A DNA stretch of 64,000 nt, from contig NW_025963791.1 in the NCBI RefSeq assembly GCF_023055435.1, positions 29,326,001-29,390,000 of the forward strand, written 5' to 3'. The stretch's first letter is position 1. Each line of letters starts with the position of its first letter. Under the pieces are notes generated by a model. It was given only the letters and a program-made list of their open reading frames with translations, ran no database searches and was not told where the DNA came from. The DNA is from Haliotis rufescens (lineage: Eukaryota). Below are positions 1 to 64,000 of the stretch, piece after piece. The position numbers were made by a program, and so were the translations under genes.

Positions 1-790
1 TCCCCATGAGCACCAATTGTGTTCCACTTCTTGCGGATCTGTTCCTTTATGCATATGAATCGGAATTTCTGCTCGAATTGGAATAGTCAACACAAGGTAA
101 TTTGGCCAAGTTAAGCTTCAGGTATAGCGATGATCTGATGTCGTTCTTTAACATTTAAATAATGGAAGCCCTTCCACTGATGTACCCACCTGAATTAGAC
201 ATAGAGGACACCATGAGACCGCTCATCTGTTTCATGTTTAGATCTATACATAAAGATTGAGAGAGACAAAACATTCTCAAGAAGACTGTATGGCAAGAGT
301 AATGACTTCAACTTTCCAATAGTTAACCTCCCCTTCATGTTGAGCAATATTCCTGCAGCTCCAGCCTTTGTGTTCACATTTCACAACGTTGGAGATGCTT
401 TTTCTACCAAGATTTCACAGAGCGTCATACGACTCTTGCTCAGAAATTGTTTGATCAAGGTTACAACATTCAAGGCCTCAGTAAACCTTTCAAAAGGTTT
501 AGTGGTAGACACGTGGAAGACAGTTCCAAATTTCACCATTCAGTGACAAAAATGATATCCAATCCAAAAACCTATTTTGACTTATGCCACATGTTCCCGT
601 ATTTTTTTTCAGGTAAACTTGCCTTTGCATGTGTTTGTAATGGGAGCCACCGGTAAGGCAGGATACGCTCACCTTTTCGCGAACACCTGGTATCATCACT
701 CTTTGATAATAATTTATAAACACATGCTCATGATATAGTCGGAATCGCACAACCAACTCTATTTATGCAGAGATTTCTATTGGATATGGA
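1..790 (+). mobile_element. Penelope-like retroelement relic (Naiad-like), RT C-terminal part plus 3' UTR, truncated by window edge
   Basis: Manual translation gives PMSTNCVPLLADLFLYAYE, FRYSDDL (YIDD motif decayed), YPPELDI and DFNFPIVNLPFMLSNIPAAPA, with stops and frameshifts. No GIY-YIG follows the RT. The 3' motif CGAACACCTGGTATCATCAC is shared with other copies. Confidence 0.85.
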
Positions 791-3442
791 AAAGGTTTCG
801 TCGCTTTATTTGCATGTTTAGAAACAAACTGAGAATTTGAGGCACGTAATATTTATATATTTCTCTTTCATGAAGCTTCTCCAAGTTAACACAAGTCTAT
901 GTCTGAAATCGTGCAAAATAATCCCATTCTATTCTCGTTACAATAACGATTTCCTTATCTACCAGAGTCCGATAAAAATCTGGCAATTAAAGCCATGGGA
1001 TTCAGATCTATATATGCCTCTCTTAAAAGAGAACTAGCTTTGCAAAGTACGTAACACAATTTACCCCACGTTGTCATCTTAACTCAACATCACAGTAATC
1101 CGTCAAGTCCCTGGTATCTTAACTGTCAAAGAGCATTAAGGGTATTGTAAGATATCAAAGGGGTATTAAGTACGCTTCACCTACATGTATATTGTGTAAT
1201 CCATATTTTGATACTCTGAAAATTGTGACACGACGCAAATCGTTTGGATTTCTGGTGTCTGGTGGAACAATCCCGTAAATGTCTAGTGTACATTAACAGC
1301 ACTGAACATGAAGTAAAGAAACACAATGTCAGGTGTTTGTTTATGCTACTAATGTCTGTATAATGAGCAAATGAACTGTTTAAATATGAAACCAAATTCC
1401 ATGCATGAAATTGCAAAATTGATGTTTGAGATATTTGCTCATTTTCAAACTTGAGACAGGAGATTGATTTATTTGCAACTTTCTATAAGGTCAGTATTTA
1501 TTTTTGTAGATATCGTCCTAGTTTTAAATGAAATATCCACCCGGATGACTCTAATTCTAGAAACGAGTATTTTTATAAAATATGTTCAATCTGGGACTTT
1601 TTACTCAGTATTTGTTTTAGTGCTGATGATTTTATGAGGGAATGTAAATAATTAATGACATTAATGTTTGCTTGTTTTTAACATGCGGCTGCCAAGCGTC
1701 TTTATCATAGAGAAATAAAACATCATACATTATATAATATAGTATTTAGGGTAGAAAGTCACTATATGTACAACTTGATAAAATAAAACCATAAAATGAA
1801 CAATATATTATATTCACAAGAAATCAGATTTCAAGTCTACCTAGCTATGTCTATGAATTACTACTATCTTTGGTGAGTCTTTCTTGTTCTGCGTCCAAGA
1901 ATAATCTTAGCATCACAACCAGTCCCGTCGAACATGATTCCCAACAGTCGATATTTTAAACGAAGTGTTTTACTTTCTTTACTTTGCCTGTGTGGGATGA
2001 AAACTGTGCCAATTACAAACGTGTCTTCTCACCAATAACCCTGATAGAATGTTTAATACAATGACCCATAAGCCTGGAACTTGCATATAATCCTCCCGCT
2101 ATTAACTCACGTGATCAGTGCCATTTCCTAGCACACTTTATATCCCATTATAACACCTTTTCGCGTCAGCTGAGTAAAGTAGATTTCTATCTGCAAGAAA
2201 CTGCAGTTATGACAAGAAATATAAACGTCAATTTTCGTTTACTTTCCAGCGTCAAAAGGCTTCAAAGGGAGCGTCAGACCTTTCCTAAGGTCTTTAGGTT
2301 CACACGTTACTGTACCCAATAAACAACTATAAAGACAGGGTGATAACGTTTGTTTGATGGATGGGAAATGGTGCCATGTTTGCGAGACAGGGGTTTATTA
2401 GCACACCAATGAAGAATAGCGTGAGGCCATGCAATACTTAGTTGGCCCGACGTCGGGTTGATGTCCATTACTGGATGGGCTTGGGCAAACGTTAAACACA
2501 CCGAACTTAAAGACGAGACACTTTGATTTCAAGTACTGCAAGAACGTGATTACTTGCAGGGTCACATGTATCCACATTTAATACTCTCAGACACATCTAT
2601 AAAGTATTGTTACTTTTAATACAGCGAACTTCATCAAACGTGAAACGTCTTTATAAATTTAAATAATATTGATTCCTTTAAAGAACAATGGCGGCAAATA
2701 TTGTAAATGTAATTTGGGAAATCTTGTGCACTCTAGTGTCATAAATTTAGAGTAGACTAATTAAATATCATTCAACATTTCTAGATTCTTGTGCATCAGT
2801 CCCCCGTTGATATACATTCTCTGAAGACAAATTATCAAATATCAAATAAAAACAGGCATAATTTTGGGCACTATATATTCGTACGTCAGAGCCTGTTCAA
2901 TTTATACAAATGCAGCAACCAATCGACTGATCGTGATGTTTATGGTCAATGATGCTAAAAGTATTATTGTACCCCATCATAGGAAATAGTCATAAAAACT
3001 GAATACAGACTGAGTGCACAACAATGTAAATAAAATGATATACCTTTATATGACTTAAAAGCTCACGTACACGCTGTGTCATTTCAGACATGTCAGCCCT
3101 CGTTCCAATGCCAAACAGAAGATCAAACATACCACTTCTGGCGTGGTTTGCACAGTATATTCAGTTAAATCGTGACATGAAATCGCGTAAGCCCTAAATA
3201 CGTGTTGTTTTACATCCAAACCTGACTAACCTCACCACAATAGAAACGCGTTCACCGAAGAGTAGGTGACTGTTTTCAAGTACGTATTTTCGTCTGGCTT
3301 CTCTGCCATAAGTGTTTGTTATTTAGTCGATTGTGCAGAGGTACCGGTAATGTTTTTATCTTTGTCAACGTAAGAAGGTTATCTTCAGGAAGCAGGAAGG
3401 ATGCAATGTGGGTCTGTAATTTGCAAATAATATTTTCTTTCA

Positions 3443-3720
3443 GGGGGCACAAGTGGCCCAGTCGTCTAAGGCGCCGTTTTTCGCTGTGCAGAGTTGCGTC
3501 CCTTGGGGACGCCAGAAACCTATGATCGTGGGTTCGAATCCCGTTCGCCCCAATTATGTTTCTAGGTTTATCAGCACCATACCCGCGCTCGTGGGTTTCA
3601 CCGAAGTGGTAAACGTCTGAGACCTGCATCACTTCGGGCTTTCCTTCAACACTAAGCTGACACGCCGCGATATAACTGGAATACTGTTAAAAGCGGCGTT
3701 AAACCCAACTCACTCACTCA
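3443..3720 (+). mobile_element. SINE family A (tRNA-Leu-like head, V-SINE-like body, ACTC-repeat tail)
   Basis: A box TGGCCCAGTCG followed by TCTAAGGCGC, B box GGTTCGAATCC, tail GCGGCGTTAAACCCAACTCACTCACTCA. Near-identical copies at 22507, 30806, 36615 and 57145. Confidence 0.9.
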
Positions 3721-3867
3721 GTATTCTTTCACATCCACAGTAGATTATCATATACTGATGTTTTAGTTATTTGGCTTCAGGTCTACATGGATGACTTTGC
3801 ATATTTGCAATTACTTTCACATGTATAATCACGGAAGTTAAATACGCATCATTGTGTACATATCGAA

Positions 3868-4107
3868 ATATCCGGGTTAGAATTGGTCTTCAGCAACAAA
3901 TACTTGTCGTGAGAGGCGAGGCGTCTAAGGGGATCGGGTGGTTAGGCTTGTTGACTTGGTTGGTGCATGTCATCATATCTCAATTGCGCGGATCGATGCT
4001 CATGATGTCAATCACTGGATTGTCTGGTCAAGATTTAATCCGTTACAGACCCCTGTCATACAGCCGGCATATTACTGAAAGCGGCGTTAAACAAACAAAC
4101 AAACAAT
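3868..4107 (+). mobile_element. Short retroposon family C (no tRNA head; AAAC-repeat tail)
   Basis: ATCCGGGTTAGAATTGGTCTTCAGCAAC...CTTGTCGTGAGAGGCG...GCGGCGTTAAACAAACAAAC. Matches the copies at 8717, 42597 and 53536. Confidence 0.85.
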
Positions 4108-5421
4108 GAACAACAATCACACATCGAAGTATAGCAAATTGTTACGCGATCTTTTCAGCAAACATACGTCATCAAGTTAACCACAAGAGGCAGCCAAAAT
4201 ATAAACACCGTGAGTATAAAAGGACAGATCTGAAGCGCCCATAAAACGTATACTAATCTTCCAAAACCGTCGCGTTTTGTCACACACATGCACAAACACA
4301 GAATATGATTCAGTCTCATTTTGATACAGGACAAGATAATTTGTGACATGCGTGTATTTCGAAAATAAATAAATTAATATGTTACTTTAAAATACTAAGT
4401 TATCTTCAGTACCGATCGATACATTCTACACAAATGTCATTTCAGACAGTAGTATTTAAATCAATAAGTGAATACATGTTATTTTGAGTACCGTTACCTA
4501 AAGTAAAGTCAAACATGGATTTACACTGTTAGTGCTGTCTTCCAAGTCGTTCGTCGGCGTTGCGCGGGATGTATCCCATACAAACGGTCTCAAATTGATG
4601 CTTAGTGGAAGGTTTAATGCGAAGGATCGATTCTTGTGGGAATATGAACCTCTGATATTTTCGTCCACAATAAATAAAATTTTGATTTCAAACTCGGTCC
4701 CTCCTGACCGTATTTGCATGAAGTTGTTGAAAGAAAGAGGGTTCCCCTGGCTGGTCTCTTGGTTTATATCAAAGGATCAATACCCAAGAAATAACCACTG
4801 TGGCCATGCTCCTAGATCTAAACAGTAGTGACATGTGGCAAATACAGTTATAATGTCAAGATGTATTTTTCCTCACAAAGGTGCTCCCTTTACTTTTAGA
4901 AATCCATTCCTTGTAAGAATAGCCTCACGATTATGATAGGCAGCGTTCATAGTTATCATTTAAACTGCCGAGCAAAAGAAAGTATACACTTTGCATTTGA
5001 ATTTGACCAAAACATTACAAACGTTATCAAAATGTTAGTAGGCTGAATGTCTGGTATGTGAACCAACTCACCCTGATCATGACCAAACCTGCTTAACTCT
5101 GCTAATTATATCACCATCGAGGGACATTTCTTGTTTGATTCATCAGCCACCATGACATATGAGGTATACTTTCCTTTGCCCGGCAGTTGATATAAGTGTA
5201 GTGATGATCGTCAGAATTCAGTAGGAGTTTCTGTCGTTAAGTGTAACTGATATATGACAGGATAATAGGATAATGACAGGATGATGACAGTGTAACAATT
5301 GCTCAAGTATAGCTTAATGACAGCTTAATGATCACGTCCACACACGAGGAACACAGCAAGAAAACGTTTCAGTGAATCCTGTTTTACTCCGCAGCAACTC
5401 TTACAATGTGATGTCGGCTTA

Positions 5422-5560
5422 GGGGCCGGTGGGGTAGCTTTGTGGTTAAAGCGTTCGCTCGCCCGGGGAGGATCCGGGTTTCATTCCTCACATTGGTACA
5501 ATGTGTGAAGCCCTTTTCATGTGTCGTCCATGGTGAAGCGGCGTAAAACAGTACTCACGG
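5422..5560 (+). mobile_element. SINE family B (tRNA-Asp-like head), diverged copy
   Basis: GGGGCCGGTGGGGTAGCTTTGTGGTTAAAGCGTTCGCTCG...GCGGCGTAAAAC is the reverse complement of the 7931 family. Confidence 0.8.
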
Positions 5561-5627
5561 ATTCACTGCAAATACGTACATGCCAGATAAACCAGTTACT
5601 GACAACATGCGTATGCTGTTAGAGTAC

Positions 5628-5697
5628 GAGGTGAGGTGAGGTGAAATTGGGTTTAAGGTCGCGTCTAAGATTAATGCACTTATGTAGCGACGTGCAT

Positions 5698-5760
<63 letters not shown>

Positions 5761-6012
5761 TGCTTGGACTAGTCCGGACTAGTCCGATTTATAGTGCTAG
5801 CTGTTTAACAGTTTAACATGAATACCTGCTTAGGCACAGTTTCCTGACTCCGAGCCGACCAGTCCTTGTTTTAGCCCCTTAATGCCGAGCGCCAGACAAG
5901 GTTACAACAAGTACCATCTTACAACGTCTTTTGGTATGACGCGGCCGGGGATCGAACCCCGGACATTCCGCTCTCCGGGAGGACGCTCTACCACTAGACC
6001 ACGGAGGCGGTC
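5628..6012 (-). mobile_element. SINE family D (tRNA head plus Meta-like central domain) with internal (CA)n
   Basis: The minus strand reads GTGGTCTAGTGG (A box), GGTTCGATCCC (B box), GCGTCATACCAAAAGACGTTGTAAGATGGTACTTGTTG (Meta-domain-like), then tail GCGACCTTAAACCCAATTTCACCTCACCTC. Confidence 0.85.
5702..5759. repeat. (GT)n microsatellite inside SINE D
   Basis: Perfect GT run seen directly. Confidence 0.97.
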
Positions 6013-7930
6013 TCTTGAAGAAGGCATTGCATGTATCATCACATTATATTTGCAATGTACCTACATACATGTACGTCCATACTCCCCATTCCATGGGGGA
6101 TCCGGGTTTGTAACGTAAAGTACATGGATACTGAAATGTATCGGGTAGTTAAGCTTGGTTAAGCTTGGTGCCTTGATTGCTTGTATATCATCGTGCCCTT
6201 ACGGCGTGGGTCGTTGCTCACGATATCAACCACTGGTTTGAGCTAAGACTCCATTATTTGCAGGCCGATGCCATATAGCTGTACTAATTTTGGAAAAGTT
6301 GTTAAATAACATTCTACCATTTTTTTGGAAAATAGTCCATTTTGATTGGTGAAATAGATGTTACGAATCACGATAACGACCTCAGATATAACAGCTGTTT
6401 TGACGCCATCATCACTGCGGAAGCTAATATTTACAGACAAGTACTTCTTTCTCAATTATTGTCAATAAGCATTGTGAAATAGGATATTACAGTTATAGCT
6501 TACACAATGGATTGGTAACTGCAATGTGTATATTAAGTTTTAGTGACGATACATTGAAGGCAAAACACAACAGGATCTTGAAACAGAGAGCTTGAAATTT
6601 GGCGCGTTTCTATATCCGACTGCGACCGTAAATATTTTGCGTCATAATGAGTGGTGTGACGTCAGAATAGTGAAGCGAGGAGTAGCGCGAAACCGTGCAG
6701 AGGTTGTTTAGTTTCGTCCAGGGGCGTCCACTTCATGTCGGCTTACATGCTTGACATAGGTTCGCCAGGCAGGGTAACATCAAGTTCCATCTTTTAACGT
6801 TTTTTTGGTTGGACGCGGCCTTCCACTCTCAGGGCGAGCGTCTACCCGTGGACCAGGGGGGGGGGGGGGGCGGAGGTGGGAGAGGCGGGTTGCCATATAA
6901 CGGCGATATACATCCTGTATTCAGTTCCAATTTCAAGTTTGCACGATTAATTCTACGAATAGTTTAGCTCTACATTGAAAAGAGAGAACAGGTATGCTCA
7001 TCTCCGAGTTCACCACCCTTATGCTTTCACATGTTTATCCATGTTGTTGCAAGTCATTATGCATCATCAATTAAAGTGTCTATTTATTGGAGGCTCGTGC
7101 ACGCAATGAGTGACTATATTATTAACAGATAGTGCTGGTTTAGATATATGTAGGTTAGACAATCAGTATTGCTCCAAAAGGACACATGCATACAGTCCCC
7201 TACTTTCGACACTCATGACAAAGCCAAATCCATTCAGCGTTAACTGATATATATGAAGTGACAACGATAAGCATGGCATCTTATCTAGGCTTTTCTGTTG
7301 ACAAGCGCATCATCAGAACTTTTCTCAAACATGATATATAGAGACGATGTACATGTCATTGGCCGACATCAGTCATATCCTTTTTATATGTTTTCTGTGT
7401 TCTGTTCTTACTGATGGACAGTTCGATTTGTGAATTACTCTGGTTCAGCCAAATGGTCAATGTCGCAGGCAGCACGTGTCTGCCAATGGTATTAGTTATG
7501 AAGTACGCCACTTTGTGAGAGACAAATCATGGTGTTTCAGCCAGACAAATGACAGCACATATGTCAATGTCTATTTCCGTTTGACATTTACACTTTCACA
7601 GTTCCTGATTAGAATTCTGACGTATGTCTCGTGTGTATTGAATATTCATAATGTAGGTATATGGATTAAACAAGACCAGCAGTAAGCGATACCTCCACGC
7701 ATAGATTTGAATACGATGTTTGACTGTTAGAAATTATATGACATCTATCTCGATCTGCTGCAAAACAAATCGATGGTAGGGAGAGTACAAGTAGGTAAAG
7801 TTTCGCTACTTGTTTTTTCCGTTTTAATGATGCTCAAAAGAAAATAAACGTTGAGTTTTGACATTTATTTCGCGTAAACAACCCCTCTTGGGATATATGT
7901 GTACCATATTGTGTGCACTTACAGATCGGA

Positions 7931-8096
7931 GTGAGTGAGTGAGTATGGTTTTTCGCCGCTTTTAGCAATATTCCAGCAATATCACGGCGGGGGACACCAG
8001 AAATGGGCTTCACACATTGTACCCATGTCGGGAATCGAACCCGGGTCCTCGGCGTGACGAGCGAACGCTTTAACCACTAGGCTACCCGACCGCCCC
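7931..8096 (-). mobile_element. SINE family B (tRNA-Asp-like head, ~165 bp), full length with TSD
   Basis: Minus strand TAGCCTAGTGG...CTCGTCACGCCGAGGACCCGGGTTCGATTCCCGAC, flanked by the direct repeat TACAGATCGGAG. Confidence 0.92.
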
Positions 8097-8716
8097 TACA
8101 GATCGGAGAACCAGTGTAATGCAATGTATGTCACATTAGATAAGTAGTGAGATGTCTGTGTCAGAAGCTTGGGGAATACTGTGTTCACAACAGTGTACCC
8201 AACTTACAATTAATAGTTTGTGGAATCAGCAGCATTCAGCGTTGGCAAAGCTGGGCTGCAATATTGAGAAATAAACGAGAAAAGAACGTAGACACATGAT
8301 GCAATATTTAACATGGCTTCATCCCCATACAACCAGTCTTGTGTCCGGATTCATTTCTGAAAATCTGTTTCACCAGAGGGGAAACAAAACCGGGTTACTC
8401 ATTATCGTTTTTCCTCTGGAATTAATCCCACATCTTCCATTTAGAGTTGTGGGTTTAGGTTTATTTACTGCTGTAACATTGATTCGAACGCATCTGAAAC
8501 TTTAAATGTCCATGCTTGAAGAAAATCACATGTGTCATGATCAGTAGTCTTTAAAATGAAATGCGATCACGTTCATACCTTGGAATCTAATGGTGATCTA
8601 TCTTGAAGTGCGTCTATGATCAGCATTTCTTACAAGGGATTGTTTCATTGTTGCATAGAAGGTGATGATATGAGAGCTACTGTGAGTGTTTCGCTGTTTT
8701 CATTCATGCATTACGT

Positions 8717-8982
8717 TTTTGTTTGTTTGATGTTGTTTAACGCCGCACTAAGCAATATGCCAGCTATATGACGGCGGTCTGTAAATAATCGAGTATGGAC
8801 CAGACATTCCAGTGATTGACATCATGAGCATCGATCAATAATTGGGATACGATGGCATGCATCAACCAAGTCAGCGAGCCTGATAACCCGATCCTGTTAG
8901 TTGCCTCTTACGACAGGCATAGTCGCATTTTGCGGCAAGCATCAGTTGCTGAAGACCTATTCAACCCCGGATCGTCACTAGT
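8717..8982 (-). mobile_element. Short retroposon family C, full length
   Basis: Colinear with the 42597 and 53536 copies, including the tandem GCYTGYCGYAARAKGCRACTA motif. Confidence 0.88.
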
Positions 8983-9111
8983 CCATTTGTTACAAAGCTA
9001 GGTGTTATAAGCTGGACCTGAAAGCTCCTGTGGTACAGAGATGGTTTGTCCTGTCGTGAGGAAGTCAAGTAGCGTCAGATGTTTCTGGGAAGAATGATGC
9101 TTGATCTATGG

Positions 9112-9249
9112 GTGAGTGAGTGAGTATGGTTTTATGCTGCTTTTAACACTATTTCAGCAATATTGTACATTGTATCCGTGTCGGGAATCGAACCCGGGTC
9201 TTCGGCTTGACGAGCGAACGTTGTAACCACAAGGCTACCCGACCGCCCG
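9112..9249 (-). mobile_element. SINE family B, internally deleted copy
   Basis: GTGAGTGAGTATGGTTTTATGCTGC...GGAATCGAACCCGGGTC...GGCTACCCGACCGCCC. Confidence 0.85.
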
Positions 9250-9549
9250 TTTGATAAAAGAGGACACTTTGGAAATATGACACGTCTCTGAGGATCATAT
9301 TGATAGCGTCAGATGTTTTAAAGTATATCGACTATACGAGTACATGTTCAGGATTTTTATTACTCTGTGCATGAAGCAATGAATAAGAAAAGTAATTTAT
9401 TCTCTTTGTGATACCCTCTTTTTACATTCATAATATAAACTAATGAAAATATCAATGGGATCGCATGCCATTGGCTGGAGAATCAATAGTGAACGTGAAT
9501 ACTATAGAAACTGTTCTTAATTACTTTCTGACATAAATTCCCATGTGCT

Positions 9550-9790
9550 TCCCATTGGCGTCATTATCCGTTTCGTATGGGTGCCATTGCACGCCTACCG
9601 TGGGTGTCATTAACCTTTTCTATTGGTGTCATAACCCGTTTCGTATGGGTGTCCTTACCCTCTACTTCGAATGGCCTTACCCGACGCCGTCATAACCCGA
9701 TTAGGTTCCTGTTGGTGTACGAACGTGTTTCCTATTGGTGTCTGTAACCTTTCTCTGTTGGTGTCATTGCACGTTTGCTCTTGGTTTCCG
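9550..9790. repeat. Degenerate ~20-21 bp minisatellite (core T(T/G)GGTGTCATT)
   Basis: Recurring TTGGCGTCATT, TGGGTGCCATT, TGGGTGTCATT and TTGGTGTCATA at roughly 20 bp spacing. Confidence 0.7.
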
Positions 9791-12202
9791 CAAAGACTTC
9801 CATTTCGCTCAACCCTGTGTACAATACTAGCAATCTTGAAACAAATTCATATGCAGCTTGTGGGTGAATCCGTTGAACTGCGTTGTCAACTACAATGTCT
9901 TACAACGTAATAAACATGGTCTGCACAGTGTTGAGATGTATAACTGAGTATCGCACTCTCCCCAATGTGGACGCCCGTTGCGCACTCGGCGGTAGGCGGT
10001 GGTATCGTTCGTATTGAAGTTGCACGACTCGTCCACAAGAATAAATACTAAAACAACATTCTGAACTGGAGAAAGATTTGTCTTACGACGAATTCATCAA
10101 TATATCACGGAGATAAACAGTTAAGATACCCCCTGATCTACACCATATAAGTGATGAACTTTGCGAACCTTTACTGGGGGGATATATTCCGCACTGCAGC
10201 ACTAAATGCTTAAAAAATCTAAAGGAATAATTGCATTTTTACAGATTTTTTTTATCTACAAAACATTCCGGTTCCTTATAATATCCGTTAACCGCATATT
10301 GAAACGCTTATTATGACATCAAAACTAACCCTTGATATCAAAAGTTGGCATATCTATTAACCAAAATTTATTAGACTGGCTTGGTAGGATTCGGATTTCT
10401 TTCATCAGAGATGAAGTCAAATCCCGGAAATTAGATAGGATTTTGTAAACGACTTCAATCCGCCCTGGTGCATCAAATGGCAAATATTGGTAGGGTATGT
10501 AGTGGCACTAATACAATTGTGAAGCTGAGATCCAAGTGCCAAATGGACTCTTATTCCCAAAGATCCAAGGCTACATAAACCCATAGAGCAATAAAAACCA
10601 TTATAAAGGCTATGGGAATGGTCATTTTGAGCGAGCCGCCTACATTGAGACGACAAAGCGGTCTTCTCTACGGTTTCACCCATGACATAATTTCTTTTCT
10701 TCAAATTAATTGTTGGATACGTTTTAGAGACTTGCAGTACTTTAGTCACCCGATGAAGCCTTCCTTGATCCCAGCTTGCAATCTTTGATGTCGTCGTGTA
10801 AAGTTGAAGATGCTGACGGTGGATAGTCTTCTAGAGCCTCCTGTCAACTCCGATTTAATGTTGGACAGTCAGACCCCAGCACTGTGTCTATCGATTCACA
10901 GGAACATAGAAATGAGTAGCCTTTGGGAATCTTCCTTCAACAATTTGGCTGTAATGTCACTGAAGGCAGAGCGCAAACATATTATTAAGGATACTTTTGA
11001 CTGCTAAATGTGCTGCAATTCAGCAGCATACTTCACATGGCTGTTAACGGTGGCCTATTCAACGCTTATCGATGGCTTTGAATCAGTGGCTGGGGGAAAC
11101 ATGTTTAAATTGAGGCTTTGCTTGATGATGAAATCCCTACGCACGTGCTACGAATATTCAAAGTAGAAGGGGAAGATACAAGCAAACACGGGACATGAAG
11201 ACACACATGTAATTTCCGATGTTTTAAAGTAACCATGTAAAAAGATAAATTCTGCTCTGGGGAATCGAGAGGCCGTTTGTATTTTGTGCGTAATAGATGT
11301 GATTATATGTACCCATGTGGCCTCAAATTAAGCAAATGAAACTTAATTTTACAGAAAAGTCCCATGCAATTATTGTCATTATTGACGTGTGATTTCTCCC
11401 GAAGAAGTATGTCAGTTATATGTACGCTTCTCATTTGATTAGAAAAACATAATCGATATATTTGCAGTTGTAAGTGATTGTGAATCGACTTTTGTTTCTG
11501 TCTGACTTCTGTCACTAGTACCCCTGTTACAATAATCTGTTCAAACTGGCGTTAAACCATGCCCACTTACTCATCGTGTATGGTTTTAGGCATGCTAAAA
11601 AGACGTTGCATTTAGTGAAAGGCGTAAATACTGTTAGGAAGAAAACAGCAACCTAAAAGACTAAAACGTTATTGCGAATATGTGAGCCAATCTCAAACTA
11701 GAATGTACGTGTGAAAACGGTAAATGAAAAGTCAGGTTTTTACAAATATATTCAACATCGTTCGGAAGAAGCAATAGGTGCAATGTTGCGATAGCTTCTC
11801 CTTCCCCAAAAAAGGCTCGATTAGATTAACTGATACCAGAAATGATGTATGGGTGGAGACACGGCTCACTCAGTAATCAATCGACGACTGACCTTTCACA
11901 GTAAACGCGCCAGGAGGCGATGTTTGTATATTGCAAACTGACTAATTGTCCAATGTCGGAATGTCATTTAGAGTATCGAACGCTCTTTGAAGAGATGACA
12001 GGGGCACACATAAGATCATTATGTTGGAATGTACAAAGTGACAAGACTTATACAAGGTCAGATCCTTGATCCAAATCTATGATTTCATAGAAATTTATTT
12101 CTACCATCGAAAATGCAAAACTCGAATTAAAACATCAAGTAGCCTAGCTCACTTACAAAGCACGTCTTGCACGATTTGTGCCCCGACATACGTATGAAAC
12201 AA

Positions 12203-12203
<1 letters not shown>

Positions 12204-12237
<34 letters not shown>

Positions 12238-12246
12238 CATACATAC
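12204..12246. repeat. (GCAC)n microsatellite followed by (ACAT)n
   Basis: Seen directly. Confidence 0.95.
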
Positions 12247-12831
12247 ATCATATAACGTTACATATTTTGCCATAGGCCTAGGATAGCTCTTGTAATGCTA
12301 GTCTGAGAAGGGACACAAAGGATAGAGTGTTCAGGCTCGGTAGTCTATAGCTGATTGTGTGTTATCGTACCCTGACGGCGTCATCACTTTCATCAATGAA
12401 TATCATAATTTTCTGGTTCATACTGGATTAATCACAGAAATAAATGGGATAATGTTGTGTACGACGTGAAACAACAAAAAATGTGTTCTTTGAAATCTAG
12501 CATCAAATTGACACAAATGCACATTCGGTGGAACTACATGCTACAGACAAATTACAAGTAGCCCTGCATGCACTACATGCTCTACTTAATTTATAACTAT
12601 TGCAGTTGCAGTTTTATCACACATGTCAATGCATTGCTGTGCCTCCATCCCGGTAAAATTAATTTCTTCAGAGTCCATAATTTGTCCATAAGATTTTTTG
12701 TGCCGTACAAATATGGTTTTGTGAGGTTTCCTATGTTTTATTGTCAGCAAAATAGCGCAGCTGGACCTGCACATGTGCATGTACAAAGTTATCAATAGAG
12801 TCACACGACATAGACAGACTGACACAGTTGC

Positions 12832-13101
12832 ATAACGGGTCGACAGGATGATTACAGGCCGTGGACGAACATGATAGAAGGAGCCATATGAGATAATTTC
12901 GAATACCACACCTTATTTTATTAAACCTGGTCACAACCATGTATATGGTGGTGTTAATCCCTGTTGCATCGTGTTTCTGTGTTACGTACATGATCATGCG
13001 TGTCGGTTCATGATCACTCGTGTGAATATAAAGCTTTCTGTTTGGCCACATGGCTGTCGGTTGTCTCTCGTTACTCCATGTCTGGGTGGTCGACCCGTTA
13101 T
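12832..13101. mobile_element. Candidate MITE (~270 bp), duplicated at 21987-22246
   Basis: 13-bp perfect terminal inverted repeat ATAACGGGTCGAC...GTCGACCCGTTAT; non-coding interior. Confidence 0.55.
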
Positions 13102-13258
13102 ATAAAGCCAAGGCTTTGATGTATGCAACCAAACAGGAGGTTTATTTCCATTCTACCGTAGACTGAGCATTAATAGACAACCATAAATCGCCCTAAGGCA
13201 AAATATGTTGGCTTGTATTCAAATAATTGAATTAAAATAATATGTACATGTACATATA

Positions 13259-14748
13259 CACTCTTCAAAAAAAAGAACGCACATGTAGAATTTTAGTAAA
13301 AACAATTTACCTAATAAAGTCATTATGTTTAATTTAATATCATAGATACAAATATGAAATTTTGGAGTTCGATAGTCACATGTTGTTGTACAAAGGCAAT
13401 GAAAACTGTACATTGTCATGTCACATAAGGTCACAAGGTTGCGCTGAACTCATTATCTCGTGTGACCGCCCCCCGGCAGCAATCACGGCTCTGCATCTCC
13501 TTAGCACTGACGGGATGTACGAATACTGTCCTGCGGAATTCTGCGCCATTCTGCTTGTAACGCGTTGGGCAGTTGTGGGAGTGTCTGTGGCGTGTCTAAC
13601 GTTGACGTACTCGTCGATCGAGTACCTCCCAGAGGTGTTCGATTTGTTGAGATCTGGAGATTCAGACGGCCTGGGCAAGCCGTTGATGTTGGCATTATGA
13701 AGGCGATCTGCCGTGACACGAGTTGTGTGCGGTCGACCGTTGTCCTGTTGAAACAGCTCCCTCTGGCGGCCAATGATTGGAAGAAGGTGAGGTTGAAGAA
13801 TTTGATTCATGTAGAAATTTGCTGTCAAATTTCCCTGAACCACAACCAAGTCAGATCTCGTGGTGTAGGATATGGCCCCCCACACCATGACACAACCGCC
13901 ACCGAATTTGTCGAATTCACGTACACAATGTGGGGTAAAACACTCATTTTGACGACGATAAACACGTTGTCTTCCATCTCGCCGGTGAAGAGAAAATCGT
14001 GATTCATCGCTAAACCACACTCGTCTCCAGTTACTCAAATTCCAAGGCTGTAAGGAGTAGCACCAACGCAAGCGTCGCTGTCGACGGATCTGTTGCAAAA
14101 CAAGGACGATAACTGGTGTTCTGGGTCAGATTCCAGCCTCGCGAAGATGGTTCCGTGAAAGTCTGGTCCGATATCCTCCTTAAACCAGGGATACGTCCTG
14201 CAGTCTCCGTAGCTGTCATTGTGATGACGTAGGTGGAACAGTCGAATGTAGCGATCCTGTGCAGGGGTAGTTACTCTTGGTTGACCGGTTCTCGTGGAAT
14301 TGAACTGTGTGTATTGGTCACAAAGGCGGCAAATGGTGCTATGGTGGACGTTGAAATGGCGTGCAACAGAAGACTGCGATTCCCCTCTTTGGATACGTCC
14401 TATGGCGTTGTTCCGATCGGCAGCGCGAGTCTCGGCATTTTTCGAACTTGAAAAATGTTGACAATTATAGTCTTATGCCTGCCTTTTTTTAGCCATTCCC
14501 ACGAGTTACAAATGCCACAACTTGCACGTGCATTTTGTTTTACTGTTTTCCTCCATGACATTGTTGAACAAGTGTGAAAACAATGCCGTTTAAGACATTG
14601 CAAATCGACAATGGCTGCCTTTTGACGCACGCATATCAGACCACCAAAATTTCCCAATAACATATATTCAATTTATATACCGAATTTATTGTGTAGTCAG
14701 GTTTAATGAACTACATACTACCTGTGCGTTTCTTTTTTTTGAAGAGTG
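13259..14748 (-). mobile_element. Full-length decayed Tc1 DNA transposon
   Basis: TIR CACTCTTCAAAAAAAAGAACGCAC...GTGCGTTTCTTTTTTTTGAAGAGTG with TA on both sides. Contains a transposase pseudogene. Confidence 0.95.
13453..14438 (-). pseudogene. Tc1 transposase, frameshifted
   Basis: MPRL start at 14438; motifs VWFSDESRF, GGGCVMVWGAI, FQQDNGRPHT and SPDLN; coding split over several frames. Confidence 0.92.
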
Positions 14749-15697
14749 TAAATGCATTAAACAAATTACTACTCTTGACGAGGTCAATATGCGAGAATAG
14801 ACCCTAGGCATGTGTTGGCGGCTTGTCAAGCTTCAGTGAAATGTTTAACAAAATGCAGGGATAGATGCAAAATTTAATGTGAGTGAGTTGGGTTTAATGA
14901 CGCTTTGGGTAGTATTCCAGTTATATCTCGGCGTGTCAGCTTGATGTTTGAGGAAAGCCTGAAGTGATGCAGATCTTGGACATTTATCAACACATTTGCA
15001 TTTCCAAACTTAATGTTTATATTAACTTTCTACGGTCCAGTTGGAGGAAGAAGTGCTGTAATGGGAATATTTCAACTCACATATACAGTGTACATGTTAT
15101 TTTGCTTTAACACCTCTTAACAATTGATAAGACTCCAGGATTCATGGCATTATCCATTCGTTCCCAGCCTGTCTGTTACATACATCTATCTTTATATATA
15201 ACGACACACGGTTGACCAAGTAAGTAAAGATTTACGTCAGTCATGGAGCTGGAATTGAACAATACAGTGGGACATTATAGACATATAGCATATAGCATGT
15301 TGGTCAAATGCCTTGAACGCCTGTGAAAAATGTCGGAATGGCACTGGATGAAAATTGTGACTTTCAGAGACTTCAAAGGAAGGTTTTTGTTTTATGAAAC
15401 CTTCAAAGACGACGATAACAACAGAACAGGAAAACGAAGCTTTGGGCAAATAACAATTGTTATAAAAGAGAACAATTTTATTACATGTTGAACTGGAGTA
15501 CTCGAGGATACAAGCAACATCTGCTGGTTAAGTGACAGTTTCTAACTCTTTAACTGCGGGGCAGTAAGTAAATAAGCGTAACTATCTTATTGCAAATTTA
15601 ACTCATTCTCATATCAAACTAAAAAACACATATAAGATTGCATATGAACAAGACTTATGCACTAATAATTTTGAACCAGTTTCATGTTTTATTAAAT

Positions 15698-15995
15698 CTG
15701 AGGGTAAAAGTGTGGGTGACGTAGTCGTATAAGGCACAACAGGTTTGCAAAATTGCGTCAATAAGGCGTGTTAGAAACCTATGATCGTGGGTTCGAATCG
15801 TAGCTAGATTGTTACATCTAAGACAAAAGGGTTGGTTTTCGCAGTCGTATAAGGCACAACAGGTTTGCAAAATTGCGTCCTTTTAGGTGTGTTAGACACA
15901 TATGATCGTGGGTTCGATTCCTAGATAGATTGTTGCATCACTCTGGGTCCCCCCACGTCAACTAATATCACTTAAATACGCTTCAGTTAAACCAC
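15698..15995 (+). repeat. Degenerate family-A SINE with its head tandemly duplicated (~120 bp unit)
   Basis: AGTCGTATAAGGCACAACAGGTTTGCAAAATTGCGTC...ATGATCGTGGGTTCGA occurs twice; there is a single copy in the paralogue at ~26200. Confidence 0.75.
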
Positions 15996-16682
15996 ATTAC
16001 CTTATCCCCTTTCGAACAAATACATTTTCTCTAAAGACTGGGGACAGGGATATAAAAGGTAGGTTTGATCAGCTTGGCCAGTGGTACATTAATGAGGTAA
16101 ACGTTACGTCAATCATTGTGTCATGGAAGAAGATCGGCTCGGGGGCGGCAGCGTTATGGTATGGGGTTGGATTACAGCAAGGCAGGGGACCCGTTTGATA
16201 GTGGTAGAGGGAAATCTCAATGGACAGCTCAACCGCGACGAGATCATCGGCCCTGTTGTTCTATCGTTTTTGCGTCGTCATGGTATTACCTTTCAACATG
16301 ACAACGCCCGGCCTCATATTGCTCGACTAATTCAGCATTCTCTTCAACAAAACAACGTGAATGTCATCCCCTGGCCCGCTCGCTCCCCTGATCTCTCACC
16401 AATCGAGCACATATGGGATGAGCTAGATCGGCGCTTTCGACGTCAACCACATGTTCCAAAGACACCCAAGGAACTTCGAAGCATGCCCTAACAAATATGG
16501 ACAGATATCCCACAGGACTTTGTGCGACGCCTGAGACGAAGATGTGTTGCTTGCATCGCAATCAGAGGTGGACACAAACGCTTTTGATTTGTAAATTGAC
16601 ATTTTGGCATGTTCATGTTGTTGTTTTTTAAATCACGCATTTTCTGAAGTCAGTATGGAAAATTAAACCACTTGAACACTTA

Positions 16683-17980
16683 CGAGGGCTGGCTGAAAAG
16701 TTCTAAGCCTAAGTGGGATATCTCAATCGGATTGAAACAAACTTTTGCCACCAACAAGTACAGTCATTTTATGAATCATAGACATAAGAACTGCAACTGG
16801 AGGGTTATTATTGTCTTTGTGCCAGACCATCTTGTGAACCTACCCATTGAAATCACCAGAAATGAACAAAACTGGCTATAGGGCAGTCATCAAGTACCTG
16901 CAACTGAAAGGGCTAACTACATCACAGATACATGCTGACATGGTCTCCACTTTAGGGGATGATGCCCCTTCCTTTTACACTGTAAAGAAGTGGGCTGCGG
17001 ATTTCAAGCGTGGCAGAGAAGGCCTTGACGATGACCCGCGTCAAGGAAGGCCTTCAACAGCAACCATTCCGGAAAACATTACCCTGGTGCATGACATGGT
17101 GATGGCAGATCGACGATTGACCACTCGACATATTGCCAGTGTTGTGGGCATCTCTCATGATAGGGTTGAGTACATTATCACCAACGCGTTGGGAAAGACA
17201 AAAGTTTCTGCGAGATTGGTGCCAAAGCTCTTGATAGCGGATCAGAAACGTGTCAGATTCCTGACGTCCCGTGACAATTTATGCCGTTTTGAAGCAGATC
17301 CCGATGATTTTTTTGGCCCGATTTGTAACCATGGATGAGACCTGGATTCATCACTTTCAACCAGAAACCAAAATTCAGTCTAAACAATGGAAGCATCCGG
17401 AATCACCAGCCCCCCCCCCCCCCCCCAAAAGCCAAGTCGGTTCCTTCTGCTGGAAAAGTGATGGCTTCAGTCTTTTGGGATTGCAAGGGTATTCTGCTGA
17501 TTGAAAAAGGCCAGACTATCAATGGAAGATATTATGCTGACCTACTGAGACAGTTGCGTGCAGCTTATCAAAGCTAAGCGAAGTTGAATGCTCACTAAAG
17601 GAGTTCCACCAAGACAATGCTCCTGTTCACAAATCGGTGGTTGCCATGTCAGCGATCCATGATTGTGGCTTCGAACTCATTGACCATCCCCCTTATTCAC
17701 CAGATTTGGCCCCGTCAGACTTCAACCTGTTTCCCAAAATGAAATAGGAACTAGCCGGTCGCCTTTTTCCTGGTAATGATGACGTCATTTCCGCCGTGAA
17801 GGTCTTTTTTAGGGTGGCTGAAGAAAATTTCTTCTTGATCGGCATCCAGGCCTTGCAGCATCGCTGGCAAAAGTGTGTAAACCTAGAAGGGGACTATGTG
17901 GAGAAATAAATGAAAACCATCGACTTGGTACCGTACCGGGTCTTTCACAATTAGACTTAGTACTTTTCAGCCAGCCCTCG
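16683..17980 (+). mobile_element. Full-length mariner (D,D34D) element, ~1.3 kb
   Basis: TIR CGAGGGCTGGCTGAAAAGT...ACTTTTCAGCCAGCCCTCG, with TA at 16681-16682 and 17981-17982. Confidence 0.96.
16862..17909 (+). pseudogene. mariner transposase, frameshifted
   Basis: YRAVIKYL, VSARLVPKLL, VTMDETWIH, HQDNAPVH...PYSPDLAPSDF (D34D) and GDYVEK*. Frameshifts lie near the T run at ~17310 and the C run at ~17410. Confidence 0.95.
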
Positions 17981-18524
17981 TACAGGACTCTTTTATCTGT
18001 TGCAAACCGAAATTGTTTCAGATTTGGTAAAAAATATAACTTTGCATTAAATCTTATTCAATGTCACAGGAACTTTTGTTGTTCAGTATACATACTCTAG
18101 ATTAAGCGCACCTGGCTAGCAAGCACGTGTATCATTAAATCCCATCTGGTAAATCCAACTTGCCACTTTCGGAGAAAAATCAACTTTGAAATGTTGAAAT
18201 CATTTCGGTTGGTATTGTCTCACGATCGGTAGTTTTCTGATGTAGCATCAGGTCCACAGTGTATCATATGCCTGTCTGAAGAACCGGCTAAATTTAAGAT
18301 CGGATGACTGCAATGTTTCGTTTCTTTACAGGCATCCGGGATATACTATAGATATTGACGATTACGTGGGCTTCGAACTCTCCCTCGATTATTTAATGTT
18401 TAATAAAGATGTTCGGTTGAAGGATGAAATACTAAACGCATAAGTAAGGAAGGAATGAGCATGAAAATGAACAGGCTTTACTAAATAAGGTGAAGGACAG
18501 AAGAATGATAATAGAAGAAGGATG

Positions 18525-18752
18525 ATTTTGCTTGTTATCTAACATCGCAATGAACAATAGTCCAGCTATATGAACGTGGTCTGTTTATAGTCGAGTAGAC
18601 AATCCAGTGATTGACATAATGATCATCAATTTACGTAGTGCGATCTCAATGACATGCATCAACGAAGTCAAGGAGTCTGACCACCCAATCCCATTAGTTG
18701 CCTCTCACAACAAACATGAGTTGCTGCAGATCAGTTCCGACCCGGATCGTCG
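18525..18752 (-). mobile_element. Family C retroposon, diverged (paralogue at 27345-27545)
   Basis: CAATCCAGTGATTGACAT...GTTGCCTCTCACAACAAACATGAGTTGCTGCAGA...CCCGGATC. Confidence 0.75.
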
Positions 18753-19953
18753 AGGGGAGAAGAAGGATGAAGGAAGACATTCAGCAGAAAATGTATGCAG
18801 AGGTGGCGGCGATGGAGAGAGGAGATAAGAATTCAAAGGCAATTATTTCAAGAATGAACCAGATCGAAACAGGGAGCTATAATTGACAGATTGATGAGGC
18901 CGTTGATCTGAAGTAATCATAGACGAAAAGCAAAACAAAAGGTGCACGAGAGAAATACATTTGTGAATTGAAATAAACTGGAATTTGTAGGGGTAATGAC
19001 ACACCAAAACGTAAATATACATATGGTATCATGATAGTTAAGTGGCTCTACAAAACATCGATACATTTGATGTATCCGATATGGACAACAGCAACTGTCA
19101 CTGTTGTTCAAAAGTAAGCGAAATGAATCGCCTTATCCCCTGATTTTACGTTTATATGAAAATAACATTTTTCTTTCCACTCTATATTAATTGTGGAAGA
19201 AAGCGGTCGATCCGTATGAATCTTCCCGCTGGGTATCCCGTTTCTGATGAGCTCGCTAGCGTCACGTCACGACGTCTCGGTTTATTTAAATGTGACATTT
19301 CGAAATGACGTCATAATGTTATTACGACGTATTGAATCTACGGCGTGTAGCTTATTATGCCTACTGTTAACCTTGCCGTTGAGTTTGTCAATCGCTATCC
19401 ATTGTCCTCATCATACATTGAGTGTTACTGTTAATAAGACGAACTACATCAGATACAGAAGTATTATTGTATATCGATTTCGACAACTTACCGACAACTT
19501 TTTTGTGTGTTTCCTCACATATCTCTTCTTGACAACAAACGTGAAATGTTTACCAACAAAGGGTATCGGAAGAAATATATGGAATCAAGGTTCATCAACG
19601 TTGACAATATGATATTACAGTTACCCACCCCAACCCCCACCACACCCCACCTCACCCCACCCCACCCCAACCCCCCAACCGGACACGCACGCACGCACAG
19701 ACACAAACACAGTCTGAGTTATTCGATTATCAGTAACAGCTGGACTCCTTTAGCTTAACATATATGGAGACAGATTGATTATGTTAATGTTAATGCTACG
19801 GCGGTTAGCTTACTATGCCTACTGTTAACCAAGTGGTGGAGTTTGTCGATCACCATATCGTATCCATTGTCCTAATCATACATAGCGTGTTAATGTAAAT
19901 AAGAAGAGGTACACCAGATACAGAATGGTTAATGTTTACTGATTTCTAATATA

Positions 19954-20114
19954 CAGTAAAGTACGTTCCTAACTAATACGCTTATAACGAACTGAAGGAT
20001 ATAACCTACTTTTTAGTTGCCGCCCTTTTGCTGTGTATATGCTTATGGCGAACTACGGTTATACCGGTCTAGAATTAGTGGTCCCTTTGAAATCGTTATA
20101 ATCGTAGGTTAATG
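19954..20114. mobile_element. TA-flanked MITE (Tc1/mariner-pogo type), same family as 51663
   Basis: TA-CAGTAAAGTACG...CGTTATAATCGTAGGTTAATG-TA; internal GCTTATAACGAACTG and GTGGTCCCTTTGA are shared with 51663. Confidence 0.7.
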
Positions 20115-22506
20115 TATGTTTGTCTGAGGTCCAAGGTTCAAGTCCCAAATAATCTTTAAACCGTAGAACGTGTTTATAGAAAGTCTAATGTGTTTCCTCA
20201 CATATATACTAGTATCTTCTTGAAAACAAACAGGGAAAAAATGGTTACCAACAAAGGGTATCGAAAGAAATTTATGGAAGTAAGGTCCATCAACGTTGAT
20301 AATATGATTCAGTTACCCTCTCCACCCGACACGCATGCACACACGCTCGGACACACACAAGCACAGACACAAACAAAGAGTTATTCGATTAACAGTAACA
20401 GCTGGACTCTTTTAGTATAACACATATGTGTACCGAAGGGAGACAGATTGAATATGTTAATGTTCGTTGGTATACACTTGAAACATTTCTCACGAAAGAA
20501 GTTCAAGATGAGTCAGGCGAGCATCACACACACTATAATCAAGTTTACGGTCAATATGATGGCTCTACAGTGACTGTTAATGTGATACTTCCCGTTTATT
20601 TTTACGAAATGTTCTTTTCAGCGTATCATCAAGAGCAACGGAAAACATCGTCAGACAGCTTTCTATGAATAAACACTCGTCGGATACTTCTCTTAATAGC
20701 AGCGACGAGCGTATCATCTTTTATTATGATGCCAAAACAACTCTACTGTCTGCTGGCCTGGTCTTTCGCTCAGGAAAACATATTGCACAGAGACTGAAGC
20801 TTAGCGACTGTTATGAATCAGATAGTAATCATGTAGTATTGGATCAAACTTGGGATGCAGCATTTTGTTCAACAATTATTTGATTGCGATCAGTTGCAAA
20901 CTTACTTCAGATACTGAGACTGTATTTAATAGGTCTGGAAAATTGATACGTATATATGCCATCTCTACAAAACACTTATTTTTGCCATTTACTGTCTGCG
21001 AAATAAGCAGATGTCGTTCTGGACAAAGATAAGATATGGACACTGTCTGGTAGAGTGACAATAACAAATTAGAAAGTAGGATAATTGAGTTCTTATATAT
21101 TGTTCAGACAATTTTCATGTTTGCGCACGCGAGACTGATAACATGATATATTTCAGAATCATTACCCGAGGTTCATACGTTATTTCCCTAACCTTTACTT
21201 TGTACACATACTTGCATTAAACTGACGTATTCTGGCTGGATGGAAAATATGTTTACACATTGTTACTCATAATACACGCATAATAACATTTGCTCACACA
21301 TTAATTCAATCAAGCTGTTTGTGTTCCATGAAGAGGGCATTGGACGTCACCTGTGTCATCAAGGGTTCCAGGGAGCATTCATGCCAGCATAAGAGCATTG
21401 GAAGGATAGTCTAGTATGAAGTATGAAGTTGTTAAGCAACTGGGTAGACATATTTGTATATAGGCGCTCGGTGAGGCAGCATGATGTGATAGATACTTCA
21501 ATATCTACATATCAAAGCTATATCCAACTCATCATGTTGAAAGGGAAACAAAGCTATATGAAAAACATTTCCAACGTGTGTTTGCTGAACTATAAAGTAT
21601 CTGATTTCGATTTGCGTCGAAGGATCTGAATTCGCATTAAATTGTTGAGCAGCATAGCCGAATGTAAACGGGTGGGGATGCGATGTACAAACACTGTATG
21701 TACTCGGTATACTACAGAATTTATAACTATATCAGTTTTAGTTTTATCACACATGTCAATGAATTACTGTGTCTCGATCCTGGTAAAAATAATTTCTTTA
21801 GAGTCCATAATTTGTTTGCAATGCACGAAAAAACAAATCTCGAGCTGAGATTTTTTGTCCCTACACGTATGGTTTCAAGAGGTTTCTTATGTTTTACTGT
21901 CAATAAAATAGCGCAGCTGGGCCTCCACGTGTACTTATTAAAATTCACCAATAGAGTAACACGACAAGGACAGACTGACACAGTTGTATAACGTGTCGAC
22001 AGGATGATTACAGGCCGTTGACGAACATGATAGAAGAAGCCATATGAGATTATTTCGAATACAACAGGTAGTTTTATTAAAACTGGTCACAACCGTGTAT
22101 ATGGTGGTGTTAATCCCTGTTGCATCGTGTTTCAGTGTTACGAACATGATCATGAGTGTCGGTTCATGATCACTAGTGTGAATATAAAGCTTTCTGTTCT
22201 GTTTCTGTCTCTCGATACTCCATGTCTGGGTGGTCGACCCGTTATATAAAGCCAAGGCTTAACGTTTGATGTATGCAACCAAACAGGAGGTTTGTTTCCT
22301 TTCTACCGTTGATTGAGAATTAATCGACAACCATAAATCGCCCTAAGGCAAAATGTGCTGGCGTGTATTCAAATAATTGAATTAGAATAACATGACACCA
22401 TAGGTTTTCATTCCAAAATTTATTCCTTGCTATGAATATTCTCGGAATTACACATTTGCGTTTCTAAACTTAATGTTTATATTAACTTTCCATGGTCCAG
22501 TTAGAG

Positions 22507-22787
22507 TGAGTGAGTGAGTGAGTTTGGTTTAACGCCGCTTTTAACAGTATTACAGTTATATCACGGCGTGTCAGCTTAATGTGGGAGGAAAGCCCGAAGT
22601 GATGCAGGTCTCAGACGTTTACCACTTCGGTGAAACCCACGAGCACGGGTATGGTGCTGATAAACCTACAAACATAATCGGGGCGAGCCGGGATTCGAAC
22701 CCACAATCATAGGTTTCTGGCGTTCAAGGGACGCAACTCTGCACAGAGAAACGCGGCGAATTAGACGACTGGGCAACCCGCGCCCCC
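22507..22787 (-). mobile_element. SINE family A, full length with TSD; absent from the paralogous site
   Basis: Flanked by TGGTCCAGTTAGAG / TGGTCCAGTTGGAG; empty site CGGTCCAGTTGGAG at 15033. Confidence 0.93.
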
Positions 22788-25700
22788 TGGTCCAGTTGGA
22801 GGAAGAAGTGCTGTATTGGGAATATTTTATTTCACAGATACATGTTATTGTGCATTAACATCTCTTAACAATCGATAAGACTCCAGGATTCTCTTAGTCA
22901 TGGCATTATCCATTCGTTCCCAGCCTGTCTGTTCTCCATACATTTATCTCTGTATATAACGACACACGGTTGACCAAGTAAGTGAAGACGTCAGTCATGG
23001 AGCTGGAATTGAACAACACTCTGGGACATTTTGGAAGTATTGTGTGTTGGCCAAATGTCTTGAACGCCAGTGAGAAATGTCGGGATGGCACTGGAAAAGA
23101 ATTGTGACATTCAGAGACTTCAAAGGAAGGTTTTTGTTTTATGAAACCTTCAAAGAAGACGATAACAATAGAACAGGGAAACGAAGCTTTTGGCAAATAA
23201 CAATTGTTATAAAAGAGGACAACTTAATTACATGTTGAACTTGAGTACTGGAGGACACAAGCAACATCTTCTAGTTAAGTGACACGTTCTAACGCATTAA
23301 CTGCGGGGCTGTAAGTAAATTAACATAACTATCTTATTAAAAAGTATCCTCATTCTATTGTCAAACTAAATAACCAATATATGATTTCGTTTTAAAATGA
23401 ACAATTCACTAATAATTTTGAACCATTTTCAATTTTGATTACATCTGACAATGTAACAGGGAACCGACGCCCATGTTTGTTCTGTTATTTGAGACAAATA
23501 ACATTTGTTATAAAAGAGAACAATTATTACAAACTCATTCTCATACGAAACTAAATAACCTACCTCAGATTGCATATTTACATGAAAAATTCATCTAATT
23601 ATGTACCAGTTTAATTTGTGAAAGGTAATAGAGAATAAGGGTGACCCAGTCATCTAACTTTCAGGCGTTGCAATTAGATGTGTAGAGTTGCGGCCCTTAG
23701 GCTTGTTAGAGACCTATGATCGTGTTGGCGAATCCTAGATTCGCCCAGATTCGCCCTCGTTTGTCAGCCGCACTCGTTGGTTTCACCTGAGTGGTAAATA
23801 TCTGAGACTTGAATTACTCTGGGCTTTGCTCCCACATCCAATAACATACCTAAAAAACCTCTTCAGTAACCACATTAACGTATCCCTTTCGGAATGGGTG
23901 AGTTTGGTTTTACGCCGTTTTTAAAATATTCCAGCAATGTAAACATGAAACGCCAAAGAATAAACAGTTTCAATTATCCAAGGAAACAGGTCTTTTTGGG
24001 CGTAAAAAGCAAAACATCGGTGAAAAGTATAAGAAAGGACGACTGAAAATCAGTGATAAGACCGTGTTTCGCTAAAATGGTTAGCATGTCCTGCCCAGCC
24101 GATAGCATCCGCAACTCACACAATTTTGCATTAAAAAGTATCTTGTTGTAGCCTGACATCGCAGAGCAGTACTCCTGGCATCGGCGGCGGGTAAAGAAAC
24201 TACACAATCAAGTGATGAACCAGAAATCCGGGCACGCGATAGCCCATTTTCTGATTTTGTTCTAATTACCCAAAAAACAGTGAATGCCATCTTGTCTGAA
24301 GGTTGAGGACAGGGATATCAAAGCTATATTTGATCAGCGTGGCCAGTGGTGCATTTATATGTATTCTCACACGCAATGGGATTATATGGTTGGGCTTAAA
24401 TAACATCTTTTAAATTGGTTATACCATTGTCCTGCGATGGGTAGGTATTCCTTGGTAGAATTAGGTCTCCAAATGCATCCTAAAGAACCAGCTAAGTTTA
24501 GGGTCGGTTGGTGGCAGCATATTACATTGGTTAGGTGACCTTAGTATCAAACACACACGTGTGGTGTCCAGGCTCGTCCTTTTACATTCATCCATGATAT
24601 AGGTTTACACTTTTACGCAGGTAAGTAAACTTCAAACCTGGTCACAAATAGGTCCCATGTTGATGCTTACAATGGCCTCAGGAGTTGTATGAAATAAATA
24701 AATTCAATATGTATTGAAATATTCATTCAAATCACAATACCTTATCCCTTGTTACGAATCTGGTCAATATCAACGATGTCACCGGGGACATGAATATATT
24801 GATATATTTGATGAATTTAACACAAGTGTCAACTTATTGCCAATATCAATATGTAAAGATGTAATTTGTAAAGGCTCATGTACTTGAGTCTCGTCAAGAG
24901 TAATCATTCATTTTGTTATACCGAAATTCACTTTAATGTACAAGGTTTATGAAGCCTTTAAACTGTTTCCTTCGTCCCTTGTTTCATTACAGTAACCTAG
25001 ATGCGAACCGTGACATGTTACTGCCAGACGCCACACACGTAGCAAACACATTTACATATTCAGCTGTACTGGTGGTGTAATAAAAAGTTTCACTATTGTG
25101 AATAGTGATTCATAAACACTTGATAATTACATACATGTAGTCGGAATTATTCAAGAGACTGCTTTTAGCAGAGAATCCTTACGATTATTGACAGGATTTT
25201 CTTGATTTTATTCATAAGCAGCTCGATCCGCTTTCCGTGGGTTCGAAACACACATTCGCCTGTTTATAATCGTTAGCAGAATCACACTTGTGTTCCTTAT
25301 TTTCATCAAAGTAATTACCCTCTACGACCTACCTTTCTTTGGACTACCAAGAAAGAAAGAAAATACTGTGTAAATTTCAACCCCCACAGTTTTAGGTACA
25401 TATGCATCTATCTGCCTGTACATATCGTATATAATATCATACTTGGTTACGATGGACACACACGTAATGCATATCTGTAATGTCTATTTGATGATCGGCT
25501 CACTTTCCCATGCAGGAATTGCATTGGAATGACGAGCATGTGTCTGGAAACTAAACCAGATTGGAACACGTACTTAGCAGCGTTTCTGATACATGAGACT
25601 CATTACCTGAATTGCACTACGTGTATTACCATCTCTTATGATAGCTTTGTCAAAGCTGTATGTGGCTCCCTCAGAAGTTCGTTCTTCGTCATTCGTAGTA

Positions 25701-28700
25701 ATGAGATTGCTAACAAGTAAGGACTTCAGTCATGGAGCTGGAATTGAACAACACTGTGGGACATTATGGAGGTATTGTGTGTTGGCCAAATGTCTTGAAC
25801 GCCAGTGAGAAATGTCGGGATGGCACTGGAAGAAAATTGTGACATTCAGAGACTTCAAAGGAAGGTTTTTGTTTTATGAAACCTTCAAAGAAAACGATAA
25901 CAATAGAACAGGAAAACGAAGCTTTGGGCACATAACAATTGTTATAAAAGAGGACAACTTTATTACATGTTGAACTGGAGTACTGGAGGATACAAGCAAC
26001 ATCTGCTAGTTAAGTGACACGTTCTAACTCATTAACTGCGGGGCAGTAACTAAAAAAACGTAACTATCTTATTACAAACTCATTCTCATATCAAACTAAA
26101 TAACCCATATAGGATTGCATATTAAAATGAACAATTCACCAATAATGATGTACCAGTTTCATTTTTGATTACATCTAACAGTTAGTCATCTGAGGGTAAA
26201 AGGGTTGGGCGACGCAGTCGTATAAGGCACAACAGGTTTGCAGAATTGCGTTCATTATGCGTGTTAGATACCTGTGATCGTGGGTTCGAGTCCTAGATTG
26301 TTGCTTCGCTCGGGGTCCTTTTACAACAAATGGAATAGCTGATAATACGCTGGAGTATAATCACATAACTGTATTGTCTTCCGAACAAATATATTCAATG
26401 CTGTTCTAATTAAAGCGCATAACACAGTTGATGTCATTTTATCTGACGGCTGGGGACATATATAAAAGGCAGATTTAACCTGCATGGCCAGTGGTACATT
26501 AATACATATAATATATGAATTCTGACTCGCAATGAGATATAGTAAAGGCTTAACTGGTACCTCTTAAATGGGCATTGTCCCGTGGTGGGTAGGCATTCGT
26601 GAGTAGAATTAGGTCCCAAACTGTATGCTACGAACCAGCTACATTTAGGATCGGATGGATGCAGTGTGTAATTATTTAGATGATCGTAGTATGAACTACG
26701 TATGTGTCGTGTCGAGACTCGTTCCTATACAAGTATAGTGATGAAACTTTTAGTCATGTAAACTCAAGAAATGTTCAAAACTGGTCACGAATTAGTCAAT
26801 ATCAACGACGGGCCTGGAGACAGATTTGCGAGAAACACCTTCAGCATTGATGGATTGATGGTTTTGAAACAATGTTGTTACCAATAGAGATGACCAGAAC
26901 ATAAAGCGATAAAGCTTTACCACGATAAAGCGGACCTGGTTCTCAAAAACACGTTGATCATCAAACACCTTCTGGTAAATCCAACCTGCCACTTTCGGAA
27001 AAAAATCAACATGGAAATGTTGAAATCATTTCGATTGGTATTGTCTCATAATCGGTGGATATCCCTATATGGCATAAGGTACACAGTGTATCATATGCCT
27101 GTCTGAAGAACCGGCTAAATTTAAGATCGGATGGCTGCAATGTTTCGTTTCTATACAAGCATCCCTGATATACCTTTAATATAGACGATTACATGGAATT
27201 CGAAGTCTCCCCTGATGAATTCATGTTTATGAAAGATATTAGGATCCAGTAAACGCATAACTAAGGAAGGAATGAGCATGAAAATGTACAGACTTTACTG
27301 AAGGAGGTGAAAGACAGAAGAATGGCAATAGAAGTAGGATGATTTCGTTTGATGTCTAACACCACACTCAACAATATTCCAGCTGATGGCGGGGGTCTGT
27401 ATATAGTCGTGTAGGCAATCCAGCGATTGACATCATGAGCATTGATCTACGCATTTGGGATTCAATGACATGCATCGACCACCAAGTCACTGAGTCTGAC
27501 CACACACCGGGGTTGCTGTGGCCATCAGTACTGACCCGGATCGTCGAGGGGAGAAGAAGGATGAAGGAAGACATTCAGCAGAAAATGTATGCAGAGGTGG
27601 CGGCGATGGAGAGAGGAGATAAGAATTCAAAGGCAATTATTCCAAGAATGAACAAGAGCGAAATAGGGAGCTATAATTTACAGATTCGATGAGGCCGTTG
27701 ATCTGAAGTATTCATAGACGAAAAGCCAAACAAAAAGGGCATGAGAGAAATACCTTTGTGAATTGAAATATACTTGAATTTGTAGGGGTAAGGACACACC
27801 AAAACGTTTTGTTTAATGGTGTAAAGATAGATTGGTATCGTGATAGTTAAGTGGCCAGACAATACATCGACATATGATCTATTTGATGTATCCGATATTG
27901 ACAACAGCAACTGTCACGGTTGTTCACAAGTTAGTGAAATGCGGCACTATATCAGGTACAAAAGAAAGCGGTCGATCTTCCCGCTGGATATCCCGTTTCT
28001 TCTGAGCTCGCCAGCGGATGGACGTCCCGACGTGTCGGTTATTTAAAAATGACATTTCGTAATGACGTCATAATGTTATTACGACGTATTGAATCTACGG
28101 CGTGTAGCTTATTATGCCTACTGTTAATCTTGTCGTTGCATTTGTCAATCGCTGTCCATTGTCCTCATCAAACATTGAGTGTTACTGTTAATAAGACGAA
28201 CTACATCAGATACAGAAGTATTATTGTTTACAGATATCCAATGTGCAGTAAACTACGTTCATAACGAACACTCTCATAACGACTGACAGATATCACGAAC
28301 TTTTTTTGTATTTTTTCTTACATATCTCTTCTTGACAACAAACGTGAAGTGCTTACCAACAAAGGGTATCGGAAGAAATATATGGAAGCAAGGTTCATCA
28401 ACGTTGACAATATGATATTACAGTTACCCTCCCCCAACCCCCATCCCCCCCCCCCCCCTACCCAACCCGACACGCACGCTCGCACGCGCACAGACACAAA
28501 CACTCTTTGAGTTATTCAATTATGAGTAACAACTGGACTCCTTTATAGCTTAACATATATGGAGACAGATTGATTATGTTAATGTTCGTGGGTATACACT
28601 TGAAACATTTCTCAAGAAAGAAGTTCACGATGAGTCAGGCGAGCATCACAAATACTGTAATCAAGTTTACGGTCAATATGATGGCTCTACAGTGACTGTT

Positions 28701-30805
28701 AATGTGATACTTCCCGTTTATTTTTACGAAATGTTCTTTTCAGCGTATCATCAAGAGCAACGGAAAACATCGTCAGACTGCTTTCTTTGAATTAACACTC
28801 GTCGGATACTTCTCTTAATAGCAGCGACGAGCGTATACTCGTTTAATATGACGATACTGTGATGCAAAAACAACTCTAATGCCTGCTGGCCTGGTCTTTT
28901 GCTCAGGAATACACAGATACTTCTCTGTTTATCACTGAAGCTCAAAGACTGTTATGAATCAGATAGTAATCATGTAGCATTGGTTCTAAATTGGGATGCA
29001 GTATTTTGTTCAACAATTATTTGATTGCGATCAGTTGCAAACTTACTTCAGATACTGAGATTGTATTTATTAGGTCTGGAAAATTGATACGTATATATGC
29101 CATCTCTACAAAACACTTATTTTTGCCATTTACTGTCTGCGAAATAAGCAGATGTCGTTCTGGACAAAGATAAGATTTGGACACTGTCTGGTAGAGTGAC
29201 AATAACAAATTAGAAAGTAGGATAATTGAGTTCTTATATATTGTTCAGACAATTTTCATGTTTGCGAACGCGAGACTGATAACATGATATATTTCAGATT
29301 CATTACCCGAGGTTCATACGTTATTTCCCTAACCTTTACTGTGTACACATACTTGCATTAAACTGACGTATTCTGGCTGGATGGAAAATATGTTTACACA
29401 TTGTAACTCATAATACACGCATAATAACATTTGCTCACACATTAATTCAATCAAGCTGTTTGTGTTCCATATAGAGGGCCTTGGACGTCACCTGTGTCAT
29501 CAAGGGTTCCAGGAAGCATTCATGCCAGCATAAGAGCATTGGAAGGATAGTCTAGTATGAAGTATGAGGTTGTTAAGCAGCTGGGTAGACATTTTTGTAT
29601 ATAGGCGCTCGGTGAAAAAACATCCATGATAGATACTTGAATATCTACATATCAAATATATCCAACTCATTATGTTGAAAGGGAAACAAAGATATATGAA
29701 ATAATTTCAGTCTTCAAACGTTTTTATTTCCAACGTGTGTTTGCTTAATGGTAAAGTATCTGATTCCGATTTGCGTTGTAGGACCTGAATTCGCATTAGA
29801 TTGTTGAGAGGAATAGCCGAATGTCGAAGGGTGTTGGACACGCGCCTTGATCTTGCACTTAGCGTTCCACTGGATCTATATACATGAACGTCTTCTTGTT
29901 GTGCTCTGGTTCAGTTTCACGGGATCACTAGTCCTTTTCACCACAAACACGAACAGATACATTATCATAATATAATACCTACTCATCTAGGCTTGTAGTA
30001 TACTATAATGGTATGGTAACATGTATGGCAATTGTCATAGTAGTTATCTAAGTACCTTAATGGCCTCGTTCGTGGCGTTATCGTTACAGGTAAAACTTAA
30101 ACGCTTCCAAATATTTTGTTTCTGGTAGAAAAACAGTTTATTGTGTAATTATTACAGGCATAAAGTTTCATGTTTTTCTTCCAATGTTCTTTAACGATCA
30201 TGTGATGTATTGTCGCCACATTGAATTGAGGAAGAGTAGATAAAAAAACTGCCTTAGAACTACGAAGGTGTTACACGTTTATAGATAAATGTACGTGAGA
30301 ATCAGCATCCTCTCATACGGGTCTTCACGCTCAATTACATTGTCAGACATAGTCTAATGAAGCGAAAGCGAGGCAGCATTTACTGTAATAAGCAGGCACT
30401 TACGACAGGAAATATTTATTTGACTATTTATCACTTTTTATACGGATTGAGCTACAACTGATGTTAATGATTTCAACTGGTTTCCGAAATCACGTCTATT
30501 TTAATGGCACCTCCAGTAAAAAGTGGGTGATACGTTTCAAGAGACAATTCAGTCGGCAAAATCTAGCATAAGTGCTCGTTATTTTGTCAAGCTAGAAACC
30601 GTTCCGGAAATTGCGTAAGTTTATCTGTTAAGGAACAACGTTTGAGTGGAGCAAAATGAAGACGTGAAGCATGTGTGCATGTAGGTACAGTTAGGACCGA
30701 GTCTCATGTGCCGCCTTAAGGGACCATGATATCCGTTAAGTGGGAAGTAAATATCTCCGTATAGCACGAGGAAGAAAAATGTTTCCTGATGACGGTTTAT
30801 GCCTT

Positions 30806-31116
30806 GAGTGAGTGAGCGACTGAGTGAGTGAGTGAGATTCAGTTGACATTTACGCCTCTTCGGACAGTATTCCAGGTATATGGTGACGGTCAGCTTAATG
30901 GGGGAGGAAAGCCCGTATTGATGCAGGTCTCAGGCGTTTACCACTTTGGTGAAACCCACGAGCACAGGAATGGTGCTGACAAACCTAGAAATATAATCGG
31001 GGCGAATCGGGGTCGGATCCCACAATCATACCACAATTATTCTGGCGTACCAAATGGACGCAACTCTGCGTAGCGAGATGCGGCGCCTCAGACGACTGGG
31101 TCAACCGTGCACCCCG
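30806..31116 (-). mobile_element. SINE family A
   Basis: GAGT tail, TGATGCAGGTCTCAGGCGTTTACCAC body and head ending GTGCACCCC; GTTTATGC repeated at both flanks. Confidence 0.88.
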
Positions 31117-31181
31117 TTTATGCTCTAAATTGTGTATTCTACAACATGTACATCACAATTTTGAAAGATAGTCACTTATGA

Positions 31182-31351
31182 GTGAGTGAGTGAGTGAATT
31201 TGGTTTTACGCCGCTTTTAGCAATATTCCAGCAATATCACGGCGGGGGACACCAGAAATTGGCTTCACACATTGTTCCCATGTCGGGATTCGAACCCGGG
31301 TCTTCAGCGTGACGAGCGAACGCTTTAACCACTAGGCTACCCGACCGCCCC
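31182..31351 (-). mobile_element. SINE family B, full length with TSD
   Basis: Direct repeat TAGTCACTTATGA on both sides; near-identical to 7931. Confidence 0.93.
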
Positions 31352-31836
31352 TAGTCACTTATGAAGAAATCTGGTTTAATGATTGCGAATAGACAAAAAC
31401 TGATTCATTAATAACAGCACACGAATCTTTTCAAAAGTTCAGTATTTGTAAAGTTTGATCATGTTTGTTTCCTTGCATTTACGTGAACTAGCAAAACTGT
31501 TAAAAAATACTTTAATATTTCAAAGTCAGTTTGCTTGTCATGACAAACATGGTGCGCTTAACATACAGAAATATATTGGTAAGCGAGCTTCAGATTTCCT
31601 CAGTGTATGAGTGTGTATAATCGTTGGTTAATAACAGATGTCTTATTAGGTTCTTGTATTAGAATGTGTCTTAGAATTTCAAGAAGTCTGAAATATCACA
31701 TCAAACACCGACAAAGAAACAATTTCTTTTTCATTAAAGCCCCAGCCACAATCTACACTGTTCGGGAATGCATTTGGGTATTCTAGATTAAGCTATGTAT
31801 CCTTTAAAGAAAACATAACTGTTGTTGTACCTGAGA

Positions 31837-31992
31837 AAGAGAATTTATGAATGTCAACTTCTTGATTATGAGGAAGACAACGTTTCGGAGAAAATGCTCA
31901 CTCCATCATCGGGTGAATGATGAAGGAGTAAGCATATACTCCGAAACGTTGTGTTCTTCATAATTACGAAGTTGACATCCATAAATTCTCTT
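31837..31992. ncRNA. Inverted pair of degenerate minimal type I hammerhead-ribozyme motifs (Penelope-like pseudo-LTR relic)
   Basis: ~75 bp imperfect inverted repeat. Plus arm: aUGAUGA-A-GGAGUA/UACUCC-GAAA-CGUUGUG. Minus arm: CAC-CcGAUGA-U-GGAG/CUCC-GAAA-CGUUG. Confidence 0.75.
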
Positions 31993-33278
31993 CCTTATGT
32001 GCATCACTTCCAAATGAATTTCAAGGACAATATACGTCATACTGCGTTTAGCAACACAACATGGCGGTGATGCTAAAGAAGAAACTCCGCTCAGTAATTA
32101 TATTAGATTGGTTTAATCAACGTTAACGTTCGAACATTGGATCCATAAAAATCGACTTCTTCGCAGAAAGGATAAGCATAACTCATCAATTAAGACAGGA
32201 CATGTGATCAAAATCGATCATTTATCCCACGTGCAATGTCACTGAGATGTGAGCGTTACTGGTTCGTGTTTCTCAATAACGTTTTACATCTACGACAATA
32301 TGTAGTATAACACGACATAAATGGCAGATGTAGTGTAAGATGCGAATTAACATATGCTTCATACAATGATGTTATTCCTTAGATTTACGAGGCAACCAAT
32401 GGCATTCCTGGAAGAGGGAGGGCATGCATGCTCCTATGGTCTTCAGTAATGATGTTATGGCACAGCACATGGTTCGCACTTGGTTGTCGATAATTCAACT
32501 GTTAGACAGCATTGTGGTATCTAGACTAATTTCCGGACAACCAGGACACTGTCAGAAGTCAGACAGCTGGACGTTCAGGCTTTGTTTGTTTTCGATAGTC
32601 ATTCGATGTAATACGATATGTTGAGATCGACTGAAAGCATTTAGCACAAGCCAAACGTCAATACTTGCCTGTGAAATAGGGTAATATGTTCATTTGTCTT
32701 ACATTCCAGGGAATTGAAGTTATGTGATAACTTTTAGCACACGAATGGGATATGGGGTAACTGAAATGGTGAAATAGTTTATCTTCGGACAATATGTTTA
32801 TTGTTTAGTGTACATTTCCATACTGGATAACCTCAATGTCTATGTCGGCTCACGACTGTCATACATTTGTGTAGAGAAACCTAGCCAAATGTGACTGAGT
32901 AATATAAATAAAAGTCTTCATCATAATTACAAGATTAACATAAATGGTGACAATATTATTGTCGGTGTGATAAACTGTTTACAGCTACTGTTTATATCTT
33001 TCACGTAGAGAGGAGCTATTCATGTCATCTATGGAGAAAAATAAACCACGAAATACATGTATTCTACATGTACATTCACTACATGTATGCATGGATTTAC
33101 ACGAACAAGAATATGAAATTAAATGCATTTCTTAGGATAAATCCATTGTGTTGGCACGTGCTGCATACATGTCGAATCACTTCAGCATTCACATCTAAAA
33201 TAGTTAAATAGTTCATCTCTCGCAAATCATGGTACTAATAGTAGTAGTTTAGTCAAAAGTGATAGAACAGGTTAAATA

Positions 33279-34804
33279 TACTGAACCGCAAAAGAAACGT
33301 CACCATGGATAGATTATATGAGAAACCTTATTTGTCCAAACGTGGTAAACATAATTTGAGACATTTTAAAGAGATGAAACTTGGCAAAACTGATCATCAA
33401 GGTTGAAATTAAAGTGTCAAATGTTCTTAAAGTGAATCACAACACTAGTCTCTGAGAAAATGGCATCACAAGTCAGTATCTGGTGTGTCCGCCATGTTCA
33501 TTGATGACTGCCTTGCAACGTCGATACATGGAATGGATGAGGCGGTTGATGAAGGCTATAGGCACTTGAGCCCACACTCCGAGGATCGCCTGACGCAGTT
33601 CAGCTGCAGTTGTTTGCCTTGGTCGGACGTCATTCAGCCGTCTTTGAATCGCGTCCCACGGGTGCTCAATGAGATTTAAATCGGGACTGAGGGCAGGTCA
33701 CCGCATGGTTCTGATGCTATTCTGTCGGGAAAGTCTCTTGTTTCTCTCGCAGTGTGGGCACGGGCGTTATCATGCTGAAACTCGCGGTTGCGGCAAATGA
33801 GGTATGGCGTGTGGTCTTAAAACTTGATCAATGTACCGAGCTTTTGTGACAACATTGCCTCTCCCTGGACCGATGTTCTGGAACACCACAGGGCCGACCC
33901 TCTTCGCAAGACGAATTCCGACCCACACCATGATGCTCGTACCACCCAACGAGTCTCTCTCAACAACACAAACATCCGAATAACTTTTCCCACGGCGTCG
34001 CCAAACTCTCTCTGCCATCTGCTGTTGAGATACAGTATCGGCTCTCGTCTGAGAATAAGACTCTTCTCCACTGCTGCTGGCGCCAATGCTGGTGCTGTGT
34101 TGCTCAGTGAAGACGGTCCCGGCGGTGACGTGGTGTCAGAATGGGTCCTCGGTGTGCCCTGTGACAGTGGAGGTGTCTGCTCGTCAATCGTCGACGCACG
34201 ATGTCCGCACTAATGTGTCGCTGGTGTGTCCCCGTGGTCTATCGAGGTTTTCGCAGCAGTAACAAAGCGAACTTGAAGATGCTGTCGTACTATCTGACGA
34301 TCCTGACGTCAAGTGATGACCCTTGGTCTTCTACTACGTGGTCGGTCATCTGTTGTGTTGGTGGTCTGGTCCCGTTGCTGGAGCCTGCATATGGTCCTTA
34401 CGTGGACTTGAAAAGCATTCATGGGCTGCTTGCCGGGCGGTTTGACCAGCTTTCAATCGGGCTTGGTGTCGCTGATTTCTTGTCAATCTTGGCATGTGGT
34501 AGCAATTCAATAACGAATGAATGTTATCCGATCTGGGTGGTTTTTTATAGGGCAAGAAATGGGGGAACGCATGTGCATTTCAATTTGCACGGAACCCACG
34601 TGCATCTGGTTACCATGGCCGTTGCCGTGATGCGATTGGGCGATCGGTTTTATTGTCATCTGCTTCGTTTTCTTACCATCAAATTTCATTTTTTCGGACA
34701 AGGTAATGTTGAATTTTAGAAACTTTGACAAAAATTACCAAGATATTTAAATGACAACTTTTCATGCAGTGTTACTTGGGGTGACGTTTCTTTGCGGTTC
34801 AGTA
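33279..34804 (-). mobile_element. Full-length decayed Tc1 DNA transposon
   Basis: TIR TACTGAACCGCAAAAGAAACGTCACC...GGTGACGTTTCTTTGCGGTTCAGTA with TA flanks. Confidence 0.94.
33473..34495 (-). pseudogene. Tc1 transposase, multiply disrupted
   Basis: MPRLTRNQR start, ERVWRRRGK, GGTSIMVWVGI, YIDQVLRPH, QHDNARAH and SPDLNLIEHPWD across frames. Confidence 0.9.
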
Positions 34805-35519
34805 TATATGCGTTGTTCTTATACAAATATCACAGTAATGTCATTCCATGCTGTGACCTTTAAGTGGAGACTACTGTCCTTCTTACTCACTGGCAATTAC
34901 GTTTTGAATGATGAGTGTGTAAGTGGCGGGTGATGCTGGTAGAAAAGGACATACCCTGTCCTTGTCCTGTTTGCGAACACCTGGTGTCATCACTGATGTC
35001 CATTCATATGCTTTTCGTCATTAGTTTGCCTCTTATCCCTATAGAATCGGTTGATAGTCCAGACTGATTATTCTCTGGTATGAAATAAATACCAAGATGT
35101 TACATCACTATAGTCTATCTGTTCCCAGTTGACGCCCTACAGTCAATGGTAATGGAACAGCGGGGATTCTTGACTGTGGACAATAATCTTAGTAAGTAAC
35201 AACTCAAAAGATTACATTTACCACAAACTCCTTCGATGGTTATCAAACATAAACGATCACTATGGTATAAGCTCTTATGGGTCATCTTGTACGAGGTTCT
35301 TGGTGTTTATGTACCGTCCGAAGTAATCTCTTGTCACAGTGTTAAACGTCTACAGGGAAGGCAAGCTTGCCCGAATAACACATTCAGCCCGGCTTATACA
35401 TGTTACTAGGAATTGTGATCCCATTGTATGTGGAAGGGTGTCGTGTATGTACTCGCAATGTCATATCAGTTGCAGTCAATGTTGAACAAGAGACCTATCC
35501 CATACTGAATCAACCACCT

Positions 35520-35835
35520 TGGGGGGGTATGGATTGAGCGTCTGCCCGAAAAGCTGAAGGTCGGCGGTTCGATTCTCTGGCCGCGTCATACTAAAATACG
35601 TTAAAGATCGTACTCGTTGTTACTATGTCTATGGGAAGATAAAACAAGGACTGGACTGGTTCGTATAATGGGCCTGTGGCGAACTCAACCTTCGGCATGG
35701 TTTCTCAGTCTAGCTCTGTATATCTGATATAAATCCTACTAGAACTAGCAGCCAAACACCCTGCATGCACGTCGCCATATAACTGAAATAATCTTGAACG
35801 CGACGTTAAACCCCATTTCATCTCACCACACCTCA
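35520..35835 (+). mobile_element. SINE family D (Meta-like), no microsatellite
   Basis: GGTTCGATTC B box, GCGTCATACTAAAATACGTTAAAGATCGTACTCGTTG, tail ACGTCGCC...GCGACGTTAAACCCCATTTCATCTCACC. Confidence 0.8.
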
Positions 35836-36614
35836 TCACCAATGTTGGGGTGCTGTGGTTGGAGATGTATGCCAATACAACCGGGGAAATACAATTGATG
35901 TATTTCAAAGTGTTACTTCCAACACCTGTTTTTTTACACGCAACTGTCAAGTTGGCCAGGCAGCATAAGTGGGCCATCCTTAATTTGATTTGATGTATTA
36001 TGTAAAGCTGGAAGTGAAATAGCTTCCGTTATTACCTGCAATGACACTGAATCAAATTTACTGACACCAACTACTCTGAAGTGCCCTATGTCTGTAACAC
36101 CATCTAGCCCTTCGTTATCTTGCTTTGAAGGTCCTCTCTTTTAACCATAAATGAAAACTGAATATTAACCGCTGAAAAGTGCAATCATCTTGATCGCGAC
36201 GTTTAACCCCATTTCACATCACCCATACCGAATCATTGAGCGCTGAATTGACCAGATCGTGCGGAGTGTCAGCAAAGACATCTTTGAAGGGAGGGCATGT
36301 GAGGGTGTCACAGTGACCTTCTTGGCGAGATCACGTTGTTGTATTCGCCGGGATGTTGTTTTTGTATCCAGAGTTGGTTGGCAGATTCCAGTATCAAAAC
36401 TGAGACGAGAGCTTAAAGTACATGTTCAGCCTCGAAGATTGAAATAAGGTTTCTACCCGCTAGCAATTATAGTTGATTATATGTAGTGTAATTGCGGGCT
36501 AAGATATTTAGGACGCCAAATATGGTTGATCGGGCCCATACATAAATGTGGATTTGATTTAAACATATTTCCTTTTAGCCAATGTATATTTTAATCTATA
36601 ATGGATCAAATTTG

Positions 36615-36866
36615 AACAGTATTCCAGGTATTTACACGGCTTGTCAGCTTAATTTGGGAGGAATGTCTGGAGTGATGCAGTTCTCATGCGTATAACACTT
36701 TGGTTAAAAAAGCCACGAACACGGGTATGGAGCTGACAAACGGAGAAATATAATCGGGGCGAAGAGTGATTCGAACTCACAATCATAGGTTTCTGGCGTG
36801 CCAAAGGGACGCAACACAGCACAGCGAATTGCGGCGTATTAGACGACTGGGACGCCCGCGTTCCCC
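36615..36866 (-). mobile_element. SINE family A, diverged
   Basis: ACAGTATTCCAGGTA...GATTCGAACTCACAATCATAGGTTTCTGGCG...TTAGACGACTGGG. Confidence 0.82.
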
Positions 36867-37175
36867 TCATTGCTTGAACGGGTATGGACGGATTTAGGAT
36901 ATTTAGGTTCAATTATTCAGTGTCAACGAAAGCAAATGACAAAGATTGCCTTTGACTGTTTTAGCCACGATGCTTTCAACGGATACTAATTGCTTTAAAA
37001 CTTGTACTTTTAACTTTTACGGATGTAATTTGGGTATTTATGAGGTGTAATCAGATAGTCACTGTTAACAAAGCCATTTGCTTGAAACGTGTTTGTGAAA
37101 GACAATGTCATTTGACATTGATGCATTAAGGTGGCCAGAGGAAACACAAGCACATACACAAAATCTCACTCGTCT

Positions 37176-37291
37176 CCGACACACATGTAAACACGTTCCG
37201 AAACACATGTAAACACGTTCCGAAACGCATGTAAACACGTTCCGAAACACATGTAAACACGTTCCGAAACATATGTAAACACGTTCCGAAA
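37176..37291. repeat. 22-bp minisatellite CCGAAACACATGTAAACACGTT x ~5
   Basis: Direct tandem copies without spacers. Confidence 0.95.
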
Positions 37292-38319
37292 TGTTTCTCA
37301 CTTGCCATTTTCAGAGACAAACACTGACGATGAATCAGATCAGACTAAAATGATAATTAATAAATAAAATTATATAATAGAGACATCCATCTGAAAGAGT
37401 CAAATATACGCATACGGGATTTGCTCTGACTCAGTACATTTACAATTTCGTCATACAAATCGACGATCATTCATTACTATTTTAATCGATAATAATTTTC
37501 TAAATATTATAGTCTTGATATTCTTGAGTACACCACGTGTAAACGACCCTATTGTCCGCCTTGTGTAAAATACGTACGATAAACTGGAAAGGAAATCAGA
37601 TGTAATGCTACACTAAAGAAAGATAATCGTCCAGCAAAAAATTGAAAGCAGCCATAGAGTAGATTCATCTGACATTACTGAGATGTCTCATGATCAGTTT
37701 AATAATACACATTATGTGCTTGTAAATTAATATTAACATGACGAATGCCATTTAGACAATCTTCTTTTATGCCGAACAATGTTACTTTCTGTTATGTCTA
37801 TCAAGACATTTAAGTAAAATATTTCAATAATTTTTAAAAAAAAATACCGATGACTAATTGAATCAACAGGCTCGAGGTGTCTTCTGATCACGATAAAACA
37901 TTTTCACGTTGATAATGAGCATCGAAATGCTTGAAAGTTTTACTCTAGTAGTCTGCAACTGTGTAATATGTCTGGTAATATGAGAAGTTTGAAGGAACAA
38001 AGGTTGTAATATTGCATTTCAGTCGTATTTATTTTTCTCTCATTTAATCAGCAGCAAACGATACACCTGAAGCCGGGAAATTATCAAAATATTGCTATAT
38101 TGTTTTTATAACGAATTACATCCATCAGCTTAAATGTTCGTTTAAGAAAACAATGACAACCCATCATGTTGAATAATAAACTGGAGAGCAAACGAAAGTA
38201 CACACACATGTTTGATGGTGGCTAAAATGAAAAAGGGAAGAAATGGTTATCCGATGGTACTGTACTTGATACGAGTATCATACCGGTAATTTTGTTTTGG
38301 ACACGTGAGAACCAAGGTG

Positions 38320-38800
38320 AAAATACGTACCTGCACACAAAGGAATTACGCATGGCTATGGCTGATCGACGTGTTACGTGCATATCGCTGACACTGTCAG
38401 GATCAGTTTGGGATCAGTTCAGTCCACCTTCGCAGACACATTTCACACGAGCGAGTTGTCTGCACGGTGGACACCCAGGATGATGACGCCAGAAGCTGTC
38501 CCGACTGAAGATATCTGGGGACATTTTGACAAGTTGTCGACTTCATCCTGACACATTTTTGTATACGAATGGTTCCCAAGGGTGAGACCATCACTTTCAT
38601 CTAGAGTAAAAATTCAGAGCAGACAGTTAATACATTCTGGCCTCATCCCCAAGTCTTTTCGCAAAATCATGGCTTCGGTTTTCAGTGACAGTAAAGGAAT
38701 AACCATGATGACAATTTGCAACTAGGCCAGACTGTAAGTGGCCAATGCTAGGCCACATAACTACGTCAGTTGAGAAAAGCTATCAAGGAAAGCTGTCGAG
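38320..38800 (+). mobile_element. Heavily decayed mariner transposase relic
   Basis: Similar to the 16683 element: ATGGCTGATCGACG, CATCACTTTCATCTAGAG, ATGGCTTCGGTTTTC...AAAGG and GGCCAGACTGTAAGTGG. Confidence 0.65.
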
Positions 38801-39070
38801 ACTTGTGTGTTTGTGTCTATACTAGCTTGACCAAGTGTATTGAATATGGAACTTCAACGCCAGAGAATAAGCCAGTCTCGAATATTCGACGAAACTGATT
38901 CCGCTGGACGAAAAAGGCAAATTAGTGGTCAAAATTATCCGAATGGTTCACTGAAAAGTAGTGATGACACCAGGTGTTGGTCTAAGGATAAGCATTTCCT
39001 GCTCTACCGGTAGCACCCGCTACTCACGCAATGTGCCAGACAGGTTTAACAGGGTTTCTCTGTACATGTA

Positions 39071-39306
39071 GCGACGTTTCAATGTTGATGCCACGCTTTA
39101 ATTGAAGCGACGTTTAGGTGTAAGTTCTAACATCGTCATCAGACACATTAATTCAAGCTATGTCCAAGTCTATTTTGTAACAACGATTTCAGGCACCTTA
39201 ATTGAAGCGAGGTCTCAGTGTTAATTTATGTGAAGGTTGTCATGACGTTATCGAATTTTAATGGCAACGACCTTTCAATGCCGGTTCAAACAACGTCTTT
39301 AAGCAC
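39071..39306 (-). ncRNA. Degenerate tandem array of minimal hammerhead-like units (best copy 39107-39146)
   Basis: The minus strand reads GU-CUGAUGA-C-GAUGU/ACACC-uAAA-CGUC-GC. Flanking partial copies share TTAATTGAAGCGA, GCGACGTTTC and CAGGCAC. Confidence 0.55.
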
Positions 39307-39939
39307 CACACCGAAGCGTTACTACTGAAACAGTATTAAAAATCGTCACTAATATGGCATACGTAACATATCCCAACGTCACACAAAGATCATGTTGCCT
39401 ATTATTGTATACAGTTTTGGCATTTCGTAATTAACTTCGTTGTACAATCCAATACTGTTTGTATAGTGTTTTAAAAACAGCACTTGACGTCAAGTATTTA
39501 GGAAATGTTGTCTAGCTTGACAAATAGTTCATTCGATATATGAAAAAAGGTACATTTAGTTGATTGATTCCATCGCATTTATCATGCAGTTGTAAAGGGT
39601 CTGCAACAGGCTGTCATTTTTAATACAAATACCAAGCATCACATTACAGTGATTACATTGTGCAAATCAACAAATATATTTTTGCAAACAACATATTGCA
39701 TCCGGAACGGGAACATAAGGTATGAGTATTTTTCAATTAAACATACCTATGTTCATACATTAGTTGAATGTTTGACAATCACTATAGTAAACTTGTCTCT
39801 CGGGAAAACTGTGATAGGATACAGCTCACGGAGATGACACTGGTTCGGGCGTAATGTATCGTATCGAAATATTTACAGGATATGAAGTTATTGCATCTCG
39901 ACGCGGTGTTACAGCATTAATTCGGGGTACTAACTTATA

Positions 39940-40078
39940 TCCCATGCGGAATCGGGTTAGAGTAGGTCCTCAGTGGTTGTATCAATAACAATCACTGGTT
40001 TATCTGGTCCAGACTGAACAATTTACAGTTCGCTTCCTTGCATAGCTGGAATATTGCTGACCCCAGCGTTACAAATAA
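39940..40078 (+). mobile_element. Family C retroposon, internally deleted
   Basis: TCGGGTTAGAGTAGGTCCTCAG...ATCACTGGTTTATCTGGTCCAGAC...ATAGCTGGAATATTGCTGA. Confidence 0.7.
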
Positions 40079-41073
40079 CCGTGATACAAACTGAATCCGT
40101 ATAGTTCTTTATGCATTCACTTCACAATAGTCATTAGTGATATAGAACTAATACATAAAGCAAATGAAATACCAGTGATTATGAGTTGGCTTTGGTCATA
40201 GGTCAGGTTCTCCATTGTTAATAGGTATATTTATGTGCATGACGTGTTTCTGTGTGCTTTATGTGTGGTGTTAACATCCGTTTTTCACATTGCCCCCTGT
40301 ACCTCATATGGCTTTCGGAGTACAAGTGAGACTTGGTATTTGGGCCTCATTTAAATACGCATCGTTTCTGGCATTTCAATGACAGGCATTATATGTACTG
40401 GTTTCACTGTCTGACTGTAAAATATAAACTTGTGTTCCTACATTTGACATTACCTATCACACTTATTGAAATACCTGAAATCGAATTATTTTAATATGAC
40501 TTCAGCACCTCTCATGTCATAATCGTTATCAAACAATGCATGTTTGACTATATTACATCGGCCTCATCACAAATTGAACAATATCCTATAGTAAACAACA
40601 TTAGAGCGCCGCTGAGCCGATTGTGTCTCTGACTCGGAATGTATGATTCACGCAGTGCACTAATTTCTTTATCATAGGGATGTTTTTTTCTCAAACGATT
40701 GCTTTATGTGGTGACCATATGTAGTGACTTCTTACTCACCTGGGCTTTTACAATGTCATCAACTCATCTTGGTATTATCTGTTACTCACGACAGTGTGCC
40801 AATGGCATATCTGGCCTATTCATTGCCGTAACACCTTACTTGCTAAACATGACATTCTTAGGAGACATCATACATATAACAGATATATTTTGAGAGAGAT
40901 ATAACTATGTCCAATGTTCGGAAAGTTGTGGAATGTGACAGGTCCAATTTCATTTTGACGTTGACGTAAATCATGGTTGCTGCCGGCAGCACGGTATCTG
41001 ATCATCAGTTTCGTGAACACCTGTTCTTAACATTATGAGGTTGAAACGAAAATGAACATCATTTTGACCGAAC

Positions 41074-42400
41074 GGGGCAGCATATCCTCACCATGTCACG
41101 AACACCTGGTATCATCACTTATTGACAATGATTCATATTATAAAAGTGACAAAACTCTTCCATATTCATAAGAAATCTCTGCTGAAAGCAGGGTCGATTG
41201 TACGATTTCGACTTCATCGTGAGCATATGGCTATGAATCACTGCCACATTGTGATGATACTAGGTGTTCGCAAATAGGTTAGCGCATACTGCCCCATCTT
41301 TTTGAAATCTTGGTAGAAATAGCATGCACAATTGTACCTCAAAAGTTGTGAAATGTAAACACCCAAGGCTGGAGCTGCATTAATATTGCTCGACAATAAA
41401 GGAAACTTGGCCATTGGAAAGTTGAAGTCACCGCCTTGACATTCAATCGTATGGAGGGTGTCACTCTGTATGCATAAATCTAAATATGAAGAAGATGAGG
41501 CAGCCTCGCTGGGCTTCTTTATTTCTAGTTCAGGTGGGCAAATCAGTGGAAGGGGCTTGGCTATTTGATGGCTATTGAACGATATCAGATCATCAATATA
41601 CCTGATGCTTAAATCAGACTTTTTGGCCAAATTACCTTCTTTTGATTTTGCATGAAGGAACAGACCCACAAGAAGGTGCGCACAAATTGTGCCCATAGGG
41701 ATTTCTATATCGTGCCTAAATGTCTTAGTCCCAAATCTTACACAGATGTTATCATGAGCAAGTCCGGTATTCAAATATTGGTGAACCTCTGAAGATAGTG
41801 TGCAACTGTATCGACGGTCACCACGTTTTGTAACAACGGACCCGTGGATCAAGGAATGAAGCTTTCACTCCAGTTTGTCACTTGGGGTAGTGTTGTACAA
41901 AAATGAAAAATCAAATGTTTTGACATAAATTGACTGGGTTCTTGTCTTAGCGTCAAGCACATCCTTTGAGCTTTTGAGAATCCGCTTAATGGTCTTAATC
42001 GCCACTTGTCACTCCACTTGAAATATTTCCTTGATTGCATTAATGAGTATGGGTAATGTTTTTGAGACAGGGATTTTGTGGTACACTTGCTGTATCCAGC
42101 ACTATAACTATCATTTTACAGGTTTGTATGGAGCTTGTATGGAGTCAAGTCAAAAGTTGACTGCATGGCATTGGCAGTTTCTTCCTCAGTTTATATACTA
42201 GCCGTATATGTGGCATCAGTTGACATGTTACGTCTACCAAATACGTATACAAATAATTTAGTGATCCTTACATATAAGGTTATGTTGTTTGATGCCTTGT
42301 CAATGGGAACAGCTACAAACCTGTATTGTTGGGCAACCAGGCTTTTGATGACAGGTGGCTCGGTTAATTCCAATTCTGGTTCCTCTTTTCCATTGTGTAC
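41074..42400 (-). mobile_element. Penelope-like (Naiad-like) RT relic with inverted duplicate of its 3' end
   Basis: FVAVPIDKASNN (ORF 42191-42373); IPMGTICAHLLVGLFL, IRYIDDLISFN and DFNFPMAKFPLLSSNINAAPALGVYISQLLRY (ORF 41238-41852). 41074-41136 is the reverse complement of 41232-41295. Confidence 0.88.
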
Positions 42401-42596
42401 ATTCTACCATTGACCTAACCCACTCTTAAAGATATTAAACACGTTCTTTGTTTTTTGGCTCATTTCGGGGCATTTGCTTCGATAGCATATACAGTGATTT
42501 TAATGTTGTGACCCCAATTGGAAGGAGACTGCTCACGATATTTTGGTCAATATTAAAATAACTGACGAAGGTTGTTATTGTCAACAACAGAGAAGT

Positions 42597-42858
42597 TGGT
42601 TGGTTGGTTGATTTGTTGTTTTACGCCGCACTCAGCAATATTCCAGCTATATGACGGCGGTCTGTGATATAATCCAGTCTGGACCAGACAATCCAGTGAT
42701 TGACATCATGAGCATCGATCCACGCTATTGGGATCGATGACAAGCATCAAACAAGTCAGCGAGCCTAACCACCCGATCCCTGACATTACAAGCATAGTCG
42801 CCTTTTACGGCAAGCATGGGTTGCTGAAGACCTATTCTACCCCGGAATCTTCACGGGT
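42597..42858 (-). mobile_element. Family C retroposon, full length with TSD
   Basis: Direct repeat AACAGAGAAGT at both flanks; 5' end ACCCGTGAAGA. Confidence 0.92.
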
Positions 42859-45199
42859 AACAGAGAAGTCATCTGTGATTAAAGGATCTGAGGTTGGTAG
42901 TAGTATGATGATTCTTGGTAGCCACATGTAGTGGAATTTACATCATGACCTGTCATGTTCACGTTCTACAACACGTTCCTATAATTGAACAGCCTGGATG
43001 AAATGATGTACGGAGTGGAAAATTAGTGGCGGTTCCTGAAATTATAAATATTGGGGGACGTTTTTGGAAACTGATTTTTGAAAGAGAATGTTACTTAAAT
43101 TTAAGGCATCGATTCCCTTTCCAAATATCAAATTCAAGAACATTCTACCTTTGTCTGATCTTGTGGAATATGTTTCCGCTGATGATGCTTATGATATACG
43201 CTTATGAAATATTCGGAATCGCACAATGGATTCAAATTTTAGAAGAAATTTCTTCTTTTATGGAATGTTTTATGGTCATACGTGTACATTCATATTACTT
43301 GGACCTAGATCCTGTTGAGATGACATCCCTAGGGCATTTCATAACATTACGATTAGTAATGAGCTTAACATATACAATTGTCCAATCCATCTACGATATG
43401 GAATCGATGTCAGACATCCCGGATTAATTCATATCTGTATTTGCGTTCGCGATATAATACATGAACAAACAAACAGTGGTAAACGTCATGTTTTGTGCAT
43501 GCAACGGCTGGGGATGGGGTGGGGAAGAGCCTATATACACTTATGTCTGTCACTACTCTGAACTCACCTTTGGACCTCCATTAGCCTCGATGGACAATCT
43601 ACGTTGGCCCATGTATGTTGACATGAGGTCAATACAATTGTGGATTATACGAGACGATATATACAGAATACATAAATGGATGAAATATCATAGTTATTGA
43701 GGTCTATTTTTATACTGATGTGACAACCTCTCGCATATGTGAAAGGGTAATGCACGCAAATTCTGTTTGGTTTTGATTTAGTAGCAATGTAAATATGACT
43801 ATAGTATTACAATTTAAATATCGCACTGTGTCCATGAATACATCGCATACCGATATTCCAATTTCCATCAATATGCGGTCATATTACTACAAGAGAAATA
43901 CAATTTTGTCACGTTTCGATGTTAACACACACATATATATTTCATGTCTGACATTATTCATCCTTTATCTTTCCTTCAGTTTGTCATTGATATATTCTCA
44001 GATCGTACTTGTCAGCATTTCCAAACAAACCCAGACCCAGTACGGTTGACCTACTAGTCAGAGTAATTGTATGCGCATAAGGTAGATGATATGCATGCAT
44101 TCATTATACAAATGTAATACAATCCGACATATGCTGTGCCACGAGAGATTAAACTGGTCGTGTTGACATCATACATCAGGGCTATCTGTTTCATTCTAAT
44201 TCCAGGGCGTAATGCTGAAAGCACATTATTAATGAAATTAATGAATCCAGATATGTTTTTTTAAAAATTGAAAACTATGACCCTTTTTTGAACATATGGA
44301 AGCATGTAAGGGTCGTCTGCCTTTTTTTTTCTTTTTTTTTATAAATTTCTAAATTCTATGAATTTCAAGATAATGCCTTACCTTGGAATACATATGTGTC
44401 GTGTACATGTTTTGTTAGTTCACTTAATTACACTGGCGACGGCAAGTTGTGAACAAGTAGTATTTGTGACTAAATGTCAACTTAGTATCTTGAAATTTCA
44501 AGTAGTATCTATAAATAAAAACAAATAAAAAAGGAAATAACAGGTATTTTTGGGGTCGGACAATTTGTCTGTTTCAACAGTCGGAATAACAATGCCTTTC
44601 AAGAAATATCCACCCACCCTAACATTATCAAATGGTTTGTCCCGTATGCATATCTATTGCAAGTGTTAGAATAAGACTAATACTTTCGTTTCTTTTACTA
44701 TTTACTATTAAAATTATTTGTTTAGATTAAATAACAGATGCATGACTCCTTTATGTTACCGGTGATTTGGACGATGCTTTGGCACATGTACACGTGCTAC
44801 AATTTCTCTATAGCACATTGCTCAATGAAGAATAATAGATACAAGCAATTATCTGTACGTGCATGCCCGTTGTAATAAGCTGTCCTTTAGAATCAGACTA
44901 CTTATCGGTGATTAGAGACCTTGATTGTTACCACGTGTGTGTAGCCTATGTCATCCCCATGCATCGTTCTCGGGAATTCACAGCTTAGTTACTCTACGCA
45001 CAGTCATACATGTAGGTCAATTTGGTTTGGGAAGAAAACATAGTACATCATAAAAAAATAGATGGAGATGAACAGCTGTTGAGACGATAACCTAAGATTC
45101 CGATTATCATCGCTATGTAACTTTGCAAGTGGCGTTCATGGGAAGCCGCATGGTTATTGTCTGTCGCGTCTCCTGCCAGGCTTCTTGCATCATATAAGA

Positions 45200-45365
45200 G
45201 TGAGTGAGTGAGTGAGGTTTTACGCCGCTTTTAGCAATATTCCAGCAATATCACGGCGGGGGACACCAGAAATGGGCTTCACACATTGTACCCATGTCGG
45301 GAATCGAACCCGGGTCTTCGGCGTGACGAGCTAACGCTTTAACCACCAGGCTACCCGACCGCCCC
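45200..45365 (-). mobile_element. SINE family B, full length with TSD
   Basis: Direct repeat GCATCATATAAGA at both flanks. Confidence 0.93.
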
Positions 45366-45621
45366 GCATCATATAAGAACACTGTGAATAACAGAACTTT
45401 ATGGATAACAACTTCTGATTTAGTTGTATGTTTTGTTATTTAAATATTACTCTCCAAATTCTAGAATTCCAATTAAACAGTTACACTGTGAATAATTTTT
45501 GGTGTCCCCATCCGTGAAACTTCTGGCATATTGTTTTACGTGGCGTCAAACCCAAATATAACCTCAGTCACAATATATACAGGGTGTGCTCCTTGGTATC
45601 ATATTTAATTATTGTTAATAA

Positions 45622-45751
45622 AGGGGTCGGGTAGCCAAATGGATGGTGGCCATGCCATATTGGCACAATGTGGGATACCCAGTGTGGTGTCTCCAGCCGT
45701 GATTTTGCCAGAGCGTTAATAAAAGTGCCATAAATTCCCACTCACTCACTC
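45622..45751 (+). mobile_element. SINE family B, degenerate
   Basis: GGGGTCGGGTAGCC...CAATGTG...GGTGTCTCCAGCCGTGAT...CACTCACTCACTC. Confidence 0.65.
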
Positions 45752-45764
45752 TTAAGTATATCAA

Positions 45765-45966
45765 CCGCTTCCGTGGACTAGTAGATAGAGCGTCTGCCCT
45801 GAGAGCGACATGTTACAAGAGAGAGAGAAAGATGTTAACAAATGGTACTTGTTGTTACCCTGCCTACCGCTCGGAATTATGGGAATAAGACAAGGATGTC
45901 GGATATCCAAGTTAATCAGCGGCATGGTATCTCAGTGGGCCAGCACGATGAAACCGGCATTCATCT

Positions 45967-46017
<51 letters not shown>

Positions 46018-46080
46018 GAATACACCCTGGTAATACCAATGCATCTCTGCATGTTTTCGTAAGTAGTGAAATAAAATGAG
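45765..46080 (+). mobile_element. SINE family D-related (Meta-like) copy with internal (CA)n at 45969-46016
   Basis: CCGCTTCCGTGGACTAGTAGATAGAGCGTC...AAATGGTACTTGTTGTTACCCTGCC...GCTCGG...ACAAGGA. Confidence 0.72.
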
Positions 46081-47379
46081 GGTTGATTTAACCTACAACA
46101 ACCAGAGTATGTTTTGCATGGAAGCACTGAATGTATTACATTGGCTACACGATGTGGTAACATTATGTGGAAGTGCGTCTGTTTTTGTTACCTAGTATTT
46201 ATACAATCATGTTATCTGCTAAGTACAGTTTTGCAACGTCTTATGTCACTGTACTAGACAATTGCATGGCTTATCATTTCATTGTAATCAAAACATACTA
46301 GACAAGGGTAGTGGCATGGATTCAAATTATCGCCACCATGTATGATGGCAATAAATCAGCTGCGTCTGGTACGTACATATTGTATTCACTGAGGTGTCAG
46401 CCTTTCCCAAAGACATATTATGTAGGTATTATTATTGTACAGGTACATGTACACACGTCGTCGATCTTTACTGTTCATTTCGCGTGAGATACCAAAGGAC
46501 ATAACTCTTAGCTGGAATTAGATATCTGTCTAATCCGGACTGCTGTCGAAACTGGACGTAAATCCTGATGCCACGCAGGTCGGATTTAGACATATTCCAC
46601 TCAAACGCCTTTCCATCTATACAATTTCAAATGCCCCAAACTTCTAAATACCTGAGAAACACTACTGTCTCGGTCACCAAAGTATCTATACTATTTATAG
46701 CATACACTTATAATTGATTGGGTAGTCACGATATGTCTGAAATACTGGCGATGTGACTTTAAATTTAAACTCACTCACAATAATTGCTTGGGAAGATCCA
46801 TCGTATATGCAGCTACCAAGAGACCAATTTTGTAAGTGACGTTCTAAGTTGGCTAATTACACACATTATGACCCCGGTCATGGACTGACCCTGCAATCTG
46901 CAACAGACAGAATTAATCACTCAGAAGGAGTCTCTTAATTCCTCATGGGACAGTGGCTCTTGTATATGGTATTTAGGTATATGTTATTTGATTCAACTGT
47001 ATATATCACCGTATTATATATGTTAGACATGAGAACAAATAAATTGCAGGCCGAAAGAAAGTATACATCTATGTTTGAAACAAACACAACATGGTTGTTA
47101 GATAGTGATGTATTTGATAGGAGCATCACATTTGTGATTTGGACCTCAAGCTTGCAGTGTTACGGCGACTGTTTTTAACCGTGTAACGTTTAAATAACGT
47201 TAATAATGTCTTGGCCAAAACCAAATTTCAAGTGTATGCCTTCTCTGGCACGGGGTTTATCATCACACTAGCCTAAATATCAGGGAGTCAGTCAGTCTTT
47301 ATTCATGGTACTGATGAGTCAAAAGGCCTATAGTACATTGTCTGGGGCGTGTTACAAATTCATACATTTTCTTAGTTTC

Positions 47380-48310
47380 ATAGCATGATAAATAAACATC
47401 GATACATTTCTCATAGATTCTGTACAATCACATATAATTGATTTACAAAGAATTGTTGTGGTAGAAATAGTTATTTAGATATTTTGCTCTTAAATCATTA
47501 TACACTGGACATACACATAAAATGTGATATTCATCTTCAATACAATCAGTTTTATAAATCCAACAAAGTCTATGTTCTTTTGCAATACCTATACATCTGC
47601 CTGTTACAATTGATAGATCACGCGAGGCACACGGATACGATATCCACATTTTTTAAAAACTACAACTTTGGTTTTATCCATATTTACAGTAAGTTTCGAC
47701 CTGTCACAAGAACTCTCTAATACATGTATTTGCTTTTGCTAGCCAGGTATTGTGCTCGAGAACATGACTATATAATCAGCGAAAAGAAGCAGAAATAATT
47801 TAATAGTTTCGGGATGTAGTTGTATTTCATCACTGCAGTTATTTTGGATATGATATGCTTATTCACTGATTATGAAAAAGGAAAATAGAAAGGGACGTAA
47901 TATACACCCTTGTCGTACACAAATGCTACTTAAAAAAATATCCGATCTAGCGCCATTGTTCCGGACACACAACGTCATATTGTTATGTATAGAACACAAT
48001 AACTTAAAGAGGGACCAGAGTCAAAAGCTTTTGCAAAATCTACAAATACAGCATATAACTTCCCTCCTTTTACTGATAGATATCTCTCTATTATAGAATA
48101 TAGGATAATAGCATTGTCAGTGGTGGAAGATCCCTTTCTTAAATCTGCTTGTGACTCACTTATTTTATCATAAGAATCCGCCCAGAAAACAAGTCTCTTA
48201 TTGATAATTGAAGTAAATATTTTACTGAATTTACTGAGGAGAGTTATGCCTTAATAATTATTAACATAGCTGGTTGCGCCCTGTTTGTGAAGAGGAACAC
48301 CAGGGAGTCA
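47380..48310 (-). mobile_element. Non-LTR retrotransposon (LINE) ORF2 relic
   Basis: C-terminal LSIVTGR...CIEDEYHILCVCPVYNDLR (CCHC-like region). Upstream RT fragments GITLLSKFSKIFTSIINKRL and VRQGCILRPFLFSFFI. Clade not determined. Confidence 0.82.
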
Positions 48311-48384
48311 AGTTATAGTTTATGTACCTACAGTCTGAACATGAACGTTTTCTTTAGTATTTGACCAAACTCCATTTGTAATAT

Positions 48385-48535
48385 GTTGCTATTCTACTGT
48401 GATCTCTGATATGATACCATGGCGATTGCAGCTGCTATGACCTCAGATATGTTGCCATGGTTATTGCCGATACGGTGACTGATATGTTACCATTGTGATT
48501 GCTGATACTGTTACCTCTGATATGTTACCACTGTA
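48385..48535. repeat. Degenerate minisatellite (GATATGTTACCATGG / TTGCTGATAC units)
   Basis: GATATG(A/T)T(A/G)CCA recurs about four times at 35-40 bp spacing. Confidence 0.7.
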
Positions 48536-49459
48536 CATGCAGAAACGGGGACATCAGTGTACTTTGGTAGCTGAAGACCACTAATGAAATAAACACGACT
48601 GGCACTGTGCGAACATGGATACTAAAAACTGTAATGACATCAGAATTCTGCTTTAAGCTAAGACTCATTTGTTTGAAAACAGGAATGAGTTGTAACTTAA
48701 ACACCACTTTGCAATGAAAAGGGTTTTTTAAAGTTTGATAACAGACCGATTTGACAAAATGTGCTTGTCGACAACGGGATTAGACCCAACAAAGTTCGAA
48801 ACGAAGGCTAATGAATGTAGTCGTCTGCCACGGAAGAATTTCTGTCGATGTGGAGTTCACACCCTTGCTCACAATAAGCCCGTCACCATGTGCAAGTGAT
48901 TGATAAACATGCTCGCGTTTGTCCTAAAGCAACTGTTTACTTGTCCAACCCAAATCGTGAGATAAAAGTGTGGAAGGCTCGCAGAAGAAAATTGCATCAC
49001 CCAGATCTCTTTCACATGACGCTTTGGTATTATTCGTGATTATCTTCTTAAATACTGTCATTAACACAATGTTGTTAAACTATGATAAGTGCCGACTAAT
49101 GGATAGATTAGGTTCGGTCCTATTCGTTTGAAATGCTTAATATTGACAATTTCTAACCATTTCAACAATTAGCAACAGGGTACTAACCAATCCTTATACC
49201 ACTGAAAGTGTGTAAGTGAGCTCGGTTAGATGTGGCTTTAGGCAGTATTATGTTGAGTAACAGCTAAATGTGACGCATGTAGCAAACTTCATCACTTTGA
49301 TAGAAACTCCCAAGTGATCGTGATCAAAACTTGGGATTCAAACTGAATTGTGTAACGACGGAATGCAGCTCTGAGCAGCAAATGTTCACGTTCACGGTAC
49401 TTAATTCCACCTAATAGATGTCAGTGAATGTGTTGTATTTGCTCAAACTATCAAAGATG

Positions 49460-50900
49460 CAGTTGGACATTACAACCCACTCACCATGCATGTCTGTACT
49501 AAATGGTCCCATATCAATCCGTACAAAGAGAGATATGGTGCTTGGTCCAGCCAATGTACACACAAACCCTTTTCTCAAAGATTAACAATACTTCTTACTA
49601 CAATCAATGAAGGACTTTCGACATATTCACAGAATGCACGTAAGACATATGGAACGACCATGTGGATTGTAAAAAAACTCAAAGGATTATTTGCTTGAAT
49701 TTTCGCAATCTCAGAAAGAGCAAGTTCAATTACTGTTATGTCAAAAGATTTGATTTTCAGCTTTGTACACCACTATCCCAAACGACGAACGTTAGCAAAA
49801 ACTCCATTCTTTGATCCATGGGGCATTTTTCACTAATCGTGGGGACCATATAGTTATATCACTATATTCAAAGGTTCAGGGCCATTTGTCAAAAGTGAAA
49901 GCAAATATCATCTGAAGTTTACTGAGAAACAATATGTGCAATGCTGGACTTCCTCGTAGATGACATCAATATGAAATCTGTAGATAGGCTATTTAGGCAC
50001 GATTTAGGTACATCCACGGGCATTAATTATGCTCTCTTTCTTGCTGATCTGTTTCCTTGTGCACTCGTGTCAGAATGATGTTCAGACTGGCAAGGGATTA
50101 AGCTTCAGGTATATCGATGATCTGATATCGTTCAACAATGGTCAAATAGCCAATTTCCCCCTTCCACTGATTTATCCACCTGAGCTGGAAATAATAGAGA
50201 CCAGGTGAACCGCCTCAACATTTTTATATTTAGAAATATATATAAAGCTTCGAGTGTCGATGTTTATGTCGAGCAATATTCAAGCAGATCCAGTCTTTGC
50301 TGTCTGCTATTCACAAAGTTTGAATTACAATATCCACCTGAACCAGAAATATAGGAGACTAGTGAGACTGCCTCATCTGTGTCATATTTAGATCCATTTA
50401 GATCCCCACAATATGTATGACAAGAGGGATGACTTCAACTGTCCAATTATTAACTTTCCTTTTATGTCGAGTAATATTCCTGCAGCTTCAACCTTCGTTG
50501 TTTACATTTCATAACTTTTAAGTTAAGTGCATGCTCTTTCGACGAAGATTTCAAACAGCATCAAACGACTCTTGCTCAAAACTTGCTAGATCATATCATT
50601 TCAAAAGCTTTATTGGTTGGCATGTGGAGGACATTTACAAATTTGACGCATCAGTGATACAAATGATGTCCGTTGCAACTCCTTATTTTGACTTGTACGT
50701 ATGCTCCCGTGACTGACTTACCTTTGCATGTGTTTTTGAAGGGTGCCACCGGTGGAGCGGAAAACGCGCCCCTTTTTCCGAAAACTTGTTGTCATCAGTA
50801 TTTGAGAGTGATTCATAAACGCATGCTCATGATACATGTCGAAATCGTAAATCTACTCTGCCTTAGCAGAGATTTCTTGTGATTACAAAAATGTGTCAGT
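49460..50900 (+). mobile_element. Penelope-like (Naiad-like) RT relic with internal duplication
   Basis: HINPYKERY...TKPFSQRLTILLT-like segment, MWIVK, FDF, LYTTIP, FRYIDDLISFNN, YDKRDDFN and SNIPAA. CCACCTGA...ATAGAGAC segment is duplicated (50176 / 50334). The 3' UTR matches 640-790. Confidence 0.85.
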
Positions 50901-51007
50901 CGCTTCTATTTATGTAAATTAAAGCATTGATCGCATAGGTGATTATTGCATATTTATTAAGTTGTTATTGTCACTGATGACCCATGAATCCATCTGCTTC
51001 TGGAGGC

Positions 51008-51130
51008 AGTGAGGGGGCTTTACACCGCTCTTAGCAATGACGAGGGGCACCAGACATGGGCTTCATACATTGTATCCATGCTATGAATCGAAACCTACAG
51101 TGTGACGAACGACCGCTGTAACCATAGGTT
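51008..51130 (-). mobile_element. SINE family B, degenerate
   Basis: TTTACACCGCTCTTAGCAAT...GGGCTTCATACATTGTATCCATG...GAATCGAA...GTGACGAACG. Confidence 0.7.
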
Positions 51131-51662
51131 TTTCAGGAGCCAAGTGCATAGTGATCTCGACTTTCACACGGTGGTATCTTGGTACAGTGGATCGTTAACA
51201 GATTCGCGAACACCTGGTGTCGTCGTGTTCGGATTTTATATGGTCCTTAAATGACTGATTGATGTCGAAACTATTTTGTTCAGAGTCTGTTGTTTGTTCA
51301 TGTTACGAAGATAGGGATAATGTTTTATGTACCTTAACCACATAACGTTCGATAAAGTACTCCAATAAAACACTGACCATTAAAGTTTGTTTGTCCTCAA
51401 AACGTGGCGCCAAAGTTAATATCTGTCAATTCTGAGAGCAGCACAACCAAAGGGTGTGTCGTGTTTCCTTTGATTACAGTTTTAACATGAGCACCCAACA
51501 ACGTGATGGTACTTCTCACTTCCGTCGTGTCCCCATCCATTGTACAGTGACAATTGACACATTTCCAAACATCACAGCTTCTTCAATTCAGTACTGGTTA
51601 CAGTGTATTCCTCACATCTGCAATGTTTATTGTCACCAGTGATTTTCTTTTCCTTACTTATA

Positions 51663-51810
51663 CAGTAAATTACGTTTATAACGAACACGCTTATAACGAA
51701 CTGACCGAGATAACAAACTTGTTTTTTGGTCCCGACCAACTGCTGTAAATTTGCTAAAATTATACTAAATTTTGTGGTCCCTTTGAGTTCGTTATAACCG
51801 TAGCTTACTG
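51663..51810. mobile_element. TA-flanked MITE, 148 bp
   Basis: TIR CAGTAAATTACGTTTATAACGAAC...GTTCGTTATAACCGTAGCTTACTG with TA on both sides. Confidence 0.85.
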
Positions 51811-52364
51811 TATTGTAATTCATGTTTAATGTACTTGGCAAACTATCTGTAGTAAAAGGAATAATGGTAGGTGGTGTGTTCGCTGTGATCACTAGTAATG
51901 TGTTGGATCCCCAGCACTGTACCCATCGTAGAAATATGAAGAGGATCGGAAGGCCATCCAAAGTGTATAATATGCAAACAAATTTTTTCTAACTCGTCCA
52001 GCTGAAATATTGCTGAGGGCGGTGTTCAACAACAAACAAAACAAAAGACTTTAGAAATAGATTAGAAGCAAGAAATACGCACAATATCCCCGTATATGAC
52101 AAGGATGAGTTGATTGTATGTATATCATAATACTCCTAATCAATGTACATTTATACCATAGCGGAGTCTCCACTGAATTCCGGGTAATGATGGAACTTGT
52201 TTCTGGGATGAATATTCGACGTTTAACCTAGTAGTTCAAAGACCGCTTAATAACATACTGCTATTCGGAGATCCAGAGTAAGTAAGTACTATTAATCTCC
52301 ATTGTAATACAACATAAATGATTATCTAAATATAAGCATTTTGATATTTGGTGGTGTGGTGGTG

Positions 52365-52366
<2 letters not shown>

Positions 52367-52399
<33 letters not shown>
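52367..52399. repeat. (GT)n microsatellite
   Basis: Seen directly. Confidence 0.95.
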
Positions 52400-52400
<1 letters not shown>

Positions 52401-53159
52401 AGGGTGTCATTCCTAAGTGACAATGACTACTGCTTAGAATGCGATTATATAAAGTATATATTTTTAAAGCAATTTTTGTTTTACGTAAATATTATTTTAG
52501 ATGTTCACATAAATGACTAGTTCAATCAGTGAAATCTCACCCAATAGCACGACCTTCGCTTTACAGATTTAATGATGTATGCGCATTGTTGCATTGGGGT
52601 GAAGAATGTTTGCACATCAAGAGAAATTCTTGTTGACATTTGGCAAAGCCAGGCATGTTTCCACCCTCAGTAACAATAACCCAAACGCAACCTAAATGGG
52701 TATCCAGTCAGCAGTCACCTCAGATTCGCAGTTGATTCGAGGTCTATATTTGACGTGTTGCATAGGGCCTTTTATGTATCATGGAAAATAGTTATCTGAG
52801 TGTTCCCACACCTTTTGGAATGAGAAATTGGTTGGTAACTTACGTCATACGGTAAAAAAACACAAACAAAAGAGAAGGGGATAATAAAATGTATATGTTA
52901 ATACCATATATTAGAACAAAGATAAATGCAAGAACGTTTATGTCTGTAAAACATAACACTAAAATACATCATAAAGTTAGCACGTGGCGCACGCATAAGC
53001 GCCACACGCACGCTTAGGGTGTCATTCCTGATTTTCTCACTTTCAAGGATGGTCAATTAATCTCTGTGGACCATTATTTCTGTTAATCTTATTGATTCTG
53101 CGTATCAGAATTCACTGAGATTTACTTGAGATTTACTTGATTTCATCCATTGTTTGTGT

Positions 53160-53515
53160 ATGAACTAACGGCTTCTGCAACGTGTGGAGCGTCTACGGGC
53201 TATTGGTATGCTGGGCACTGGCAGAAGTAAGCGTGCACTGGCCAATACGTTCGATATTTAACAGTCTATGGAACAGGTACCAACAAACCCAAAATGTTGA
53301 TTTTCAGGGCGTCCAAGGTCAACGACAAGAATTCAGGATCGATTGATCCGAAACCAGGCTCTACGAAGTCGAGCTCAAATGGCGAATCAAATTGCATCAA
53401 ACTTTCATCAGGCTGATGGGGTTCGGGTTACGGGCCAGACGATTAGAAATCGTCTACATGCAGCTCATCTCCATATTCGACCCAATTCTACCGTACGATT
53501 CTAGCAGATCACGAT
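53160..53515 (+). mobile_element. Tc1 transposase N-terminal (HTH) relic
   Basis: Translates to ERLRAIGML, SGRPRSTT and GQTIRNRLHAAHL across frames. It ends at the family C insertion. Confidence 0.72.
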
Positions 53516-53535
53516 TTGTCACATACGACCATTTA

Positions 53536-53798
53536 TTTGTTTGTTTGTTGTTTAACGCCGCACTTAGCAATATTACAGCTATATGACGGCGGTCTGTAAA
53601 TAATCAAGTCTGGACCAGACAATACAGTGATTGACATCATGAGCATCGATCCACGCAATGTGGATACGAAGACATGCTTGAAACAAGTCAGCGAGCTTGA
53701 CAGCCCGATCCCTTTAGTCGCCCTTACGACAGGCATAGTCGCCTTTTACAGCAAGCATTTGTTGCTGAACACCTGCTCTAACCCGGATCCTCACGGGT
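53536..53798 (-). mobile_element. Family C retroposon, full length with TSD
   Basis: Direct repeat CATACGACCATTTA at both flanks; 5' end ACCCGTGAGGATCCGGG. Confidence 0.93.
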
Positions 53799-56700
53799 CA
53801 TACGACCATTTAAGGACCATATACACTGTGATAGGCATTGCGGTATTAATACACAGCTATTTGGTTTACTGTGTACATTAAACCTCGCCCGCTTAATGGT
53901 GACAGTTATACCGTATCTAATAAAGGTATGGCAGAAAAGTGTCTCATGTCTGACTGATTTTAATATCATGCTATTTTTATGATCCTATTTATAAGGTTAA
54001 TACCTGCAGTATGTTTGGATTGATAACCTTAAATTAGTTGAATATCAAATCAGTATGCTTATCGAAAAGGACACTGAAAGGGTACGAATTACGCCGCATT
54101 GATCCACAAGAACATTGGATTCATATTGTTCTCAGTCCTCGCAACATGCTATGCCATGCTGGGTTCTGTAATTAGCTGCCTAGATTAGCTGGTCGTAGGT
54201 TCCCATCCTAGGCGCGATCAGTCTATGATTTTTTGCTGGTATCCCTGCCACTGGGTTTCGACGTCGTGGCACTCATCTACGACCTACGATAATTGGCGCT
54301 TTCCTCACACTCTGAGCTGGCCGATGATATACACTCCATACCTCACTACGGGTGTTATGTGTTTCAAGTCGTTCATCGTTATCATTCAACAATTACGAGA
54401 AACTACTATTACTATCGCTAACAATTTTGGAAATGTTAAGTTATTTCTTGGTATCCCCTACTTTTTTTAAAGAGTATATTACAGAAATACCGTCCATATT
54501 ACGTTTTACGATAATGCCAGCAAGTTCACACAAGTCAAACAAATTGTATATGAACAAGCAATTCCGACGAACAAGTAATCAATTAAGTTGGGTCTAATTC
54601 AAAATTTTCTATCACATAAAGGTCTTGTGTTTATGAGTAATATGTTTTGACGTCTGTTCTTTGGAAACACGTCTCCAGTGAAGCAACGCTCGTGAGATTT
54701 ATCATTTGTTCACTCAAATCTCAACACAGACACATCTTATACGACTCCTCGGGGCACACTAAAATACCTACTTGATTGTTGCTTTCATAGCAGTTAGTAC
54801 TTGGGGAGTGATCATGAACGGCCATCTAGACCTTTATGTAATAGAAGATCGATCGCGTCTAGCCCTTGTGCCTGATTAACTTTTGAAACATCTTGGATCA
54901 AAGCTTCGTGTCTGTTAGCATCGATGGAATAGAAGGAAATATGGGACACCTTTAGTGTCTTTCGCGAAACTATTTCAAACAGTGTCCTATACTAAGTGTT
55001 GCGATTGCTAGGCTGAACGTGAATACTGAATGAGAGCGGTTCAGAATTCGTCTCGATAGTCCTCAATTGGGTCTTTGATACTTTCAAGCGGGCACGAAGA
55101 TGGCCATGGTATTAACACTTATGACCCTAGCAAATTATTTCATAATATAACAGCCAAGGGACTATCCCACATTCGACTGTCTACTGCCTTACAATAGGCG
55201 AAGACGTGTGACGGTGCAGCTATCTTCCTGGAGTTCAGTACAATGTGGTGTTCCCAGACGGCTCAGCGTAGGGTTCTTCAATGTCCTACAGCTCCGAATC
55301 AGGTTCCATGAGCTGAGGGTCGTGTTGATCGTTCAGACAGTATGTCTTTAATCTCCTATAATGTTTTAGCAGACGGTGTTCAAAAGGGATTTTGCTATAT
55401 TGTCTGATCAGGTTTACTTTGAGAAAACATTGTTCAAAGAGAGGCGTATAAATGACAAAAAGGATATATTCTTTCATCCTAGACAGAATTACATATTGAT
55501 TGGTGATGCTTACAGATACAATATAGATGAAGAATGATACACCGTTGGTTTTTATCATTGTCCGGAAACTCGTTTCCTGACATCTACTGTTTCGAACGTC
55601 CATATAAGAAAGAAAAAAGGTGTTTGTTTGGTATTACGAACGTTTTAACTAGTGAAAATTCCGTCCACATTATCTAGTTTTGACCGGACTCTGTAATGAT
55701 ACATTTTATATCATAGAAATGTGAGAGACATTTGTGAACTATTATCCTTGCAAGGACAATGACATCTGGTGTCTTGTCCTTTCTTGTGAGAGAATTTGAC
55801 TGGTGTTTTAACACACGAATATAACGTTGGTACTGCAATAGGTAGTTGTTCAATATCGATGTCTCAATGTCCAGTAAGAAATTGAGAGCTCAGATGTTGA
55901 CTTACGTAAAAAGAGATGCCAAAATAAAATATTTTTAAATCTAAAAATGTTCATCATCAAAAATTGTTTTAGAAATTAAACATGTTCACGGTAAAGTGGG
56001 GAATGTGCTCAATAGTTATCTCCCTTTTTCCACCGTGAAGATGTAACTGTGTTTTTTTTATCGAAGAGTGGGTGAGTGAGTGATTTGGGCTTTCGCAGCT
56101 TTCGGTGCAGACTTCTAGGCTATCGAAGAGGGCATGTTCATGTTCATTGCATATCAGTACAACATGTTACATGTGATTAGGAATATTTCGACTACCAACA
56201 TATTTGTACTGGTAATTTTGGTAGTTTTTTGTTTGTTAACATATGCTACAGATTCAAATTTCATGCTTTGTGATTATATGTTGATGTATATATATTAAAT
56301 GGCGTAAAAGTCGTGACAAATTAGCATTAAATATCGACATAATATCCTTCAAAAGTTAACGATTCAATTTACAATGTAATATGAATGTGAAAAAAGGAAT
56401 GTGTCCGTTTTTTGAAACCACATATGGCGTTCTAAATTTGCATGCATCTTGTTTGTTTGAATATAGTCGTTATAGTATTATTTGTTGGTGAGTTGGTTTG
56501 TTACTTTTCGTTGGTAGCTTGATTGGCTGGTTGTGCGGATGCGTGATTGATTGGCTTTATAGCAATGATATGAATAACTTCCACGACGTCGGGTAAAGAT
56601 GACACGCAAGAATGTGATTTAATGGGATTTTACGGCAAGGAAATATTCACGGCTGATTAAAGCTCTTCTAGTTAAATCGTAGTATTTTGCAACATGACAC

Positions 56701-57144
56701 GAACATCATATTCCTTATAATCATACTAAATTTAGGACGTGACAGGAAACATTATGATGCGTATTACCGGATTCCATAAAACGGCCCTGTGGAGGCGGGT
56801 GTAGAATAAATCCCCAGTAAACTATTATTTTGGAAGGGACAACAGAAAAGAATCGGGCAGCCCAGCGAGGTGACTTAGTTGTCTGCTCGTCATCGTCTTG
56901 GTGGCGGCGATCGGTGATCACGATACCAACCATCAGGTTGTCTGGTGCAGACTCGATTATCTACTGGTCGCCGTATAAAGTTGTCTTATTTTATTGACTG
57001 CCACGTTCACAACATCTTTACACTCACTCATTCGTGAAGGAGCCAATGGATTTCTAAAATCGAGGTTGAGTAGTTAGAGAATCTCTCGTTGTGTGATTAG
57101 TATCCTATATGTACCATACACGTCACTTTCTTCCTTAGGTCAGT

Positions 57145-57426
57145 GGGGGCACGGGTGGCCTAGGCGTCTAAGGCGCCGCGATTCGCTGTGCAGAGTTGCG
57201 TCCCCTGGGCATGCCAGAAACCTCTGATTGTGGGTTCGAATCCCGGTTCGCCCCGATTATGTTTCTAGGTTTGTCAGCACCATACCCGTGCTCGTGGGTT
57301 TCACCGAAGTGGTAAACGTCTGAGACCTGCATCAGTTCAGGCTTTCATCCCACATTAAGCTGACACGCCGCGATATAACTGGAATACTGTTAAAAGCGGC
57401 GTTAAACCCAACTCACTCACTCACTC
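57145..57426 (+). mobile_element. SINE family A, full length with TSD
   Basis: TCCTTAGGTCAGT repeated at both flanks; A/B boxes and ACTC tail present. Confidence 0.93.
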
Positions 57427-60099
57427 CTTAGGTCAGTACACATGCACGCCAGCAGTTTCATGTTTCCAACCTCATGAAAATCACAACCTATTAAAGTAAC
57501 CGAAGGTTGCTCCCACAGCTGAGTCAATTCCCAATCTCTGATGCATTAGTCGTGCACTCCACTTTAGCCTCTGGTGCCACAGCATACCATTTTGACATTC
57601 CAGTTCCATTATCTGTTGACGATAACCCCGGCCACACATCCAAACACTCTCTTGGATGGGGAGCAGAATCCAAATCCGTTTATGTTGAGGGTCGAAATGC
57701 TCAAATATTTGCACGTTGCCGTGGTCAATGTAAATGTTCGTGAGGGACAAGCGATCGAGTGAGATTAACTTTCAGCAAGAGGAAAGACCACTCAGGAACA
57801 CTGCCAAGGGATGAATAGAATGTTTAAGAAGGGCCGGAGTCTGAGTGCAATAATGTGTTACATGTCTACAATATAAAGAATTGGCAGTGTCAGACTGCAT
57901 TTGAAGATGTTCTTTGTTGTAGATATTTTGATCAACTGTCGTCATGTACTGTCATGCTTTGGGCGCTTCTTTCAGTCAGATAAGGTTTTGCGAAAACGAC
58001 ATTTTGGTGCGAAATTTGATAAAATCGTTCGTTCCACACATATTTCTGTATATGTCTGGAACGAACGATTTCATTATGAAGATGCAGAGGGTGTAACATG
58101 ACAATGCTTCCATGTTCTTTGACTGAAACATCAGAGAGGAACCTTATTTGTCAGGTTATATTAGATGATTGGACTAATTGATTTACATGAAGAACACACA
58201 TCCTCTTATGTTTCACACATTTCCTTTTGAAGCTGTCCTTTATAATCATATACTTCTGACATCAATGGTTATTTGAAGGGCTACCTGTATGTTGCAAATG
58301 AAGTTCAGACAGTACAACTTGATCTACATGTCACCAAGTGCACCATATGTATCTTCTGAGAGTTGTTTACAAAACGCTCACAGCGGCATTAGTCAATCAT
58401 TCATTTTACAGTCATAAACTATCAACTCTCTCTGGATTCATTTTAATTATAAAATAAAATAAAACAGAACTCAAAATTACTGTCACAAAAGTCGGTGTCA
58501 TATTCGATTTTCTACCACAGAACTACAACCTATAAATGCACTAATCATTGTTTAAATGATTTATAGAAATATTTACTTTACCGAACAGCCCATATTTAAC
58601 CAACTTAAAGACAAACTCACACAACCTTAGTACACGACAAAGTACGCCGCATCAATAATATTATATGTTAATCTTCGACAAATTTTAGCCACATTGTCTT
58701 TCATTGTTTAGATGATAACTGTTTACTTAAGCGCGGAAGACGCCATGAGTCGCATGTCGTTGAGTGGGTATAACAAACTAAGGGCCATAACTGTGGAGAA
58801 TCTGGAATAGAACCCGCGATCAGCGTATCCTGGGACGGAACACAGCGAACTGTGCGCCCTCCGAGCGACACGTGCTCCCGATGTATTTAATATATAACAG
58901 GCATCCTCTTTCGTGTCATCAGCAACGTTAACTACTTTCTTGCTGACTATTTTATATTCACATATTCTGGGTGAGAGGTGTCGTGCAGGACTAAATTCAA
59001 AACAAAGAAAACAGTGATTGCCTGTCAGTTTAGATGAGTATCCATGTACGTAGAACAGCACAGCCAGAAGATCTTGCAGGCGGCTAGGGGATCACCCAAC
59101 AATGTTCGACAACAACAATAAAGAAACACTGGAGCTTTGGAACTCTACCATGGCTCTCAAACATCAGCAATGAAACTAAATAGACGAATCTCTTAATTTC
59201 ACATTGCATTCACACTAATGTGTACTCTGATGATGCCATACCTTGTTTCAACATGTTATATGTGACACATTACCTTGGGACATCACGTATCAGAGTTACT
59301 GACATTCCGTTGACCTCACTTTTATTGAATACAACAACACTAATGATATTAACTTTACAGACGCCGAACAAACTCTCTAAATGCCCTGACATATGTCATA
59401 AAGTGTAACTTTAGTAGACCACTATGCCTTGACCCACTTCATACCACATAAGCTATAAAATGATTGTGTTGATTTAAAATACACTGTATAAATACACTCA
59501 CCAAATTGAATATCACCGCATAATGATTACATTTTTTATACATAACTTTATCAAACTGTAATGCTTGCAGTAAAAAGTGTACTCAGAGAAAGGGTCACAC
59601 GCTCGCATAACTCATTTTATATTCTTCTGTGACATTGCTCTCGTCTTCTCCAGAATCTTATATCTGTTATGGGCCTTTATTACTGTTGAAGATTCTGATA
59701 TAAGCTCTATGTGACACGTGGCATATCATTACCTTGAAATGATGGACGATGGTGCAGTCGCAAAAACGAGACACCAGTTTACATCAGATGTGATGCTGAC
59801 ATGTGCTTCATGCTCAAATATGATATGGTTTCAATTACTGAAACGAGACGACTCATGATACACATTTTACATAACACTTGGAATACCTGGTGATCACAAT
59901 ACCTAACTACATGTACATGAACGGGGTTAAATATTCTCTATTCTACAAAGTTCTCTTTCCTATAAAAACAACACTAACATCAGTGACAATAGAGATGCAT
60001 CAAAGAAGTATATTTTTTCATATGCCTATATGAGATTAGAGCCAAATGCATAGTTCGCAATATCACATGCATCTTCATCACTATCTAGACAAATCAAGC

Positions 60100-60500
60100 A
60101 AATAAAAGCGATAAAACCATTTCCATGCCCACAAAAAATATCTGCCAAAAGCACAGACGATTGTACGATTCCGACATGTATATCATAAGCATGTGTTTTT
60201 GAATCACTATCAAATGGTGATGATACCAGGTGTTCTCGAAAAGGTGAGCATATCCCACCCCAACGGGGGAGCCATCACAAACACTTGCAAAGGCAAGTCA
60301 ATTGTTCTGCAAAAACAACATGGGAACATATGGTACATTCAAAATAGGGAATTTCATCACACATCATTTTTGTATCTGATGCTTCAAATTTGGAAATGTC
60401 CTCCACGTGTCTACCATAAAACGTTTTGAACGCTTTGCTCGGCCCTTGAATGGTGTAACCTTGATCAAACTTCTTTTCAGCAAGAATCGTATGACCATTT
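60100..60500 (-). mobile_element. 3' end of Penelope-like (Naiad-like) element
   Basis: Reverse complement of 420-800, e.g. GTGATGATACCAGGTGTTCTCGAAAAGGTGAGC and CCACGTGTCTACCA. Confidence 0.85.
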
Positions 60501-62189
60501 TTAACAGAGCATGTTCAATTGTACCCGAGAATCAAACAAACAAAATTGTTCCTCAAAAGCTGTGAAATGCGGACACCAAAAGAACGCTGAACTTAATACA
60601 ACCATATGGAGACAATGCCTGCAGTTGATGGATGAGGTGTATTTATTTTTTCATACTATATATGCATTTAGTCGTTTTTACCCTGATCCTGAAAACTAAT
60701 AAAGACGTTCATGTAAACATGTTAAGAAACGAGTTCGGATTTGCCATTTCTTGTGATTGTCCTTTTACTTCTAATTTTAGCTTGATGGACAGCTCATGCC
60801 AAACAAGTTACTTGAGGGACCGTGGCAGCGATTGCTTATGTAACATACTCAATTTGGAGGATCTATGCCGAAAAAGGCCAGCGTGTTTTCGGCAATCAGT
60901 TTAAATCATTGTCAGGGCAGATGGGCAAAACCCACCGTCTTGCGTGACCTTAAAGCTATAACATACTTTACAACGGTCAACACTGAGGAAATCATTAGAA
61001 AATTGACTTTTAAGTCCGACTCGTTAGCAAATGTGTCTTTCCCCTCGTCCGAACAATATGTTGATCCCAATACATCAGTGAGTGCCAAAAAAATCCGTGG
61101 TTAGTTTTCAATCTTTTCATGAAATATTACTGGCTTAGGGAAAACTATTGGCGTATCTGGACAGATGAGTAGCAGTAGCATCGAGGTTCAATTACCCCGA
61201 AAGGCGGATGTTATTTTATAGAAAAGCATCATTAACCAGAGAATATTGCCCAGCATCAGTTCGTCGCACAGTGGGATGACAAATCGACAAACTCTGGCGT
61301 CACTTTAACAACTTCCAATAAGCTCCTGATCCAGCTAAACAAATGACTTGTGTTAGTGGTCATTTGGTATTTGACTAAGCCTTTCAGCATTATTGAGTAT
61401 TTGAATGAGGTTCCATAATGACAATTTAATAAACAGGAACTCGACTGGGGAATTAAGGTTTGCGTGTCTAATCAAGCGATGTTGGTCATTAATTAAATGT
61501 GAGTAATACCATGTGGATAGATGGAATTATAACGATTAAGATCATTGATGCAGAACGATTCAATGGCAGCTAGGAAAGCTTGCAATTGTACTGTATCTCC
61601 CAGAAGGATCTTGTACAAACAGATGAGTACATTAACTCCCCAGCTTCGGACGTTAATGTGAGTAGCAAACAAGTAACTGTGTTGACAACTGTTCTAATTG
61701 ACATTGTATGTAGTGTATGACCGAAATAGTTATTTGACCTAATTATGGTCTAAAAAAAGATGTACATGCAGTAATTATTCACAGACGGATGGCAATATAT
61801 ATCAATGACAAGTAAAAATAACAATAGGTGTTATCAATACTACGATATGCTATCGAACATTTCGATAGATGCGATGAAAGGACGTGTGTGTGTGTGTGTG
61901 ACGTGGCCTCTATTCGTTTATGATGTCGCCTATATTCGTTGGTCGCGTTTCATAATTTGACGTTTGTAGTTGGGTTGGAGGACTCCTTTTGAAAGAGTAA
62001 CGTGAATTGAACTGCCGTGTTTAAAAAGGAACCTGTGTGCCATAGAAACCGCATTAACACATGAGTCTTCTGCACCTTTCCAGTACCACCACGAGTTGGG
62101 TCGTTATTGATCGTAGAGCATAAACGATGTGTGTGGCAGTTACCAGCTATTGGTTAACCACGCAATTTGAACTTAAGTGATGCTTCTGA

Positions 62190-62460
62190 AGTGAGTGAGT
62201 GAGTGAGTGAGTTGGGTTCAACGCTGCTTTTTACAAAAATGTTTCAATTATCATGGGGTGTCAGCTTAACGTAAGAGGATCTTCACAGGACGCAAATTCA
62301 CCACTCTGATTACACCTACGGGAACAATTTCTCTTCGAAGCGACATGCCGAGGGGCGTAATCTTGGATTCGAACGAAAGGTGTATCTGCACACCACATAG
62401 AGGCGCAAATCTGTTCAGGCAATAATTAAGCCTTAGATGACTTGGCCATCCACACCACGT
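62190..62460 (-). mobile_element. SINE family A, old degenerate copy
   Basis: (GAGT)n-TGGGTTCAACGCTGC...TGTCAGCTTAA...GGATTCGAAC...TTAGATGACTTGGCCA. Confidence 0.7.
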
Positions 62461-62667
62461 ATTTTATATTGATTTAACGCCGATTTTACAGTATTTTCAA
62501 GATCAGATTATTGATGGGGGAAAGTCCAAAGAGAAACAGGTACAACACCTTTACCACGTTGCTGAGCACGGATAGTAGTAGGCTGATGACCAGTCAACAA
62601 TATGTTAGTCAAGGCCATCCACTATGCAATGAAATCGTTGTACCTATGAAAAACAGATGACACAGCC

Positions 62668-62840
62668 TCTGAAGATCCGGGTTAGAAAAAAAATATTGGT
62701 CTTCATCAATCAATCAACTGACTTGGTTGATGCATGTCATCGTCTCCTAATTGCGTAGATCGATGCTCATTATGTCAATCACTGTCTGGTCCTGACTCGA
62801 TTATTCAGAGACAGACGACATATCGTTGAATATTACCTTA
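62668..62840 (+). mobile_element. Family C retroposon, partial
   Basis: TGAAGATCCGGGTTAGAA...GGTCTTCA...GACTTGGTTGATGCATGTCATCG...GATCGATGCTCAT. Confidence 0.78.
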
Positions 62841-64000
62841 CCAAACTCTTAGCCTGATCATGCTCGTAGGTTTACATTTCTCATTTAAGTATCAGGTGAC
62901 AGGATACTTAACAGCTAATATGACAACTTATGATGACCAAGATAATATTTTCGGTGTAAAAATATTTTCTTATAAATACCAGCATCTGATACAAACTCAA
63001 GGGGCATCACACAGATCCACTTTGAATGTTGAGAAGGAAAAACATGTACTGATTTTTTTGTGTTGGTTTCAAAAACATTGCCAAGCCAGCATCGAACAAA
63101 TTGATTGAGAAAAGAGACACTGAAAATGTTACAGTTCGCACACACTTACATTTATATTTCAATCGCATGCAAAAAGTAAATTACTGAACGTCGACCCATC
63201 ACATAATTCAGATCAGTTCTGGGTTTTTATCCAATGGTATTTTGCAATCAGTATAATCAGATTACCTGTGATTGATGCTCTTGAAATGATTCAATGGGTG
63301 TGAAGCAATTTATCAATATTCCCGGATGAAATATCAAGCTGTCAAATCCATCTTATCTGTCAAATGCTAAATCTTGCAATACCATTTATACTATTTTATT
63401 TCCGCCATTATCATACGAGCCAACATAAACCGTTTCAGATTAAAATAACGGCACTCAAATAGTTGGAAGTCGCTTAACAGTTATGTATTCTTCATTTGAC
63501 AATCCACAGAACTGCAATTCATAAATTGTCAAAAAGCTGCATTGAAACTTTGCAGTTTAATGTGATTGCTGTTCGGATTTCTATATTTGATGAAAGCTGC
63601 TATCAATCAATTTCGAACGGTTTTAATTTTCCTGGTCCTCGACGTGTTGTATCCATGACGTAATATGCCATTAGGAATGTTCCCATGGGTTTTAGACAAA
63701 GAATGGGACAGTTGCACATGTCGTATTACCGACCATAAAAATGTGATGTCAATTCGTAGCAATGGTTATATTTTAGAGAAAAGTGGAGTAAAGAAGCAAC
63801 TTTTAATTAAATTTATTTGTTTTACTTGAAAATATTTTCCAGACTCAATTGCTTTGCAAACGGTCGAAAGTGTTTTATTTAAAATGTGTAAATTATTTCG
63901 TAAAGATTGGTACGTAATACTTAAATATATCTTTGATCTGTCTATTTCTTAAGATTTGATGAATAGCTGTTACTTGTTAACATACAAGTAGTATGTTGCA

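Follow-up and report, generated by a model that had tools for sequence, protein, structure and literature searches.

How does a retroposon without a tRNA head come by a precise 5' end? The question is raised by a 64,000-nt stretch of the Haliotis rufescens genome (hereafter the window), in which two copies of one short element, both on the minus strand, open with the same letters, ACCCGTGA(A/G)GAT. An earlier sequence-only reading had described both as bounded by target site duplications (TSDs) and as sharing their start; the TSDs, of 14 and 11 bp, and the start letters are confirmed. The element is a TSD-bounded retroposon of ca. 255 bp without a tRNA head, and its copies and flanks include the following (model R1 is described below).

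53536..53798, minus strand: very probable LP-SINE copy, ca. 255 bp plus CAAA repeats; somewhat decayed, with 88% identity to a typical copy
53799..53812, minus strand: 5' TSD of the 53536 copy, 14 bp; its last base is G, the usual first base of most copies
53522..53535, minus strand: 3' TSD of the 53536 copy, 14 bp
53550..53592, minus strand: 3' tail common to tRNA-headed SINEs, resembling the Nimb/I-like LINE tail of this genome
42597..42858, minus strand: second full-length copy; begins at A without the G; 59.1 bits with model R1
42859-42869 and 42586-42596: TSD of the 42597 copy, 11 bp
8718..8985, minus strand: third near-full copy, hairpin duplicated
3870..4106, plus strand: single-hairpin copy, 5'-truncated
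18527..18760, minus strand: old diverged copy, within a local duplication with 27344-27540

The window contains roughly a dozen more pieces of the element. The local duplication spans several kilobases in tandem (12582-21674 versus 21712-29833, 81-87% identity), with an old SINE copy in each unit.

A fixed 5' end without a tRNA head

For an unbiased view of the 5' ends, 29 copies were chosen via the element body alone. Seventeen reach the 5' end, eight begin at positions 60-72, in the duplicated hairpin, and four begin in between. The 5' end of the SINE is therefore fixed, ordinary truncation aside, as had been proposed, although not all copies are full length. The start base itself needs amending, since most copies carry a G ahead of ACCCG as their first base: a 24-nt head has 12,773 exact matches in the 1.33-Gb genome, of which 9,669 (ca. 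76%) start with G and 3,104 otherwise. Of 27 copies whose TSD is good, 15 have an extra G separating it from ACCCG; in seven of eight non-G copies other bases occupy this place, so the additions are not specific to G. Forward-strand matches in the genome to a pattern based on the hairpin core number 7,640.

Copies 53536 and 8718 have two tandem units of the 22-nt hairpin, as had been noticed (with 8717 as the boundary), and so does the 42597 copy, where the second unit is broken. One successful SINE subfamily is without part of the second hairpin. Minisatellites built of the 22-nt unit or of an 82-nt head occur as well (L071/L072, L081-L083, L090).

No polymerase III promoter was recognized in the head, in agreement with the sequence-only reading. 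The A box is absent from the three copies scanned, and a loose B-box pattern appears once, at body positions 139-150, outside the head; the scan is rough, as one tRNA-headed control gave both boxes and the other only B. The head thus lacks the A and B boxes of a tRNA-derived SINE (SINE2), and no longer, tRNA-bearing version of the element was seen among the copies examined. The 3' tail is indeed common to two tRNA-headed SINE families of the window, one at 3441-3720, 22504-22787, 30826-31114 and 57145-57426, the other at 7928-8098, 31177-31353 and 45195-45365, but these end in (CACT)n.

The family is very probably a published LP-SINE

The family had been put forward as possibly new. Its sequence characters, however, make it very probably the Haliotis LP-SINE of Matetovici et al. 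2016 (PMC4758252), and the SINE as such is not new. In the text available from that paper, LP-SINEs are described from Haliotis (Hdi_LP, Hmi_LP), Littorina, oysters and a fly (Lsa_2, Oco/Oed_LP and Sgl_LP among them), with a head of ca. 70 nt homologous to the 5' ends of the LINEs Nimb-17_LMi, I-3_DR and RTE-9_CPB; this LINE-derived head was suggested to be a promoter. LP-SINEs are TSD-flanked and tRNA-less, and the 255-bp consensus of Hmi_LP from H. midae agrees in length with the element here, in a comparison that covers layout and length rather than the letters of the Haliotis consensus. The copies studied here likewise have variable TSDs, 3' short tandem repeats and no tRNA head, and their head opens two intact Nimb/I-like LINE families. 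The scallop LP head (supplement S2 of PMC4758252), compared by eye, agrees with it in core sequence and in the layout of the pseudoknot. The poly(A)-like hexamers AATATA and ACTAAA of the published elements and the AATATT in the tail here do not match exactly.

The head is predicted to fold into two pseudoknots

Relatives of the head were gathered with a 17-nt core from other families of the genome, 120 metagenome loci and viral contigs. Aligned with these, the LP head looks like two consecutive pseudoknots in the predicted RNA fold. Its first half runs S1 5' strand, U, S2 5' strand (7 nt), S1 3' strand, a variable insert, AGAAUA and S2 3' strand; its second half runs S3 5', S4 5', S3 3', UG, a UCG-UAAGAGG-CGA hairpin, CUAA and S4 3', such that S4 pairs the S3 loop with the segment after CUAA. 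In the 53536 copy the predicted parts are as follows.

53794..53798, minus strand: stem S1 5' strand, at the element start
53786..53792, minus strand: stem S2 5' strand, within the S1 loop, after a one-base U loop
53781..53785, minus strand: stem S1 3' strand
53774..53779, minus strand: A-rich linker, AGAAUA in most families, with two changes in this copy
53767..53773, minus strand: stem S2 3' strand, closing pseudoknot 1; 6 of 7 pairs in this copy
53700..53766, minus strand: second half of the head, with S3, S4 (pseudoknot 2) and the UCG-UAAGAGG-CGA hairpin
53738-53752 and 53717-53730, minus strand: tandem 22-nt hairpin duplication

The sequence-only reading had seen a paired head with overlapping helices. 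A structured head with a pseudoknot is retained, but the helices do not overlap: they form an H-type pseudoknot with a one-base U loop and a 7-bp stem.

Covariation across families supports stems S2, S3 and S4. Among 15 non-viral heads, 87.8% of cells pair, and the covariation score is 0.421, compared with 0.193 for shuffled alignments (0 of 500 shuffles reached it) and no more than 0.162 for slid partners; both members of a pair have changed in five pairs of S2, three of S3 and none of S1. With 23 families, S2 forms 129 of 161 pairs, a count that includes one mis-parsed family, against a permuted mean of 89.4; S3 forms 78 of 92 against 51.7; and S4 scores 242 against 189. In none of these three did any of 20,000 permutations reach the observed value, although the values are not strict probabilities because the families are related. 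Covariation, which had been suggested as a check, is thus seen for S2, S3 and S4 across families, whereas the invariance of the hairpin and core holds by construction, since the core was the search pattern. The GAGG and CCUC halves cited earlier do occur, but in different window copies and not as compensatory changes; true covariation lies between families. Single-sequence folding energies were not above those of shuffles (z -0.24 to -1.85 in all five stretches), as is expected for pseudoknots.

The Rfam search also suggested at that point, run on the whole window and 12 loci, gave no match on the head, ribozyme and xrRNA-type families included. An HDV-like descriptor (P1-P2-P3-L3(UYCNCGY)-P1.1-P4-J4/2 as a nested double pseudoknot; 0 of 398 background segments positive) was negative on all three window copies, and the SINE head has no P3-L3. 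By eye, the consensus structures of the pistol, twister, hatchet and hairpin ribozymes do not fit the head.

Two LINE families carry the fold, one of them behind a predicted HDV-like ribozyme

The sequence-only reading was right to link the motif with LINE 5' untranslated regions (UTRs): the same head opens intact LINE families. The LINE at locus L216 is TSD-bounded; its ORF1 frame is 453 aa long, and its ORF2, of 1,229 aa, has APE, RT and RNase H domains. From its domains and PMC4758252 it is classed as Nimb/I-like. Its tail resembles the SINE tail but has a different terminal repeat. In this LINE family 1 the first 58 nt (L216:9113-9170, minus strand, near 22565670 of G000:C2) are predicted to form an HDV-like ribozyme that begins, with G1, directly at the TSD and runs up to S1. 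The descriptor that fails on the SINE is positive here, and the modelled fold places G1 at the 5' end of the element; the match to RF02682 is weak, its 28.5 bits falling short of the gathering score of 44. Forward copies in the genome number at least 226. LINE family 2 shares 72-74% identity with family 1 in ORF2 and is without the ribozyme.

Of 30 LINE loci picked by their downstream UTR, 15 proved to belong to each family. Thirteen of the family 1 copies start at the ribozyme G1, two are truncated elsewhere and none starts at S1. By contrast with this ribozyme-led family, 14 of the 15 family 2 copies start at TCCCCG, flush with the fold. Among six family 2 copies examined more closely, all have TSDs of 10-16 bp, which adjoin S1 (TCCCCG) in five, and four have ORF1 and ORF2 intact. 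Family 2 starts with U, without an extra G, and has no other 5' module.

Flush 5' ends recur in unrelated families

Five unrelated families (the SINE, LINE family 2 and metagenome families A, B and C) start at S1 or one base before it, and in A, B and C the bases upstream are random. Non-coding SINE families of molluscs and other animals also have the fold at their exact 5' end. The first base differs between families (G, U, A, G), the extra G is absent from LINE family 2 and metagenome families A and B, and the distance from S1 to the conserved core is 44-68 nt, or ca. 105 nt in one family. The variation in first base and in distance indicates that the 5' end follows the structure and not a ruler.

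Other arrangements were met in the same material. One metagenome family has an LP head followed by tRNA-like sequence, as in scallop MESC SINEs (L106, L122, L125, L131, L134, L162, L171, L173). In a further set of metagenome copies the second half of the head is retained, but a pyrimidine tract stands where S1 and the S2 5' strand would be (L108, L121, L152, L161, L172, L174, L202). An AT-rich satellite with a period of ca. 640 bp (L218; G000:C57:2176000-2181000 onward) consists of dozens of units, each with a pairing-intact LP head. In prokaryote assemblies, 7 of 25 matches score 42-67 bits (L446, L451, L453, L454, L461, L462, L463). These full heads are probably contamination by animal retroposons, since several flanks are LINE-like or RTE-like; a held-out parse of S2 in the seven gave 33 of 49 pairs, with three heads at 7/7 and at least two mis-parsed.

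The fold occurs in viral contigs

Model R1 was built from non-viral heads only. It matches the 53536 copy at 53701-53801 with 31.7 bits and six viral motifs with 38-70 bits, compared with at most 24 bits for 21 other core-pattern loci. Four of the fold-bearing contigs have RNA-virus hallmarks (a Peptidase_A21 capsid in two records, a nodavirus capsid, RdRP_3 and RdRP_4), the fifth has an ORF without a Pfam match, and the sixth is a 212-kb DNA virus contig (L341). In five contigs S1 starts 6, 10, 23, 75 and 101 nt after the stop of the last ORF, with 88-184 nt left to the 3' end of the contig, and L091 has a second, tandem copy that is cut by the contig end. In L341 the fold (L341:1451-1530) lies between two ORFs, 122 nt past one stop and ca. 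140 nt before the next ORF. Each viral S2 has a sequence of its own, with 41 of 42 pairs formed overall; this speaks for selection in the virus and against chimeric assembly. No more than five RNA-virus-like contigs came out of 7 scans; looser viral patterns gave only chance phage matches (21 loci at 24 bits or less, 19 at 21.4 bits or less, and 12 with none at E 0.001).

How the 5' end may be made

We tentatively favour, at somewhat under an even chance, the reading that the LP head is an exoribonuclease-resistant RNA (xrRNA) that trims read-through transcripts to the element start, a mechanism absent from the options of the sequence-only reading. SINE copies would lie inside host Pol II transcripts, which XRN1/XRN2 would degrade from the 5' side until they stalled at S1. 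The surviving RNA, its 5' end fixed and its tail of LINE type, could then be copied by a Nimb/I-like reverse transcriptase through target-primed reverse transcription. An RNA with a 5'-OH end is no XRN substrate, and for this reason the RNA of LINE family 1 would keep the ribozyme ahead of its fold. In viruses, a block at the fold would leave a subgenomic 3'-UTR RNA. An exonuclease block is favoured because it would act at the RNA level, set the 5' end at the S1 base, tolerate an upstream ribozyme and serve a virus where its 3' UTR begins. Known xrRNAs are found in this position, frequently as tandem copies (PMC11702639, PMC8374639, as excerpted), the ST9a xrRNA halts Xrn1 at the P1 base (PMC11702639), and ribozyme folds have been proposed to shield R2 template RNA against such exonucleases (PMC11331408, in the text available). 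Five of the viral LP copies likewise place a predicted pseudoknot at the start of the 3' UTR, in tandem in L091.

Several observations fit this exonuclease block less well. If the fold stalled decay of family 1 RNA, some copies starting at S1 might be expected, and their absence among the 15 counts against it. LINE family 2 would need cap-independent translation, and the fold in the L341 contig and the L218 satellite is not demanded by the model. No likeness of the LP head to xrRNA classes 1-3 or to coremin was found. The frequent G ahead of ACCCG in the SINE could come from a cap, although LINE family 2 and metagenome families A and B are without it, and a successful SINE subfamily does without part of the second hairpin.

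In three small-RNA runs, whose size-selected libraries favour none of the readings, the SINE collected 7, 104 and 14 reads and the LINE head 0, 160 and 2; these are mostly antisense and ca. 31 nt long, with no sense pile-up at any 5' end. In run X22, two piRNA-like antisense species of ca. 31 nt, each with a single start, account for 63 molecules against the SINE body (L042:1538-1568, plus strand) and 127 against the LINE LP head (L255:1564-1594, minus strand).

Three other explanations compete with the exonuclease block. The fold could be a translation or RNP element (a cap-independent enhancer, an IRES-like structure or a protein-binding site) for uncapped RNAs, whose coinciding 5' ends would be made otherwise. 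Its position after the ribozyme in LINE family 1, where the RNA would be uncapped, is in keeping with such a role, as are its occurrence in RNA-virus 3' UTRs and ahead of an ORF in L341 and the tie between UTR ribozymes of retroelements and viruses and translation initiation (PMC13725137, in part). We regard it as unlikely, as it leaves the flush ends unexplained, including those of SINE families that code for nothing and still keep the fold at the very 5' end. An internal Pol II promoter that also folds, like the dual Pr77 of L1Tc, has been anticipated in the suggestion of PMC4758252 and would give an autonomous LINE family 2 the 5' module that it otherwise lacks; the G before ACCCG in about three-quarters of SINE heads, and in 15 of the 27 TSD-defined copies, is likewise what a Pol II start with a G copied from the cap would leave. 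However, a promoter does not call for compensatory pairing in the head, the core-to-start distance varies, LINE family 2 starts with U and most non-G copies carry other extra bases. Moreover, because RNA viruses have no DNA phase, a DNA promoter cannot explain their copies, a difficulty that it shares with the unusual internal promoter considered in the sequence-only reading. This explanation therefore appears rather improbable.

That reading had also offered self-cleavage, which is now a weaker proposition. A ribozyme of an undescribed class, cutting at the S1 base and possibly slowly, would account for flush 5' ends and for the conserved unpaired AGAAUA, UAAGAGG and CUAA; the order hairpin-CUAA-helix recalls P4-J4/2-P2 of HDV-like ribozymes, and slow ribozymes are known from UTRs of linear RNA viruses (PMC13725137, in part). 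Yet neither the descriptor nor Rfam recognizes a ribozyme in the head, the would-be cut-site base varies (G, U, A), and cutting off a viral 3' UTR would destroy the template. LINE family 1 also keeps a separate ribozyme upstream: efficient self-cutting at S1 would strip its first 58 nt, and no copy of the 15 starts there, so self-cleavage is disfavoured and we judge it about as improbable as the promoter.

Significance

The wider form of the exonuclease-block reading, which we hold as a possibility a little more doubtful still, is that the LP head represents a new xrRNA class common to animal non-LTR retrotransposons and unrelated RNA viruses, and that it yields transposition RNA from host read-through without promoter or ribozyme. 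The head would then be a 75-nt xrRNA candidate at tens of thousands of genomic sites. If true, this would add a third way of defining the 5' end of a retroelement and an xrRNA active in cellular genomes; xrRNAs in cellular RNAs were an open question in 2021 (PMC8374639, in the part available). It would also explain the precise 5' ends of promoterless SINEs and some LINEs, connect retroposons with RNA viruses by way of an RNA module passed between them, and provide a small stabiliser for RNA.

Three observations are new here: an intact Nimb/I-like LINE family (family 2) flush with the fold, a sister LINE family that has an HDV-like ribozyme directly before the fold and starts at that ribozyme, and the finding of the fold in six viral contigs by a model of non-viral heads. 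We found no report in the literature searched of the fold, its viral distribution or the ribozyme-plus-fold arrangement; figures, Repbase, Dfam and Ruminski 2011 may hold one. Whatever the mechanism, a covarying fold that is undescribed and occurs both at retroposon 5' ends and in viral 3' UTRs calls for explanation.

Comparison with known systems

The available text on LP-SINEs (PMC4758252) proposes a promoter and reports no RNA structure, viral copies or upstream ribozyme. As described in the parts of PMC5786205 at hand, the HDV-like ribozymes of R2, RTE and L1Tc/NARTc offer a precedent for RNA structure that defines a retroposon 5' end, as the LP head may do. Unlike them, the SINE head is without P3-L3; LINE family 1 provides a clear example of such a ribozyme just ahead of the fold. 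Class 3 xrRNAs (ST9a, SCNMV, PLRV; PMC11702639, as excerpted) have a P2 and an L2B network, both absent from the LP head. Stacked P1/P2 with an L2B protrusion and a J1/2 bulge were not found in it, because the S1 loop consists of U plus 7-8 nt, all taken by S2. The LP head further differs from class 3 in that a second pseudoknot and a conserved hairpin follow, in its occurrence in retroposons and in that its resistance is predicted. The coremin xrRNA (xrRNA-C; PMC10520033, in the text available) resembles the LP head in its short GUC...GAC hairpin, its UAA-like spacer and its place in viral 3' UTRs. The loop of coremin hp1 is YGAD or YGNNAD, whereas that of the LP hairpin is UAAGAGG or UAAAAGG, and coremin is without an upstream pseudoknot, which the LP head has.
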